From NCBI GenBank assembly GCA_030530205.1, contig JAUMVK010000011.1, forward strand, positions 24,887 through 88,886: a stretch of 64,000 bases of DNA, in the 5' to 3' direction. This stretch comes from Thermoguttaceae bacterium. GTDB taxonomy: Bacteria; Planctomycetota; Planctomycetia; Pirellulales; Thermoguttaceae. Numbering within the stretch: position 1 is the first letter of the stretch; each line of letters begins with the position of its first letter. Shown here in pieces: positions 1-64,000 of this stretch. The notes beneath the pieces are model-generated. The model did no database searches. It was not told the origin of the DNA and saw nothing but the letters and a program-made list of their open reading frames with translations. The translations under genes were made by a program, and so were the position numbers.

Positions 1-1
1 A

Positions 2-1282
2 GTCCAACTCCCCGCGATGGACGGGTCTTTCGAGGGCCAGGACCTCGTCATCAAAGGCGCGGCCAATGAAATCGTTCTGAAGAACGTGGTCGTCGGCGAA
101 GTCTGGATCTGCTCCGGTCAATCCAACATGGAAATGCCGCTGAACTCGTGGGGCCAGAGCCGCGCCCCCAAAGGCCAGCCTTTCGTTCCACGTCTGGCCT
201 GCACGGAAGAAGAGCTGAACGGCGATTTCAGTTTCGTCCGTTTTAACCGCGAGCAGCACGAAACCTCCGCTGAAGAAAACAAAGACGTGCACTCCGCCGG
301 CTGGCAGCTCTGCAAAGACGGCGCCCAGAAAAACTGCACGGCCTGTGGTTTCCACTTTGCCGTCGCAATTTCCAAGGTCCTGAACGTCCCGGTCGGTCTG
401 ATCGACTCGAACTGGGGCGGAAGCAACATTAATAGCTGGATCCCGGACTACGGTTGGAATCTGGTCCCCGAAACGGTCCAGCCGGGCAAAGACCTTCTGG
501 CGAAACGCGCGGCGGACATGGCGGCGGGTCAGCCGTGCGGCTACCACCACGCTGGCGGGATGTACTACGCGATGCTCGCCCCGTGGAAGAACTACACGGT
601 CAAGGGTGCGCTCTGGTATCAGGGCTGCTCCAATGCCGGCGAGGGCGAATTCTACTACTTCAAGCAGAAGGCGATGATCCTGGCGTGGCGCAAGATCTGG
701 GGCGACATTCCGTTCTACTGGGTCCAGCTCGCCAACTTCATGGCCGAAGACCCGAATCCGAACGCGGCCGGTTGGGGCTTCGTCCGTAACGGCCAGACGA
801 TGTGCATGGAAGTTCCGAAGACCGGTCAGGCGGTCATCATCGAAGCCGGCGAGGCTGGCGACATTCACCCGACCGACAAATGGGACGCCGGAAACCGTCT
901 TGCCCGCTGGGCGCTGGCCAAAGATTATGGCGTTCAGGGGATCGAGTGCTGCTCGCCGATGCTCGAGAGCGTGGCGTTTGACGGCGCGAAAGCGATCGTG
1001 AAGTTCAACCACGTCGGCGGTGGTCTGGTCGTTGCGAAGAACACCGAGCGCGAGGGGATCACGTGCGTCGAAGGCACGCCGAACTGCTTCGCGGTGGCTG
1101 GCGAGGACAAAAACTTCCACTGGGCCGAGGCGAAAATCGTCGGTGAAGACTCCGTCGAGCTGACCTGCGCCGACGTCCCGGCTCCGAAGTACGTCCGCTT
1201 TGCGTTCCAGAACAATCCGAAAGATTTCAACCTCTACTCCAAAGACGGCCTGCCCGCCACACCGTTCAGAACGGATAAATAA
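2..1282 (+). CDS. Sialate O-acetylesterase (SGNH/DUF303-type); 5' end probably off-window
   Basis: ORF 17..1282. ICSGQSNMEMPL catalytic-serine block plus NWGGS and WYQG blocks typical of sialic acid 9-O-acetylesterases. The frame stays open back to base 2. Confidence 0.8.
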   Translation, partial: VQLPAMDGSFEGQDLVIKGAANEIVLKNVVVGEVWICSGQSNMEMPLNSWGQSRAPKGQPFVPRLACTEEELNGDFSFVRFNREQHETSAEENKDVHSAGWQLCKDGAQKNCTACGFHFAVAISKVLNVPVGLIDSNWGGSNINSWIPDYGWNLVPETVQPGKDLLAKRAADMAAGQPCGYHHAGGMYYAMLAPWKNYTVKGALWYQGCSNAGEGEFYYFKQKAMILAWRKIWGDIPFYWVQLANFMAEDPNPNAAGWGFVRNGQTMCMEVPKTGQAVIIEAGEAGDIHPTDKWDAGNRLARWALAKDYGVQGIECCSPMLESVAFDGAKAIVKFNHVGGGLVVAKNTEREGITCVEGTPNCFAVAGEDKNFHWAEAKIVGEDSVELTCADVPAPKYVRFAFQNNPKDFNLYSKDGLPATPFRTDK

Positions 1283-1334
1283 ATACGGGGATGACGCTTC
1301 CAGCGTCGTCAGCAATCTTGTAGGGAATTGAATG

Positions 1335-1802
1335 TTAAATGGGAGGCGCGTAATTCCGGCCACCGGCCTTCATTACCGACTCCCACTCCATCATCGTAAA
1401 GTGAAATTTACGGTGGCATAACTGCAACCGCTCGCCTAGCCCTGCACTGGCGCATGCTGCAGATCCGTCTTGCAGTATGCTTGAGTACGCGGTTATCGCC
1501 TCGAAATCGCTACAATTCCAGCCCATCACGCTCTGCCACATCGCCTGAGTGTCTTCCGTCTCAAGAAGCCAGAACCCCTTGGTTATTTTTACCTTGTGTA
1601 CCGGCTTTTCAAAATCGTATTTATCCCCGCCCATCATAAACTCTCCCGGCGGGCACCAGCGGAAAGCGTATTCGATCCCGTCCGCCGTCAGAACGATTCG
1701 GTCCCCAACATTCGGGTCAGAAGGAAGTTCGTCGGCCCAACTACAGGATACCATAAAGACCCCCAAAAGCAAAAGGGCAAGGGCAGAAAACCGTTTTTTC
1801 AT
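1335..1802 (-). pseudogene. Truncated/decayed FGE (SUMF1, formylglycine-generating enzyme family) paralog
   Basis: The first ~95 aa (signal peptide, RWCPPGEFMMGG, GFWLLETE.TQAMWQSVMG) closely match the 53490..54272 paralog. After that the family motifs are lost. The 3' part overlaps a copy of the dispersed intergenic core element (1345..1392). Confidence 0.6.
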
Positions 1803-1908
1803 AATTCACCTCCAGGCAAATCTTTCTCATTTAATTCGGCGGGCAAGAAAAAATCAAGTGGGAGAGGTTTCGTCATCCGGCACATGGAAAGACTTTTCGA
1901 AGCCGAAT

Positions 1909-2376
1909 CTATTTTCCTTTTCGCTGGAACGTGACTTCGCCGCCGTTTGCCAACGCGGTCTTTTTAACTCCGACGAGCAAGTGCGGGGAGAAAAACGCGG
2001 ACTCGGACGGCACGCCCTCGCGAGTGTACTGGACAACCAGCCCGTTTTTGCACGGCACGACCGACTCGACCGTATAGTTCCACGGCGTATTTCCCCATTC
2101 GATCCAGTAAAGGATCACGTGGTCGTTGAAGTAATCCGGACTGATGAACTTCTGCCTGGAAAACATGACCGCCGCGGGATGAAAGAGCGCTTCGAACTGC
2201 TCGTGGGTCGTACAAATGCCGAACTTGCAGTTTTGCCCCTTTTCCGGGTGGATCGTGTTCGGGACGAAATACGATTTGAACGTTTCAAACGGGATGGCCG
2301 CGGAAGGTGCGTCCCCCAAAACGGAGGCGGTCATTCCCAAAGCGATGGCCGAGGCGATAAATTCTCTTCGATTCAT
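1909..2376 (-). CDS. Hypothetical exported protein (Tat-like signal MNRREFIASAIALG)
   Basis: Clean 155-aa ORF with normal composition and an N-terminal twin-arginine-like signal. No recognisable domain. Confidence 0.5.
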   Translation of the reverse strand: MNRREFIASAIALGMTASVLGDAPSAAIPFETFKSYFVPNTIHPEKGQNCKFGICTTHEQFEALFHPAAVMFSRQKFISPDYFNDHVILYWIEWGNTPWNYTVESVVPCKNGLVVQYTREGVPSESAFFSPHLLVGVKKTALANGGEVTFQRKGK

Positions 2377-2546
2377 GGATCAGTCTCCTGGAGGGTAAAC
2401 TTACTATTGGGTACAAATGCATATTCAGAAAGGCAGCCTGCGACACTTTAAATCGGGAAGGCTAACAAGAGGAGCGTTGACCGTAACGGCCCAGCCAGAA
2501 CGGGCTTTTTTTATCGCCCGTCCTGATGGAGGATCATTGGCAGACA

Positions 2547-3722
2547 TTACAGGCACATACGGAAAATGGCCTCGACGTCGGTCGGGGTCAGGGTCGTGAA
2601 GGAGTCGAGCGTCCCTTTCTCGCCGCAGGCTTTTTTGGCCATGACCGCGAAGTGCGTGTCGTCGATGCCCAGGTCGGAAAGGCGGCTCTTGAGGCCAAGC
2701 GTCCCGAAAAAGAACTCTTCAAGCGCGGCAATGGCGGCCTTTGCGCCTTCCATCAGTCCCAGCGACGGATCGACCCCCATGACCCTCTCGCCGAAGCGTT
2801 TGATGAGCGGGGCCGTCTCTTCGTTCAGCACGTACGTGAGCCAGCGCGGGGTCAGAATGGCCAGTCCGTGGCCGTGCGTAATGTCGTAGAAGGCCGAAAG
2901 TTCGTGCTCGATCGCGTGGCAGGCCGCGTCCTGGACGATACCGTCGAAGAGGAAGCCGTTCAGGGCCCAGCTCGCCGCCCACATCAGGTTGGCGCGCGCC
3001 TCGTAGTCGTTCCCGTTCTTCACGGCGACTGGGGCGAACTTGACGACGGTCGAAAGCACCTCCTCCTGGATCCGGCGGAGCATGTCCATCTCGTCCTCGC
3101 GGCTGAAGTACGCCACGTCGAAAATGTGCGACATAATATCGACGGAGCCCGAGGCCGTCTGGTAGGGGCTGACCGTGAACGTGTTCGTCGGGTCGAGGAA
3201 CGAAACGCGTGGGTGGGCGTTCGGGAAGAAGATCCCGAGCTTGTCGTTCGTCCCGACGTTGCTGATGACGCAGCCGCCGTCCATTTCGCTCCCGGTCGCG
3301 GCCAACGTGAGGACCGTCACGATGGGCAGCGTATCCGTGACCGCCGCTTTGCCGGTCATCAGGTCCCACGAGTCGGTCCCTTCGTACTTCGCGGTGGCGG
3401 CGATCGCTTTGCAGGCGTCGATCGTGGAACCGCCGCCAACGGCCAGCAGGACGTCCACGCCTTCGCGCTTGCAGATCTCCGCGCCCTTATTGACCGTCGT
3501 GTGACGGGGATTCGGCTCCACGCCGGGAAGCTCGAAGACCGTCAGCCCGGCTGCGGCAAGCTGGGTCACCACGCGGTCGTAAAGGCCGATGCGTTTGATG
3601 GAGCCGCCTCCGTAGGCAAGCAAAACTTTCTTTCCGAAGCGTGCCACTTCCTCACCAAGGTGATGGAGCTGTTCTTTGCCGAAATAGATCTTCGTCCGAT
3701 TTGCAAAGATGAAATCGTTCAT
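2547..3722 (-). CDS. Iron-containing alcohol dehydrogenase (YqhD/butanol dehydrogenase-like)
   Basis: 391 aa. GGGS.KR, GVEPNP, AVGGGS.IDA.K and HG.G blocks are characteristic of the Fe-ADH family. Confidence 0.9.
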   Translation of the reverse strand: MNDFIFANRTKIYFGKEQLHHLGEEVARFGKKVLLAYGGGSIKRIGLYDRVVTQLAAAGLTVFELPGVEPNPRHTTVNKGAEICKREGVDVLLAVGGGSTIDACKAIAATAKYEGTDSWDLMTGKAAVTDTLPIVTVLTLAATGSEMDGGCVISNVGTNDKLGIFFPNAHPRVSFLDPTNTFTVSPYQTASGSVDIMSHIFDVAYFSREDEMDMLRRIQEEVLSTVVKFAPVAVKNGNDYEARANLMWAASWALNGFLFDGIVQDAACHAIEHELSAFYDITHGHGLAILTPRWLTYVLNEETAPLIKRFGERVMGVDPSLGLMEGAKAAIAALEEFFFGTLGLKSRLSDLGIDDTHFAVMAKKACGEKGTLDSFTTLTPTDVEAIFRMCL

Positions 3723-3961
3723 TGTTGTTCCCTTTCTTTTGATGTTGGCCTCATAAAATTCTCAGCGACATCCACAGTACCGGTAAATTTATTATAATTC
3801 AAGAAAAAAACTTTGTCAAGGGATCGGGGATGAGAAGTCCTCCAAAGAAATTTCGGATTCTTTTTTTGTACCCCCTTGACAGGCCAAATATTATCGATTA
3901 AACTACAATTAATACAGTTTACCTACCCTTCCTGATTCTACCTTTTTTGAAGGTCCCGCCT

Positions 3962-5479
3962 ATGAATAGTCAGAGATTTACTGTCCCATTTCTTGTTTTG
4001 TGTTTCGTTTTGTCCTCGTGTTTCGTCTGTTCGGCCGCGGATCTGTTCGTCGGCGCAGCGAACTGCAGCATCACGCCCGACCGCCCGATCCTGCTCTCCG
4101 GCCAGTTTTACCGCCGGATCAGCAACGGGGTCCAGATCCCCATCGAGGCAAACGTCGTAGCGCTCGAAAGCCGCGAGGGAGACCAGAGCGTCGAGTCGGT
4201 CGTCATCGTGAGCACCGACCTGGTCTATAACCATCCGAATCTTCAGAAGGCTCTGGTGCCGGAGATCGCGCGGACCGTCCCTGATTTTAACGTTTCGCAA
4301 CTGGTTCTGACTTCGACCCACACGCACGCCAGCGCGGTGATGGACGACAAACAGTTCGAGATCCCGGAGGAGGGAAACGTGATGAAGCCCTCCGAGTACA
4401 TCGCCTGGGTTTGTCCCATCATCGCCCAGACGGTCAAGCAGGCTTGGGATTCCCGCAAAAAGGGGAGTTTCTCGTACGGTCTTGATTTCGCCGTCATCGG
4501 GTATAACCGTCGGGCGGTCTATTCAAACGGCGCGGCTGTGATGTACGGCCACACGGACAAAGACAATTTCCGCTCTATCGAAGGGATGGAAGACCGTGAC
4601 GTGAACTCGATGTTCTTCTGGGACGCGGACGGGAAATTGCTCGCCATGCTCCTGAACGTCTCGTGCCCCTCGCAGGAGGTGGAAGGGATCTCGCAGATTT
4701 CCAGCGATTACTGGGGTGTCGCGCGGAGGCTTCTCCGCAAGGATTTTGAGGACGAAAACCTTCCAATCGTCTGCTCGTGCGGTGCGGCAGGGGATCTTTC
4801 TCCGCACGTGCGTTACGCCGCCAAAGCCGTTTCCCGAATGGACTCCCTGCGTGGTGTTACGCGGCTTCAGGAGCTTGGCCGGCGTCTGGCGGTCGCGGTC
4901 GAAAGCACCTACAAGACAGTTCAAAACGACCGTTACGACCAGCCGATCCTGCGCTACAAAACGACCTGGCTGACGCTTCCGATGCGCATCCCGACCGCGG
5001 AGGAGTACGAGCTGTGCCGCAAGGAATACGAGAACCTGCTCAAAAACGATCCGAAAAACGGGCGGATCGGCTGGAACAAGAGGATCATGAACCGTTACGA
5101 GGACCTCGCGAAAAACCCGCATCCGACGTACGAGACACCGATCAGCGTTTTGCGTCTGGGTGACACTGTTTTCTGCACGAACCAGTTTGAGCTTTACACG
5201 GACTTCTCGATCCAGATCAAGGCGCGGTCCAAAGCGGTCCAGACGTTCGTCTCGCAGATCTCCGCCAGCGCCGGCAAACCGGACGAACAGAATCTCGTGG
5301 ACGGCAAGCCGTTCCCGTGGACCTTCCCGTTGCGGGCGGGGACGTATTTACCCTCCGAGCGGGCCAAACAGGGCGGCGGCTACGGCGCGATCATCCAGTC
5401 TAACACGGTAGGTCCCGAAGGCGGACAAATCATTGTAGAGGAAACACTAAAATTAATCGAGGAAGTTTTTAACGAATGA
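3962..5479 (+). CDS. Exported neutral-ceramidase-like N-terminal-domain protein
   Basis: ATG at 3962 followed by a signal peptide. Paralogous to the C-terminal two-thirds of 8930..11155 (ITPDRP..L.GQ.Y.RIS.G, THTH, NVSCPSQE, CGAAGD.SPH, CTNQFELY blocks). The family call is made by eye. Confidence 0.5.
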   Translation: MNSQRFTVPFLVLCFVLSSCFVCSAADLFVGAANCSITPDRPILLSGQFYRRISNGVQIPIEANVVALESREGDQSVESVVIVSTDLVYNHPNLQKALVPEIARTVPDFNVSQLVLTSTHTHASAVMDDKQFEIPEEGNVMKPSEYIAWVCPIIAQTVKQAWDSRKKGSFSYGLDFAVIGYNRRAVYSNGAAVMYGHTDKDNFRSIEGMEDRDVNSMFFWDADGKLLAMLLNVSCPSQEVEGISQISSDYWGVARRLLRKDFEDENLPIVCSCGAAGDLSPHVRYAAKAVSRMDSLRGVTRLQELGRRLAVAVESTYKTVQNDRYDQPILRYKTTWLTLPMRIPTAEEYELCRKEYENLLKNDPKNGRIGWNKRIMNRYEDLAKNPHPTYETPISVLRLGDTVFCTNQFELYTDFSIQIKARSKAVQTFVSQISASAGKPDEQNLVDGKPFPWTFPLRAGTYLPSERAKQGGGYGAIIQSNTVGPEGGQIIVEETLKLIEEVFNE

Positions 5480-6816
5480 AGAACGAGGGAGAAACCATGC
5501 TAAAACGAAGAGATTTCTTAAAATCCGTCTCTGCGGCGGCGGTTGCGCCGCTGGTAGTTCCGGGAGCGGTTCTCGGGAAAGACGGGCAGATGAGTCCTAA
5601 CGACCGGATCACTATCGCCGTGTTCGGAGTCGGAAACCGCGGCACGCACTCGATCCGAGCCATGCGCCCCCTGCCAGACCACCAGGTCGTGGCGATCGCC
5701 GAGGCCCGGCAGGATCGCGGCGAGGCGGGTTGCCGCCTGGTCGAGTCGATGTACGCCGACCGCATCGAGTCAGGCGAGTACAAAGGCTGCAAGCTCTACC
5801 GGGATTTCCGAGACATTTTGCTCCGAGACGACATCGACGCGGTCTGGGGCACGGTCTGCGACCACTGGCACGGCTGCCTGTACAGCCGGATCATCGAGTC
5901 GGGCAAAGACCTCTACGGCGAAAAGCCGCTTACCCGCTGGGTCGGTCAGGGGGTGAAACTCAAGAAACTCGTGCGCCAGTACGGGACGATTTTCCAGGTC
6001 GGCACCCAGCAGCGCAGTGACCCGAAATTCCGCAAGGCGGCGTTCCTCGCCCGAAACGGCTACCTCGGCAAGGTGACGGAAGTCCAGGTCGCGGCCCCCG
6101 GCGGCACGGCCATCCCGAGTGTTCCGTCCTGCGACCCGCCGGAAGGGTTCGACTGGGATATGTGGTCCGGCCCAGCGCCGCTCCACCCGTTTGACCCGCG
6201 CCGCGTCGAGTGGCTCGGCCTCTACATGATCGAGGACTACTGCGCCGGCTTCATCACGAACTGGGGCGTCCATCACCTCGACATTGCGGGCTGGGGGATC
6301 CCCGAAATCTTTGAAAAACCGTTTGATCTCGAAGGAAAAGGCGTACTCCCCGATTCGGGCATGGCCGACACGTGGATCGCATGGCAAATGACCATGGCCT
6401 ACGATTCGGGCCTGGTCATGCGCTTCTGCAACACCGGGAACCCGTACGAACAGGGGTGCAAATTCATCGGCGACGAGGGCTGGGTCCATGTGAACCGCCG
6501 CGGAATCAAGGCGAGTGACCCGAAACTCCTTCAAATCGAGCCGAAAGACGGCGATGACCCGCTGCACGTCAGTCCGCTCCACGGCGACCCTTACACGGCC
6601 CACACCGCCGACTTCTTCCGCAGCATGCGCTCCCGCAAAGACCCGGTCGCCCCGGTGGAGCAAGGGCATTACGCGACGACGCTCGGAAACATTTCCGACA
6701 TTTGCCTGCGTCTGAACCGGAAACTTCGCTGGGACCCGCAGAACGACTGCTTCATCAACGACGACGCGGCCAACGCCATGCTGACGCGGCCCGAACGCAG
6801 CCCGTGGACGATGTGA
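5476..6816 (+). CDS. Gfo/Idh/MocA-family oxidoreductase with Tat signal
   Basis: MLKRRDFLKSVSAAAVAP Tat signal and a GVGNRG Rossmann motif. The ATG at 5476 overlaps the upstream stop (ATGA). An alternative ATG is at 5497. Confidence 0.85.
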   Translation: MKNEGETMLKRRDFLKSVSAAAVAPLVVPGAVLGKDGQMSPNDRITIAVFGVGNRGTHSIRAMRPLPDHQVVAIAEARQDRGEAGCRLVESMYADRIESGEYKGCKLYRDFRDILLRDDIDAVWGTVCDHWHGCLYSRIIESGKDLYGEKPLTRWVGQGVKLKKLVRQYGTIFQVGTQQRSDPKFRKAAFLARNGYLGKVTEVQVAAPGGTAIPSVPSCDPPEGFDWDMWSGPAPLHPFDPRRVEWLGLYMIEDYCAGFITNWGVHHLDIAGWGIPEIFEKPFDLEGKGVLPDSGMADTWIAWQMTMAYDSGLVMRFCNTGNPYEQGCKFIGDEGWVHVNRRGIKASDPKLLQIEPKDGDDPLHVSPLHGDPYTAHTADFFRSMRSRKDPVAPVEQGHYATTLGNISDICLRLNRKLRWDPQNDCFINDDAANAMLTRPERSPWTM

Positions 6817-6820
6817 GATC

Positions 6821-6946
6821 AACGAATAATGAAGAACGAATAACGAATAATGAGGAGAAAGACTTCAACCTCCCTTCGGTATTCAAACCCGCTTGAGCCG
6901 GAACTCATTCCAATCATTATTCGCTATTCGTTATTCATTATTCATT
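6821..6946. repeat. Long-armed intergenic hairpin H1 (33-bp arms, 3 mismatches)
   Basis: Arms at 6821..6853 and 6914..6946, built of AACGAATAA-like units. The loop contains AGAAAGACTTCAACC (6856..6870), which is shared in reverse complement with H3. Confidence 0.85.
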
Positions 6947-6963
6947 TTTAGAGAGGTAAAACC

Positions 6964-8778
6964 ATGAAAAAATTAATATTCGTTTTTACGTTACTCCTTT
7001 CCGTTCCGCTTTTTGCCGCCAGTGACTGGGATACGACGGGGAAAGGGGGCTCAACTGGAGATTTAACTCCCGAACAGATCGAAGCGGCGTGGGCCGGTTT
7101 CCAGACCTGGGTCGCCGGGACTGACGCGGAAGCCGTCCGCGCGATGGACTGGATCGTCATTAATGCCACGTCCGACCCGGAACTCTGCAAGGCGACGGCC
7201 GCTCGTCTGGCCAAAATGCTGGCCGAAGAAAAGACCAGTGCGGACGCCAAAAAGTACATCTGTGCGAAACTTTACCGGATCGGCACCGACGCGGAGGTTC
7301 CGCTCGTCGCTCCTCTTTTGATGGACCCGGCGACGGTCGATGACGCGCGTTTCCTGCTCGAACGGATCCGCTCGGAAGCCGCCGTTTCCGCTCTGCGCGA
7401 CGCGTTCGGAAAGCTCACCGGCCGGCCTCTGATCGGCGTGATGAACTCGCTTTCGCTCATCCAGGACGAGGCGTCTTTCGCGAAAATCGCCGAGTTGACG
7501 CAAAGCGCGGACGACGAAGTGGCCCGGGCCGCCTGGCGCGCCGTGGGGAATTACGCTTCGGACGCCGCGGCCAAATTCCTGACCGACTCGCTCAAAGCCG
7601 CGAAGGAACCGAATATTCGGCTTGAATCCGCCGCGGTTCGGACGGTCGGACTCCTTGAAAAAGCGGGCAAAAACGACCAAGCCGCGGAGATCTACGCGCT
7701 TCTGGCGCAGGACTGCCGCACGAAAGCCGGCCGGCTCGCGGGGCTGAATCACGCCTTCAAGAAAGAAATGATGGCCGACTGGTACAAGTCGGAGGACCCC
7801 GTCAAGATCCGCATTGCGACCCAGAACGACCCGAACGTCAAAGAGATCGAGTACAATATTCCGGAAACGGCGTCTTCTCTCCTCGCCAAGCTCAAGGCCA
7901 AACCGGACAATCCGGACCCGGTGATCATTTCCCAGCTCGTCGCGCTGAAGTGCTACGACTGCATCGACCCGCTGGTCCAGATCGCCCGGAACCCCGATCC
8001 GGCGGTTTACATAATCGCGGTCGATGGTCTGCGCGGGATCTGCGACCCGGACGTGAACGACCTGCGCCGCATGGTCAAACTCTTCGTGGACCTGAAAGAC
8101 CCGGAAGCGGTGGACGCGGTTTCCCGTGCGATCGGTTTCATCGCGGCTAAAGAGAAAAATCCGGACGCTGCGGTGGATCTGGTCCTTCGTTTTCTGAACG
8201 AGGCGGAGGGAAAAGACTCCGAAGAATTCCGCGCGAAGGCACTCCCGATGCTCGGGCGTTTGGGAACCACCCGGGTTTGGGGGCTGATCCAGGACGCGCA
8301 GAAAGGCTCGCCGGCGCTTCAGGCCGCGGCCGCTCGTGCGATCTGCAACTGGCCGAACGCCGCCCACGCGGATCTTTTGTGGAAGATGGCGACCGAATCG
8401 AAAGAAGCCGCCGACCGTCAGCAGGCCCTGCGCGCGTTCATTCGTGTGATCACGATCCCGTCGAGTGTTTCGCCGGACGTGACGCTTGAAAAACTTCAGG
8501 ACGCTTTCAGGCAGGCGGAAGACCCGGCCGAGATGAAGTTCGCGGTCCAGCGTGCGGCCGCCATCCGCACGACCCGCTGCGTGGCGTGGCTTGCGTCCCT
8601 TTTGGACTGCGAGGTCACGTCTCAGGAAGCGTGCGCGAGCATCGTGGAACTGGCCCACCACCGGTTCCTCCGCCAGCCGAACAAGGCGTTCTTCGAGCCG
8701 ATCCTGCTCGAAGTGGAAAAGGTCGCGAAAGACAAAAATATTCAGGTTCTGGCGGAAAAAGCCCGCATGGGCATGTAG
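6964..8778 (+). CDS. Exported HEAT/armadillo-like repeat protein
   Basis: Signal peptide, then 604 aa of alpha-helical Ala/Leu-rich repeats. No catalytic motif seen. Confidence 0.45.
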   Translation: MKKLIFVFTLLLSVPLFAASDWDTTGKGGSTGDLTPEQIEAAWAGFQTWVAGTDAEAVRAMDWIVINATSDPELCKATAARLAKMLAEEKTSADAKKYICAKLYRIGTDAEVPLVAPLLMDPATVDDARFLLERIRSEAAVSALRDAFGKLTGRPLIGVMNSLSLIQDEASFAKIAELTQSADDEVARAAWRAVGNYASDAAAKFLTDSLKAAKEPNIRLESAAVRTVGLLEKAGKNDQAAEIYALLAQDCRTKAGRLAGLNHAFKKEMMADWYKSEDPVKIRIATQNDPNVKEIEYNIPETASSLLAKLKAKPDNPDPVIISQLVALKCYDCIDPLVQIARNPDPAVYIIAVDGLRGICDPDVNDLRRMVKLFVDLKDPEAVDAVSRAIGFIAAKEKNPDAAVDLVLRFLNEAEGKDSEEFRAKALPMLGRLGTTRVWGLIQDAQKGSPALQAAAARAICNWPNAAHADLLWKMATESKEAADRQQALRAFIRVITIPSSVSPDVTLEKLQDAFRQAEDPAEMKFAVQRAAAIRTTRCVAWLASLLDCEVTSQEACASIVELAHHRFLRQPNKAFFEPILLEVEKVAKDKNIQVLAEKARMGM

Positions 8779-8788
8779 TTTCACGTAA

Positions 8789-8900
8789 GATTCGGAGGGC
8801 CGGCGTCCTCGCCGGTCAAGTTCGGCGAAAGCCGAACGAAAATAAAAATTGGGTTGAACTTCGTTCAACTTGACCGGCGAGGACGCCGGCCCTCCGAATC
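8789..8900. repeat. Long-armed intergenic hairpin H2 (perfect 34-bp arms)
   Basis: 8789..8822 is the exact reverse complement of 8867..8900. The loop holds two small hairpins and a GGGTTGAAC motif related to the H1/H3 core. It may act as a terminator or mRNA stabiliser. Confidence 0.9.
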
Positions 8901-8929
8901 AAGGCCCTCCTTTTAGAATTTAAACAAAA

Positions 8930-11155
8930 ATGAAAAAACTCACCTCCATATTACTTTTACTCCTTTTGGGTGCGTGTAATTTCGTGCAGGCGCGTGACGT
9001 TGAAGTCGCGATCGCCGCGTACACGTACCGGAAATTCACTTTCTTTGAAACGGTCGAAAAAGTCGCCGATCTGGGCGTTCCGAACCTTTACGGATTCAAC
9101 TTTCAGGCGGTCGGCGGCGGAATTGACGGCGTTCTGGACCCGGCCAAACTTTCCGACGCGGACCTGCAGAAGATCCGCGACTTCCTCGCCTCGAAAAAGA
9201 TCACGCTCTGCGCGCTTTATTACGGCTCCTTCCCGGATGATGAGGCGGAATGCCGCCGCATTTTCGAACGCTCCAAATTCCTCGGGGTCAAGCGTTTCGT
9301 GAGCGAGCCGAAGCCGGAACTGCTCCCGATGCTCGATAAAATCGCGGGCGAGTACGGCATGATCGTCGGTCTGCACGGCCACAGCCGGCAAGCCTCGCCA
9401 AACACGTGGCACCCGATTCTGGTCGCGAACCAGTGCAGCGGTCTGAAAAACGTTGGGGCTTTCAACGACACGGGCCACTGGCTCCGTTCCGGCCTGGCTC
9501 CGACCGATGGGATCGAGATCCTCGGAAAGTACACTGTGGGCTTTGACCTCCACGATACCGACGCGGAAGGGAAAGATGTTCCGCTCGGAACCGGCACGGG
9601 AAACATCGGTTTGATGCTCCACGCGCTCCAGAGGATCCCCGGCCCGCCGGTCCTCATCGGGATCGAGTACAATTCCAACCCGGACGATCCGACGGAAGAC
9701 GTGAAAAAGTGCCTCGAGTTCCTGAAGGACCCGAAGCCGGATGGATTCTCGAAAAAGCCGGACGGTTTCTACGTCGGCGCGGTTTCGATCGATATTACGC
9801 CGAACCGGCCGGTTTCGCTGCCGGGCCAGCACTACACGCGCATTTCCGAAGGGGCCAACACGCCGGTCGAGGCGAACGTCCTGCTTCTCGACTCGGTCCA
9901 GGAAGGCCTCAGCACGCCGGTGGTTTTCATCAGTTTTGATGCGGTCGGGATCGGCACGGACTTCAACCTCACGCTGCGAGACGCCCTTCAGAAAGCGCTT
10001 CCGGACGTGAACACGGAGAACATCATCATGTGCGTCACGCACACGCACGACGGTCCCACCCTCTACGGCGACCCGCCGGATCCGCCAACCGAGGGCGACT
10101 ACATGAAGTACGCGGAGTTCCGTGACTTCGCCATCTCGCGCATCGTTCCGGCCGTTCAGAAGGCGTGGGAGGCCCGCGTCCCCGCCCGTTACGGTTTCGG
10201 TCTGAGTTACGCGAACATCGCGTACAACCGCCGGGCCATTTACGCTGACGGGACCGCCGTCATGTACGGTAAAACCGACCGGCCGGACTTCCGCGCCATC
10301 GAAGGAATGACCGACACGGACCTGAATATTCTCTGCTTCTGGAACGAAAAAGACGAGCCGATCGCGATGATGCTCAACGTCGCGTGCCCCTCGCAGGAGA
10401 ACGAGCACTACACGAAACTCGACGCGGACTTTTGGGGCGACCTGCGCCCGATGCTGCAGAAAAAGTACGGCAAAAACCTGGTCGTTCTTGGAGTTTGCGG
10501 CGCGGCGGGCGACCAGTCTCCGCACATTCGCTACCGTCAAGCGGCGGAAGTGCGTATGCAGAAGCTCCGCGGCCTTGAACGTGACCAGGAACTGGCCCGC
10601 CGTCTGTTCGACGCGGTGGACGACGTGTACGACCTGATTGCGAAGGACAAACGCACGGCTCAAATCGTGAAATTCGAGTACATTCCTCTCGATCTGCCGG
10701 TCCGGAAAATCTCCCAGGCCGAGTATGACGCGGCTGCGGCAGAGGTGAAGAAGCTCGACGAGGATTACGCGAAGACGAAGAGTTCCCACTCCCTGATCCG
10801 CGGCAACTGGCAGAAACGCACGCTTCAGCGCTGGGACGACCAGCAGAAGGGCGTAAACCAGACCTACGCCACGAGCATTTGCGTCATGCGCCTCGACCAG
10901 ATCGCCATTTGCACGAACCAGTTTGAGCTTTACAACGATTTCGGCCTGCAGATCAAGGCGCGCTCCAAAGCCCTTCAAACGTTTGTGATCCAGCTTTGCA
11001 CCGGCCGGCCGGAGTCCGGTTCCTACCTTCCGACCGCGTTTGCAGTCAAAGGGGGCGGCTACGGCGCAGTTCCCGCCTCGAACAAAGTCGGCCCGGAAGG
11101 CGGCCAGATCCTCGTCGAAAAGACGCTGGAAGCGATCGAGCGTGAATTTGAATAA
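8930..11155 (+). CDS. Fusion protein: xylose-isomerase-like TIM barrel + ceramidase-like domain
   Basis: Signal peptide. The N-terminal ~270 aa resemble sugar phosphate isomerase/epimerase TIM barrels. The remainder is paralogous to 3962..5479. Confidence 0.6.
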   Translation: MKKLTSILLLLLLGACNFVQARDVEVAIAAYTYRKFTFFETVEKVADLGVPNLYGFNFQAVGGGIDGVLDPAKLSDADLQKIRDFLASKKITLCALYYGSFPDDEAECRRIFERSKFLGVKRFVSEPKPELLPMLDKIAGEYGMIVGLHGHSRQASPNTWHPILVANQCSGLKNVGAFNDTGHWLRSGLAPTDGIEILGKYTVGFDLHDTDAEGKDVPLGTGTGNIGLMLHALQRIPGPPVLIGIEYNSNPDDPTEDVKKCLEFLKDPKPDGFSKKPDGFYVGAVSIDITPNRPVSLPGQHYTRISEGANTPVEANVLLLDSVQEGLSTPVVFISFDAVGIGTDFNLTLRDALQKALPDVNTENIIMCVTHTHDGPTLYGDPPDPPTEGDYMKYAEFRDFAISRIVPAVQKAWEARVPARYGFGLSYANIAYNRRAIYADGTAVMYGKTDRPDFRAIEGMTDTDLNILCFWNEKDEPIAMMLNVACPSQENEHYTKLDADFWGDLRPMLQKKYGKNLVVLGVCGAAGDQSPHIRYRQAAEVRMQKLRGLERDQELARRLFDAVDDVYDLIAKDKRTAQIVKFEYIPLDLPVRKISQAEYDAAAAEVKKLDEDYAKTKSSHSLIRGNWQKRTLQRWDDQQKGVNQTYATSICVMRLDQIAICTNQFELYNDFGLQIKARSKALQTFVIQLCTGRPESGSYLPTAFAVKGGGYGAVPASNKVGPEGGQILVEKTLEAIEREFE

Positions 11156-11190
11156 ATCGATTCCCCCAAAACTATAACAGGAGAAATATT

Positions 11191-12015
11191 ATGGGAAAAA
11201 TCGCCCTTGGAATGAATCTGGAAGCCACACGTCACCACGACAAACCGTTCCTTTGGGGGTTGGACCGTGCGGCAGAAATTGGTTACGAGTACGTGGAACC
11301 GATGGTCCACTTTGGACGGGAATTAATGTCGGAGGCAGGCTACTACCACACAGTCTCTCTTTTCGACGACCCGAAGTGGATGGCGGAGGAGTGCGCCAAG
11401 CGCGGCCTTAAAATCTCGGGTCTTCAGGCACACGGGCCACTTGGCCGACCGGACCGTCACGGCGAGTACCTCAAGCTGGCGGTACGTTACTCGGCAGAAT
11501 GCGGCGCGCCGGTCGTGAATACGGACGAAGGGATCAAAGCCCCGTGGACGACCAAAGCCGAGGACATGGTGCTGATCCGCTACACGCTTCAGGAAGCGGC
11601 TTTCATCGCAGAAAAACGCGGCGTGAAAATCGGTCTTGAGTGCCACGCGCAGTACTCTAAAACGCCGGAAGGACTCGACGAACTGTACAATCTGGTCGAT
11701 TCGCCGTCGATCGGGATCAACCTCGACACGGGGAACGCCTACCTCTGCGGCGCGGACGTTTACGAGTGGCTCGAACGGGTCTGCGGCCGTCTGGTCCACC
11801 TCCACGCGAAAGACATTTCCGTCGCCCACTCCGATGCGGAAAGAGGCCAGGTCACCGGCACTCCGGTCGGCTGCGGCTGCGGTGACGGCGTGATCGACTG
11901 GAAGCGCGTGATCGAGATTTGCAAGAAGTGCCCGAACGACCTCGTTTTCTCGGTCGAGTGCGGAAGCATCGACGAAGCAAAACGCAGCTACGAGCATCTT
12001 TCCTCGCTGCTGTAA
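11191..12015 (+). CDS. Sugar phosphate isomerase/epimerase (xylose isomerase-like TIM barrel)
   Basis: 274 aa. LE.H, NLDTGN and HLHAKD metal-site-like blocks typical of the AP endonuclease 2/xylose isomerase-like family. Confidence 0.75.
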   Translation: MGKIALGMNLEATRHHDKPFLWGLDRAAEIGYEYVEPMVHFGRELMSEAGYYHTVSLFDDPKWMAEECAKRGLKISGLQAHGPLGRPDRHGEYLKLAVRYSAECGAPVVNTDEGIKAPWTTKAEDMVLIRYTLQEAAFIAEKRGVKIGLECHAQYSKTPEGLDELYNLVDSPSIGINLDTGNAYLCGADVYEWLERVCGRLVHLHAKDISVAHSDAERGQVTGTPVGCGCGDGVIDWKRVIEICKKCPNDLVFSVECGSIDEAKRSYEHLSSLL

Positions 12016-12164
12016 CAGTCTTTCATTCAGTTGTGCGGGAAAAACCTCATTTGAGAGATTTTTCCTGTACGACTTCAAAAACCTTTGATTATGTAGTCTG
12101 ACATTATAATTAAAATCTCCGAATACATTACTACATCCTTTCGATCTGATAATTGTTGATTGGA

Positions 12165-12265
12165 CCTGGAAATGTCTGTTATACAGTATTGACGAATTCC
12201 TGCTTGTGGTATAATTCAAATGCGGACATGGTTCTTCCTCGTGTATATGGTTTGCTGTTTTTTTT
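12165..12265. repeat. Left inverted repeat of the CARF-nuclease cassette
   Basis: The core 12208..12265 is the reverse complement of 13905..13962 with 4 mismatches in 58. Weaker similarity extends outward to about 12165. Confidence 0.85.
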
Positions 12266-12566
12266 ACATTATACACTGAACCTGTCCGCGTTTTAATTAT
12301 TTTTCCGGTACGCGGTTGCCGGATGAACTCCTTTTTTTAGGTCACTGGGAATTTTTGGGGAAAATCTTGTGAATTTATCTGGCCGACTCCTTGAAGGTTT
12401 TCATCCAATCGATTATACTGGATTTTTGTGGAATTTTAAACTTTATCCGTCTTTTTGAGAATTAAGAACACTTTTTCGTTATATTATATGGAAGGGCTTA
12501 CGTCACCTATGTGGCTGCCATTTGATTTTTGACCGTCCAACCTGATTTTTCCTGGAAAGGATCCCG

Positions 12567-13802
12567 ATGAGCACGCTGATTTGTCTTTTGTCCGGACAGC
12601 CGGTTCCCAATTTGATGTCCTGCGCCGCGTTGCATCCAGACAGGATCGTTCTGGTTCAAACATTCAGAATGAAGGGCAAGAATGTTGCCGACAGGTTCCA
12701 GAACGCTCTGAAGAAAATGGGAATTCTGGTAGATACTGAAGTCGTTGATGTGGAGCCGGGACAGGATAACCATTTTTCATTCCTCAAAGATTATTTTCGC
12801 AGTGCATTGCTCGAAGCGTATTCAGGGGACACTTTTTTGCTGAACCTGACCGGGGGGACCAAGCCGATGAGTATCGCTTTGTACGAGACATTCCTTACTC
12901 ATCCGGGAGTGAAATTCTATTACTTTGATTTTGATTCTCCCTGCGAGATCATGGATTTCATCGGGGGCGGGAGCTCGGATGTTGGGCAGATCCCGCTCGA
13001 GGCGTTTCTGGCTGGGTACGGCTTCAAGACCGTCAAATCGATGAAACACATCGAGGCCGCAGAGAACGCCGCGCTCGAACGAGCTCAAACGACGAGGTTT
13101 CTCGCGTCCTGCTGCAATGACCCCGGCTTCGGAATTTGGAAAAAATCCGAAGATGATGAGGAGGAAAAAGCAAGTCGGGCGTGGCTTGTGGAGGCCATGC
13201 GACACAAGACCCCTTCCACCTTGAAGGAAGGTCTGCTGCATCCCTCTGATCCGAAAATTTCCCGGGCGTTAGCCGACTGCTTCCACCTGGAGCAAAACGC
13301 GGACGGCACGTTGAGCGGGACTGTCAACAAATACGATGTCAAGTATCTTGACGGCGGCTGGCTCGAAGAGTTCATCTGGCTCACATTGCATCATTACGAA
13401 AGGAAATATGAACTTGGCGACCTGCATTTGGGCCAGGTGATTCAAAAGGAAGGTTCCAAGACATCCAATGAGCAGGGTCAGGTAATCGAAAAGAGACCCC
13501 CACAAAATGAGGTGGATGTTTCCTTTATGCGCAATAACACCTTCCACGTGTGGGAATGCAAGACCGATTTTCAGGAAAAATTGCCGCTTTACCTGTACAA
13601 ACTCTACGCGGTGCTGAAAGAACTGGAGGCACTTGGTACACGATCTTCCCTGATCTCCAATTGCTCGATAATCACGACGGATGAGAGCAAAGAGCGCGCC
13701 AAACTTCACTCTACGAAGCTGATCGACGCGGAATCGATTCACAATCTGGCGATCGATCCCGAAAAAGAACTTGAAAAGATATTCAATCCCTCAAGATCCT
13801 GA
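12567..13802 (+). CDS. CARF-domain + PD-(D/E)xK nuclease effector (Card1/Can2-like, DUF1887 type)
   Basis: N-terminal LLSGQPVPNL and LNLTGGTKPMS CARF signatures. C-terminal EVDVSF...VWECKT is a D...ExK nuclease motif. RBS GGAAAGGA lies upstream of the ATG. Confidence 0.8.
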   Translation: MSTLICLLSGQPVPNLMSCAALHPDRIVLVQTFRMKGKNVADRFQNALKKMGILVDTEVVDVEPGQDNHFSFLKDYFRSALLEAYSGDTFLLNLTGGTKPMSIALYETFLTHPGVKFYYFDFDSPCEIMDFIGGGSSDVGQIPLEAFLAGYGFKTVKSMKHIEAAENAALERAQTTRFLASCCNDPGFGIWKKSEDDEEEKASRAWLVEAMRHKTPSTLKEGLLHPSDPKISRALADCFHLEQNADGTLSGTVNKYDVKYLDGGWLEEFIWLTLHHYERKYELGDLHLGQVIQKEGSKTSNEQGQVIEKRPPQNEVDVSFMRNNTFHVWECKTDFQEKLPLYLYKLYAVLKELEALGTRSSLISNCSIITTDESKERAKLHSTKLIDAESIHNLAIDPEKELEKIFNPSRS

Positions 13803-13904
13803 GATTTATGAGGACAAGATTGAAATTACATGCCAATAATGGTTCATCCAGTAACCGCGCACCTGGAAATAATTAAAGATGTGGACAAGTTCAGTCTGTA
13901 ATTC

Positions 13905-14005
13905 AAAAAAAACAGCAAACCATATACACGACGAGGAACAATGTCTGCATTTGAATTATACCCCTGTCAAGGTTTTATCAATGCCTGGCCACTGACATTT
14001 CCCAA
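13905..14005. repeat. Right inverted repeat of the CARF-nuclease cassette
   Basis: See the left repeat. Core at 13905..13962, with a degenerate extension to about 14005. Confidence 0.85.
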
Positions 14006-14034
14006 AAAAGACTACAGAATCATAATCTTTGGTA

Positions 14035-14173
14035 TTCTGAGGACCGATTCACTTTATTGTCCTTTGTGCGCCTTGAAAAATATTTGTCAGGTCTATGATT
14101 TTCGTGATGGAGAATACTTTAGGCTAAAAATCCTGGGAATCAAAAGGTGCCTGTACATACTTGTCGGATGAAC
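14035..14173 (+). mobile_element. ISL3-family transposase 3' remnant plus IS end (copy A)
   Basis: Translation ...YDFRDGEYFRLKILGIKRCLYILVG matches the ISL3 transposase C-terminus. The DNA is homologous in inverted orientation to 22631..22775. The IS terminus is GGTTCATCCGACAAG (reverse complement). Confidence 0.7.
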
Positions 14174-14196
14174 CCTTTTTCTTAGCCCACATTCCG

Positions 14197-14239
14197 CCGA
14201 TCGTGAAAAGGGAACCACCGCTCTTATTTTCACGATTGA
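14197..14239. repeat. REP-like palindrome (CCGATCGTG...CACGAT)
   Basis: CCGATCGTGAAAAGGGAACC...TTTTCACGATTG, almost identical to the unit at 61730. Confidence 0.75.
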
Positions 14240-14363
14240 GCACAAACAAGCATGGAGATTATCAGAAAATTTTGCCACTTCCCATTGCAAAAAAGAAAAA
14301 AGTTTGATAGAATGCATCTTTGTTCACAGAACTCTACTAATTTTCATTTTCAAGAGGCAAAGT

Positions 14364-15572
14364 ATGAAAAAAATCCCGGTCATTTTAACCATCTTATTTC
14401 TTTGTACCTTACTTGTTTCGTGTCATAAGGCCGGAGATGTGCGCACTTGGAGTTATGGTAGCTACACTGTCGAAGGCGAGTTTGTCGAACTGGCAGAAAA
14501 TGGAACGACCGTTTGTATTCGTAAAAAAGATGGGAATATCGTGAACATCCCGCTGTCAAAACTCTCTCAAGCTGATCAGGATTATGTAAAAGATTCTGAT
14601 CGTCCTATTGAGGGGGAACCTGCGACGTTAATGCTTCCTAATGCGCCACATGCGGGAGACCGTGTGGTTTTGAAGGTGGATAACGTAGAATTTGCCTTCC
14701 GTTGGTGTCCTCCGGGGAAGTTCGTAATGGGAAGCCCCGAGAGCGAGCCTGGCCGGCGCAGTACTGAAAAGCCTCATCTGGTTCAGTTGTCGAAAGGTTT
14801 CTGGATGCTGGAAACAGAAGTGACGCAAGCCCAGTGGAAGGTTGTCATGTGTACGAGTCTGGAAGAACAGGCCCAAAAAATGCTCAACGACGACACGCTT
14901 TATAAGTTTTCCTCAGGAGAGAAAACTCTTCGGGACTATTTCGGTTTCAAACAAAATGAAACGAGCCGCACGATCCACGGCAAGGGTGATACATACCCGA
15001 TTTACTATGTAAACTGGCACGAGAGTATGGAATTTTGTCGTCGTTTAAGCTCATACCTGAATCTGTGTGTCCAGCTTCCAACGGAGGCGCAGTGGGAGTA
15101 CGCTTGCCGAGCTGGCAGCACGATGGCACTTCCGAACGGGCCGATCAAGATCAAAGGGAAATGCGACGCTCCGGCACTTGATCCGATTGCGTGGTACGGC
15201 GGAAATAGCAGTCAAGGGTTCGTGGGGACAAGCCCGTGGAACTCCAGCAGCTGGTCGGAGACCCAGTACCCCGGCGGCCCTTGTGGAGCGCACCCGGTGG
15301 GCAAAAAGGACGCGAATGCCTGGGGCCTTTATGATATGTTGGGAAACGTGTGGGAATGGTGTTACGATTACTATGATGCAGCTTATTACGTCAGGTCTCC
15401 ATTGAGCGACCCGAAAAACACAACGGTTTCTACAGGCCGCGTGGATCGTGGCGGAAGCTGGTACGACCACGCTGAGTACTGCCGCTCGGCGTACCGCGGC
15501 GAGAATGCCCCTGACTTCCGGGATGACCTCCTCGGCTTCCGCGTCCTTTTAGTTCCCGGTCAAGAGAAATAG
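14364..15572 (+). CDS. Exported SHD1-like + FGE (SUMF1) domain protein
   Basis: Lipoprotein-like signal. W.YGSYTVEGEFVEL..NG..V.IRK.DG..V.IPL.KLS..D..YV is an SLA1-homology/SH3-like module. RWCPPG.F.MGS, NAWGLYDM.GNVWEWC and RGGSW FGE blocks follow. A TTGCAA-17-TAGAAT promoter-like site is upstream. Confidence 0.8.
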   Translation: MKKIPVILTILFLCTLLVSCHKAGDVRTWSYGSYTVEGEFVELAENGTTVCIRKKDGNIVNIPLSKLSQADQDYVKDSDRPIEGEPATLMLPNAPHAGDRVVLKVDNVEFAFRWCPPGKFVMGSPESEPGRRSTEKPHLVQLSKGFWMLETEVTQAQWKVVMCTSLEEQAQKMLNDDTLYKFSSGEKTLRDYFGFKQNETSRTIHGKGDTYPIYYVNWHESMEFCRRLSSYLNLCVQLPTEAQWEYACRAGSTMALPNGPIKIKGKCDAPALDPIAWYGGNSSQGFVGTSPWNSSSWSETQYPGGPCGAHPVGKKDANAWGLYDMLGNVWEWCYDYYDAAYYVRSPLSDPKNTTVSTGRVDRGGSWYDHAEYCRSAYRGENAPDFRDDLLGFRVLLVPGQEK

Positions 15573-15596
15573 ACAGGCAACATTACCCCCCCCCTC

Positions 15597-15636
15597 GCCG
15601 ATCGTGAAGAGAGAAGGCTCTCTTTACACGATCGGC
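15597..15636. repeat. REP-like palindrome, possibly a terminator
   Basis: GCCGATCGTGAAGAGAGAAGGCTCTCTTTACACGATCGGC lies immediately after the FGE gene stop. Confidence 0.75.
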
Positions 15637-15733
15637 AGGCAGTGAAACGGGCGAAATTTTCTGCGTTTCCTGAACAAAAATGTGAGAATTAGCAGTTTTT
15701 TTATAGGTAGCCATCGTTTTTGTTGTTTATGGC

Positions 15734-17281
15734 TCAACCTTCGATCTCGCCGCGGGCACGGCGGGTGAGGTAATCTTTTGTCACTTTCCAGACGACAGGC
15801 GAAAGCAGGACAAGCGCCACGAGGTTCGGGAACGCCATAAGGCCGTTGAAAGTATCGGCAATCCCCCAAACGACTGAAACGGTCAGGTAAGGGCCAATGG
15901 CGACTAAGAGAACGTAGAGCATACGATACATCTTGATGAGCCATTGCCGGTTTGAACCTACGAGATATTCAAGGCATTTCTCGGAGTAGTAGTCCCAGCC
16001 AAGAATCGTCGTGAACGCGAAGAACGTAAGCGCGATCATCAGGAAGAACGACGCGATCGTTGCAGAGTGTGGACCGATAAACGCAAGTCCACAGCTGAAT
16101 GCCTCGATGGTAATGTCAACCCCCTTGAGTCCAAGCGATGGTTCCCACGTACCCGTGACGACAATTACAAGACCTGTCATCGAACAGACGATGATCGTGT
16201 CGATGAACGTCCCCGTCATGCAGACAAGGCCCTGGCGCGCCGGCTCGTTCGTCTTTGCCGCGGCTGCCGCGATCGGGGCGGAGCCAAGTCCCGCTTCGTT
16301 CGAGAAGATTCCTCGCGCAATACCCTTCTGCATCGCGATGAAGATCGTGCCAACCATACCGCCAGTAAAAGCCGCAGGGTTAAACGCGGCACGAACGATG
16401 AGATCGATCGCCGGTAAAATCTTTGAAATGTTGCCGAAAAGGATGATCAAACAAATAAGGACATAGAACAGCGCCATGAACGGGATGATCATCATCGATA
16501 CGCTTGCAATACGTTTTAGCCCGCCAATAACGACGAGAGCGGTACAAATAGTGACAAGCGCGCCGGCTATGATTATGGAGAGGGAATACGTCGTGCCGAA
16601 TATTTGGATACCAGTCGCAAGGTCGTTCGGATTAAAATTCGGGTCGAAGAAACGCTGGGTCGCCGAGGTGATACCGTGGACCTGCGTGATCGTTCCGATA
16701 CCGAGAATACCGGCAACTACTCCGAAAAACGCGAAAAGGACGGCGAGCCACTTCCAGTTCTGAATGCCAAATACACCTTTCAGTCCCTTCTCGATATAAT
16801 AGAACGGACCGCCCAGGACCCGGCCGTCGGGTGTGAATTCGCGGTACTTGACTGCAAGCAGGCCTTCGGCGTACTTCGTTGCCATACCGAAGAAAGCGGC
16901 AACCTCCATCCAGAACAAAGCGCCGGGACCGCCCGTACCGATGGCCGTCGCGACGCCGACGATGTTCCCGGTGCCGATCGTCGCAGAGAGAGCGGTACAA
17001 AGCGCACCAAACGCGGAAACATCGCCCCGGGTTCCCTCCTCGGTGTGAAACATGTAACGAAAAGCATTTCTCAGGTTCAGGAGGTGAAGGAACCGCAGCA
17101 TGCACGTAAGGAGGATCCCTGTAAACAGGATCGTGATGATGAGCGGCAAACCCCAGATGAAATTGTCTGCCTTGTCAACCAGTGTCGTTAGTGAGGCAAG
17201 CCAGTCATTCGAGGTCTCAACCGTTTTCGTGACCGCGATTGGAAGCGCTGTCGCAGCAACATTATTTGTCATCTGATCCAC
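15734..17281 (-). CDS. Alanine/glycine:cation symporter (AGCS family)
   Basis: 515-aa polytopic membrane protein. GDVSAFGALCTALSATIGTGNIVGVA and SNEAGLGSAPIAAAAAKT blocks are typical of sodium:alanine symporters. Confidence 0.9.
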   Translation of the reverse strand: MDQMTNNVAATALPIAVTKTVETSNDWLASLTTLVDKADNFIWGLPLIITILFTGILLTCMLRFLHLLNLRNAFRYMFHTEEGTRGDVSAFGALCTALSATIGTGNIVGVATAIGTGGPGALFWMEVAAFFGMATKYAEGLLAVKYREFTPDGRVLGGPFYYIEKGLKGVFGIQNWKWLAVLFAFFGVVAGILGIGTITQVHGITSATQRFFDPNFNPNDLATGIQIFGTTYSLSIIIAGALVTICTALVVIGGLKRIASVSMMIIPFMALFYVLICLIILFGNISKILPAIDLIVRAAFNPAAFTGGMVGTIFIAMQKGIARGIFSNEAGLGSAPIAAAAAKTNEPARQGLVCMTGTFIDTIIVCSMTGLVIVVTGTWEPSLGLKGVDITIEAFSCGLAFIGPHSATIASFFLMIALTFFAFTTILGWDYYSEKCLEYLVGSNRQWLIKMYRMLYVLLVAIGPYLTVSVVWGIADTFNGLMAFPNLVALVLLSPVVWKVTKDYLTRRARGEIEG

Positions 17282-17396
17282 CTTTTCTTTTTACATATTT
17301 TCTCCGCGCCAGTATTAAATGACCGGTTTTTATACTTCAAGGCCGCTTAATGCTCACCACGTGCCATTTTGGGAGAATGATTCGGCCAATTGCGGA

Positions 17397-18575
17397 TCAG
17401 TTGTCAAGCATCTGTTTGCAAATTTTGCTGCATTCCCAAAGCATTCTCGGCAGGTGGAAGCACCCCTTGAAGATGTTCCCCTTTTGCGTTGAGGAGATGG
17501 TGCCGTCGCGGTGGAGGTAGCCGAACCAGTCGCCGTACTCGCGGTCCGTAAAGTGCTCAAACGCCCAGTCGTGGACCTGCTTGTGCATGTCGGCGTACTT
17601 TTCATCGCCGGTAAGCTGGCACGCCAGCAGCGTCGCGATGATCGTTTCATTGTGGTTCCACCAGAACTTCATGTCGTGCCAGTACTCGACGGACGGTTTG
17701 TCGTACACGTCGCGGAAATAGAGCATCCCGCCGTACTCTTTGTCCCAGCCGCGCTCCCACATCCAGTCGAGAATGTCGAGGCCGGTCTGGATGTAGTCCT
17801 GCCGGTTCCGCCGTTTTCCTTCGTCCATGATGAACCACGCGCCTTCAATGGCGTGCCCCGGGTTGAGCGTCCGCCCCTCGCACGAGTCCACGATGTCGCC
17901 GTTCGGCGCGACGCACTCCATGACGCACCGAATCTCCGGTTTCATAAAGTACTTCTGGATTTTCTCGATGCACTCGTCGATCTTCGCGTCGGCGCCCTCC
18001 AGCTGGATGGAATCCCGAAGCTGCTGGATCGTCGCGATGAGTATCGCGTAGTAGCCCAGCCCGATCATGGGGCGGACATCGGTGAACTTGGGCGGGTTCG
18101 GCACGTGGTTGGCGAAAATGTTGTAGCACTTGAGCGCCAGTTCCTTCGCGTGCTCGGAGCCGTCCGCCTTGGCCAGCTCGCCGAAGGAGATCGCCCCGAA
18201 CGACTCGCTGAACGCGTAGCGGCGTTTGCGGATCGGGCGGCCGTCGCGGGTGAGCTGGAAGAACATCCGCCCGTCCTCGTCGAAGGCGTATTTCTCGACG
18301 AATTCGAGCGTCTGCCGGCACTCTTCGAGCCAGACGGGGTTTTTCGCCGACGTCTCGCAGTTGTTGTACAGATGCCCCATCACCCAGGCGAAACGGCCCT
18401 GCTGCCAGACGCCCTTGTCGGTGTCGAAGAGGTTGCCCTGCTGGTCCACGCAGGTCATGATCCCGCCCTGTTCGTGGTCCACGGCATGGTTGAGCCAGAA
18501 TGGAATGGAGTCGTTAAACAGCGTGTTGGTGTAAAGCTGATACAGTTCGTTGATTTGATCTTTTGTATAAGTCAT
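17397..18575 (-). CDS. N-acylglucosamine 2-epimerase (AGE family)
   Basis: 392 aa. (alpha/alpha)6-barrel AGE-family blocks (FWL.H..D...GG, W.QGR, HA.E..WF, WWNHNE). Sits next to nanA. Confidence 0.85.
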   Translation of the reverse strand: MTYTKDQINELYQLYTNTLFNDSIPFWLNHAVDHEQGGIMTCVDQQGNLFDTDKGVWQQGRFAWVMGHLYNNCETSAKNPVWLEECRQTLEFVEKYAFDEDGRMFFQLTRDGRPIRKRRYAFSESFGAISFGELAKADGSEHAKELALKCYNIFANHVPNPPKFTDVRPMIGLGYYAILIATIQQLRDSIQLEGADAKIDECIEKIQKYFMKPEIRCVMECVAPNGDIVDSCEGRTLNPGHAIEGAWFIMDEGKRRNRQDYIQTGLDILDWMWERGWDKEYGGMLYFRDVYDKPSVEYWHDMKFWWNHNETIIATLLACQLTGDEKYADMHKQVHDWAFEHFTDREYGDWFGYLHRDGTISSTQKGNIFKGCFHLPRMLWECSKICKQMLDN

Positions 18576-18588
18576 GGCGATTCATTAA

Positions 18589-18743
18589 GTTAGGAGTTAG
18601 GAGCGAGGAGTTAGGAGTTGGAAATGGAAGGCGGTAATGAAGGCCGCAAGGCCGGAATTACGCGCCTTTCAAGGGTTGAAGTCTTTCTGCAAGCCGCGTT
18701 GCGCGAAGCGTCAACTTCTAACTCCTAACTCCTAACTCCTCAC
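18589..18743. repeat. Long-armed intergenic hairpin H3 (31-bp arms, 4 mismatches)
   Basis: Arms at 18589..18619 and 18713..18743, built of GTTAGGAG units. The loop shares exact 15-, 17- and 14-nt blocks (reverse complement) with 6856..6870, 1345..1361 and 1364..1377. Confidence 0.85.
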
Positions 18744-18749
18744 TATTTT

Positions 18750-19646
18750 TTACGGTTCGATCACTCCGAGCGCTTCGATCCGCGCCAGAATGTCCTTCTT
18801 GCCTTCCGGGGAGATGGACTTGAGCGGGAGACGGACGTCGCCCAGATCCAGACCGTGCGCGGCCATCATGACCTTGCCGGCCGCCACGCCGCCGTACTGG
18901 ACGAGAATGTCCACCACCTGGCAGACTTTCCGCATGGAGGCCTGCACCGCGTCGAAATCGCCGGCTTTCAGGTCACGGACGATTTTCAGGTACGTCGGGG
19001 CCATGTAGTTGTACGTGCTGCCGATTGCTGATTTCGCACCCAAGGCCACCGCGCCGGCAAAGAATTCATCGACGCCGAACGTGATGTCGTACTTGCCGTC
19101 CAGTGCCGCCATGCAGTTCTGGTACTCGTACAGGTCCACGCTGTTGAACTTGATTCCTGCCAGCTGCGGCATACGCTTGTCTGCGCATTCGAGGAACTTG
19201 ACCATCGGCAGGCTGATCCCGGACATGCCGGTGTGGTAGTAGTAGAACGGGAGGTCCGGCGCGGTTTTGACCGCTTCGATGCAGTAATCGACGAGCGTCT
19301 CGACGTTGCCCGGCTTGAAGTAGTTGGCGGGCACGACGCTCACCGCATCGCAGCCGACTTTCTGGGCGTGGGCCGCCAGTTCCTGAACGTCTGGCAGAGC
19401 CAGCGCGCCAACGTGGGCGATGATCGTCAGTTTCCCCTTGGCGGCTTTGACCCACTCGGCCATGACGGTTTTGCGTTCCTCGACGGAGCAGGAAATTCCC
19501 TCGCCGGTCGATCCGCAAATATAGACGCCCATGACGCCCTGACGCTGAAGCATCTCGGCCTGTGCGCCGATGCATCCGTAATTGACGCTTCCGTCGGCGT
19601 TGAAGGCCGTATGCGTTGCCGCGATAAGTCCCGATAATTTTTTCAT
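18750..19646 (-). CDS. nanA: N-acetylneuraminate lyase (DapA/NAL family)
   Basis: GVYICGSTGEG and the Schiff-base Lys region (GIKFNS) are typical of the NAL/DHDPS family. RBS AGGAG lies 8 nt upstream of the ATG at 19646. Sits in a sialic-acid gene context. Confidence 0.85.
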   Translation of the reverse strand: MKKLSGLIAATHTAFNADGSVNYGCIGAQAEMLQRQGVMGVYICGSTGEGISCSVEERKTVMAEWVKAAKGKLTIIAHVGALALPDVQELAAHAQKVGCDAVSVVPANYFKPGNVETLVDYCIEAVKTAPDLPFYYYHTGMSGISLPMVKFLECADKRMPQLAGIKFNSVDLYEYQNCMAALDGKYDITFGVDEFFAGAVALGAKSAIGSTYNYMAPTYLKIVRDLKAGDFDAVQASMRKVCQVVDILVQYGGVAAGKVMMAAHGLDLGDVRLPLKSISPEGKKDILARIEALGVIEP

Positions 19647-19676
19647 ATTGATTACTCCTTTCAAGTGGTTAAAATT

Positions 19677-22424
19677 CTAATCGACCTCTTCCGGCACGTA
19701 TTTCCACGTCAGACCGTCCAGCTGATCCATCGTCGGCCGGCCGGTCAAGAGGGAAACGACGTACCCGACCACCACGCACGCCAGCAGTCCCGCGACGCTG
19801 TAAAGCAGGAAGTGCGGCTTGACCGGCACGACGTTCGTATAGATCAAAACGATGTTGACGATGTAGGACGCCGCCAGCCCGGCAACCGCGCCCGCCCCGT
19901 TGATCCTCGGGATGAAAAGGCCCATGACGAAGAGCCCCGCCAGCCCGCTGGTCAGGATCCCGATGACTTTCTGGAACTCCATAAACAGGGATTTGATGTC
20001 GATCGTCGCGATGAGCAAAGCGAAGGCGATCGCGGCCGTCCCGAAGATGAACGACGCCCATTTGGCGACCTTGAACGCCTTGACCTTGTCGTTGCTGATG
20101 AACCGGCAGTAGAAGTCGGACATAAACGCCGTGGACGCCGAGTTGAAGTTCGCGGAGAGCGTGGACATTGCCGCAGCAAAAATGGCGGCAATGAGCAGGC
20201 CCGAAACGCCCGTCGGCAGGCTCGAAACGATGTACGTCGGGAAGACCGCATCGTTCTGGTACATCGACCAGTCAAACGAGCCGGCGTTCGATTTGTAGTA
20301 CGCGTAGAGCGTCGTCCCGATGAAGTAGAACAGCGTGCAGCTCATCACCGACAGGATCCCGTTGAACCAGATCGAACGGGCGGCCGCCTTTTCGTCTTTG
20401 GTGGTCATGTACTTTTGAACGATCGTTTGGTCGGACGTGTAGGAACTGAGGTTGATGGCGATCCCGCCGATAAACGTCACCCAAAAGACGGGCTCCACCA
20501 GGGACCAGCTAAAGTCGAACGCGTGAAATTTCTGATTGGCCATCGCCAGCTGGAACACGCCGGACACGCCGCCGTCGGTTCCCATGATCATCATCGTAAC
20601 GGCAATCAGGGCGCCGCCGACCAGAACCACCGCCTGGATGAATTCCGACCAGATTACCGCGCTCACGCCGCCGATGGTCGAGTAGATCACCGTCACCGCC
20701 CCCACCAGGACGATGGAGACGAAGAGGTTCATGCCGACGATCACCGAAAGGGCCAGCGCTGGCAGGTACACGACGATCGCCGAACGCACGATCATGAAAA
20801 TGATAAACGCCGCGGAAGCGAAAACTCGGGAGAAAACGTTAAAACGCTTTTCCAGGTACTCGTAAGCCGATGTGATCTTCAGCCTCCGATAGAACGGCAA
20901 ATACAGGTAAACGACGATCGGAGCGAGAATGAAGATCGCGAACGTCATCGGGTACATCCACCACGAAGAACTGAACGTCATGGCGGGGATCGTCATGTAC
21001 GTAATGGACGAGAGCATCGCGGCAAAGATCGCCACGCCGTTGACCCACCACGGAATCCGGCCGCCGCCTTTGCAGTAGTCGTCGATCCCCTTGTTTTTCC
21101 GCATGAAGAAGTACCCAAAGGGAAGCATCAGGCCCAGGTACACTAAAAAGACGGTCCAGTTTACGGTCCCGAACCTCCGGTCAAGCGCCAGATTGAGGAC
21201 CTGCAGACCCGCCCAGCGCTGCGCCGGTTTGACTTCCCCGCCGACGACCATGAGCTGATTGCTGAAGTTCATCACCGCCGCGCCGCAGACGGGCGTGGGG
21301 ATCGTCACGTTCCCCTTTTCGAAAAACGTTCCTTCTTCGATGACCGTATGGTAAACGAACATCCGTTTTTCCCAGTTGAACGACTCAGGCGTCCGGGCGT
21401 AGTACTGGGTCAAATATTCGTCTTTCTCAGGCCCGGAAAGCGTGTTGAGCTTTTCGTTCACTTCCGTCCAGACGTCGGCGTTGACGCCGCCGACGAGGAG
21501 GATCGACTCGGAGCCAACGACGACTGCCGTGGAACCGATCGAGCAAAAGCGCTCGCCCTTGTATTCGAGGTCCGCCAGGCGGGTCCATTTGACCTTCAGC
21601 GTCCCCGCGTCGTCCCGATCCGGCTGCATTTTCCAGACGTCGTACAGAGGTTTTCCGTTCGCGCCCTCCGCTTTGTCGTATCCGCCAAAAACGAACAGGG
21701 AAGCGTTGTCGTGGATCGTATCAAGATTGGAAATCCGAACCGCGCCGGCCGGCTGGGAACGCACGACGCCGTTTTGCACGTCGTCCGGAATGCCGTCCAG
21801 CTCGACCCATTTCCCCCCATCCAGAGCAAACAGTTTCCCGCTGGCGAAAACGTAAGGGACCTTCCCGATCGCACCACCGCAGCCCATCGAACACGGGGCG
21901 GGCAGATCCGGCCCGGACGTCAGCTCGACCGAATCGGTCTGGGCGTTGAAAACGGCTTTCCAGACTTTGACCGACTCGCCGTTTTCATTCGCGCCGCCGC
22001 AGAGCAGCAAATACGAATCGAACGCCACCGTGACTCCTTCCGCGACCGGCTCAGGAAGTCCCTCGGGCGATTCCTTGCCATCGACAAAAACCCGCACCGG
22101 TTTCGCTTTCCAGACGGTTTTCCCGTCCGCGGTTTCCTGAACGAGCCGGGAAACGGTCCGGGCGTAACACTTTTTTCCGCCGTCCGCGACAGGAGCGTCA
22201 AAATACGAACCGCCAAAGGTCAGCGCGACCTTCTGAAGGTCACCCGGGGCGGCGTTCGTCTTGCCAACGACCCCGAAAAATGGCCGTGCGACCGCTTGAG
22301 GCAGAACATCCGACTGTGTTACCCATTGCAAACTGGCGTTGTTCTCAAGTCCCTTCGCTGAAAATGAGGTAAAAAATAGAATCGCGACAATAGCCGCAGT
22401 GTAAATGATGTGTCTAATGTTCAT
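19677..22424 (-). CDS. Fusion: Kelch-repeat NanM-like mutarotase + sodium:solute symporter (SSS)
   Basis: Signal/TM, then about 400 aa of Kelch-type beta-propeller repeats (VFGG, LLVGG, MVVGGE). About 500 aa follow with SSS-family TM blocks (GGRIPWWVNG, TIGGVSAVIWSEFIQ). Confidence 0.8.
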   Translation of the reverse strand: MNIRHIIYTAAIVAILFFTSFSAKGLENNASLQWVTQSDVLPQAVARPFFGVVGKTNAAPGDLQKVALTFGGSYFDAPVADGGKKCYARTVSRLVQETADGKTVWKAKPVRVFVDGKESPEGLPEPVAEGVTVAFDSYLLLCGGANENGESVKVWKAVFNAQTDSVELTSGPDLPAPCSMGCGGAIGKVPYVFASGKLFALDGGKWVELDGIPDDVQNGVVRSQPAGAVRISNLDTIHDNASLFVFGGYDKAEGANGKPLYDVWKMQPDRDDAGTLKVKWTRLADLEYKGERFCSIGSTAVVVGSESILLVGGVNADVWTEVNEKLNTLSGPEKDEYLTQYYARTPESFNWEKRMFVYHTVIEEGTFFEKGNVTIPTPVCGAAVMNFSNQLMVVGGEVKPAQRWAGLQVLNLALDRRFGTVNWTVFLVYLGLMLPFGYFFMRKNKGIDDYCKGGGRIPWWVNGVAIFAAMLSSITYMTIPAMTFSSSWWMYPMTFAIFILAPIVVYLYLPFYRRLKITSAYEYLEKRFNVFSRVFASAAFIIFMIVRSAIVVYLPALALSVIVGMNLFVSIVLVGAVTVIYSTIGGVSAVIWSEFIQAVVLVGGALIAVTMMIMGTDGGVSGVFQLAMANQKFHAFDFSWSLVEPVFWVTFIGGIAINLSSYTSDQTIVQKYMTTKDEKAAARSIWFNGILSVMSCTLFYFIGTTLYAYYKSNAGSFDWSMYQNDAVFPTYIVSSLPTGVSGLLIAAIFAAAMSTLSANFNSASTAFMSDFYCRFISNDKVKAFKVAKWASFIFGTAAIAFALLIATIDIKSLFMEFQKVIGILTSGLAGLFVMGLFIPRINGAGAVAGLAASYIVNIVLIYTNVVPVKPHFLLYSVAGLLACVVVGYVVSLLTGRPTMDQLDGLTWKYVPEEVD

Positions 22425-22630
22425 TGCATCGTCGTTTTCAAATGCGGAAATGATCGTAAGGAACGTTACAGGCACCGTCAAACATTTCTCTAATATCTCT
22501 TTTTATACTAACATACTATTTTACACTACCTTCAAAACTACACAAGAGGGGCCACTACAATAATTAAGGAAGTTCACGAAAACTTACGAGGCTTTTTCAT
22601 TTTAACCACCCAATAACCGTTTGTAATTCC

Positions 22631-22775
22631 GGTTCATCCGACAAGTGCGTACCGACACCTTTTAATCCCCAGGATTTTTAGCTTGAAGTATTCTCCATCG
22701 CGAAAACCATAAGCCTGACGTTTCATCGTCTTGATCTTGTTGTTCAGTCCTTCCAATGGACCGGTGGAGGAAGAA
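22631..22775 (-). mobile_element. ISL3-family transposase 3' remnant plus IS end (copy B)
   Basis: The minus-strand translation TGPLEGLNNKIKTMKRQAYGFRDGEYFKLKILGIKRCRYALVG is a typical ISL3 transposase C-terminus. The terminus GGTTCATCCGACAAG starts at 22631. Confidence 0.75.
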
Positions 22776-23227
22776 GAGAACCTGGAGGATGTTTTGGCTC
22801 GGGAGTGGCCCAAATCTCGTCGTAAAAGAAATTTCAGACCCTATCGCCGCAGATGGAAGCGGTAGTTTTTTTTGTGTTTTTTTTCAGAAAAGGCCAAGCC
22901 ATTGATCCGGTTTGGCCGCAACTTAAAACTCTGATATTTTAAGATTATTGTACGTGCCAACTCGCGTATCTAGGCCAGACACCAGCATTCTATAAAGCGT
23001 TTCTTTATTACTATGCCGTAATAAAGTTGGTGGAAGCCTGTGTTATGTCTACGAGTATAGCCTTTTATTGCCAAAGAAGAATCGGGGTTTGGTAGCATTC
23101 TCCTTATTTCTTTTTAACTTTCTGATTTTGGATTTACCTATATAGGTCAAGTGTAAGCGAAAAGTAGACACCAAATGACGAAAATATTACACTCAACTGT
23201 CTACTTTTCCCATTATTCATTGAAATT

Positions 23228-23596
23228 ATGGTCAATTCACGCGAAAAAGGAGCCAGGGCCGAACGGGAACTGGCAGGGAAACTGAGAGAACTGCTCGGAG
23301 TTGAGGCTCGGCGCGGACAGCAGTTTTGCGGAGCGAATGGGGACGCGGACGTCGTCGGGATCCCCGGCGTTCACATCGAAGCCAAGATGGTTGAGAAACT
23401 CAACCTGGAGCTGGCGATGGATCAGTCCAGGCGAGACGCGCGACCGGGGGAGATCCCCGTCGTGATCCACCGCCGAAAACGGAAGCCGTGGCTCGTGACG
23501 GTCCCGCTGGAGGAGCTGAAGGAATTCTGCCGGATCGTGGTGGATGCGCAAAAATCTCAGGAGGAAGGGTTGACTTTTCGAAAGGAGAGAGTATAA
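23228..23596 (+). CDS. PD-(D/E)xK nuclease, Hjc/phage resolvase-like
   Basis: KGARAEREL...GDADVV...HIEAK gives a D...ExK arrangement in a 122-aa phage-type protein. Confidence 0.5.
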   Translation: MVNSREKGARAERELAGKLRELLGVEARRGQQFCGANGDADVVGIPGVHIEAKMVEKLNLELAMDQSRRDARPGEIPVVIHRRKRKPWLVTVPLEELKEFCRIVVDAQKSQEEGLTFRKERV

Positions 23597-24060
23597 TGGG
23601 AAGCAGTAAAGATATTGACCGGGTGCATGGAGGATTTCATATTCAGAAGTATGTGTCCAAAGAAACCATTGCCGGAATTAAAGTCATTCAGAAAAAAGAT
23701 GTATACAAAACTGGAAGGAGTGAAGACGCTCCGGCACATTCCAATACATCCACAGCCTATTTTTCAATCAATGGAGAAACTGGCCGTGTACTTTCCCTGA
23801 AAATTTATGAAAATCGGGATTCCGTGATGGAATTTCACATGCACGAAACAGGAGAAAGGAATAAAGAAGGGACAGTTCATTATCATATTTACAGAAAAAA
23901 TAAAGATGGCAAAATTGAACGAGACGATAAAGAACGCCGTCTGACTCCTGAGCTTGAACTTAAATATGGACCGTTAATGCAAGCGGCTTATGAACGAAAT
24001 ATAAGCCTTGGATTGGGAGGAAATCCGCCCAATTATGATTTCATTGAAAAGGATAAATAA
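23596..24060 (+). CDS. Hypothetical protein
   Basis: The ATG at 23596 follows GGAGAGAG and overlaps the upstream stop region. 154 aa, no recognised domain. Confidence 0.4.
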   Translation: MGSSKDIDRVHGGFHIQKYVSKETIAGIKVIQKKDVYKTGRSEDAPAHSNTSTAYFSINGETGRVLSLKIYENRDSVMEFHMHETGERNKEGTVHYHIYRKNKDGKIERDDKERRLTPELELKYGPLMQAAYERNISLGLGGNPPNYDFIEKDK

Positions 24061-24061
24061 A

Positions 24062-24397
24062 ATGGAAGACAAACTGATAAGCAGAATTCCAGGTTCCAAG
24101 ATTGGACTTGAGGAAGATGATCCGAACTTTGCACCTATTGACAATCTTTTGTATTGGCTGGATTATGGCGGATTTGAGCGATGCCAATTCAAATATAAAG
24201 GAGTTTGGTATGTAATTCATTGTGATGCTTGGGAAGGTGGCAGGGATTATTATTTCGCAACGACCAAAAATGAAGGCAATCCACTGATGGAATCTAAAAG
24301 CGTTTGGGAAATTTTGGATTCTCCATTGCTTCCAGATGGGAAAACTCCGCGGCAAGCTCTTTGCGAAGTATCCTTCGATGAATATCAAAATATTTGA
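24062..24397 (+). CDS. Hypothetical protein
   Basis: The ATG lies 1 nt after the upstream stop. 111 aa, no recognised domain. Confidence 0.4.
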   Translation: MEDKLISRIPGSKIGLEEDDPNFAPIDNLLYWLDYGGFERCQFKYKGVWYVIHCDAWEGGRDYYFATTKNEGNPLMESKSVWEILDSPLLPDGKTPRQALCEVSFDEYQNI

Positions 24398-25242
24398 AAA
24401 TGAACTATTCGGCAAAACGAACTGCAAAAATTTACAATTACTCCCTATTCGACCCTTTGAGTACAGAAGGTTTATTTGACATTCCACGGCTTCAAAGGGT
24501 CAATGTAGTTCCAGAAGTTATTATTCCTTTTAACTACGCCCTATCCTTTCAAGGGGATATGGGAAAGACGGGGGTGCATTTCTTTATTGATGATTATCAG
24601 TTTGAAAGAATATGGCACCAACCAGAAAAATACCTGAATGTTCTTCGGAAATTTCAATGTGTTTTTACTCCGGACTGGTCTATGTATCTTGATTTTCCGG
24701 CAGCGGCTCTTTTGTGGAATCACTACCGGAAACAGGTGATTGGGCAGTTTTTCCAAAATAATCAAATTCAAGTTGTTCCTACTGTAGGTTGGGGATTTCC
24801 AAATTCGTATTCTTTTTGTTTTCAAGGAATTCCAACACATGGAACCATCGCGGTTTCTACAATGGTTGGAAAATCAAATGTTTATCGAAAAATCTGGCAA
24901 GATGGAATGACAGAGACAGTTCGAAGACTGAAGCCAGAGCAGATCCTCGCGTACGGTCAGCCGATCGAGTTCGACCCGGCCGGTGCGGAAGTCGTGTGGT
25001 TTCGGTCCGAGCATCTCGACCGGATGCGGAAAATCAAGAGAAAAGGGAATGGGCCGCGGACGAATTTCCTGGTTCAGAATCCACGGCTGGTGTATTACGT
25101 CGCGAATATGATGGGGATCCAGGAAGGACCCGACGGGAGCGGACCGCCTCTCAGAACTCCACAAACCGCCGCGTTTTTTTCACCACTTCCGCCGTCTGTC
25201 CTTCCTGGAAATCCGGCCTCCATCTGCAAGACGCGCTCTTGA
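24394..25242 (+). CDS. DUF4417-like protein (3' end probably corrupted)
   Basis: HFFIDDYQFERIW, TPDWSMY and WN.YR....GQ blocks match DUF4417 as I remember it. The start overlaps the upstream stop. The last ~40 aa are low-complexity and overlap the minus-strand tape-measure fragment. Confidence 0.55.
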   Translation: MKMNYSAKRTAKIYNYSLFDPLSTEGLFDIPRLQRVNVVPEVIIPFNYALSFQGDMGKTGVHFFIDDYQFERIWHQPEKYLNVLRKFQCVFTPDWSMYLDFPAAALLWNHYRKQVIGQFFQNNQIQVVPTVGWGFPNSYSFCFQGIPTHGTIAVSTMVGKSNVYRKIWQDGMTETVRRLKPEQILAYGQPIEFDPAGAEVVWFRSEHLDRMRKIKRKGNGPRTNFLVQNPRLVYYVANMMGIQEGPDGSGPPLRTPQTAAFFSPLPPSVLPGNPASICKTRS

Positions 25243-25921
25243 CTCCTGACTCACTTGGTACCGCGCCGATGTCTTTCCCCTCGGCCATGAGTTTTTTGAT
25301 GCCTTCACTGCCTTCCTGGAAGAATGGCAAAAGTTTAAAGCCCGCTTCGCCGAAAAGCTCCATAGCGACACGGGTTTGCTCAGATTTGTCACCGATTGCT
25401 TGGATGTGATCTGCGAGTTTCATGATTTGGTCTTCATTAGACAGTCCAGCAAAGTCTTCTGTACTCAAACCAATCTTCCCCAATTTGCCGATTGCACCAG
25501 TATCTCCCATTTGGGCTGCGCCTAATTGGTTTTGAAAAGCCTTAATACCTTCTGTTAGAATCTCGAAATTCGCTCCACACTGTTCAGCTGCGAATTTTAA
25601 ACCTCCTAAGGACTCCACACCAATTCCAATTCTTTGTGAAGTTTTGGAAATTTGGTCGCCAAGGGCCACGAACCCATTGACAGCGTTCGAGAGTGGAGTT
25701 ATAATATAATTTGTCAGGATTAAGTGGAATGCCTTAATAGAAGTGGCAGCTGCAGTTATTACAGAAGAATATTCAACCCAACTGTTTTCACTTTTTTTGA
25801 GGGTACCACTTAAAGTGTTAAAACCTGTCTCAAGTTTGCGTAGTTCCTGCGTTGCAGTTGTAATGGCGTTTGTATTCGCAGTAATTGCAATGTGTAATTC
25901 TTCTGACATGGGAGTCACCAA
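25151..25921 (-). pseudogene. Phage tail tape-measure protein, N-terminal fragment
   Basis: Ala/Gly/Leu-rich helical protein with ALGDQISKTSQRIGIGVESLGGLKFAAEQCG and MELFGEAGFKLLPF blocks typical of the TP901-type TMP core. Far too short for a TMP. Confidence 0.6.
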
Positions 25922-26215
25922 TGCGTAAAGAGTATCGAACTTTTACAAAACACAGTCCACTGCACTTTGATACTATTCATCGCGAAATAACTTATGATAA
26001 CAACGGGAATATTGTGGATGTTCAGGACCGTAATCTTTCCGAGGAGTTTCGGAAAGAAATAAGGAGCCAGGACAAAGCCCAAAAGGAAATCCAAAGGAAA
26101 AAACAAATTAAAAACAGCAAGGAAATATGGAAAAACATGTCAAAAGCGGATAAACAGTTAGTTTATTTCGGCTATACATGTCTTTTCATTGCCTTTTTAA
26201 TTGTCATTTTCCTGT

Positions 26216-26751
26216 TTATTTATGACTCGTGTGTTCCTGGTTGAAAAAATTTGCGGCAAACGCTTTACATTCCGCATGGTTGGCCATGCGGATGTTTTTT
26301 TGCTGATGGCAGTAGGGGAAGTCGGAGACTTTTAAGGCTCCGGATTTCCCGCGCCAGGTGTTGGCGATCAGGCAGGTCGAAACGGCTGTCCGGTACCATT
26401 CCTGTTTGCGTCTGCCTTCTGCCATTTGAGCCAGGTCCCGAAGCGAAAACGGGGCCGGGTTCAGGCCGATTTCTCCAGCGTACTCCCGGATGAGACGCCA
26501 AGTTGAGCCGTGCTCCGGTCGAGGTCGCGGATCACGTTCTGCTCCGCCGCTTCGATCACTTTTTCCTGATAAATCTCCTCGCGTTCCATCACCTTTTGAA
26601 TGGCGGCTTTCACGCGAGGATTCGGGATAAAATCCAAAAGCGCTTCCTCCCACGCCTTCACCAGCGGAAGGACCTGCTCGCCGCTGATCCGGGAACCGAA
26701 CCAGTCCGCCGCCTTCTGGATCGAAATCCAATTCACGCAGAAAGTGCCCAA
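26216..26751 (-). pseudogene. Frameshifted phage tail-assembly-chaperone-like remnant
   Basis: Two frames are needed (26461..26751, then 26216..~26500). EIGLNPAPFSLRDLAQMAEGRRKQEW resembles GTA/phage TAC proteins. Lies upstream of the TMP fragment on the same strand. Confidence 0.4.
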
Positions 26752-26998
26752 ACCTTGTAAAAAGTCGGTCCAAAAGCCGATTGTTTTTCAGCCGTTCGCG
26801 GAAATTCCAGGTCGATTCCGGGAAACCGCTGAAACGACACACGGTCGGCGATTTGTTATTCCATATCCTCGTCGCTGAGGTTGTACAAACACTGAAAAAT
26901 AAGGATTTTGAACATCATCACGACGTCGTACGGCAGACGCCCGCCGAGCCGAGCGTCCTTGACCTTACTGACACGATTTAACTCTCCTTTCGAGGGGA
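26700..26998 (-). pseudogene. IS5/IS1182-family transposase N-terminal (DUF772) fragment
   Basis: GRLPYDVVMMFKILIFQCLYNLSDEDME*QIADRVSFQRFPGI carries an in-frame TAA where Tyr is expected. A frameshift then leads into STWNFRERL...LF. Confidence 0.65.
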
Positions 26999-27244
26999 TC
27001 CGCTCCACCAAAACAGCGAACCGATTCGCGATTTTTCAAGCCGGTCCATCTTCCTGTCGGTCATAAACATCCACTCACCCGTTTCGCCCTCCAATTTCAA
27101 TTTTTATAACAGATTTTGATTTTTTGTAAATCGGAGGAGTTTTGAGAACTGCCTCGCATTCAGTTAATGGGTTAAAATGCTTAGATTTTTTTTACGGAAA
27201 CCATCTTCCAATATTTCAGAAAATTTTTTGATTTTTGTGGGTCA

Positions 27245-28051
27245 CTAAGATTTAATACATACACCAGATAGTAAGGCCAGTGTACAGTCATCCATCGTTT
27301 TCTGGAGGAAAACTTCTTCCAGCGCGGTCTGCAGAGCGTCTGAGACTTCGTTTGAGGCAGAATCATCGAGCCACGTCAGGATTTGAGCCACCGCAGGTGC
27401 TGTGCGCAATTCGGACGCCTGGATCAACGAGTTTTCCAGCCCGTCCGTGAAAAGGGCAAAAGATCGGACCGAGCAAGTATTTCGGATGATTTCGGTGTTT
27501 CGGGCCGCGTCTTTGTCTGTAACGAAGAAGGTCACGTTGGCGTAGTCCCCTTTTGCGGGGCAGGAAACGATAAACGGTCCGTTTTCACCAAGTCCAACGA
27601 TTCCGCCGTCGCCGATGTGGACAGCCAGCCAGCTTCCATCGAGGTGGAGCACTGCTGCCACAAGTGTGCAAGAGAAGGGTTTCAAATTTTGGGGACTGCT
27701 CTTCAGGCCTGCAAATTTGCGGATGCGGCGTTGAATGACAGAGATGAGACGTTTGGCAATTTCCTCACGCGAAACACCGGGGTACTGGATCCGATGGTAA
27801 TTCTCCAGAAGCCAGCGAGCAGCGGCTCGCGACGCGATTTTGGCGCCCAGGCTTCCGAACCGGCAGCTCCCTGCTCCGTCGCAGACAGCAACCGCTTCGA
27901 GAAAGACTTTTCCCTTCCAGTTCTTGAGCGTTTCGATGGCGTATGCGTCTTCGCAAAGCGTACCGTGCCTGCGGTGCGAACGGCCGGTCGCGCTGGCTGC
28001 CGCCGCTTTGATCTCTTCAATGTCAAATGGGTAGTTCATGATCGTGTGCAT
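27245..28051 (-). CDS. PP2C-family Ser/Thr phosphatase (TerY-P triad component)
   Basis: CEDAY, AVCDGAGS, HIGDGGIV and LFTDGL blocks are typical of PP2C_2. Third gene of the kinase-vWA-PP2C operon. Confidence 0.8.
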   Translation of the reverse strand: MHTIMNYPFDIEEIKAAAASATGRSHRRHGTLCEDAYAIETLKNWKGKVFLEAVAVCDGAGSCRFGSLGAKIASRAAARWLLENYHRIQYPGVSREEIAKRLISVIQRRIRKFAGLKSSPQNLKPFSCTLVAAVLHLDGSWLAVHIGDGGIVGLGENGPFIVSCPAKGDYANVTFFVTDKDAARNTEIIRNTCSVRSFALFTDGLENSLIQASELRTAPAVAQILTWLDDSASNEVSDALQTALEEVFLQKTMDDCTLALLSGVCIKS

Positions 28052-28131
28052 CGGGAATACGGTGGTCTGTGGGAGGGATTGGGCTGGGAACAGCGCCCCA
28101 GCCCGTGTGATCCGTTAAAGGGCTTCGGATT

Positions 28132-28818
28132 CTAAATCTGCCGCCACTTCTTCATCCCCTCCCAATCCCGCGGAACGTCTTCGCCCGGACGAGAGACCGA
28201 CACCCGAATGACCGAGGCGGAGAGCCACTGGAAGAACTCCTGGAAGCAGAGTCCGCGCAGACGCAGCGGAGTGCCTGTCGTAAACTTCTGCAACATTCTC
28301 ATGTCCGTATCGTTACCGATAGCGATGGGGTAAACGACCAGTTTTCCGGACCGTTCGAGTTCCCAGCAGCGCCGAGCGGCCTGGTCGGTCACCATGGACG
28401 ATTCACCGCACGGCTGACCATCCGTCATCAGGACGAGCCACGGCTGGTAGTAATCGACTCCGACCATCTTGAGGCATTTCTTTTGGCGTTCCAGCGTGTC
28501 GAGAGCCAGATTCACACCGGTTCCAAGGACGGTACAGCCACTGGCGCCTGGAATTTGCGGCGTCCGACGGCACGAGCCGATGGTCTTGAAGTCCTGAATG
28601 AGGTTGGCTTGTGAAGAGAATGTGACGATCGCTGCCTCGGCGCTCGACGAGGCGGTGCAATCCATCCGGACCGACTCGTAGAATTTGGTGATTCCACGAT
28701 TCAGCTCGTTCAGTTTTTCACCAGCCATCGAGCCGGAAGTGTCGAGGCAGAGGGTGATCGGGACGCGCGGCGCCGGGTTGTTGAGGAGATCGTCAAGTTT
28801 GATCCGAAGATTTGCCAT
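28132..28818 (-). CDS. vWA-domain protein, TerY-like
   Basis: The start MANLRI at 28818 follows an AGAGG RBS. MIDAS motif LCLDTSGSM. 228 aa. Confidence 0.8.
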   Translation of the reverse strand: MANLRIKLDDLLNNPAPRVPITLCLDTSGSMAGEKLNELNRGITKFYESVRMDCTASSSAEAAIVTFSSQANLIQDFKTIGSCRRTPQIPGASGCTVLGTGVNLALDTLERQKKCLKMVGVDYYQPWLVLMTDGQPCGESSMVTDQAARRCWELERSGKLVVYPIAIGNDTDMRMLQKFTTGTPLRLRGLCFQEFFQWLSASVIRVSVSRPGEDVPRDWEGMKKWRQI

Positions 28819-28927
28819 AATTAAACCTCTTTGAAAAAATGAAATGAAATGGGAAATGTTTTGACTTTTCGTTATTTTGCAGACGTGACGAATTAAAACC
28901 ATCACGTCTTGAGGACTGCGACATGAT

Positions 28928-30781
28928 TCAGGGATTCCATCCGAAGAGTCGGCCCAGGAAGGAAAAAATGTCTGGGGACTGATTCGGTTTTGTCTGTTTG
29001 GATTGTTTGGGTGGCGTGTAAACAGGAGCCTGAACATAAACTACTGACTGCTGAGGATTCACCGCTTGAGGGGTCCTTGTCACAGATATATCCATATTCA
29101 TCTTCGCCTCCAACGCTTCAAGGTGGGCCTCAAGGTCCGTTTTCCCGTCAGTGCGCAACTGGTTCATTGGATTGGTGTTGTTTTTGATCCGGCGGCGGTT
29201 GTGGGGGAAAATCATCAGATCAAAACCGTATTTTTGACTGGGGCCTACAAAGGTTTCACGAGGATCTTTAAGGATGGTACAGTAACGATTGAACAGCCGC
29301 TGCCAGTTTTTGATAGTTGTCCGCGGTTTCCCGAAACCGTCCTTGTGGAAACAGTTAAAAAAACTGTCTTTGATCGGTCGCGGAAGATGAGACCAGCAGT
29401 AACGCCATTTCCCCTCGGGAACGCAGTCGGAGTGCCTTTCGCCGAGAGCGTAAGGAAAATGTCCTTTACGGATGTTCTCATCCGGGGCGCCGCCGCCCTG
29501 GTGCGAGTACGGATGCTTGCCCGGCAGCATGATCATGAAAAGGAGGATAGCCACGGAAAAAAGCTCGTTTTCCATCGTGCGAAGCGTGCTTCCCAACTGG
29601 GTTCCGTGGAGTTCCGGCGCGGTATAGCTCGGTACTCCGACCGGGCACGGGAACCCTTCGACCTGGAAACTGTCGCAGTCCACGAACCAGACGGACGTTG
29701 GGCTTTCGACCAGGATGTTCGCGCTGTTGATGTCACCAATGAGGAGGTTCATGCGGTGTATGTACGAAATCTTTTCAAGGATCGTACAGCACAGCTGGGC
29801 TAATTGCAAACGAGTCCATTCCTTGTGCTGCTCGAGCCAGCCGGGACTCATCGCGGATTCCTGCAATTTGGCCCCTCTTGCTCCCCACATGAGAAAACCG
29901 CGGAATTGGTTCCGGGTGTCATAGACGGACTTGACCGGCAAACAAATTCCTTTCTCCCGCGGAACGGCATGGCTCGCAAGGAGTTCCACCTTGGCCTTGA
30001 GGCAGGTCGTCAGTTTCTCTGGATAATACACCTTGCAGACCATACCGGGGACGTTGGTCTTGTAAACGGCCCCTTCACCTCCCTTGCTGATCTCATCACC
30101 AAGGACAACATTCGGGCAGTTCAAATCGTGAGTATGAACGGTGCTCCCTCTACCTATGGATTCCGTGACCGGAATAGGCTCGGGATTTACCGCTTCCGGG
30201 GCGAGCGCGACGCTTTTCCGAAAGGGGGTTGGAAAGCTTTCCTTCTCGTTCCGGGTTTTCTGATCGCGTTTTGTGCCGGACGATTGTCTCATCTGATGGC
30301 GGCGAAGAAGAGTATGGTCTTTCAGTTCTCCCCCCTCCAGAGCCAGGACCGTGATCTTGTGGTTGTGATAGATCGATTTTTGAGACAGGATGTCATAAAG
30401 ATCTTCACCGAGGCCACGGTCGTTCGTGATAACAACGATGTCCTTCTCGGAGTGATATTTCTGAACCGCGGCCAGAATAACAGCATCGCTATGAGTGACC
30501 GTATTCAACGCAAGCTCGCAGAAATCCATAAGGCCTTGCGCTCTGAATCGCTTGACAAGCCTCAAACTATTGTGGGCGCTTGCCGCTTTTTTTGAAATCC
30601 GGGCCAGTTTCTGGAGTTCATCCCAGACCGTTTTCAGAAGGATGATGGGGTTGCCGCGGAGCAGAGGGCTCAACATGTTCATCATCTTTTCGAACTCATC
30701 ATCCATAACGACACAGGTGTCAATCAGAATGAGTCCTTTAGAAAAAAGGGCCGAAAAGTTCTGAGTCTTGTTGTTTTTCAT
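28928..30781 (-). CDS. Ser/Thr protein kinase (YegI-like) with N-terminal PIN-like domain
   Basis: The ATG at 30781 follows an AAGGAAG RBS. The N-terminal ~170 aa carry LIDTCVVMDD...VITNDRGL (PIN-like acidic residues). The kinase core carries GGEGAVYK, CKVY, IGDINSANILV, VDCDSF and YTAPE. Confidence 0.75.
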   Translation of the reverse strand: MKNNKTQNFSALFSKGLILIDTCVVMDDEFEKMMNMLSPLLRGNPIILLKTVWDELQKLARISKKAASAHNSLRLVKRFRAQGLMDFCELALNTVTHSDAVILAAVQKYHSEKDIVVITNDRGLGEDLYDILSQKSIYHNHKITVLALEGGELKDHTLLRRHQMRQSSGTKRDQKTRNEKESFPTPFRKSVALAPEAVNPEPIPVTESIGRGSTVHTHDLNCPNVVLGDEISKGGEGAVYKTNVPGMVCKVYYPEKLTTCLKAKVELLASHAVPREKGICLPVKSVYDTRNQFRGFLMWGARGAKLQESAMSPGWLEQHKEWTRLQLAQLCCTILEKISYIHRMNLLIGDINSANILVESPTSVWFVDCDSFQVEGFPCPVGVPSYTAPELHGTQLGSTLRTMENELFSVAILLFMIMLPGKHPYSHQGGGAPDENIRKGHFPYALGERHSDCVPEGKWRYCWSHLPRPIKDSFFNCFHKDGFGKPRTTIKNWQRLFNRYCTILKDPRETFVGPSQKYGFDLMIFPHNRRRIKNNTNPMNQLRTDGKTDLEAHLEALEAKMNMDISVTRTPQAVNPQQSVVYVQAPVYTPPKQSKQTKPNQSPDIFSFLGRLFGWNP

Positions 30782-31471
30782 TTTCGCTTCCTTGTTGTTA
30801 GGGGTTCGAATAACCATCTATCATAATAAACTCGCAAGTGTGGCATAATGACAAAAAATTTTTGAAATTCTTAAAAAATTTTTTTGTTGCTATACCGTTG
30901 GTTTTGTCTTCTGATAATAATAACCTTCCCAATGGGATGATCTTCCAGAAAAAATGTCAATTTTTAAGATTTTCTGTAAAAAAAGGCCCCACTTGGGAGA
31001 AGGGCGTGGTCCAAAAAAAAATTATTGAAGGTCGTGAAATTGTGTTCAGTAAGGGGCGTGACTCGTTGGATCCAAGCTCTCCTTCTTATGCCCCCCTTAG
31101 TTTTCTCGAGAGAAGGGTGTTTTGGTGGACACGGCAAACCCTGAGAATCTGTAAGGTTTCAGTATGGATAAAACTGTAAAGAATAATTAAAATCTGACAA
31201 ACCAATACGATTTTCTAAAAAATCGGGAAAGGCCTCCTCCGGACCCTTGCGACCCAAGAAAAAGCATCCGTTAGCCATTTTTTTGCCGTCCGCTAATGAG
31301 AGATACCTCATTAACTTTTCATACTATAATCCATTCCTTTCTGTTAGTCTGCACATTGGTCACAATTCGGGTTTACAGGAGACTTTTCTCAGGTTCTGAC
31401 CAAGCCGGTTTGCTCCGAAAGTCAGAACCTGGACCCATCTTGTCAATTCCGATCCGCAGGCCATGGTATTC

Positions 31472-32605
31472 TTACTTCCAGCAAGCGTCAACACCGGCTC
31501 GGACCGCTTTGTCCCCTGCGAAGTAACCGCCGATGGCTCCCGCGACTCCGCCAACGAATCCGCCGACAGCTGTTCCGAAGATCGGAACGACAGAACCGAC
31601 GGCCGCTCCGGCTGCCGCTCCGCCGTAGGCTCCTGCAGCTGCGCCGCTCATTCCTCCGGCAAAGCTGCCCGCGTTTTTCACGTGGGATTTCACGCGCTCG
31701 TTTTGGGTGATTTGGCCGTTCTTGTACTGGGTCTCAACCTGATAGGCTTCGTAACCGCGGACTCCAACATCGACTCCCACCCCAACAGCGCCGGCACATT
31801 TAGCGAATGTACATGCCGCTGAAGCTGCTTTCACGCTTTCCGCAGCGGCGCGGGTACCTTCCGCGGCAGCACGGGTCCCTTTCGCGGTATTCGAGAGCGT
31901 CTTTGTACCAGCGCGAAGGGCCACCGAATCCTCACGGATCTCTTCAGCCCACTTGAAAGACATTTTATTCAAAGAGGTTCTGGCCATGCTGGCAGCTTCC
32001 TGCGAGCAGGTTTTCATGCTTTTCCATCCGGGCAGTTCCGGCTTTCCAAGGACGTGTTCCGTGACGGCGACGTCAATGTTCATCTCCCCCTTTGCCGCTG
32101 CTTCGAGGACCTGCCGGGCCACGCGCTTCTCGGTCTCGGAAGCCGCCGAGGAGTTCAGCGTATCCACCGCAGCGTCGATCGCCCATTCGGGTGTGCCCTG
32201 CTTGTGGTGGAAACGGTTCGGGCGCAGTTTCGGATTACGATTCTCCTCAATACCCTTCGCCTCGATGACATGGATCTTTCCATCATTACTTCGCCAGACC
32301 TGATCAAATCCCTGCGAATGATTTTTCCCTTTGTCGCCTTTTCTCAGCAACGGTTCCCAGCCCTTTTCGCGGCAAAGACGTTCCGCGCCTTCCTCGCCGA
32401 TCTCTTCGGAGATGAGGACTTGCCCTTGGATATCCAGATTCCGGACGCACTCCATGTAACGCTCGCGGTAGGCCAGCGCTTCCTCCTCTGAGAAACAGTG
32501 CGCAGAGACCTCCATGACAGTCCCCTGCGCCTGCACAGCCTCAACATTCCAACCACCAATCAGAACCAGAACGGACAGAACAACCAAAACCAACGAATTC
32601 ATCAT
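31472..32605 (-). CDS. Secreted protein: restriction-endonuclease-like N-domain + C-terminal glycine zipper
   Basis: Signal peptide. GFDQVW...DGKIHVIEAKG is a D...ExK-like block. The C-terminal ~70 aa, GGMSGAAAGAYGGAAAGAAVGSVVPIFGTAVGGFVGGVAGAIGGYFAG, form a glycine zipper. Confidence 0.55.
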   Translation of the reverse strand: MMNSLVLVVLSVLVLIGGWNVEAVQAQGTVMEVSAHCFSEEEALAYRERYMECVRNLDIQGQVLISEEIGEEGAERLCREKGWEPLLRKGDKGKNHSQGFDQVWRSNDGKIHVIEAKGIEENRNPKLRPNRFHHKQGTPEWAIDAAVDTLNSSAASETEKRVARQVLEAAAKGEMNIDVAVTEHVLGKPELPGWKSMKTCSQEAASMARTSLNKMSFKWAEEIREDSVALRAGTKTLSNTAKGTRAAAEGTRAAAESVKAASAACTFAKCAGAVGVGVDVGVRGYEAYQVETQYKNGQITQNERVKSHVKNAGSFAGGMSGAAAGAYGGAAAGAAVGSVVPIFGTAVGGFVGGVAGAIGGYFAGDKAVRAGVDACWK

Positions 32606-32725
32606 ATTTGAATCTCCTTGTTTATGTGACTTAAAAACCTTTTACCTGATATAATACTCAAGTGAGTGAAATTCCCAAAATTTCTCAAAAATTTTAAAAT
32701 TTTTTGTTTTGGGGGTGGGAAACCC

Positions 32726-32753
32726 TTGACAACCCTTTCGCGTCTGATATAAT
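32726..32753 (+). promoter_or_regulatory. Near-consensus sigma70-type promoter facing the CRISPR mini-array
   Basis: TTGACA (32726..32731), a 16-bp spacer, then TGaTATAAT (extended -10, TATAAT at 32748..32753). Confidence 0.5.
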
Positions 32754-32850
32754 AAAAGCATTAGTGAGGGAAAAATCTCATTTTCTTTGACAATTTGTGA
32801 TTTGAATTAAAGAATTCGATTCAGGGGCGGGATAAACCGTTTTCCCGTCC

Positions 32851-33090
32851 CGTACACCGATTGCACGGATTTGACAGGGTTATAACTCGATGAACTGCTT
32901 TTCTCCGATGTAGCCAAGGGTGTACAGGGTGCCTGGATTTGACAGGGTTACAGCGTATAAAAACCTTTATGCTGCTTGACAGTGACGGTGTACAGGGTGC
33001 CTGGATTTGACAGGGTTACAGCGCGGCCCCATCAATCGTGTTCCGCAGCTTTTCGGTGTACAGGGTGCCTGGATTTGACAGGGTTACAGC
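32851..33090. CRISPR. Orphan CRISPR mini-array: 4 x 36-bp repeats (first degenerate), 3 x 32-bp spacers
   Basis: Three identical copies of GGTGTACAGGGTGCCTGGATTTGACAGGGTTACAGC at 32919, 32987 and 33055. A degenerate copy CGTACACCGATTGCACGGATTTGACAGGGTTATAAC is at 32851. Spacers are unique and exactly 32 bp. No cas gene is in the window. Confidence 0.75.
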
Positions 33091-33140
33091 CTATGTTTTA
33101 GTTTAACCGCTAAAACACGAGGTTTAGTCCCTGATACACC

Positions 33141-33196
33141 AAAAAAAAATGACATTTTTCGCCCTCGCAAGGGGGTGGAAAATGTCATTTTTTTTG
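33141..33196. terminator. Bidirectional intrinsic terminator
   Basis: AAAAAAAAATGACATTTTTC-GCCCTCGCAAGGGGG-TGGAAAATGTCATTTTTTTT: a nested GC stem flanked by A and T tracts. Confidence 0.7.
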
Positions 33197-33334
33197 AGCT
33201 CAGCCATCTAAATTCGTCTAAAATCGACCGGTTTCGGGTCGATCTTTGAACCTGATTTTCTGCGAATCCGGACCGCCGATCGTGAAGGCCGGGGTGGTGT
33301 TTCCTTTCCACGACCGGCTGGGTGAAAATTCACG

Positions 33335-33385
33335 AAAAAACCCCGGTTTCGGAGCGTTGTTTCTGCTCTGAAACCGGGGTTTTTG
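33335..33385. terminator. Bidirectional intrinsic terminator downstream of the integrase remnant
   Basis: AAAAAACCCCGGTTTC...GAAACCGGGGTTTTTG: a 14-bp stem with flanking A and T runs. Confidence 0.75.
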
Positions 33386-33399
33386 TTATGGTTCCCGCG

Positions 33400-33837
33400 T
33401 CACTCGAACTGATGGATCAATCCCGCGATCGCGTCGCCGCAGGCTTTATCCCGTTCCCGCACGAACCGCAGCGTCTTTTCCACCTCGGAGTGGTCGTAGA
33501 TCTGCGTGGTCTGCGTCGTCGAATGCCCCAGGGCGGTCGCGGCATCATCACGGCTCATCAGCAGGGAGAGGAAGGTTGCGGTCGCGTGTCGCAGCTGGTA
33601 CGGCGTCCACCCGGACCACGGTCCCGGCCGGAATTCGATCAACGGCTATGCTCCGGACCTGGCTATGCTTCGCATCCTCCCTGATCGCGATTTCCGCTTC
33701 CAGCATCCGCACGAGTTTTTCTTTTGCTTTTTCTTCGTCCCGGGCCAAATAGACTTTTTTCCGTCTTTGTAGCAAAAAAAGTCACCGTTGGCGCCTTTTT
33801 TAATGACCGGCAATTCAGATTTTTTTCTTTTCGGCAT
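33400..33837 (-). pseudogene. Tyrosine recombinase (phage integrase), frameshifted and internally deleted
   Basis: The C-terminal frame has YQLRHATATF...LGHSTTQTTQIYDH (R-H-...-Y catalytic region). The N-terminal MPKRKKSELPVI.. segment is in another frame. The total is far shorter than a functional integrase. Confidence 0.75.
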
Positions 33838-34207
33838 ATACTAAAATCCTTTCCTAAAACCAGAGTACTCTGGTTTTTTTACCGGAGTATCGCCCGAAAC
33901 CTTTTAACATAAAAAAAGGTTTCACCCCGCAAAACACGAAATGAAACCCAAGTGGGCGTTGCTGAACTCGAATCAGTGACCTCTGCGGTGTGAGCGACTA
34001 AATTGGAGCGGCTTTTTTCACCCTTTTTTCGATTGCGCGGTATGTATTCCATTTCCATTTCAGGTCTATTTTTGCGGGATCCAATCGTGATTCCCGTCTC
34101 AAAAACGTGTTTTTCTCAAAAGTATGCAAAACTATGCAAAAACCGGCAGAACTATGCAAAAACGAGGTATGACAGCCAATAAAAAACCCCGCATTGAGCG
34201 GGGTTCG

Positions 34208-34444
34208 TCACTTGCTTTTACGACCGGCGGCCAGCGCCTCACGAATGGCGTCCTGGACCGCGGCACGGATCACCTCGTGCAGCGCTTCGGCCAATCGTGA
34301 GGTGGCGTTGGCCGAGCGGCTCAGCTCGTTCGGGATCGCGTGGTCTAGGAACTTGCTGAGTGGCTCCCCGATCTGGGGCAGGAGGGCGTGGACCTCCGGG
34401 CTGAGCGTGCTGGTTACCTGAATGCGCGGCTTGCGTTTCTTCAT
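34208..34444 (-). CDS. Small hypothetical protein, possibly ribbon-helix-helix
   Basis: 78 aa. A basic N-terminus, then RIQVTSTLSPEVHALL (beta-strand + helix pattern). Weak call. Confidence 0.3.
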   Translation of the reverse strand: MKKRKPRIQVTSTLSPEVHALLPQIGEPLSKFLDHAIPNELSRSANATSRLAEALHEVIRAAVQDAIREALAAGRKSK

Positions 34445-34632
34445 TGTGTTTTCTCCGTGGGTTTAGGGTGGCGAGGGAACCGCGTCCCCCGATCGAACAC
34501 GCGCATTATAAAGACTCCCGGAAAAATGTCAATGGGATTTATAGATAATTTGAGTAAAAATCTGAAAATAAAAGTGTCTTTTAGCCTATTTGAAATTTGT
34601 TTCCGGGGTGTTGAAAAAATTCCTCCTCCCAC

Positions 34633-34660
34633 TTGACTTTTCTTTCCTGTCGATTAAAAT
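34633..34660 (+). promoter_or_regulatory. Promoter-like site of the FGE paralog (duplicated at about 53437)
   Basis: TTGACT-16-TAAAAT. The same CCCACTTGACTTTT..TCGATTAAAATGAAG block recurs upstream of 53490. Confidence 0.4.
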
Positions 34661-34688
34661 GAAGGAAGATTATTCAAGGAGGTTAATT

Positions 34689-35741
34689 ATGAAAAAAGTA
34701 CTTGTAATTCTTGCCCTTTTGTTTTTGGGTATCTTTGTGGTATCCTACAGTTGGGCTGGAGAAGTTCGGGTGTGGACTTCGGGTGGGTTCACAGTCAAAG
34801 GTGAGTTTGTCGAACTGACAGAAAATGGTACAATCGTTCGGATTCGCAAAACCAATGGTAAAGTTGTACGGGTCCCTCTGGCAAAACTTTCTGAAGGGGA
34901 TGTGGCTTACGTGAACGAAATGCAGAATCCATTTGTGGAGGAATTGAGTGAGAGTGAAGATACGGAATCCACTGTTGATGATCACCAATTGTCACCTAAG
35001 CCAAATGAGAGCAAAAGTTATGTATTACCTTCTAACCCTAAAGCAGGGGACCGAATTGTTTTGACTGTGAATGGTGTTGATTATGCGTTCCGCTGGTGTC
35101 CGCCAGGTGAATTTATTATGGGATCGGACAATGGTAGGAATAACGAAATGCCTGCTCACAAGGTAAGAATTACCAAGGGCTTCTGGCTTTTAGAGACGGA
35201 AGTCACACAAGCAATGTGGAAGAGTATGGAGAACGTGAATCTGAGTTGGTTCAAAGGAGATCGGAATCCGGTAGAGACAGTAAGCTGGAATGACTGCCAA
35301 GAATTCTGCCAGAAACTCAGCCAGAAGTTAGGCCAGCAAGTCAAGCTCCCGACGGAGGCGCAGTGGGAATATGCCTGCCGTGCTGGTACTACTGGCGATT
35401 ACGAAGTAAATCTTGACGAGATGGGGTGGTACAGAGATAATTCGGATAGAAAAACCCACGCAGTGGGTTTAATGAAGCCGAACGCGTGGGGCTTGTATGA
35501 TATGTACGGCAACGTGTCTGAGTGGTGTTCTGATTATTATTATGAAAAATACTATGACAAATCGCCAATGAACGACCCAGAAAATATATTACCATATGCC
35601 GGAGGTCGAGTGTATCGCGGCGGGAGCTGGCGTCATAGTGCCGGGGGCTATTGGTCGGTATACCGTGATAAGGAGGATGATTCTAAATTCCGGAGTGATA
35701 ACCTCGGCTTTCGTATTTATATAGTTTCCGATCAAGACTAA
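34689..35741 (+). CDS. Exported SHD1-like + FGE (SUMF1) domain protein
   Basis: The ATG at 34689 follows AAGGAGG. Same architecture as 14364..15572 (VRVWTSGGFTVKGEFVELTENGTIVRIRK, RWCPPGEFIMGS, NAWGLYDMYGNVSEWC, RGGSW). Confidence 0.8.
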   Translation: MKKVLVILALLFLGIFVVSYSWAGEVRVWTSGGFTVKGEFVELTENGTIVRIRKTNGKVVRVPLAKLSEGDVAYVNEMQNPFVEELSESEDTESTVDDHQLSPKPNESKSYVLPSNPKAGDRIVLTVNGVDYAFRWCPPGEFIMGSDNGRNNEMPAHKVRITKGFWLLETEVTQAMWKSMENVNLSWFKGDRNPVETVSWNDCQEFCQKLSQKLGQQVKLPTEAQWEYACRAGTTGDYEVNLDEMGWYRDNSDRKTHAVGLMKPNAWGLYDMYGNVSEWCSDYYYEKYYDKSPMNDPENILPYAGGRVYRGGSWRHSAGGYWSVYRDKEDDSKFRSDNLGFRIYIVSDQD

Positions 35742-35763
35742 GCACAGCAAGCCTCCGACAATC

Positions 35764-36291
35764 TCACCTCTCTCCGGTGAGCGGGCGGTAATACGCCAAA
35801 ATCTCGAACGCTCGCCCGCCCGCGCATTGGCAGTAGGTCTGGATCCCGCGGGCTTGCGCCAGGTTCCACATCCGGCGACAGAAGGCCGGGGCGCCGAAAT
35901 CGTTCAGCCCGGTCGGGCCGTAGGTCTGCTCGGTGTTTGGCGCGAGGGTGAAGGTTTCGGTGCGCCAGGTCGCGTTGCGGATCGAGTTCGCGTATTCCGC
36001 GACGAAATCGTTCGGGGAGATGAATTCGCGCCCGTCGATGGTGTCGATCGTCAGGTCCGGGATGGCGTATTCGACCGTGCAATCCCCGCAGCCCGGCACG
36101 AAGTAGTGCCCGCCCCCGCCGGTCGGCATGATGGTCACGAACAGCGTGATCCGGATCGGGTAGAGGTAGGGGTTTTTCATCGTCAAGGTGCTGAATCCGC
36201 CGCTGAGCGTATGGTAAATCGCCAACCACGTCCGTCGATTGAACTTGGAGGTCCCCTCTATGTAGTACGCTGGTTTGAAAAACTCCCACAA
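35764..36291 (-). CDS. Hypothetical protein
   Basis: 175-aa ORF, no recognised domain. A ~70-bp near-identical remnant of its middle part recurs at 54329..54396. Confidence 0.4.
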   Translation of the reverse strand: MWEFFKPAYYIEGTSKFNRRTWLAIYHTLSGGFSTLTMKNPYLYPIRITLFVTIMPTGGGGHYFVPGCGDCTVEYAIPDLTIDTIDGREFISPNDFVAEYANSIRNATWRTETFTLAPNTEQTYGPTGLNDFGAPAFCRRMWNLAQARGIQTYCQCAGGRAFEILAYYRPLTGER

Positions 36292-36471
36292 CCTGTGGGA
36301 GAGATTGGTCTTTTAATCTGTAAAACCCAAGGCGATGCGATTGTGGAAAGGAATCTCTTCGGCACATCGCACGCATCGTCTCGGACCTCTGGCCAATCCA
36401 CTATTTTGGAGAGGGGAACACACACGACTGCGGCAATGCAACCGCAATAAGTCACACAGTGTGTGACCAAT

Positions 36472-37728
36472 TTATAAATCACGTACGATTTTCCACGTTC
36501 CGTATTTTCTGGCCCCGACTCTTTCGATGATTCCATCCATCTGCAGTTGCTTCAGATACCTTAAAATAGTGGATCGTCCGAGTTCCATCGACTTCATCAA
36601 TTCGTCTATTGTGATGGCTGGATTATCTCGCAATCTTGCAAGTATTTCTTGCATGATTTTAGTCTTTTTAGTATCATTTTGAGACTCTTTAGTATCATTT
36701 TCTTTGCTGCATTCCGTCAGCAATCCTGTCGGCCTTATATTGCTTTCTAAAGAATCATATTCCATTTTCAGTTCCCGTAGCAATTCTTCTTCCGTGGGGA
36801 GATACAGCTTGTATTTGGAGGCGAAAATCTGATTCTCTTTTTCCGAAAGGGTGTATTGAACCAGTGAATCACTTTTGTTGGCACACAAGACAATGCCGAT
36901 TGGCGGATTGTCACCCGGGTTCATTAGCTCGCATTCGTAATAATGGACATACATCTGCATTTGTCCCAGGTCCTGATGAGTCAAATCCCCGACTTTCAGG
37001 TCAATTAACACAAAGCATTTCAGAATGTAATTGTAAAAGACCAGGTCGATCCGAAAATGCCTTCCGTCAAACGTAAAACGTTTTTGCCGGGCTACAAACG
37101 AGAAGCCACGGCCAAGCTCAAGCAGAAATTTTTGCAGGTGCGTAATCAAAGCCTGTTCCAGATCGCTTTCATAAAAATCGTCGTTCGGATTCAAACCAAG
37201 AAATTCCAGAACATAAGGGTCCCGGATTACATCGGATGGAGTTTGGCCAGGTTCAAGTTTTTGGATCTCTGCCGCCACCCCTTTTTTGTCTCGACTGGAA
37301 AGAAGCCGTTCGTAGAAAAAAGAGTCGATCTGTCGGGCCAGTTGACGAACACTCCAGCGGGATTTAATGGCTTCTGTGGTATAAAACTGGCGGGCTTTTT
37401 CACTATCAACCTGAATCAGGAGTCTATAATGTGACCAACTCAGATCTTTAGAGAGTTCAAGGAAATTGGGAAATGCGAGGTAAAACTGCCGCATATATTT
37501 GAGGTTCGTTGCGGTAAATCCTTTTCCAAAGTCATTAGTCAGTCTTTCCGCCAGTTCCTGAATAAGTTACTTGCCGTACTCGTTGCGTTCTGCTCCCCCT
37601 TGTTCCGCAACGATCATTTTCCCGATGTTCCAATATGCTTCCACCATCATGAAATTCACGCTATAGTACACTTTTGACCGAGCCTCGGTCAAGATTTGCA
37701 GGATTTGGTTGTAAAAATTCTCATTCAT
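36472..37728 (-). pseudogene. DUF1016 (YhcG-like PD-(D/E)xK nuclease) with C-terminal wHTH; premature TAA at codon 54
   Basis: The reading frame runs from the ATG at 37728 and is interrupted by an in-frame TAA (37569..37567). Downstream are IDLVFY...LIDLKVG (D...D.K) and a C-terminal ITIDELMKSMELGRSTILRYLKQL HTH. The 36472..37494 part could still be expressed from an internal Met. Confidence 0.7.
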
Positions 37729-38135
37729 GGTTTTGAACCTCATCGAATGGTTTCCCAGAAATACTCATCATTTTGATTATACCCAATCCACGATAATTTT
37801 CAAGGTAGGCAGAGAAGAAATTATTGATGAATGTGGTCTTGTCTCCAAGAAGAAACGTGGCTCATTCCATTTTTCACGCCCCAAAGGCTGGAACAATTTG
37901 CTGATGATAAAGTAAGCCACCTACTTAAAAAACCTTAACAAGCCTTTTATACTCTTCCTAATGCCCTAGTTCAAAATCCAAATTCAATCTCTAATTCGGC
38001 AATGTCTTCCCTTTCTGGCTTGGTGAAAGGGGGAGAATCTATTGGAGAATAGAAATAATGATTCCCTAAGAAGTTGGTTTATACCTACAGTCACTTTCGG
38101 AGAAAGACAAACCTTTTCTGTTTTTAGTAAGACAA

Positions 38136-39074
38136 TCAAAGTTTCCAGATTTCTTCACATTTTGAAACATAATCCTCAAACAATTTCAAATCAAACGAAC
38201 GAACTGGCTTCTCTTGTAGATGTTTTTTTAATTTGATAAATATATCTTTATGATCCATCTTGTCTTGATTTCCAGAATCCGGCTTCAAATATCTGGTAAT
38301 ATCGGAGAATGCTTCCTGTCCTAAAAAATCTACAATCTTGTAAACCTCTTGTAAGCCAGAAGAAGATGAAGACGGAACATACAACTCACAAATACTGTTT
38401 TGAATTGAGGAATGAAAAAGATCTTCGTTTTGATGCCACTTGAGTTTATAACGACTAATAAATGTTTGGATTTTAGGATCAAACCTGATAAATGGAAAGG
38501 GAGTCTGAGATGCGAGTTCAACAACATCACCCATGCCAGCTCCATAAAAACCGTAAGTCAATTCACTACCTAAACCAATAGAAATTGCCCCATGTAAATA
38601 GATTCCCATACTGAATAGTTGGAAACAAGACGCGATACACGCCTGTATCATTACAAATAGTGGTATGACACTTATTGTTTGGCAGCAAAAATGCTCTCTT
38701 GGATTATAGAGTCTGCAATAAAATAAGAGAGAATGTCCCAGTATTTGAACTTCAAGTTTGTTTGTTGCCTGGAAGCAATTATAATCCTGGAAAATTTGTT
38801 CAAAACAAGTTATTGTAAATTCGATGCGTGTTCGCATTTCAGCATATTGAGGGCTTAGTTTTTTCATAAGAGCATTAGATGGAATTCGATAATCAATTTC
38901 TTCATTACAAAGATCTTCAATTTCCAAATAGCAAAGTACAAACATTCCAGGTTCGGAAGAAAGTGTTTTTTTGACTCTAAAATGGAAAATTTCAGGAATT
39001 ACGGGAAGAAGTCCTTTTGATTCTCCAAGTGTATTTTCTTCAAGGATTCTATTTATAAGTTGATCCTTGTTCAT
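38136..39074 (-). CDS. Hypothetical; degenerate paralog of the upstream palm-cyclase-like protein
   Basis: Aligns with 39074..40018 (GIYLHGAISIGLG vs GIFFRGGISLGRG; VVELASQ vs ACELEES; KIVDFLGQEA vs YVVDTFGEAS). The acidic positions are changed (YLEIEDL, GHSLLFY). The start overlaps the upstream stop (TAATG). Confidence 0.6.
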   Translation of the reverse strand: MNKDQLINRILEENTLGESKGLLPVIPEIFHFRVKKTLSSEPGMFVLCYLEIEDLCNEEIDYRIPSNALMKKLSPQYAEMRTRIEFTITCFEQIFQDYNCFQATNKLEVQILGHSLLFYCRLYNPREHFCCQTISVIPLFVMIQACIASCFQLFSMGIYLHGAISIGLGSELTYGFYGAGMGDVVELASQTPFPFIRFDPKIQTFISRYKLKWHQNEDLFHSSIQNSICELYVPSSSSSGLQEVYKIVDFLGQEAFSDITRYLKPDSGNQDKMDHKDIFIKLKKHLQEKPVRSFDLKLFEDYVSKCEEIWKL

Positions 39075-40018
39075 TATTTACTCCTGGCTTGAACTGTTTT
39101 TTTTAAGTCAATATACTTTTGTTGAATATGGGGCTTATTTTGGAATTCTTGGATTTTTTGATCTGCTATTTTGAGTATTTTCAGACATTTTTGTTCAAAA
39201 TAACCAGGACTGTATTTTTCTAATAGAGTTTTTGAGGCCTCTCCAAAAGTATCCACCACATATATGCTAGGATCATTTTCATCTTTTTTAAGTATTCTGA
39301 AATTATTGTAAACGGAGTTTTGTATTATGGAGTCAAAATCTATTTCATGTAGTCGTTGAGCAGGTAGAACAATTCTGAATGATTTTGCTTTACTCTCTTC
39401 TAATTCACAAGCTTCATAAACAGGATAGGCATACAAGTTTCCTGTAAGAATCCTCATTCCACGCCCTAAACTTATACCACCGCGAAAAAAAATACCTTCG
39501 GAAAAGAACTCCAACATCGCATGTACACATATAATTAACATTATTTCAACGCTTGTTAATAATAGATTGTCAGCACATGCTACTTGAGTATATATCATAA
39601 TCGAATCTGAAAAGATTTCGGAATGAACTGGATATAGATATTCAAGACGTTGAGTGTTACCAAGTAATGGGAATAATTCTAGTATTTTCTGCTTGCTTTC
39701 AATCAGTTTGTTAATGTGATCAACAAAAAATGTTCTAAACTTATCAATTGTTCTGAGTATCTCCTGTTGTTTCTGTATTGCTCGAAAAATAGATCCATTT
39801 TCGACTGACTGTTGGATATCACTCAGTTTGTCTTTTTGACCAATTAAGTCAATGAAACACACAAGATAAAGCGGCAAGTAATTTTCCTGATTTCTCTGAA
39901 CAAGAAATTCCAGTAATTCCTGTAATTGAGACTCGTCAAGTTTTTTTAATCCTTGAAAACTTTCTGGTTCATTATGGAATGATGTATTCACATCAGTTTT
40001 AATGTGGATAATTGACAC
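39074..40018 (-). CDS. Hypothetical; nucleotide-cyclase/GGDEF/Cas10-palm-like protein (inferred)
   Basis: A GTG start at 40018 lies 5 nt after GGAGGA and 25 nt after the helicase stop. The motif order CFIDLIGQK ... IFSDSIMIY ... FFRGGISLGRG ... YPVYEACELEESKA parallels FxDxxGFT / GDxxM / RxGxHxG / VNxAARLE of palm-domain cyclases. Confidence 0.35.
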   Translation of the reverse strand: MSIIHIKTDVNTSFHNEPESFQGLKKLDESQLQELLEFLVQRNQENYLPLYLVCFIDLIGQKDKLSDIQQSVENGSIFRAIQKQQEILRTIDKFRTFFVDHINKLIESKQKILELFPLLGNTQRLEYLYPVHSEIFSDSIMIYTQVACADNLLLTSVEIMLIICVHAMLEFFSEGIFFRGGISLGRGMRILTGNLYAYPVYEACELEESKAKSFRIVLPAQRLHEIDFDSIIQNSVYNNFRILKKDENDPSIYVVDTFGEASKTLLEKYSPGYFEQKCLKILKIADQKIQEFQNKPHIQQKYIDLKKTVQARSK

Positions 40019-40043
40019 ATTTGTCCTCCAATGTGGAAAGTGT

Positions 40044-42158
40044 TTATTTAAGGAATTCAGATGGCGTGCCAAAACTTGTGATCCACGCCGCTTTTTGCGC
40101 TCGGGTGAGGGCAACATATAGAAGACACTTTTCCGACGTAGTTGTTTCTAGGCGCGTCTGTTCATCCGTTCGGTCGATGGATGCTGGAAGAGGAATCGTA
40201 CCATGGTTGACTGCCGCGACGAATACGTACTGGAATTCGAGACCTTTTACCCGGTGCATGGTGGCAATCCGAAGACCATCCGTGGAACGATCGTCGCTTT
40301 GTGTGCCCGTGATTTCAAAGGTTGGAATTCCGCTTTCTGAGAAACGTCTGGAGTATTCCTCAAGAAGTTTGTGCGTTCTCGCAACCAGGCAAATGTTTTC
40401 CAGTGCCACGTCCTCTTCGGTCAGATTCAGGATTTCTGTCAGGAGAAATTGAAATTCATCATCCGGGTTTTCAAACGTTTGTATCTTTGGCGGATTGCCG
40501 TGCATTAATGATTTACAACGATCACCAGGGTCGAGAGCTTCGTCCAGATCGTCAAAATCAACACCTTGAAGAAGCGCGAAAGCGAACTTTCTCGTTTCTT
40601 CGGTCGTTCTGTAATTGATTCTCAAAGTGCTTGATCTTCCACGAATAGCGACTCCGCAGGAAGAAAGAACCGCGTGGTTTCTGTATATTCGCTGATGAGA
40701 ATCCCCGACGATGAACAAATCGTTTTCATGTTCCCCGCCCGCCAAAGCTCGCAGAAGCCGGAAAGCGTTCGGGCTGAAATCCTGTCCTTCATCTACAATG
40801 ACATGTTTGTATTTTACAGAATTCAAACCGTTCTCGACCATCACCCGACAATCGGCCATGGCGGTATGAATGTCACGCACATTTTGTTCCTGCGTGAGTC
40901 TTTGGTAGGCATCGAAAACTTTCCAAACGTCTTTACGGCGGCTTTGAGTCAAGCCCGTCCCACGGCCAGAACGGTTAGCCGCGAGGTATTTTTCAAGAGT
41001 AAAAGCTTCCTGGGACGCAGCAACACGTGCCCATTCTTCCTTGAAAAACACCTTCGGAAGTTTCAGCTCCGCCGGTTTTTCCTTGCAGGCTTCGTTCCAG
41101 ATTTCTTTCATAGTTTCGTCTTCATAGTGAACCTCCGCCCCGTAATTTTGCGAGGCGAGAAACTCCCGCACCCACGCGTCCAGATTGACGACTTCAATCC
41201 GGGCAAATTCTTCCGGAGAACAAATTTTACGGAGATTCTCGCGAATGTCCGAGGCAAGATTGGCGGTAAAAGTAGCAAAAAGGATCTTGCCGGAAGTCAA
41301 TTTCGAGGCCAGAAATTTGGCGCGATGAAGGGCCACGACGGTTTTCCCGGTCCCGGCTCCTCCAAGTACACGGGCGGGGCCGGAGAACGTTTTCTCCATG
41401 ATTTTACGCTGGGTCGGATGCAAAAAAACACGCCATTTCTCGAGCGGCTCGGAGAGAATTTTGCGAAGTTCCTCCTCGCCATCCACGACGACGAACGACC
41501 TCGTGTTTTGTGGGCTCTCCAAGGCCTCGGCAAATGATTCCGCCGCAGGTTTGGGGCCACGATCCGCCGCAGCAAGTTCCAAAACTTCCGCTACAGGCAG
41601 ACCGTCCGCGAGGTAGGACAGATATTCGTACGCGTCACTTGGAAAAATCTTTGAGGCGGCTTTAAACTCATCATCCGAGACGATTTTTCTCACGAGAATG
41701 ATCTGCTCAGAAGGTACGCCGAGAGTCAAAAGATCGGCATCGCTTACGTTCTGGAAAAGACGGTAAGGGACGGCATAACCCGCATATTGGGGGACCAAGT
41801 CTTCTTTTTCCCCCTGTTCGACCTCGTAAACCTGAATGCTTCCCGAATAGGCATTGACCGCGCATCGCCGCCGGCAGGCCCATTCGTATGCCTCGTCGTG
41901 ATGGTCGATCCAGAGCAGAAGATACGTCCCGCTTTCCTCCTCACGTGCGAGAATCCCCCGGTATGTGTCATCGATCCGGATCGAACAGAGCCGTTTGTCC
42001 GCGGCATTGGTGATTTTCTCATAGTTCATCCCCGGCGTTTTGGGATTTTTCTGAAACTTATCGATGAAATCCGTGACTTTCCCCTGTATTTTCCTTGGCA
42101 GCTGCGCAAAGGCAGAGAGAAAGTCGGTGGACATCGCGATTTTGGGTTTGGTGGTCAT
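40044..42158 (-). CDS. SF1 UvrD/Rep-family helicase with N-terminal RelE/ParE-like domain
   Basis: GGAGTGKT Walker A, VIVDEGQDF Walker B, ATMHRVKGLEFQYVF and LLYVALTRA C-terminal motifs. The N-terminal ~95 aa (LPRKIQGKVTDFIDKFQKNP..PG..YEKI....RLCSIRIDDTYRGIL....G.YLLLWIDHHDEAY) follow the RelE/ParE toxin pattern. Confidence 0.8.
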   Translation of the reverse strand: MTTKPKIAMSTDFLSAFAQLPRKIQGKVTDFIDKFQKNPKTPGMNYEKITNAADKRLCSIRIDDTYRGILAREEESGTYLLLWIDHHDEAYEWACRRRCAVNAYSGSIQVYEVEQGEKEDLVPQYAGYAVPYRLFQNVSDADLLTLGVPSEQIILVRKIVSDDEFKAASKIFPSDAYEYLSYLADGLPVAEVLELAAADRGPKPAAESFAEALESPQNTRSFVVVDGEEELRKILSEPLEKWRVFLHPTQRKIMEKTFSGPARVLGGAGTGKTVVALHRAKFLASKLTSGKILFATFTANLASDIRENLRKICSPEEFARIEVVNLDAWVREFLASQNYGAEVHYEDETMKEIWNEACKEKPAELKLPKVFFKEEWARVAASQEAFTLEKYLAANRSGRGTGLTQSRRKDVWKVFDAYQRLTQEQNVRDIHTAMADCRVMVENGLNSVKYKHVIVDEGQDFSPNAFRLLRALAGGEHENDLFIVGDSHQRIYRNHAVLSSCGVAIRGRSSTLRINYRTTEETRKFAFALLQGVDFDDLDEALDPGDRCKSLMHGNPPKIQTFENPDDEFQFLLTEILNLTEEDVALENICLVARTHKLLEEYSRRFSESGIPTFEITGTQSDDRSTDGLRIATMHRVKGLEFQYVFVAAVNHGTIPLPASIDRTDEQTRLETTTSEKCLLYVALTRAQKAAWITSFGTPSEFLK

Positions 42159-42397
42159 GGGAGGATCGGATGAAAAATGAAACAGGCTAGCTATTTATTC
42201 ACTAACAGTTTTTTATATCTGTTTGGGGTGGTTTTGTCAAGGGGGGCCATTCGTGCACATCTTCAAGAACAGGGAAATGCCATCAATTTGTTTAAATGTG
42301 GGAGTTCCCTCCTTGAAAATTACGGACAGTCTGATATACTGGAGATATTCTCGAAAACCTTCCTGACTTTATTTACCCCTTAAACCGGCAAGATTTC

Positions 42398-43714
42398 ATG
42401 AGACTTTTGCATACCTCAGACTGGCATCTTGATGCCAAACTTGAACAGCTTTCCCGCAGCGATGAACAGCAAAAATTTCTCAATTGGCTGCGTGGAACGA
42501 TTTTGGAAAAACAGATCGATGTATTACTCGTCGCAGGGGACATTTTTGATTCCGGAAATCCGAGTAACAGTTCCCAGCTGCGATACAACCAGTTTTTACG
42601 TGAACTCTACCTGGACGCGAAAAGTGGAAAATCCGTCTGCAAAACCATAATCATCACGGCCGGGAATCACGACTCGCCCTCCTTGCTGAATGTTTCCGGC
42701 CCTTTCATGGAGCTTCTGGGGATGCACGTCGTGACTCAACCAACAGAAAATCTGCGTGAAATGATCATTCCTGTTCTTAATTCGGACGGGCAGACAGAAG
42801 CACTGATCGCAGCGGTTCCGTTTTTACGCGGGCGTGATCTGGTACCCTACATCGAACGCACTGAAGAATTGGAACTGGCCCAACAGATTCTGAATGGGAT
42901 GCAGACCTTCTACCGGATAATTACGGATGAGGCCCTGAAAATGCGCAGCGAAATCCTTGAGGAAGAGTCCCAGTCAAATTCAACACGAAATCCGAAACCC
43001 CGTTTGGAGTCCAGGATTCCGATTATCGCGACGGGGCATTTGTTCACGGCCCATGGTTCGACGCTTGACGGAGACGGCGTTCTGAATCATCGCGGGACAC
43101 TCGACCAATTCCCGGCTTCAGGTTTTCCCCCGGAGCTTTCCTACATTGCACTCGGTCATCTGCATCAGCCCCAGAGAGTCGATGGAAAGGAATACATTCG
43201 TTATTCTGGTGCCCCAATCACGATGAATTTCAGCGAGGCGGGCATTTCCAAACAGGTTCTGCTCGTTGAAACTGAAGCGGATTCTGAAGTCCGTGTAACG
43301 CCCATTCCCGTGCCAACTTTTCAGCGTCTCGAAGTGCTAAAGGGGGATTTTTCTGAAATCGAGTCTTCCGCCAAAGAATTGCCGGCAGAAGAACCTCAGA
43401 TTTGGATAAAAGCCGTTTTTACGGGAGAAACTTATGAGCTCTCCCTGCGCGACCAAATCGAGGAACTGTTTCAAACTCTGCCACATTTACAGCTCGTCAG
43501 TTTCGAGAACCAGACGGCCCATTCCAAACGTGTGCTGGATGAAATTTCCCAGCATGAGGATTTGCTCACCATGAAACCCCAGGAACTCTTTGATCGCTTT
43601 CTCGCGATGGTTCATTCCAGACTGGCAGACAGTGAAAAGCAGGATTTGAACAGACTGTTTGAGGAACTATTGGTGCAGTATGAAAATCGGCAAATCGAGG
43701 ATGGAATCGAATAA
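42398..43714 (+). CDS. sbcD: Exonuclease SbcD (Mre11-family nuclease)
   Basis: MRLLHTSDWHLD, LLVAGDIFD, ITAGNHD and GHLH phosphoesterase motifs. Confidence 0.9.
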   Translation: MRLLHTSDWHLDAKLEQLSRSDEQQKFLNWLRGTILEKQIDVLLVAGDIFDSGNPSNSSQLRYNQFLRELYLDAKSGKSVCKTIIITAGNHDSPSLLNVSGPFMELLGMHVVTQPTENLREMIIPVLNSDGQTEALIAAVPFLRGRDLVPYIERTEELELAQQILNGMQTFYRIITDEALKMRSEILEEESQSNSTRNPKPRLESRIPIIATGHLFTAHGSTLDGDGVLNHRGTLDQFPASGFPPELSYIALGHLHQPQRVDGKEYIRYSGAPITMNFSEAGISKQVLLVETEADSEVRVTPIPVPTFQRLEVLKGDFSEIESSAKELPAEEPQIWIKAVFTGETYELSLRDQIEELFQTLPHLQLVSFENQTAHSKRVLDEISQHEDLLTMKPQELFDRFLAMVHSRLADSEKQDLNRLFEELLVQYENRQIEDGIE

Positions 43715-43750
43715 TCCGGGAACACGAATTCATTAGAAAAAGGCACGCAA

Positions 43751-46700
43751 ATGTTTATCGAAAAAATCCATCTTGAAAATCTGGCCTCGCTTAAAGGGGT
43801 TTGGAACATCGACTTTACGAATCCGCAATATGATTCCGGAATATTCGCGATCACGGGCACGAATGGAGCCGGGAAAAGTACCATTCTGGATGCCGTCTGC
43901 CTCGCGCTTTATGGAAGAACGCCCCGACAGGAATCCTTTAGCAGGGAAACCGATGAAATCATGACGAAAAGTTCGGCTTCATGCTGTGCGGAGGTGACTT
44001 TCCGGACCGCCAAAGGACGTTTTACGGCCAAATGGGGGCACAAGAGAACACGGTCTGGTTCAAAAACCCCTTTTTCTCCACCAACGCATGAGTTTTCGGA
44101 GGAAGGCGGAGAAATTTTCCTCAAGCCAAGTGAAGCAAAAGAAAAAATCGAAGAATCGGTAGGTTTGAAATTCGATCAGTTTGTTCAGTCCGCGATGCTT
44201 GCGCAGTTCCAGTTTGAAAGATTTCTGAATTCCCAGACCAAGGAAAGAACCGAGATGCTGGAAACCTTGACCGGAACGCGGTACTTCAAAGAAATTGTAG
44301 ATTTTGCTCAAAAGCTGCGAAAGGAAAAAGGCAATGCCGTAGAAATTTTAAAATCGAAGGAAGGCGGAATGGGGATGGATCTGCTTTCGGAGGAAGAACT
44401 TCGGCAAAAAAAGTCTGATCTTGAGCAAAAAAAACAATCCTCCAAGGAACTGGAATGCCAAATTGCCGCGCTTCAAAAAGAACTGAACCAGTCAGAAGCC
44501 TGGAATCAGCTCCAAAAAAAACTCCACAAAGACGAGCAGGATCAGGAATCCCTGAATTTGTGTTTTGAGAAATTCATCCCACAGCGGCAGAAAATGGAAA
44601 AGGGATTAAAAGCAAAAAAAATTCAGTCCAAAGAAAAAGAACGAAGTTCCATTTTGGAAAAAACGGAGCAAAATCAGAAAAATCTGGAGGAACTGCAAAC
44701 TCAAAAGAATGATTTGGATGCCAAACTGAGTCACCTGGAAGAAGAAATCCGAAAAAAAGACGCCGCCTTGCAGGAAGCTAAAAATGAACTCGAAACGGTG
44801 ATGCCGGTTTTAACCCAGGTGCGGAATCTCGATGCTTTTTTGGCTGAAATTGATCAGGAATGCAAGAGACTGCGTCAAAAGTGGGAGGAACAGAGGAATT
44901 TATGTACTTCTGAGGAATCAAAACTGGCAGAGATTTCCCAAAAAACGGCTCAATCCCAACCAATATGGGTTCAACTCCTGAATCAGCTCCCGGAAAAAGT
45001 ACGCGATTCGCAGAACGTAAGCACTGGGACGCACCCAATTCTGGAAGATTATTCCAGTCTGAAAAGTTCTGGCAGGGATATCATTGGAAAGCTTGCGGAT
45101 TGCACACGGCTGGAAGGTGAATTGAAGAAACTCCAGAATCAAAAAGCCCAGCTGGAAGCGGACCTGAAGCAAAAATCGACGGTTTTTCAGGATGCTTGTA
45201 CAGCCACCGGAAAAAAGCGAGAGGATCTTCAGAAAATTGAACTCGTGTTCAAGGAATTACAGGAAAAGAAAGAGAAAAACGAAACGCAGAATAAAACGGA
45301 TTGGAATTGCCGCCAACTCCTTAAGGAAATCGATTCCATAAAACAGAACTCGGAAGAACGACGGAAGAAAATGCTCGAATGTCGGGAGGCAGGACTTCAA
45401 AACCGGCAAAAAGACGAGGAACTCAAACAGGAATTCACCGAAATTTCAGGAGAACTGGAAAAGATTTGTTCCCGAATGGAAGAGTTACGAGCCATTCTTG
45501 AAGGGGTTCATCGAATCAGGAACTACGAAGAAGCCCGAAAAATGCTTCACGATGGAACTCCGTGTCCCTTGTGTGGGGCGCTGCACCATCCTTACGCAGA
45601 ACATAATCCTAAAGATGGGACGTTTGAAGAGTCTGAGCTAGAAAAATTGGGAAATCAAAGAAAAAAGTTGGAGGCCAAACAAACAGAAATCGAAAAAAAG
45701 AGAAGTGAACACTCAAAGAAAATGCTGCGTGATGAACTTGAACTGAAAAATCTCGAAAATACTGAAAAAGAAGATCAAAAAAAGTTTGCAGAGAATTTGA
45801 GTCATCTTGAAAAACTCCGTTCGGATATTCCGGAGAATCTGGCCCAAAAAGATTCTGATGTTTTCCTGGAAACCATCAGAACCGCATTGGATTTGCGCGA
45901 TGCCGAATCGGAAGCGCTTACTCGTCAGTACAATGCAGCCGCGGAACAAAAGAAAAAGCTGGAAAACGAGTGGAAGTCTTTGGAAAACGAGCAGCACAAA
46001 ACGGAAGCGGAATTAAACGACTGTAAACTGAATCATTCCAGATGTGACTCGACAATTCAGGCCAAAAAAGAAGATTTAGACCGTCTGGACACGGAATTGG
46101 CAAAACTGGAACCTCCACTTTGGGAGTCTGTTTTGCCGTATATTTCCGAATTTCTTCCCGGTCCTGCCTGGGATCAGGAGTCGATGTACACGGAACGTTT
46201 GGCTTGGTGGAAAAAAACAGACGAATGTCTGGAAAATATGTACCGGACATGGACTGGAATTCACACCGAATACCAAAAGCGCCTCGAATTGCAAAGGGAT
46301 GAGATCCTTGCGAAAGACCACTTGGCAGCGGCTCAAAAATCTGAACGGGAAACAAGAGAAGATCTGGATGGGAAGCGCGCGAACTACGAATCCAAAGAGA
46401 AAGAACGTAAATCAAAGCTTCAGGATCGTGACCCGGAAAAGGTGGAGGACGAACTTCAAAAAAACAAGAAGAACGCTCAAGAGATGCTTGCCAAAGCCCA
46501 AAAAGAAAAACAGGACCTTGATAAAAAGCAGGCTGGACTCAACGCAACGATCGGACAAACTCAAAAAAACCTGGCTTCCGATCTCGCCCAAAAAAATCGG
46601 ATCGAGACTGAATTTCAGGCAATTCTTCAAGCGGAAGGCTTTGCAGATGAGGAAGATTATTACCGTTCACAACTCAGTGACTCTGAACTTGAAGAGTTGG

Positions 46701-47533
46701 AACAGACGGCCAGGCAACTCGATAAAAAGAAGGACGAACTGGCTGGGATCAGACGTCGGCATGCTGAGGAACTCGCGGCTTTTAACGGGCAAGCCCCTTC
46801 GGAAAAGTCTCTGGAAACTCTTCAGGAAGAACAGAACGCCGTGAAACAGTTGCGGGAATCGCTTCTTTCTGAAATCGGTGGTCTTGAAAATGAAATCCAA
46901 AACCAGGAGAAGCGCCAGAAAGACCTCGGTAAATTACGTCAGCAAATCGCTGAGGCCGAGCAGGAAGTTCGAAAGTGGGAAAAACTCACCAATATACTTG
47001 GAAATACCCAAAATTCAAGATCAAACGCCTTTGTAAACTTCGTTCAGGGGTTTACGTTCAAGAACCTTCTTTTCTACGCGAATCAGCATCTCAAAATGCT
47101 GAATCCCCGCTATGCTTTGCAAACGAAAACGGAAGACCCCACGAGTCTCCAAATCCTCGACGAGAGTCACGATAATGCTCCCCGTTCTCCCGAAAGTCTT
47201 TCCGGGGGTGAGGTTTTTACCATCAGCCTTGCATTGGCCCTCGGTCTGACTCGCATCGCAAGCCGTGGGAAGAATGTCGAAATCAACTCGTTTTTCATTG
47301 ATGAAGGTTTTGGCTCGCTTGCTCAGGATTCCCTCCTGAACGCTTTGCAGGTTCTGGAAAAATATCAGATGGAGTCTCGAAAAACGGGCAAAAAACTGAT
47401 TGGAATTATTTCCCATGTCGAAACCATCCGCAATGAGCTTGAAACGCTGATTCAGCTTACGCCTTATGCGCCTCATCAATTCAGTCGAATTTCAGGTCCG
47501 GGAGTGGAGGGATCAACTGGAAATAATTCTTGA
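43751..47533 (+). CDS. sbcC: Exonuclease SbcC (Rad50/SMC-like ATPase)
   Basis: N-terminal ITGTNGAGKSTILDA Walker A. Very long coiled coil with a CPLCGALHHP zinc hook. C-terminal LSGGEVFTISLALAL signature and FFIDEGFGSL Walker B. Confidence 0.9.
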   Translation: MFIEKIHLENLASLKGVWNIDFTNPQYDSGIFAITGTNGAGKSTILDAVCLALYGRTPRQESFSRETDEIMTKSSASCCAEVTFRTAKGRFTAKWGHKRTRSGSKTPFSPPTHEFSEEGGEIFLKPSEAKEKIEESVGLKFDQFVQSAMLAQFQFERFLNSQTKERTEMLETLTGTRYFKEIVDFAQKLRKEKGNAVEILKSKEGGMGMDLLSEEELRQKKSDLEQKKQSSKELECQIAALQKELNQSEAWNQLQKKLHKDEQDQESLNLCFEKFIPQRQKMEKGLKAKKIQSKEKERSSILEKTEQNQKNLEELQTQKNDLDAKLSHLEEEIRKKDAALQEAKNELETVMPVLTQVRNLDAFLAEIDQECKRLRQKWEEQRNLCTSEESKLAEISQKTAQSQPIWVQLLNQLPEKVRDSQNVSTGTHPILEDYSSLKSSGRDIIGKLADCTRLEGELKKLQNQKAQLEADLKQKSTVFQDACTATGKKREDLQKIELVFKELQEKKEKNETQNKTDWNCRQLLKEIDSIKQNSEERRKKMLECREAGLQNRQKDEELKQEFTEISGELEKICSRMEELRAILEGVHRIRNYEEARKMLHDGTPCPLCGALHHPYAEHNPKDGTFEESELEKLGNQRKKLEAKQTEIEKKRSEHSKKMLRDELELKNLENTEKEDQKKFAENLSHLEKLRSDIPENLAQKDSDVFLETIRTALDLRDAESEALTRQYNAAAEQKKKLENEWKSLENEQHKTEAELNDCKLNHSRCDSTIQAKKEDLDRLDTELAKLEPPLWESVLPYISEFLPGPAWDQESMYTERLAWWKKTDECLENMYRTWTGIHTEYQKRLELQRDEILAKDHLAAAQKSERETREDLDGKRANYESKEKERKSKLQDRDPEKVEDELQKNKKNAQEMLAKAQKEKQDLDKKQAGLNATIGQTQKNLASDLAQKNRIETEFQAILQAEGFADEEDYYRSQLSDSELEELEQTARQLDKKKDELAGIRRRHAEELAAFNGQAPSEKSLETLQEEQNAVKQLRESLLSEIGGLENEIQNQEKRQKDLGKLRQQIAEAEQEVRKWEKLTNILGNTQNSRSNAFVNFVQGFTFKNLLFYANQHLKMLNPRYALQTKTEDPTSLQILDESHDNAPRSPESLSGGEVFTISLALALGLTRIASRGKNVEINSFFIDEGFGSLAQDSLLNALQVLEKYQMESRKTGKKLIGIISHVETIRNELETLIQLTPYAPHQFSRISGPGVEGSTGNNS

Positions 47534-47623
47534 CCATTGAGCATATACTTGACCACTGGCACAAAGACAAAAAAACTGTAATTCTTTGAGAAATTTGGTC
47601 CAAAAGATTTCCCACAAGCCTAC

Positions 47624-47652
47624 TTGACAACGCATTTTGTCTGTATTATAAT
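47624..47652 (+). promoter_or_regulatory. Consensus sigma70-type promoter of the GTPase operon
   Basis: TTGACA (47624..47629), a 17-bp spacer, then TATAAT (47647..47652). Located in an AT-rich 290-bp gap after sbcC. Confidence 0.55.
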
Positions 47653-47826
47653 ATAAAGTAAAATCATTTTTTTGTGAAAATTTTTTCATAAAACCAGAAT
47701 TTTTATGGAAAATTTTAACACTTATTCGTTATAATATATAGAATCCTTCTTGAAATTTTGCGAAACAAAAGTTATCGATTTCACGTTTATATTCCCAATG
47801 ATCCATTGTTTGAAAGGAATGATTTC

Positions 47827-50037
47827 ATGGCTTCATTTTTCAAAAAACTGATTACCAAGAAAAGCTTCGCGTGGCTTTTTCCTCTCGTACTTTTGGTTTT
47901 CGCGTTCCTGCTGTGGCAGGTCGGAATGAAAGCGCTTACTTCCAAAGAAGTCTCCGGGATGGAGTCTCAAGTTCGGGATATTCTCAAAGATTGCCCACCC
48001 GAAATCACCACGAAGATTTTGGAACGTTTTCCAAACCATGATTTGGCCCTGGCCGCGACACTTCAGGAGCGCAAGCAACTTGGGACCGATGGCTTGGCCC
48101 GGCTTGCCGATTCCACTCAGGCGGCTCTGGATCATGAAATGTCCGTTCTGGCTGCAAATCCCGAGATGTTGGCCGCCAACATGGAGGATCAGCGAGATGC
48201 GTTTTTAACCGTTCACTGCCTTACGATGGACCTGAACTCCCAAACCGCAGAGAAGTCCGGGAATTCTGACCTTATTGCGGCTTCGCAAGCGATGAACGCC
48301 GAGTATCTCTCGGTTCTTCAGGATGCCTCGAAAAAACCGGATCTGTGGGTTAAAGTGCGTGAAAATCCGATGTTCGCGTTCCTGCTTATCCAGCAGAAAC
48401 GTGATCTCCGTGAGCACCCGGAACGGAACGATTGGGCTGACCTGCTGAAGTTTTATGATGAAGAGGCTGAATGGCTGGATGACGTTTTGGTTAGCCTTAC
48501 GCTTGCCTCGCAAGGGATCCTTAATGAGAACATGGACGACAGTGAAAACCTCAGTCTGGAAGTTTATGACATTCTGAAAACGATCAAGAAAAACCAGCCC
48601 TACTTCAAAGAAGTCGCGAACGCTTATCTTTCGGACCCGGAATGCGACGTGGAAGAAGGAGCCGCGATTGTGTATGTCATCTTCCAGAATTTCGGCGGTG
48701 CGATTCGTGAATGTGTTCGGTCACAAACGTGCGATACGCTGGAAACGTTTGAAGTCATTTTTGCCAATCAACAATGGTTTATGGAGAATGCATTAAACTC
48801 TTTGGACACCGCCAACAAAGCATTGGCCGAAAAGCTCAAAAGCTGGAAGCGCAACATGCCGAACGCGTGGAAGGTGTGCTCCGTCGTGCCTTTCACGGTG
48901 AATCTGATGAGCGACTTGCCGGATTTGGCGGATTCTCTTTCGGAGAAGTATGCCGCGGACGATTTGCCCACACTTCTTTATACCTTCTACCCGGATGAAG
49001 TGGCGCAGGCCGCTGCGTGTATCGATAAATTTGGCGATTTGGCTCTTTACGAACTGAATTTCTATAAAAATTCGGAACTATTTCACAAGCATCTCGCCAA
49101 TAACTCTATCGGTCCGAGAATTATTCCTTATGTGGCTCGTTTCGAGGACAAAGGATTGGATGATTTATCCAAAAACCTTGAATGGCTGAATAAGTATTTT
49201 GACAAAGACGGAAATCCCATTAAGGATGAATGGTGGGTGAGCTTTCCTGGCGGTGGCGCGATTAAAGTCGTAAAAAACAAGCTGGAAGGAAAGCCAAGCA
49301 CTTGGGGCGAACTTGGGTGGGCAGCTCTTGACGTCGCGGATGCTGGTCTGCTCGTTTTGTCATTTGGAACCAGCGGAGTGGTAACGGAATCCGGAAAAAC
49401 CGCTGTGAAATCCGGGGCAAAAGCCATCGTTGAAGCAGGCACGAAGGCGACCATCAAAACCGGGGCGAAACGAGAACTTCGCAAAACTTTTTTGAAACAG
49501 GCATTTAAAAAGAATTTGGCCAAAATCAGCAAATCAACTGTGGGGAAACTTGCCGTTCGCAGCTGGCGTTTCGTATGTGGTGTTGGAGGGCGAATCACCA
49601 TGATTGCGGTCAGGGTTGCCAAGATAACCAAACAGATTTTTACAATTTCATTCAACGCGATCCGGAATACTTATCGAATTGCTCGTGGTGCGTGGCTCAG
49701 TGTTCCGGCAAATGTCCGCAAGGGGGTATACCGCTCGCTTCTGGCGGTTTCGGTAGGCTATACTATCCTTTTCAAGACGATGCCGGCATTGCCCGACCTG
49801 ATGGAAAAAACTGGCGAGTTTATCGGTAAGATTCCGGCCCAGATCGCTCAAACCGTCGCTGATTCTACGGGTGCGGTTCTCGCGGGAGTCATCAATGGAC
49901 TGCTCGGAATCGATTCTCCCAGCCCCAGGAAGTTTTTAACAGTTTTTCTTTCCTTCCTTGGCGCGATCGTACTCCTGGTTTTTTCCGGATTTTTTACCTA
50001 CAAAAATTATTACTCACAAGCTGGTATAAGGGCTTAA
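47827..50037 (+). CDS. Large membrane protein, no recognised domain (operon gene 1)
   Basis: ATG at 47827. N-terminal TM helix (FAWLFPLVLLVFAFLLW), about 480 aa helical soluble region, a Lys/Ala-rich amphipathic segment, and C-terminal TM helices (LLAVSVGYTILF, FLTVFLSFLGAIVLLVFSGFF). Confidence 0.6.
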   Translation: MASFFKKLITKKSFAWLFPLVLLVFAFLLWQVGMKALTSKEVSGMESQVRDILKDCPPEITTKILERFPNHDLALAATLQERKQLGTDGLARLADSTQAALDHEMSVLAANPEMLAANMEDQRDAFLTVHCLTMDLNSQTAEKSGNSDLIAASQAMNAEYLSVLQDASKKPDLWVKVRENPMFAFLLIQQKRDLREHPERNDWADLLKFYDEEAEWLDDVLVSLTLASQGILNENMDDSENLSLEVYDILKTIKKNQPYFKEVANAYLSDPECDVEEGAAIVYVIFQNFGGAIRECVRSQTCDTLETFEVIFANQQWFMENALNSLDTANKALAEKLKSWKRNMPNAWKVCSVVPFTVNLMSDLPDLADSLSEKYAADDLPTLLYTFYPDEVAQAAACIDKFGDLALYELNFYKNSELFHKHLANNSIGPRIIPYVARFEDKGLDDLSKNLEWLNKYFDKDGNPIKDEWWVSFPGGGAIKVVKNKLEGKPSTWGELGWAALDVADAGLLVLSFGTSGVVTESGKTAVKSGAKAIVEAGTKATIKTGAKRELRKTFLKQAFKKNLAKISKSTVGKLAVRSWRFVCGVGGRITMIAVRVAKITKQIFTISFNAIRNTYRIARGAWLSVPANVRKGVYRSLLAVSVGYTILFKTMPALPDLMEKTGEFIGKIPAQIAQTVADSTGAVLAGVINGLLGIDSPSPRKFLTVFLSFLGAIVLLVFSGFFTYKNYYSQAGIRA

Positions 50038-50040
50038 ACA

Positions 50041-51990
50041 ATGACTGACACAAAGAAAACCACGAAAAAAACGTTGAAAATCACCCTCATCGGTTCTGAA
50101 GGAACCGGTAAATCGGCTTTTTTGGCCGGATTGGCGGTTTTGGGACTGGATTCGCTGAATCCCCAATACCGTATTGCTCCTCACAACAATGCGACTTCCG
50201 TGTACCTGAATACTCTGCGCGAGTCCTTCATCATCCACAACGCCTGGCCTACACCGACACTGGTCACCCAGCTTTTGGATTTTGACCTGACGATCAACCG
50301 AACCAAGCTCAACCTGGTGACGATCGACTACGGCGGCGAGCTTTTCCGTGAGGCGTTCAATCAGATGAAACCGGAGGATATGCAGGCGTTTTCAGACCAT
50401 CTTCGTCAATCGGAAGTCCTGCTCTTTCTGGTTGACGCCGAGGAAGTGGTCGAGGCCCAGAACAGTGGAAAACAATTCGCTCTGAGTGAAAAACTCCGCG
50501 CGAACCTGACGGCCGTTCAGGAGTCTTGCAAGGAATTCGCAAAGACAAATCAGGACAAATTCAACGAAATGGAACTCTGCATCGTCCTCACGAAAGCCGA
50601 CCGGATCCCTGAACTGGCAGGGGCCGTGGAGGACTCTGCCATCGCCCGTGCTTTTGGTGATAAGTATTTCGGCAAGGTGCTCGAAACCAAAGTGGATGGT
50701 ATTAAAACGGAAAATATTCGTTACTTTGCGGTCAGCTCCATTGGCAAAAACGCGCTTGACCCGACGAGCCAATCCCTGATTCCGGGAAAGATCCAGCCGG
50801 AGGGCTACAACAATTTGTTTACGTGGATCTCCAAACGCGGGACCCGCCGTTTCAATCGGTGGCTTGTTGCCACAATGATTTTTGGTTTGATTGTTGGAGT
50901 AGGTATCGGAGTGACGTGTTTGGGCGGGAAAGTTACTGTCGATCAGCTGCATGAACAGCATGTCAGAGAAGCTTTGCAAATCCTCCAAAATCCCAATGTG
51001 CCTGTCATTGACAGACTAACAAATAGTGAAATGCTAAAAATTAATGACAAGAGAGTAACGGATGAACGTCAGAAACTGTTTGAATCTCATAAAACAAATC
51101 TTCTGGCTGAACTTGAAAAATCCCATGAAAGTAAAACCATTATTGAATTGCGCGATAAAATCAAGTCAGAAAAAGAAAGGATTGGCGGGATACTTTGGGA
51201 AACGGACCTTCAAAACATCCTGGATAAGTGTAATTCGCAAGTTGAGGAAATTGATTATAAAGAGGTTACTGTTCTTTATGAAAATGACAAAGAAGACTTT
51301 GGAGAGAAAGCGACAGCCTTCCTTGTAAATCATCCAAAGTCAGAACACAAATCGGAGATAGAGGAATATATTCACCAAAAGAAGATTTCTAAAATTAATG
51401 GCGCTAAGCACGCAATAGCGGCCATTCCCGTAACGCCTGGCACCATACAGGGAAAAATCGACAAGATTAATTGGTATCTCACCGAGTTTGAAAAAGACGT
51501 CAAAGATGCTGAAAAGGAAAAAATTGAAAAAGCTGTAAATATGGCCAATACTTTTAAAACCAAACATCAGTATACGGTCAAAATTATTAGTCATGGTCAG
51601 TTTAGTTCCACAAGGGCACAAAAAATTCAGATTAAAATTAATAATCAGGACGTTTTAAAAACTGATTATAAAAAAGCCGAGACAGTGAACCTCAATCGTG
51701 ATTTTACCTTCAGCTGGAAGTATGGAGAACCTATCGAATTTATTCTTCTTGGGTACGAAGGTTTTGGCCATTGGAAATATAAAGAATACGCAAGTGTTCG
51801 TTTAGATGGTTTTGACGCACTCAAGGCTTTTTCTCAGTCAAAAATCGAACTGAATGCCCTTCGGGGAGAAAAATATCACGGTCCTGATGGCTTTTATATC
51901 AAGTTTGAGCAGAGTCGTTACACTCCCGAAGAATGGAGTAATTTTGAGTATTACATCGCTCCTGGAGGCTTTTGGGAGGAAACCAAATGA
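50041..51990 (+). CDS. TM-anchored Ras-like (TRAFAC) GTPase with coiled-coil and beta-rich C-terminal domain (operon gene 2)
   Basis: G1 GSEGTGKS, G3 DYGGE, G4 TKAD, G5-like SSIG. TM helix WLVATMIFGLIVGVGIGVTCLGG at about aa 275. Starts 4 nt after gene 1. Confidence 0.7.
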   Translation: MTDTKKTTKKTLKITLIGSEGTGKSAFLAGLAVLGLDSLNPQYRIAPHNNATSVYLNTLRESFIIHNAWPTPTLVTQLLDFDLTINRTKLNLVTIDYGGELFREAFNQMKPEDMQAFSDHLRQSEVLLFLVDAEEVVEAQNSGKQFALSEKLRANLTAVQESCKEFAKTNQDKFNEMELCIVLTKADRIPELAGAVEDSAIARAFGDKYFGKVLETKVDGIKTENIRYFAVSSIGKNALDPTSQSLIPGKIQPEGYNNLFTWISKRGTRRFNRWLVATMIFGLIVGVGIGVTCLGGKVTVDQLHEQHVREALQILQNPNVPVIDRLTNSEMLKINDKRVTDERQKLFESHKTNLLAELEKSHESKTIIELRDKIKSEKERIGGILWETDLQNILDKCNSQVEEIDYKEVTVLYENDKEDFGEKATAFLVNHPKSEHKSEIEEYIHQKKISKINGAKHAIAAIPVTPGTIQGKIDKINWYLTEFEKDVKDAEKEKIEKAVNMANTFKTKHQYTVKIISHGQFSSTRAQKIQIKINNQDVLKTDYKKAETVNLNRDFTFSWKYGEPIEFILLGYEGFGHWKYKEYASVRLDGFDALKAFSQSKIELNALRGEKYHGPDGFYIKFEQSRYTPEEWSNFEYYIAPGGFWEETK

Positions 51991-53201
51991 ATCCAATAAC
52001 CGCCCCTTACATTCGTTATGGTCGGTTTACATCGGAAAATATGGGAGGGAATGACCAGTACGGCGTGCTGGATTCTTCTCCCGATTTTCCAGCAGAGGCC
52101 CGGAGTCTGCTGGAACGCCGCATCGTGCAGAGTTTCCAGTGGACGAACGGCTCGATCGACGTTTATCCCGACTCCTTTCTGTTTTGGAGGCTGGACGAGG
52201 AACGGTTTCTGTTCGCGCGCCTCTCAGACGGCGGGAAGGACTCACGCAACCGGCCCCATTCCGTTCGTATTCTCGCGGTTCTTTTGGCAAATTCCCAGTT
52301 TGAGAATCTGCCCGAAGAACTTGCGGCTCTGGCGAATTCCTCTGTCTGGTCAGAGCCTGCGGATGGCCTCCTGACTCTCCAGAATACGGGTTCCAATTCG
52401 TTAACACTGGCCGGGAAACTGGAAGCTGCACTGGCTTCCGGAAAGCGGACGATCCTGATTTTACGTCATCCGTTTGTCCAGAAAGCGGAAGGAGTCTTCG
52501 AGATCAACGATTTCGCCGAATCGGACTTCCCGAAGCCGATCTCAGCCTATACGCCTCAATATCCTGTACCGACTGTCTGTCAATCACCGACTTCTTCCTT
52601 TAAAGAGGACAATCCCATGAATAAACCCCTGATTTATATCCTTCTGTTTCTGTTGATACTTAGTGTGGGAAACAATATTTTCCTTTCGAGGCGGATTTCA
52701 TCGATTTCAAAACAGGTCACGGAAAACGTTTCACAGATTGCTGAAGCAAAGAAGACCCTGGCCGAAAATTTCCAAACCCAAATTAATGAGATCAACGAAG
52801 GTTTAGAGACTCAAACCCAGAATTTAGACGCTTTAGATAAAACAGTCAAGGAACTTTCCAGGAAACAATTAACCAATGAGGATTTCGAAAGTAAATTTCA
52901 AGGTATCCAGGAAAAGATAGGAAAAATGGAGGAGGAAATAAAAAAAATAAAGGAGAATATTAAATCTGCTCCTTCAAAACCAGAAGGAGATTATGAAACA
53001 AATGATGAAAAAAGTGAAGCAGTACCTTCCCAAACAGAAGACCTGACCAATTCTCCTCATCCTAATCCGGCAGGAGGTAAAGTAACAACTCAAGAAAACC
53101 GCACAGTAACCCCTTTCCCAAAAGAAGTGAATAAATCAGAAATTCCGGATGATTTAAAAAAAGCGGTCGGGAGTTCGAGATTCAACGCCACTTTCAATTG
53201 A
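51987..53201 (+). CDS. GAP1-N-like domain + TM helix + coiled-coil/low-complexity tail (operon gene 3)
   Basis: ATGA overlap with the gene 2 stop. The N-terminal pattern YIRYGRF..., QYGVLDSSPDF, DSFLFWRL and FARLSDGGKDSRNRPHSVRILAVLL resembles the GTPase-associated protein 1 N-domain (recalled from memory). TM helix LIYILLFLLILSVGNNIFL. Confidence 0.45.
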   Translation: MNPITAPYIRYGRFTSENMGGNDQYGVLDSSPDFPAEARSLLERRIVQSFQWTNGSIDVYPDSFLFWRLDEERFLFARLSDGGKDSRNRPHSVRILAVLLANSQFENLPEELAALANSSVWSEPADGLLTLQNTGSNSLTLAGKLEAALASGKRTILILRHPFVQKAEGVFEINDFAESDFPKPISAYTPQYPVPTVCQSPTSSFKEDNPMNKPLIYILLFLLILSVGNNIFLSRRISSISKQVTENVSQIAEAKKTLAENFQTQINEINEGLETQTQNLDALDKTVKELSRKQLTNEDFESKFQGIQEKIGKMEEEIKKIKENIKSAPSKPEGDYETNDEKSEAVPSQTEDLTNSPHPNPAGGKVTTQENRTVTPFPKEVNKSEIPDDLKKAVGSSRFNATFN

Positions 53202-53489
53202 CGATATCAATGATTTTTATTCGCTGGTGTCCCGTCAAAATTCAGGAAAAACAGCGAATCCCTCGTGCAGGGCTTGCCTCCGATAAATTGAAATCGTTAC
53301 AAGCTCAATTATAGCGTAAGTGCCGTAATTTACGAGGGATACGCGATGGGTAAAAAAATTTGATGGGACACTAGTGGTTTTTTTGCTGTCTCGCAAGTTT
53401 ATTTCTGCTCTCCGAAAAAATTTCCTCACCCACTTGACTTTTTCCTCTCCGTCGATTAAAATGAAGAAAAATTTCCATGGAGGTGAATT

Positions 53490-54272
53490 ATGAAAAAACT
53501 GTTTGCTGTCCTTGTCCTTTTGTTTTTGGGTGTCTTTTGGGTATCATGCAGTTGGGCCGACGAACTTCCTTCTAATCCAGATGTTGGGGACAGAATCGTT
53601 CTGACTGCGGACGGGGTCGAATATGCCTTCCGCTGGTGTCCTCCGGGCGAGTTTATGATGGGCGGTACAGGTTCTGACGAGAAGCCGGTCCACAAAGTGA
53701 AACTGACGCGAGGCTTCTGGCTTTTGGAGACGGAGGTTACGCAGGAAATGTGGCAGAGCGTGATGGGGAGTAATCCGAGCAAATTCAGTGGAGCGAAGAA
53801 GCCGGTCGAGCAAGTGAGTTGGGACGATTGCCAGTCGTTTTGCCAGAAATTGAGCCGGAAACTGGACCAGCAGGTCAAGCTCCCGACAGAGGCGCAGTGG
53901 GAATACGCTTGCCGCGCTGGTACAACGGGCGATTATGCGGGTGATCTTGATTCGATGGGTTGGTACGTTGACAATTCGGGTTCAACGACCCACGCAGCAG
54001 GTCAGAAGAAACCGAACGCATGGGGCCTTTACGATATGCATGGCAACGTATGGGAATGGTGTTCGGATTTCTATGACGCGAAATTCTACGACAGGTCGCC
54101 AGCGAGTGACCCGGAAAACACAGAGCCTTCCTCGTACCGCGTGTTTCGTGGTGGGGACTGGTTTTTCAGCGCCGGGTTCAGCCGGTCGGCGTTCCGTTTC
54201 AGAGACGCGCCTGACTACCGGGTCTATTTCCTCGGTTTGCGTGTTCTTTTAGTTCCCAGTCCAGAAGAGTAG
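53490..54272 (+). CDS. Exported FGE (SUMF1) domain protein (no SHD1 module)
   Basis: Signal peptide. RWCPPGEFMMGG, NAWGLYDMHGNVWEWC and RGGDW blocks. The promoter block is duplicated from 34620. Confidence 0.85.
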   Translation: MKKLFAVLVLLFLGVFWVSCSWADELPSNPDVGDRIVLTADGVEYAFRWCPPGEFMMGGTGSDEKPVHKVKLTRGFWLLETEVTQEMWQSVMGSNPSKFSGAKKPVEQVSWDDCQSFCQKLSRKLDQQVKLPTEAQWEYACRAGTTGDYAGDLDSMGWYVDNSGSTTHAAGQKKPNAWGLYDMHGNVWEWCSDFYDAKFYDRSPASDPENTEPSSYRVFRGGDWFFSAGFSRSAFRFRDAPDYRVYFLGLRVLLVPSPEE

Positions 54273-54328
54273 GCGCGAGAAGGCGAATGCGAGGCGTGAG
54301 CGCGTGCCATAGGAGGCAAAGCCGCTTG

Positions 54329-54396
54329 GCATGATGGTCACGAACAGCGTGATCTGGATCGGATAGAGGTAGGGGTTTTTCATCGTCAGCGCGTGG
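54329..54396 (-). pseudogene. Remnant of the 35764..36291 gene family
   Basis: About 68 bp nearly identical to 36127..36193 (GCATGATGGTCACGAACAGCGTGATC.GGATCGG.TAGAGGTAGGGGTTTTTCATCGTCA). Confidence 0.6.
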
Positions 54397-54518
54397 AAAG
54401 TCAGTGGCCGGTTGCTTCGTTTCGTGGCTCATATACTGCGCCACTGGCCGTCCATCTTGCGCATTACCCGAGTCTCATGGGCGATCATCATCTCGCCAGC
54501 CGTTATGTGGATCGATTT

Positions 54519-54968
54519 TCACCACTTGACCGGTTCGTTAAGGATCGTGCCGTCGGAAGGATTGACGCTTCCCGGCTCGGTGGCATTATACTGGACGCAC
54601 AACATCGTAAGCGGCGTGGAGCCCGTGTTCCGGACGGTACGCTTGCCCGCCGGAGCGACACGCACGACCGAGCCTTCTTTCACGGGGATATTCGTACCAT
54701 CCACCTGATATTCACCCTCGCCGGACAGGAAGAAATAAAGTTCCTCGTGGTTCTTGTGCGTGTGGTAGAATCCGCCTTCGGTCCCCGGCGCGAATACCTG
54801 GAACGAGAAATCCGCTCCACCGGCCTTGACCGCCGCGCCGCCAAACACCTTGCCGGGAATCTTCACTTCCGGGCCAAGTTCCAGCACATAGTCCTTGATT
54901 TCAGAAAGCGGGCCAAGGTCGATGGCCGTTGCGTTTGTGAGGTCCGCAGTTGCCTTGATTTCTTTCAT
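54519..54968 (-). CDS. Cupin-domain protein
   Basis: G.YHTHKNHEELYFFLSGEGEYQVDG...G..VRV is a cupin two-motif pattern. Confidence 0.75.
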   Translation of the reverse strand: MKEIKATADLTNATAIDLGPLSEIKDYVLELGPEVKIPGKVFGGAAVKAGGADFSFQVFAPGTEGGFYHTHKNHEELYFFLSGEGEYQVDGTNIPVKEGSVVRVAPAGKRTVRNTGSTPLTMLCVQYNATEPGSVNPSDGTILNEPVKW

Positions 54969-55411
54969 TTGTCTTTCCTTTCTGATTGGGTTTTCAGGTC
55001 AGCGAGAATCTTCCCGAGAAGACGCTCCAAAGTTTCCGCCTCTGTTTTGTCAAGATCCGAATAGACCAGCTTGACCAGCCGCCGCGATATGGAATTAAAC
55101 CTGCGGCGCAAGGCTTCGCCTTCATCCGTAAGAGCAACCACGACGCTTCGCGCATCGTTTTCCGACTTCTCACGGCGAACAAGCCCCATTTCTTCCAGCT
55201 TATCGACCAAAACCGTCGTCGTAGCTTTCGTACGGTGCGAGAATGCCGCCAAGTCGCGCATTGCCGTCGGTCCGTTCCTGAAAAGGCACGCCAATACGTC
55301 GCCATGCGACAGCGCAAGCCTGGCCAGCCCCGCCGCGGCGAGTTCGTCTGCCAGCCATTTCTGGGTTATGGCATAAATTCGGCTTATCAATGAAATAGCA
55401 TTGTGTTCCAT
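54965..55411 (-). CDS. MarR-family transcriptional regulator
   Basis: 148 aa. wHTH (MRDLAAFSHRTKATTTVLVDKLEEMGLVRR...D.R...V.LT.EG). Overlaps the cupin gene start by 4 nt. Confidence 0.85.
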   Translation of the reverse strand: MEHNAISLISRIYAITQKWLADELAAAGLARLALSHGDVLACLFRNGPTAMRDLAAFSHRTKATTTVLVDKLEEMGLVRREKSENDARSVVVALTDEGEALRRRFNSISRRLVKLVYSDLDKTEAETLERLLGKILADLKTQSERKDK

Positions 55412-55574
55412 AACGGCCCATTATAGTTAGATGTCTAACTTTTGTCAAGAGGGGGGGTGGGGAATCGGGACAATTTCACCAAATTTTTTTGAGGGCGTGG
55501 CAGCTTGTACATTCGTGAATGCAGAGATCGACCGAGCCGCTGAGGAAAATTTTGAAAATTTTGACCGCCGGTCA

Positions 55575-55602
55575 TTGACTTTTAGTCAGAATGTGTTATA
55601 AT
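55575..55602 (+). promoter_or_regulatory. Promoter with overlapping palindromic operator upstream of the TetR gene
   Basis: TTGACT-16-TGtTATAAT. The palindrome TGACTTTTAGTCA (55576..55588) overlaps the -35. Confidence 0.5.
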
Positions 55603-55635
55603 TGAATCATCTTTCACGAAAAGGAGACAAAGGAA

Positions 55636-56256
55636 ATGACAAAGCGTCAGGAAAATGCGCTGGAAACGCGCCGCAAGATATACACGACGGCTTGTTCCCT
55701 CATCGAGGAAAAGGGATTCGCCAACGTATCCGTTGAGGACATCACAAACGCCTGCGGCGTCGCCAAGGGAACCTTCTACGTGTATTTCAAGCGCAAGGAG
55801 GAAATCGTTTTTGAGTGCTGCAAGGAATGGTTCAGCGACGTGGATCGTAAGGCGCGCGAGCACAAGGGGACGATTGTGGCGAAGCTCGCGTTCTACTTCA
55901 AGGGCTTCATGGAAGGCGTGACTTGCGGTGGTGTGGAACTTTGCCGCCAGTGGGTACGCGAGGTGATCAACCCGAACGATTCGCCGGGCGACATGTGCGG
56001 CGGAAAGTACGCCTACGACCTCAAGCATCTGACGGCGTTCCTCAAGGATGCGGTGAAAGACGGCACGCTCAAAAAGTCCACCCCCGTCGAAACGCTTGTG
56101 CACATCTTCATGTGCGAACTTTACGGCATGACGACATGCTGGTGCATGAGTGACGAGAAATTCATCCCCGAAAAGTGGGTAGGCCGCTTCACCAAGCTGC
56201 AGCTCCCAGCCCTACTCGGACCATATTTGAACGAAACAGAAAGGGAAACAAAATGA
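55636..56256 (+). CDS. TetR/AcrR-family transcriptional regulator
   Basis: N-terminal HTH (KGFANVSVEDITNACGVAKGTFYVYFKRKEE). Confidence 0.85.
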   Translation: MTKRQENALETRRKIYTTACSLIEEKGFANVSVEDITNACGVAKGTFYVYFKRKEEIVFECCKEWFSDVDRKAREHKGTIVAKLAFYFKGFMEGVTCGGVELCRQWVREVINPNDSPGDMCGGKYAYDLKHLTAFLKDAVKDGTLKKSTPVETLVHIFMCELYGMTTCWCMSDEKFIPEKWVGRFTKLQLPALLGPYLNETERETK

Positions 56257-56407
56257 AAGTACTGCTCATTATCTGAAGTTCCCCGCGAACGGTAACACGG
56301 CGTGGCTCCTCAAGAACCTCAAGCGGGACGACGCCATCCCCCGCCACGCCGACGAACCCTGGCAGCCCATGCACTTCATCCGGTAAAAATCACAAAGGAG
56401 TATCAAC

Positions 56408-57439
56408 ATGACCCGATTCATCATAGGAGCAATTCTCATGGCTATGACTTTTACCGCAAACGCTGCGGATCTGGAACTGACAAAAGAATGGGACAAAACG
56501 TTCCCGAAATCTGAGAAGGTGGACCACTGCAAGGCGACCTTCCAAAACCGCTTCGGCATCACGCTGGCGGCGGACGTGTACAAGCCGAAAGGCGCGGAGG
56601 GGCGGCTCGCAGCGATTGCCGTCAGTGGTCCTTTCGGGGCCGTGAAGGAACAGTCGAGCGGCCTTTACGCCCAGACGCTTGCGGAGCGCGGTTTCCTGAC
56701 CATCGCGTTCGACCCGTCCTTCACGGGGGAGTCGGGCGGTTCGCCGCGTTACGTCGCCTCGCCGGACATTAACACGGAGGACTTCCAGGCTGCGGTCGAT
56801 TACCTCCTCAGCCGCGATGACGTGGACCCGGAGAAAATCGGCATCCTCGGCATTTGCGGGTGGGGCGGTCTTGCCATCAATGCGGCGGCGATCGATACGC
56901 GCGTCAAGGCGACCGTCGCCTCGACGATGTACGACATGACCCGCGTGACGGCGAACGGCTACAACGACGCGGAAGATTCCGCAGCCGAACGCATGAAGAA
57001 ACGCGAAGCGATGAACGCCCAGCGCATCGTCGATTTCCAGTCCGGGACGCCCAAACGCGGCGGCGGGGTCGTTGATCCGCTTCCGGACGACGCTCCGCAG
57101 TTCGTCAAGGACTACTACGCCTACTACAAGATGCCGCGCGGCTTCCATCCCCGCTCGCTCAACTCGACGGACGGCTGGAACGTGACGAGTTTCCTCTCGT
57201 TCCTGAACGCCAAACTGCTCGCCTATGCCAACGAGATCGAGAGCGCGGTCATGGTCCTCCACGGCGAAAAGGCGCACAGCCGGTACTTCGGCGAGACGGC
57301 TTTTTCCAAACTCAAAGGCGAGAACAAGGAACTCGTCATCGTCCCCGGCGCGAGCCACTGCGACCTGTACGACGGCGGCGGAAAGAACGCCATTCCGTTC
57401 GACCGGATCGAGGCGTTTTACAGGAAATATTTGAAGTAG
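56408..57439 (+). CDS. Alpha/beta hydrolase (exported), Cys at the nucleophile elbow
   Basis: Signal peptide. GILGICGWGG is a G-x-C-x-G elbow like dienelactone-hydrolase-type enzymes. C-terminal GASHCDLYD holds the histidine. Confidence 0.65.
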   Translation: MTRFIIGAILMAMTFTANAADLELTKEWDKTFPKSEKVDHCKATFQNRFGITLAADVYKPKGAEGRLAAIAVSGPFGAVKEQSSGLYAQTLAERGFLTIAFDPSFTGESGGSPRYVASPDINTEDFQAAVDYLLSRDDVDPEKIGILGICGWGGLAINAAAIDTRVKATVASTMYDMTRVTANGYNDAEDSAAERMKKREAMNAQRIVDFQSGTPKRGGGVVDPLPDDAPQFVKDYYAYYKMPRGFHPRSLNSTDGWNVTSFLSFLNAKLLAYANEIESAVMVLHGEKAHSRYFGETAFSKLKGENKELVIVPGASHCDLYDGGGKNAIPFDRIEAFYRKYLK

Positions 57440-57521
57440 GGGCCGGCGCGTTTTCATTGGCCGCAAAGAACAAACCGGGACGCCGGATAAAATGAAAATC
57501 AACAGACAGAAAGGAAAAACC

Positions 57522-58061
57522 ATGAGCAAGAAAGTACTGATCATCTCCTCCTCGCCGCGCAAGGGCGGGAACTCTGACATTCTCTGCGACGCGTTCGCGG
57601 AAGGGGCCAAGCAAGCCGGCAACGACGTCGAAAAGGTCCGGATCACCGAACTGAAAATCGGTTACTGCACGGGCTGTTACGCCTGCCAGACGACCGGCAA
57701 GTGCGCCATCCGGGACGACGCGCGGGGAGTTATCGACAAGATGATGGCGGCCGACGTGATCGTCCTCGCCTCGCCGGTCTATTTCTACACAATCTGCGCC
57801 CAGCTCAAGGCGTTGATCGACCGCACGGTGGTCGTTTATCCGAATCTCGCGAACAAGCGGTTCTACTACCTCCTCACGATGGCGGACACGGACCGTGACA
57901 AATTCGACGGCGCTCTCGCCGCCCTTCGTGGCTTCCTCGACTGCTGCGACGGCAGCGAAGAGGTCGGCATGGTCTGCGCCGACGGCGTGTACGAGAAAGG
58001 GACGGTCAACGGCACGAAGTTCGTCGCCGAGGCGAAAGCGCTTGGCAAAAAAATCAGATAA
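57522..58061 (+). CDS. NADPH-dependent FMN reductase / iron-sulfur flavoprotein-like
   Basis: MSKKVLIISSSPRKGGNS...CTGCYAC flavodoxin-like fold signature. The ATG at 57522 follows AAAGGAAAAA. Confidence 0.8.
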   Translation: MSKKVLIISSSPRKGGNSDILCDAFAEGAKQAGNDVEKVRITELKIGYCTGCYACQTTGKCAIRDDARGVIDKMMAADVIVLASPVYFYTICAQLKALIDRTVVVYPNLANKRFYYLLTMADTDRDKFDGALAALRGFLDCCDGSEEVGMVCADGVYEKGTVNGTKFVAEAKALGKKIR

Positions 58062-58131
58062 ATCAGGAAATCCACCTGCAAGGAAACGACACCATGATCT
58101 ACGAAAGTATCGTGAAGCCGATCTGGACGAC

Positions 58132-58581
58132 ATGATCGCCATCTGGAACGAGATCGTCGAGGCGGGAGACGCCTTTCCGCAGGAAGAACCGTTGACACGC
58201 GAGACGGGGAAGGAGTTCTTCTCGGCCCAGACGCATACCGGCGTGGCGGTTGACAAGGATGGCACGGTTCAGGGACTTTACATTCTCCACCCGAACAACG
58301 TCGGGCGGTGCGGTCACATCGCCAACGCCAGCTACGCGGTCCGGTCCGCTTGCCGGGGGCAGCACATCGGTGAGAAACTGGTCATCGACTGTCTCGAACA
58401 GGCCAAAGCCCACGGATTCGGCATCCTCCAGTTCAACGCAGTGGTCGAGGGGAATACCCATGCGCGCCATCTTTACGAACGCCTTGATTTTACCCAGCTT
58501 GGCACGATCCCGAGCGGCTTCCGCATGAAAGACGGAACGTTCGCCAACATCTGCCCGTATTTCCGCGAAACAGGGTTTTAG
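58132..58581 (+). CDS. GNAT-family N-acetyltransferase (N-terminus uncertain)
   Basis: RGQHIGEKLV...A...GF..LQFNAVVEGNTHARHLYERLDF acetyl-CoA-binding pattern. The frame is open from 58060s, but the natural ATG (58094) is in another frame. Confidence 0.7.
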   Translation: MIAIWNEIVEAGDAFPQEEPLTRETGKEFFSAQTHTGVAVDKDGTVQGLYILHPNNVGRCGHIANASYAVRSACRGQHIGEKLVIDCLEQAKAHGFGILQFNAVVEGNTHARHLYERLDFTQLGTIPSGFRMKDGTFANICPYFRETGF

Positions 58582-58600
58582 AAAACAGGGAGAATCAAAC

Positions 58601-59596
58601 ATGAAAACACGCAAACTCGAAAAATTCACCGTTTCATCCGTCGGGATGGGGTGCATGGGATTCAGTCACGGGTACGGCGCACTGCCGCCGGAAGATGAAT
58701 CAATACGCCTCATGCGCAAGGCTTACGACATGGGCTGCACGCTCTTCGACACGGCTGAGGCTTATGGTCCGTTCGTGAATGAAACCCTCGTCGGCAAGGC
58801 CGTGAAACCGTTCCGGGACAAGATCATCCTCACGACCAAGTTCACGCCTTGCAAAGTGGGCGATCAGGACATAACGAACGAGGAGAAATTAACCGCAAAA
58901 GGGATCCGCAAGGCACTCGAGGATTCGCTTCGCCGGCTGGGGACCGACTACGTGGACTGTTACTACGAGCATCGGGTCCCGCTTGCAAGCCGTCCCGAAG
59001 ATGTCGCCGAGGTGATGGGCGAACTCATCAAGGAGGGAAAGATTCGCGGCTGGGGGCAAAGCCAATCGACTCCGGAGCAGATTCGCCGCGCCCACGCCAT
59101 CACGCCGCTTTCGATGATCCAGAGCGAGTATTCAATGATGGAACGGATGTTCGAGGCGGAGGTGATCCCGCTCTGTCAGGAACTCGGCATCGGCTTCGTC
59201 GCGTTCTCTCCTATGGCGAGCGGTTTCTTGAGCGGCAAATACACGGCTTCCATGACCTACGTGGGAGATGATGTTCGCCGAGCCATCACACGTTTCGCAA
59301 AAGAGAACGTGATCGCCAACCAGCCGCTCCTGGACACTCTCGAAAGGCTTTCCTCGGCCAAGGGCTGCACCAAGGCCCAGCTCGCACTCGCTTGGATGCT
59401 TGCCAAGTGGCCGTACGTTGTGCCGATTCCGGGGATGCGCTCGGATGAACGAATCGAGGAAAACCTCGGTGCGGCAGACGTGGAACTTTCACCGTCGGAA
59501 CTCGCGGAAATCGAGACCGAACTCAGCAAAATAACCATCCACGGCAATCGTACCGATGAGGACATTCAGAGGATGGGCTACGTAAAGGCTCAGTGA
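58601..59596 (+). CDS. Aldo/keto reductase
   Basis: GMGCMG.S..YG, DTAE.YG, IRGWGQS and IPIPGMR AKR family blocks. Confidence 0.9.
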   Translation: MKTRKLEKFTVSSVGMGCMGFSHGYGALPPEDESIRLMRKAYDMGCTLFDTAEAYGPFVNETLVGKAVKPFRDKIILTTKFTPCKVGDQDITNEEKLTAKGIRKALEDSLRRLGTDYVDCYYEHRVPLASRPEDVAEVMGELIKEGKIRGWGQSQSTPEQIRRAHAITPLSMIQSEYSMMERMFEAEVIPLCQELGIGFVAFSPMASGFLSGKYTASMTYVGDDVRRAITRFAKENVIANQPLLDTLERLSSAKGCTKAQLALAWMLAKWPYVVPIPGMRSDERIEENLGAADVELSPSELAEIETELSKITIHGNRTDEDIQRMGYVKAQ

Positions 59597-59690
59597 AACG
59601 AAAGAGAAACCATGATGAACAAACTGGTATTGGCCCTTATGTTTGCTGCGGGATGAACTGCGTCCAGAGGGATATGGGCGTCTTATGGTA

Positions 59691-59970
59691 GCCAATCGTG
59701 AAAAGGTGGGGCGTGGTTATTCCAGACGGTCGCATCGTGAGAACGGTGTCATTGTTCCACGATCGGCCTGGCGTGACGGAGGTTACCCCGGTTGCCAATC
59801 GTGGAGTTGGTCAAACAGCCAACGTAAGCCAATCGTGAAAAGGTGGAGCGTGGTTATTTCAGACGGTGAGGTGGCTTCATTGTTCCACGATCGGCGACAG
59901 ACTGTTGAAAAGGAAATCGTCGTCGCAGTCTGGAAAGAGGAAGCGAGGCCGGTCGTGGAAGAGAGACAAG
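59691..59970. repeat. Cluster of REP-like palindromes (BIME-like), copy 1
   Basis: Two ~70-nt units, GCCAATCGTGAAAAGGTGG.GCGTGGTTATT.CAGACGGT...CATTGTTCCACGATCGGC, at 59691 and 59828. A 75-nt tail (59896..59970) is homologous to 61775..61847. Confidence 0.85.
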
Positions 59971-59974
59971 TAAT

Positions 59975-60224
59975 TTAATCCCCCAGCATCGTCATGAGGA
60001 TATCGCCGTTCTCCTTCAGCCATTTATCCTGCTCCCAGTAAGTCGGGAACACGCTCAGCACCTCGGCATAAAAACGGGCCGAGTGGTTCATTTCCTTCCG
60101 ATAGCAAAGTTCATGGACCACGACACTGTCGAGTACCTCTGGCGGTGTTAGCATCAGCAGGCAGTTGAAATTGAGGTTTCCTTTGTCGCTGCAGATCCCC
60201 CAGCGGGACTTCTGCCTACGGTTT
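59975..60224 (-). pseudogene. C-terminal fragment of a DUF45/YgjP-like (WLM/SprT-like) zinc metallopeptidase
   Basis: KSRWGICSDKGNLNFNCLLMLTPPEVLDSVVVHELCYRKEMNHSARFY contains the HExxH-type motif (HELCY..E.NH). The N-terminal ~150 aa are missing, replaced by the AAA ATPase gene. Confidence 0.7.
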
Positions 60225-61544
60225 TCAGCATTCTTTGAGCAGGAATCCCATGTACAGCGGCAAAGTCAAGACCCCATTTTCTTCACCCACATTGTAATCA
60301 CCAAGTTTTATGGCCGAATCCAGATGATAAATATCCCTATTTTTCAAAAGCGTTTTCAGGCTTTTGGCGTTTCCCTGATTCGCCTTGACTTCGATGGGCG
60401 TGCATTTCCCTTTGTAGCGGATGAAGAAATCCATCTCGAGCCCGCTGTCCTTATGGAAATAATACAGGTTTCGGCCCATTTTGGAGAGGCAGTCAGCGAC
60501 CAGGTTTTCAAAAATTGCCCCTTTGTATCCGAGAAGATTCCCGCTCAAAACGTCGTACTGGGTTCCATCTTCGAGCATACTCACGAACAGCCCGGTATCG
60601 GCCATATAAACCTTGAAAATATCGTTCATCGCGTTGCCGTCAAGGGGCAGCTGCGTCTCCCGGAGGTTATAGCACCGTTTAATGATGCCCGCGTCCTCGA
60701 TCCACTGCAAACACCCTGCAAACCGAGATGCCGTGCCACCCCTTTTGACCAGCGAATACTGAAATTTTTTGTTTTCCTTCGCAAGCTGGCGGGGGATGGA
60801 TTCAAAGCACTCTTTGATCAGGGACTTGTCCTTGTTTTCCGCGTATTTGACCATATCGTCCTCGTAGGAGCGGACGATGTTTCTTTGAAGGTTCAGTACG
60901 TCATTCATCTGCCGGGTTTCGACGAAAAGCTGAACGACTTCCGGCATTCCGCCGACCGCCGTATATTGCAGCAGCAGTTCACGGCAGCGATTATGCAGCG
61001 CCGAAGGAACGGGGGTTCTTTCTTCAAGATGCTTTTTCAACTCGTCCGTCAATGCGGGAACGATCCCGTTTGCCCACAAAAACTCTTCAAAATCGAGCGG
61101 GCGCATGTCCACGACCTGCTCAAAACCGACGGGCACGGATCGTGGTTCTTTGCCGTAGCCTTTGACGCCCAGGAGCGAGCCGGTCGCGATGACGTCATAC
61201 CTGCCGTCGAGGCAGAAAAATTTCAAAGCGGTTCGCGCTTCCGGGCATTCTTGAATTTCGTCCAGAACGATCACCGTTTCGCCGGGGAGGAATTTCGCCT
61301 CGGGCCCCAAAAGCGCCGACATCATCATCGTCAGGCGGTTGATCTCGAGTGACCCCGAAAAAATCCCGTCATAGTTCGGATCCTCAAAAAAATTCAGACA
61401 GACAACGCTTTTGTAATTATCCCGCGCGAATTTCAGCACGGAGCTTGTTTTCCCACACTGACGGCAGCCCTTGATGACCAGTGGTTTTCTCGTCTCAGCC
61501 TTTTTCCAATCGAGTAAAAGCCGCTCAATCTTTCTTTCCAGCAT
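60225..61544 (-). CDS. AAA-family ATPase with DUF4143 (AAA_14 type)
   Basis: P-loop GCRQCGKTS, Walker B VIVLDEIQ, and a C-terminal DUF4143-like/PD-(D/E)xK-like region (EMDFFI...IEVKA). Confidence 0.8.
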   Translation of the reverse strand: MLERKIERLLLDWKKAETRKPLVIKGCRQCGKTSSVLKFARDNYKSVVCLNFFEDPNYDGIFSGSLEINRLTMMMSALLGPEAKFLPGETVIVLDEIQECPEARTALKFFCLDGRYDVIATGSLLGVKGYGKEPRSVPVGFEQVVDMRPLDFEEFLWANGIVPALTDELKKHLEERTPVPSALHNRCRELLLQYTAVGGMPEVVQLFVETRQMNDVLNLQRNIVRSYEDDMVKYAENKDKSLIKECFESIPRQLAKENKKFQYSLVKRGGTASRFAGCLQWIEDAGIIKRCYNLRETQLPLDGNAMNDIFKVYMADTGLFVSMLEDGTQYDVLSGNLLGYKGAIFENLVADCLSKMGRNLYYFHKDSGLEMDFFIRYKGKCTPIEVKANQGNAKSLKTLLKNRDIYHLDSAIKLGDYNVGEENGVLTLPLYMGFLLKEC

Positions 61545-61729
61545 AACTTCTCTCCATGATTTTTTTCTTTATTATACCTCGATTTTAAACTTTTTCAAGG
61601 GACTTTTTCGGAAAGTTTCAATTTTTTCAAGTGACTTTTGGGAGAAAGTGCAACTTTTTAGAGGGACTTTGCCACCCCATCTTCGCCGGTCAAGTTACAG
61701 GGACGACGCTTCTGGGATTCAGCGCACCC

Positions 61730-62157
61730 GCCGATCGTGAAAAGGGAACCGCCGACCCTGTTTTCACGATCTGCGACACACTGTTGTGACGGAAATAGTC
61801 GTTGTGGTCTGGAGAGAGGAAGTGAGCCGGTCGTGGAGTCGATCAAGCTGCCAGCATGGGCCAATCGTGAAAAGGTGGGCGGAACTGGTTCTGACGGTTG
61901 TTTCGGCGTGGATACACTCCGAGGGAGCCAATCGTAAGAATGCCACTCATTTCACGATCGGTCAGACGAAAATCGCCTTGGTCGCCAATCGTGAAAAAGG
62001 GGCCGCGGCTTCACGATCGGCCTGGCGTGACAAAGAGTAGTTGCCTAGAAGCCGATCGTGAAAAGATGAGACGTGATTATTCCAGTGGTTGGAATGGTGA
62101 GGACGTCATTGCCACGATCGGCCAGACGAAAATCACTTTGGTCGCCAATCGTGAGAA
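61730..62157. repeat. Cluster of REP-like palindromes (BIME-like), copy 2
   Basis: At least 9 half-sites of GCC(G/A)ATCGTG / CACGATCGG. An internal duplication of CACGATCGG.CAGACGAAAATC.C.TTGGTCGCCAATCGTGA occurs at about 61952 and about 62113. Confidence 0.85.
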
Positions 62158-62163
62158 TGAAAT

Positions 62164-64000
62164 TCAATAATACTGCTCAACGTAGCTGTACGCTTTGTTA
62201 AAGACTTCCTGATCCTTGATCCGGTACTTCCGCATGATGATATCACGCAGATTCTTGCTGACATCTTTTCTGCCGGTCGAGGTGTTTTGCCAGCCGGGGA
62301 AACGTACGATCCGGACGATGCCGTCGATGTCATTCACGATTCTCTCGACGATGACGGGAGTGTTATCATTTCGCACGTTCTGGAAAAGTGCTGTCAGGGC
62401 GGCTTTACCCTTGTTTGCTTCCTCTTCCGGGACCGTCTCTTTTTCGAACTGCGCCACGTCTTTTGCCAGGGCGAGCAGCGCTTTGAGGAACTCCATGCTG
62501 GTCAGCAGGCCGGCCTCATGCTCTTCGCGGAGTTTCTCCATTCTCTCGCCCAGAGCAATAAAGCGGGGGTCGTCGTGATGCTTTAGAATAATAGCGGCCA
62601 GATCCATTTCCAGCTTTTTGCGCTTCTTCTCGGAAGCCGCGTCGCCTTCGATGAATTTCTGAATGATCTCCGCGTCCATGGCGAGGACTTCTTCATCCGT
62701 CGAAACCGACTCAACCGAGATGTTTTCATGAACGAGCTGGATCGTTTTGGGGCCGAGTGCCGACCAGATCATTTTTCCGCGTTCGTCGGTCGGGCGAATG
62801 GAGTCGTACACCTTCGAAAGCCAGCGGTAATCTTCCTTGTACGGGTTCAGGCAGCTATCGGGGGAGAGCGCATTCCATACGCGGTTCAGAACCCGGTATT
62901 GAGCGCCGAATTTGTCCTTCATCTCATCGTTGGGCAAGCACTCCTGAGCGGCTACGAGACCTTCCCAATCGTCGCGGGTTCTGTCAACGCCGGGGAAGAA
63001 ATGGACGCAGGCGGCCACAAGCTCCGGAACATTTCTCTTGACTTTTTCAATATCGCTGATGATTTTCTCGACGGCCTCTGCGTCAAAGGACAGGGCTTTG
63101 GCTACATCGTCGAAAATGCCTACATAGTCAACGATGAGACCGTACGTTTTGTCCTGCCCGTAAACGCGGTTCGTGCGGCAAATCGCCTGCAAAAGCGTGT
63201 GGTCCTTCATGGGTTTGTCGAGGTACATCACCTGCAGGATCGGGGCGTCAAAACCGGTCAGTAGCTTGCTCGTGACGATGACGATCTGCAGCGGGTTGAA
63301 GGGGTCGCGAAAATCATCCAGCACCTTCGCTTCTTCTTCGCGGGTACGCCGCCACTTCCTGTACTCGTCGGCTTTATCGTTATTCGTGTCCATGACGATC
63401 GTGGACGTCGCTTCCCCGAGGAGCCGGTCCAGTTCTTTCTTGTAAAGCACGCAGCATTCTCTGTCGAAGCAGACCACCTGCGCCTTGAAACCGTTGGGAT
63501 TGATCTTCGTCATGAAGTGATCGACGATATGGGCGGCGACGGCTTTGATCCGCTCGGGGTCTTTCATGATCGCCGCCATACGCACGCGCTGGGCAACTTT
63601 CGAGCGTTCCTCCTCGGTAAGTCCCGCTTCGTCGGTAAGGGCTTTGAACTCTTCATCGATCGCGGCTTGATCCACATGGAGCTTCACCGGCACCGGCTCA
63701 AAATGCAAAGGCAAGGTCGCCTTGTCACTGACGGAATCCGCGAACGAGTAACGGCTCATGTAACCGGAGCGGTCCTCGGTGGCGCCAAACGTGGCAAACG
63801 TGTTTCGGTCCAGCTTGTTGATCGGCGTGCCGGTAAGGCCGAAAAAGAACGCGTTGGGCAATGCCATGCGCATCCTCGCGCCTAGATCGCCTTCCTGTGT
63901 CCGGTGGGCCTCATCGACCATCACGATGATATTATCTCGGAAATTGATGGCGTCGTTGATCTTGGCAAACTCGAAAATCTTGGTGATGATGACCTTGCGG
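62164..64000 (-). CDS. hsdR: Type I restriction enzyme R subunit (HsdR), 5' part off-window
   Basis: VDEAHRTQEG DEAH box, FFGLTGTP, QAICRTNR motif VI and an HsdR C-terminal helical domain. The frame is open to the window end. Confidence 0.9.
   Translation of the reverse strand, partial: RKVIITKIFEFAKINDAINFRDNIIVMVDEAHRTQEGDLGARMRMALPNAFFFGLTGTPINKLDRNTFATFGATEDRSGYMSRYSFADSVSDKATLPLHFEPVPVKLHVDQAAIDEEFKALTDEAGLTEEERSKVAQRVRMAAIMKDPERIKAVAAHIVDHFMTKINPNGFKAQVVCFDRECCVLYKKELDRLLGEATSTIVMDTNNDKADEYRKWRRTREEEAKVLDDFRDPFNPLQIVIVTSKLLTGFDAPILQVMYLDKPMKDHTLLQAICRTNRVYGQDKTYGLIVDYVGIFDDVAKALSFDAEAVEKIISDIEKVKRNVPELVAACVHFFPGVDRTRDDWEGLVAAQECLPNDEMKDKFGAQYRVLNRVWNALSPDSCLNPYKEDYRWLSKVYDSIRPTDERGKMIWSALGPKTIQLVHENISVESVSTDEEVLAMDAEIIQKFIEGDAASEKKRKKLEMDLAAIILKHHDDPRFIALGERMEKLREEHEAGLLTSMEFLKALLALAKDVAQFEKETVPEEEANKGKAALTALFQNVRNDNTPVIVERIVNDIDGIVRIVRFPGWQNTSTGRKDVSKNLRDIIMRKYRIKDQEVFNKAYSYVEQYY

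Follow-up and report, generated by a model that had tools for sequence, protein, structure and literature searches.

GTPase-centric systems have been predicted computationally to be conflict systems that act near the membrane (Kaur et al., 2020, PMC7159879). The DO-GTPases of this class are defined by a glutamate in the Walker B motif (DxxGE), and their systems contain a paralogous second GTPase in 38% of cases and N-terminal zinc ribbons in 60%, neither feature being universal (PMC7159879). GAP1, which is defined by its position immediately downstream of, or fused to, a DO-GTPase gene, has three globular domains, GAP1-N, GAP1-M, and GAP1-C (PMC7159879). Forms of GAP1 anchored by a TM helix, and a GTPase that ends in a TM helix and a beta-sandwich, already figure in the 2020 description (PMC7159879), and hypervariable effectors were described for the class (Kaur et al., 2020, PMC7159879). 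The initial annotation of the locus described here knew of no experimentally characterised defence system with such a membrane-anchored layout of three genes, and no experimental paper on DO-GTPase/GAP1 systems was found in the literature.

The locus lies in a window of 64,000 nucleotides (the whole stretch of DNA analysed, from contig JAUMVK010000011.1 of a Thermoguttaceae bacterium), and its three genes, g1, g2, and g3, are listed with their features in Table 1. Within the GAP1-N2 GTPase-centric systems (Kaur et al., 2020), a group of GTPase "conflict systems" that have so far been predicted only by computer, the operon represents a minimal, compact form made up wholly of membrane proteins, and its assignment as a DO-GTPase/GAP1-N2 triad is very likely to be correct. 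Like the GAP1-N2 systems of Kaur et al., it has a DO-GTPase with the Walker B glutamate, directly followed by a gene whose product begins with a putative GAP1-N2-type domain and continues to a C-terminal TM helix, and the GTPase has one C-terminal TM helix and a beta-rich domain beyond. Planctomycete and verrucomicrobia hosts, a predicted membrane-proximal location, and mobile-looking neighbourhoods are also common to both. On the other hand, the operon lacks tubulin, HSP70, or directly linked kinase themes, as well as a recognisable effector domain, and its constant third partner, a polytopic membrane protein of 700 aa whose family has not been described before, is not hypervariable. No Pfam match to the FNIII-repeat protein that accompanies GAP1-N2 systems was obtained in g1, g2, g3, or their family members.

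Table 1. Features of the operon and its surroundings (window positions)
Feature	Position	Strand	Description
Promoter, sigma-70-type	47624..47652	+	TTGACA 47624-47629, 17-nt spacer, TATAAT 47647-47652; 12/12 match
g1	47827..50037	+	736 aa from ATG; polytopic membrane protein; no known relative
g1 basic segment	49369..49734	+	aa 515-636; family median net charge +19
Allelic cassette, 2.36-kb	49890..52250	+	g1 codons 688-736, all g2, g3 codons 1-88
g2	50041..51990	+	649 aa; DO-GTPase2-family GTPase (by sequence)
g2 P-loop / G1 GSEGTGKS	50092..50115	+	aa 18-25; G18, G23, K24 invariant in 20 homologues
g2 Walker B / G3 DYGGE	50326..50340	+	aa 96-100; G99 invariant; D96, E100 at least 90% conserved (20 homologues)
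g2 G4 TKAD, guanine-specificity motif	50590..50601	+	aa 184-187; K185, D187 invariant (20 homologues)
g3	51987..53201	+	404 aa; minimal GAP1-like protein
g3 Arg89 codon	52251..52253	+	invariant in family alignment
Secreted FGE-sulfatase-domain protein, downstream	53490..54272	+	Pfam E 6.7e-45

The three-gene observation made in the initial annotation is real. The consensus promoter is present, as claimed, within a 293-nt AT-rich gap, and the ATG of g1 follows 175 nt downstream (an alternative TTG start of g1 lies at 47758). All three genes are co-directional and downstream of this promoter. The perfect 29-nt consensus occurs four times in the window, against an expectation of 0.01, indicating that the organism uses such promoters; the promoter is 100% conserved in the near-identical strains L001 and L038 and is not conserved at distant triad loci. 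The gap between g1 and g2 is 3 nt (aca), not 4 nt as first counted, and g3 starts within an ATGA that also contains the stop codon of g2, as described.

Pfam DO-GTPase2 (PF19993) matches the window g2 with 30.4 bits (gathering cut-off 27), and 18 of 20 syntenic homologues match this model (best E 5.6e-15), while 15 of the 20 match DO-GTPase1. As judged from its sequence, g2 is a DO-GTPase. In its earlier description as a "Ras-like GTPase" the GTPase part therefore stands and "Ras-like" is loose, since the protein belongs to a separate TRAFAC-clade lineage with the Walker B glutamate. The complete motif set reported earlier is present, with key residues invariant or nearly so (Table 1; S232 and G235 of the SSIG motif, aa 232-235, are also invariant in 20 homologues), and the family motifs read GxxGxGK[ST], D-Y-[PG]-G-E, [TS]-K-x-D, and S-[AS]-x-G. 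Because the nucleotide-binding motifs are invariant, g2 is apparently an active GTPase. The GTPase domain (aa 1-270) is followed by a helical stalk (~300-505), and the single TM helix (~275-293) and beta-rich C-terminal domain (~506-649) noticed earlier are borne out. The beta-rich domain tentatively resembles C2 domains in the AF2 model of g2, which is of low confidence, with a GTPase domain (pLDDT <50) too poor to compare. In 18 of 20 sequences, the K/R bias around the TM helix predicts a cytoplasmic N-terminus. In contrast to the systems of Kaur et al., each triad locus has one GTPase gene and no second copy, and the g2 N-terminus has no Cys-rich motif or zinc ribbon, with only two Cys in the GTPase domain.

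When the g2 family profile was compared with solved structures, the stress GTPase YcjX (6nz4/6nz5) came out best, at E 0.002. This match bears on the main rival to a defence role, in which the triad would be an envelope-stress or membrane-maintenance module resembling YcjX-YcjF, a pair travelling with Psp genes, and not an immune system; in this view the GTPase would survey or repair damage to the inner membrane or the periplasm, and g1 would be a membrane-stabilising or scaffolding partner. Both proteins are P-loop GTPases whose Walker B is of the DYPGE type and whose P-loops lie in similar surroundings (the g2 family and YcjX share the P-loop, WPxxT, and DYPGE motifs), both are encoded beside a membrane protein (the inner-membrane partner YcjF in the case of the stress-induced YcjX), and the literature links YcjX-YcjF (PDB 6nz4) to envelope/phage-shock stress. 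Three membrane proteins, each with a large predicted periplasmic part, would also suit maintenance. However, the whole-sequence similarity is at motif level and comes from two short stretches, none individually significant; YcjX is soluble with a much larger GTPase region, YcjF was unrelated to g1 in the searches run, a GAP1-like third protein is absent from that pair, and psp, ycjF, and other stress genes are unlinked at all loci examined. We consider this explanation unlikely, and its remaining points are taken up below.

In 17 of the 19 genome loci that can be scored for it, g3 follows directly after the GTPase gene, as it does in metagenome loci. Its product consists of a GAP1-N2-like domain (aa ~14-126), a linker of ~80 residues, a TM helix (~210-233), and a coiled-coil and low-complexity tail, the C-terminal half being TM helix plus coiled coil; the same arrangement had been read from the sequence before, and the N-terminal block proves to be conserved across the family. 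A profile search made to check the proposed GAP1 relationship did find similarity: the window g3 matches Pfam GAP1-N2 (PF20013) over positions 10-127 of 139 of the model with E 7.8e-5 and 23.2 bits, under the cut-off of 24. Four of 20 family members match at E<0.01 (best E 8.8e-6), a precomputed match of the homologue at locus L005 is rated "weak", and GAP1-N2 is the sole recurrent N-terminal Pfam match of the family. GAP1-M and GAP1-C have no g3 match among the Pfam matches listed, and the GAP1 of this operon, unlike that of Kaur et al., is an N2 domain only. The earlier term GAP1-N-like is thus upheld by the similarity and by the position after the GTPase, and weakened by the score and the missing GAP1-M and GAP1-C; the presence of a GAP1-N2 domain in g3 is borderline. 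Apart from M1 and P7, no side chain of this domain is invariant except Arg89, which lies in a conserved D-x-G-x-D-x(2,3)-R-P-H motif and may contact the GTPase or serve as an arginine finger.

No motif had been recognised in g1 at first, and searches of Pfam, PADLOC, NCBIfam, and PDB gave no relative of its family, so that g1 appears to found a family without known relatives. The word index yielded 25 homologues, and g1 is as conserved as g2 and g3. Its predicted layout is TM1 (aa 14-32), an acidic all-alpha region (37-495), TM2 (496-514), a basic region (515-636), TM3 (637-655), and TM4 (703-721). The charge asymmetry extends to the family, with a median net charge of -26 at aa 37-495 in 23 sequences, against +19 in the basic segment, which is predicted to form long amphipathic helices and to be cytoplasmic by the positive-inside rule. 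The AF2 model has a confident all-alpha core (aa ~140-470), for which Foldseek against PDB found nothing below E 0.6. In this all-alpha core g1 recalls the layout of a GTPase, GAP1, and an all-alpha third protein; it differs from a GASH-type third protein in having no Pfam GASH match and in being polytopic, and the borderline GAP1 match of g3 is to N2, not N1. The C-terminal TM hairpin is weakly similar to Pfam Transgly_assoc (GlsB/YeaQ/YmgE; E 1.3e-4, sub-cut-off, 2 of 23 members), which together with the conserved, not hypervariable, character of g1 argues for envelope maintenance. Because no toxin, nuclease, or pore domain is recognisable in the operon products, it is only a guess that g1 acts as an effector.

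A search for conserved synteny showed that the g1-g2-g3 order recurs in ~20 other loci of at least six phyla (Planctomycetota, Verrucomicrobiota, Hydrogenedentota, Synergistota, Bacteroidota, and others), with constant order and strand and with gene ends that usually overlap or nearly abut. Since the triad is seen in many unrelated genomes, the arrangement is more than chance. Among 28 genome loci with g1, g2 is present in 22 of the 24 scorable, and g1 is shown to be an obligate third partner of the GTPase/GAP1 pair. At four termite-gut Planctomycetaceae MAG loci, g1 stands alone in two and with g2, without g3, in the other two. The phyletic distribution is patchy, and the family is commonest in Planctomycetota. 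This last point would agree with a lineage-specific envelope-organising or cytoskeleton-like apparatus that uses GTP-dependent oligomerisation for mechanics, for example in shaping the enlarged planctomycete periplasm, in division, or in surface-structure assembly, as would the long coiled-coil stalks of g2 and g3 and Foldseek echoes of the membrane-anchored Sey1p and mitofusin (E 0.017-0.047, rmsd >20 A, unreliable). Such an apparatus is improbable, however: the carriers, which include Synergistales, Saprospiraceae, Hydrogenedentota, and Akkermansia, differ in cell plan, the triad is partly lost in some MAGs, a core morphogenetic factor would be expected to have a larger family than that of g1, for which a search of 1.84 billion proteins gave ~263 representative clusters at E<=1e-3, and there is no conserved division, motility, or secretion neighbourhood.

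Comparison of strains that are otherwise ~100% identical revealed an allelic cassette of ~80% identity, which takes in the C-terminus of g1, g2 in full, and the greater part of the GAP1-N2 domain (Table 1). Within it dS is 0.84, as opposed to 0.004-0.009 outside. The alternative allele is present in four independent assemblies (L001, L038, L039, and L040) and matches the L006 lineage at 93-100%; homology between strains ends at 53380, before the FGE-sulfatase gene, and the flank differs beyond. The dN/dS of g2 between alleles is 0.16, with purifying selection on both, which indicates that both alleles are functional. Synteny and selection refute the possibility that the ORFs were wrongly called, or merely lie side by side, and have no joint function, and its probability is very small: order and strand are constant across phyla, start and stop overlap, functional motifs are invariant, and both alleles are under purifying selection. 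As the last TM helix of g1 is exchanged between strains together with the GTPase and the GAP1-N2 domain, we interpret the three as one co-adapted unit. Swapping of 20%-divergent alleles and a sporadic distribution would be unusual for an envelope-maintenance module.

The AT-richer island with defence-type neighbours, to which the operon had been assigned, is real. It spans about 22-54 kb of the window and contains a GajB-like UvrD module, a PDC-S02 nuclease, and a kinase-vWA-PP2C trio; a Card1-like CARF nuclease occupies a separate low-GC patch (12.6-13.8 kb). Location in such an island argues against envelope maintenance, whereas the housekeeping neighbours found at many triad loci (aconitase, gyrA, topA, and AdoHcy hydrolase) favour it. 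Neighbouring genes vary between triad loci without a recurrent family, and a search for neighbourhoods confined to housekeeping functions such as division, motility, or secretion found no conserved context of this kind. At L005 a HepT/MNT toxin-antitoxin pair is inserted within the triad, and other copies adjoin transposases, caspases, or DISARM- or BREX-type genes. No homologue was found on plasmids or viral contigs. The suggested PADLOC run (PADLOC-DB v2.0.0) matched no system: g1 and g2 had zero matches, and g3 had only coiled-coil matches (residues 211-358), that to LeoA being coiled-coil noise. The operon resembles the membrane-associated GTPase defence of dynamin-like LeoA/Eleos in combining a GTPase and membrane association in a candidate defence setting, but the GTPase lineage differs, and in PADLOC the GTPase domain matches none of the defence GTPase models, LeoA included. 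A defence role of the operon is plausible. The low-GC island, defence-type neighbours, varying neighbourhoods, and patchy distribution speak for conflict, while the constancy of g1, the housekeeping neighbours, and the lack of plasmid or viral homologues speak against it, and we put conflict or defence as the biological role at somewhat less than an even chance.

The operon probably acts as a trans-envelope GTP switch. All three products have TM helices and no nuclease domain is recognisable in them, as had been noticed before. Judged by charge rules only (the bias flanking the TM helices), the cytoplasmic side would hold the GTPase and GAP1-N2 domains together with the basic segment of g1, and the periplasm the acidic ~460-aa alpha-domain of g1, the ~350-aa helical stalk of g2 tipped by its beta-sandwich, and the coiled coil of g3. 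The periplasmic parts may report envelope perturbation, such as phage attack or injection, and this signal would alter the nucleotide state of the GTPase, which the GAP1-N2 domain would set, possibly via Arg89. The GTPase would in turn control g1, which would act on the membrane as the output, most likely by depolarisation or permeabilisation resembling abortive infection. Taken as a whole, this explanation, a three-component inner-membrane GTP switch that senses the envelope and has g1 as its output, is evenly balanced between right and wrong in our estimate.

FGS effectors are mentioned for planctomycete GAP1-N2 systems (Kaur et al., 2020, PMC7159879), and the secreted FGE-sulfatase protein encoded downstream of g3 is a possible accessory ("FGS") component, although its gene, which has a promoter-like site of its own at 53434-53462, probably lies outside the operon. 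Caspase and FGE-sulfatase genes are near the triad at a few loci only; FGE-domain genes occur near it also in L006 and L020, and the window holds three in total.

The three co-directional genes of the triad encode a large membrane protein (g1), a DO-GTPase (g2) and a GAP1-N2-like protein (g3). The g1 stop and the g2 start are separated by 3 nt, rather than the 4 nt given in the initial annotation, and the ATGA stop/start overlap that it described is found between the g2 stop and the g3 start. The ATG from which g1 is counted is preceded by a GGAA-rich ribosome-binding context, and translation could alternatively begin at a TTG (47758). The consensus promoter previously placed in the AT-rich gap is likewise present, as a perfect TTGACA-N17-TATAAT. 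By chance 0.01 copies of this exact 29-nt consensus would be expected in the window, and four are present, so the match is meaningful in this organism. As a trait of the triad family the consensus promoter is rejected, because it is not conserved at distant loci.

Coordinates of the triad, its promoter and other features in the window
Feature	Position	Strand	Remark
g1	47827-50037	+	736 aa, counted from ATG
g2	50041-51990	+	649 aa
g3	51987-53201	+	404 aa
Promoter of the triad	47624-47652		perfect TTGACA-N17-TATAAT; 293-nt AT-rich spacer
Further promoter consensus	3791-3819	-	exact match
Further promoter consensus	25677-25705	+	exact match
Further promoter consensus	55420-55448	-	exact match
Allelic block	49890-52250		2.36 kb; g1 codons 688-736 (last TM and tail), all of g2, g3 codons 1-88
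Kinase-vWA-PP2C trio	27245-30817	-	TerY-P-like; PP2C phosphatase, vWA protein, 629-aa kinase-like protein
YhcG-type PD-(D/E)xK nuclease	36472-37494	-	fused C-terminal winged helix; PADLOC candidate system PDC-S02, E 2e-116
GajB-like UvrD helicase, then two unknown proteins	38136-42158	-	GC 0.32-0.35
Card1-like protein	12567-13802	+	CARF domain and Card1 endonuclease domain; separate low-GC patch, 12.6-13.8 kb
FGE-sulfatase-domain protein	14304-15572
FGE-sulfatase-domain protein	34590-35741
FGE-sulfatase-domain protein	53490-54272

An NCBI entry from a Thermoguttaceae MAG (Planctomycetota), annotated as "hypothetical protein", matches the g2 product at 100% identity. The g2 product scores 30.4 bits against Pfam DO-GTPase2 (PF19993), exceeding the curated cut-off of 27, and in an alignment of 20 syntenic homologues DO-GTPase2 is matched by 18 (best E 5.6e-15) and DO-GTPase1 by 15. 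Residues G18, G23 and K24 of the P-loop, G99 of the D-Y-[PG]-G-E motif, K185 and D187 of TKxD, and S232 and G235 are invariant in this alignment, and D96 and E100, the Walker-B glutamate that defines the family, show at least 90% conservation. Lys and Arg are more numerous on the N-terminal side of the single TM helix in 18 of 20 sequences, implying that the GTPase is cytoplasmic and that the C-terminal part of ~350 residues probably lies outside the inner membrane. The AlphaFold2 model of g2, built on a 2-sequence alignment, is poor (pLDDT 54) and its GTPase domain is unusable; at this low confidence it contains a helical stalk and a C-terminal β-domain. C2 domains recur among the structural matches of the β-domain (E 0.01-0.1; target-normalised TM-score 0.45-0.57), and it is tentatively regarded as C2-like. 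Such a domain agrees with the "beta-sandwich beyond the C-terminal TM" of the GTPases in the available text of Kaur et al. (2020; PMC7159879), a computational prediction of GTPase-centric conflict systems.

The match of g3 to Pfam GAP1-N2 (PF20013) covers model positions 10-127 of 139 with E 7.8e-5 and 23.2 bits, slightly under the cut-off of 24. GAP1-N2 is the sole recurrent N-terminal family among 20 g3 homologues, four of which match it (best E 8.8e-6). The conserved end of the GAP1-N2-like domain reads D-x-G-x-D-x(2,3)-R-P-H-[ST]-x-R-I, and Arg89 in this motif is invariant. Past about residue 130 the protein consists of a single TM helix, preceded by a short linker and followed by a coiled-coil/low-complexity tail, which indicates that g3 lacks GAP1-M and GAP1-C, two domains of canonical GAP1. 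The charge bias around the g3 TM helix is not decisive for orientation; the N-terminal domain is placed in the cytoplasm because it has no signal peptide and an encounter with the GTPase is expected on that side. The g3 sequence profile retrieved TM or coiled-coil noise only from the PDB.

The identification of the core pair as a GAP1-N2-type GTPase-centric system is well supported, and the initial annotation, which took the locus for a membrane operon with a GTPase and a GAP1-like protein and a candidate conflict system, described a real finding and was essentially right. The available text of Kaur et al. (2020; PMC7159879) already reports planctomycete and verrucomicrobial members, TM-anchored GAP1 and GTPases with a C-terminal TM and β-sandwich, and counts ~900 organisms with the N2 type alone. 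Features not described in that text are the constant polytopic third partner of ~700 residues (g1), a GAP1 cut down to its N2 domain, the missing FNIII component and the cassette-type allelic exchange; these loci are also not listed in the supplement text available. The triad is not a categorically new system: its class is known computationally and is experimentally untouched, no experimental study of any DO-GTPase/GAP1 system having been found in the literature.

The third partner, g1, has no significant match in Pfam, PADLOC, NCBIfam or PDB sequences. It nevertheless belongs to a real family, as judged from sequence comparison: a word-index search gave 25 homologues, and 263 clusters at E<=1e-3, nearly all of 650-750 aa, came from a HMMER search through all 1.84 billion representative proteins. 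No informative domain fusion was found in the eight longest relatives (P0132, P0155, P0144 and others). From an alignment of 23 sequences, AlphaFold2 confidently predicts an all-α core at residues ~140-470 (pLDDT 75-92), for which Foldseek found nothing in the PDB below E 0.6; a likeness to RabGAP/TBC (E 1.5-6) was treated as chance among all-α proteins, and the g1 sequence profile likewise met TM or coiled-coil noise only in the PDB. Across 23 sequences the median net charge is -26 for the domain at residues 37-495, +19 for the segment at 515-636 and +4 for the C-terminal tail. These charges fit a four-TM, N-in model in which the acidic domain would be periplasmic and the basic segment cytoplasmic. 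The C-terminal TM hairpin (residues 682-723; window 49870-49995) weakly resembles the GlsB/YeaQ/YmgE "Transgly_assoc" family of stress membrane proteins (E 1.3e-4; 22.5 bits, below the cut-off of 25.3), a model matched by only two of 23 family members. An identity of g1 with the planctomycete "GYF pair plus TM-rich" protein of Kaur et al. was rejected, since neither g1 nor its 23 relatives match GYF.

The g1 profile served to collect loci from genomes, one being taken per GTDB species (28 loci), and from metagenome contigs (all numbered with the prefix L); these loci were searched with iterated HMMs of g2 and g3 and then checked by eye. A g2 homologue lies immediately 3' of g1 on the same strand at 22 of the 24 genome loci with enough downstream DNA, and a g3-type gene, whose N-terminal domain with a "...GRR/RPH-T-V/I..." motif is followed by a TM helix and a coiled coil, lies immediately 3' of g2 at 17 of the 19 loci scorable for g3. 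The hosts are chiefly Planctomycetota, many of them termite-gut MAGs, together with Verrucomicrobiales, Akkermansia, Hydrogenedentota, Synergistales, Saprospiraceae and one deltaproteobacterial MAG. The four exceptions to the full triad all come from termite-gut Planctomycetaceae MAGs; full-length g1 occurs without g2 and g3 in L004/L014 and L017, and g1 and g2 occur without g3 in L015 and L023. These partial triads suggest either decay or an ability of g1 to act alone. A conserved fourth gene was sought around the triad, and no neighbour recurs except between close relatives. Homologues of g1 and g2 were absent from the plasmid collection (tblastn), as were those of g1 from IMG/VR viral contigs; NCBIfam gave nothing useful on the triad proteins, and PADLOC gave nothing but coiled-coil noise on g1-g3. 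The Isosphaeraceae MAG MFD04463.bin.2.46 carries two separate triad loci (L029 and L036), which may be paralogous copies within one genome. Both are split into many short ORFs by frameshifts, probably through long-read indel error and possibly through pseudogenisation.

Comparison with contigs from independent assemblies (L001, L038, L039 and L040) revealed an allelic block within the triad. Identity to the window is 99.7-100% upstream, from at least 42.3 kb to 49.89 kb, falls to only 68-88% within the block, and returns to 99.7-100% at 52.25-53.38 kb. Two haplotypes of the block, ~20% diverged, thus stand in otherwise ~100% identical backgrounds. The block takes in most of the GAP1-N2 domain of g3, and on the 3' side it breaks off at the conserved RPH motif. 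The synonymous divergence (dS) is 0.84 within the block against 0.004-0.009 in the portions of g1 and g3 that flank it, and dN/dS for g2 between alleles is 0.16, which implies that neither allele has lost its function. Divergence is greatest in the periplasmic part of g2 (72-73% amino acid identity), compared with 85% for the GTPase domain and 92% for the GAP1-N2 part. Four independent assemblies show this mosaic, so a chimeric assembly was rejected as the cause. With the matching part of L006, a lineage that is overall only ~82% identical, the alternative block shares 93-100% identity. We read this pattern as homologous replacement of a co-adapted cassette, which would fit the co-evolution of DO-GTPase and GAP1 noted in the available text of Kaur et al. 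(PMC7159879), and the swap suggests that the last TM helix of g1 contacts g2. Homology between near-identical strains ends at 53380, 180 nt past the g3 stop (compared with L038, L041 and L042), and the site 3' of the triad is strain-variable. Beyond it lie a secreted FGE-sulfatase gene in the window, an unrelated minus-strand gene in L038 and a gene with an RE_endonuc domain in L042.

The favoured interpretation is that the triad acts as a trans-envelope GTP switch, in which the periplasmic parts of its proteins would sense, the GTPase/GAP1-N2 pair would form the switch and g1 would provide a membrane-acting output. Conflict or abortive infection is the most likely biological role, and is put forward tentatively. 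The next most likely, which we consider rather unlikely, is envelope-stress maintenance; it is favoured by a motif-level match of the g2 family profile to the stress GTPase YcjX (E 0.002) and by the link of DO-GTPases with psp operons in the literature, and if correct it would extend YcjX-like GTPase signalling to PVC bacteria. As a defence system, the switch would offer a rare example of immunity made up wholly of envelope-spanning proteins, without a nuclease. A more specific and still less probable version is a trans-envelope immune sensor with a membrane-potential-collapsing g1 and a balanced allele cassette. Phage-induced disturbance of the envelope would be detected by the acidic g1 domain together with the periplasmic g2 stalk and its C2-like tip; the signal would pass the inner membrane to the cytoplasmic DO-GTPase, whose state would be set by the one-domain GAP1-N2 partner via Arg89; and the GTPase would release the TM hairpin of g1 along with its basic amphipathic segment (net charge +19), so that the membrane potential collapses. 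The specificity alleles, made up of g2, the GAP1-N2 domain and the C-terminus of g1, would circulate as a recombining cassette under balancing selection. Were this true, the DO-GTPase/GAP1 class as a whole would gain in the triad its first minimal member amenable to experiment, and a function would be defined for the g1 family.

Most described GTPase-centric systems are of large size and include tubulins, HSP70, FNIII repeats or kinases, whereas the triad comprises three genes in 5.4 kb with a consensus sigma-70 promoter and offers a practical entry point for testing the class. It ties a new family of ~700-aa membrane proteins, without Pfam or PDB relative, to a GTP switch, and the natural allele swap singles out three parts as likely to interact, namely the GTPase, the GAP1-N2 domain and the last TM helix of g1. 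Compactness, the new family and the swap together make the class directly testable.

In the window, high-GC flanks (0.55-0.61) surround a lower-GC stretch at ~22-54 kb, in which the kinase-vWA-PP2C trio, the YhcG-type nuclease and the GajB-like helicase with its two following genes are located. The TerY-P-like trio sits ~17 kb from the triad; according to the available text of Kaur et al. (PMC7159879), a kinase-PP2C-vWA trio is linked to 10% of actinobacterial GAP1-N2 neighbourhoods. The GajB-like helicase (704 aa, with an N-terminal extension of ~245 aa) is followed by proteins of 347 and 312 aa that match nothing in Pfam, PADLOC or NCBIfam, and the same three genes lie directly 3' of the triad in L006 (7634-11659; 70-90% identity); they form a candidate helicase-based defence module. 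SbcCD, also within the low-GC stretch, was rejected as a component of the system, because it adjoins the triad only in this species (L002, L038) and is absent beside it in L006 and every distant locus. The Card1-like protein, near which no CRISPR-Cas genes were seen, may be an orphan cyclic-oligoadenylate-activated nuclease.

Two of the three FGE-sulfatase-domain proteins in the window carry an N-terminal SHD1 domain, and FGE-domain genes also stand beside the triad in L020 and, with a caspase gene, in L006. They may represent the "FGS effector" theme in the available text of Kaur et al., or may merely reflect the commonness of the domain in planctomycetes. Neighbours elsewhere include transposases (L008) and a caspase and WD40 protein (L025). 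Among 118 pooled triad neighbours there are strong matches to DISARM (DrmA, DrmD), SngC and BrxC/D, as well as many housekeeping enzymes. In L005, an MNT/HepT (nucleotidyltransferase/HEPN) toxin-antitoxin pair and a 57-aa ORF (5213-5852) are inserted between g1 and g2, and the triad is otherwise intact.
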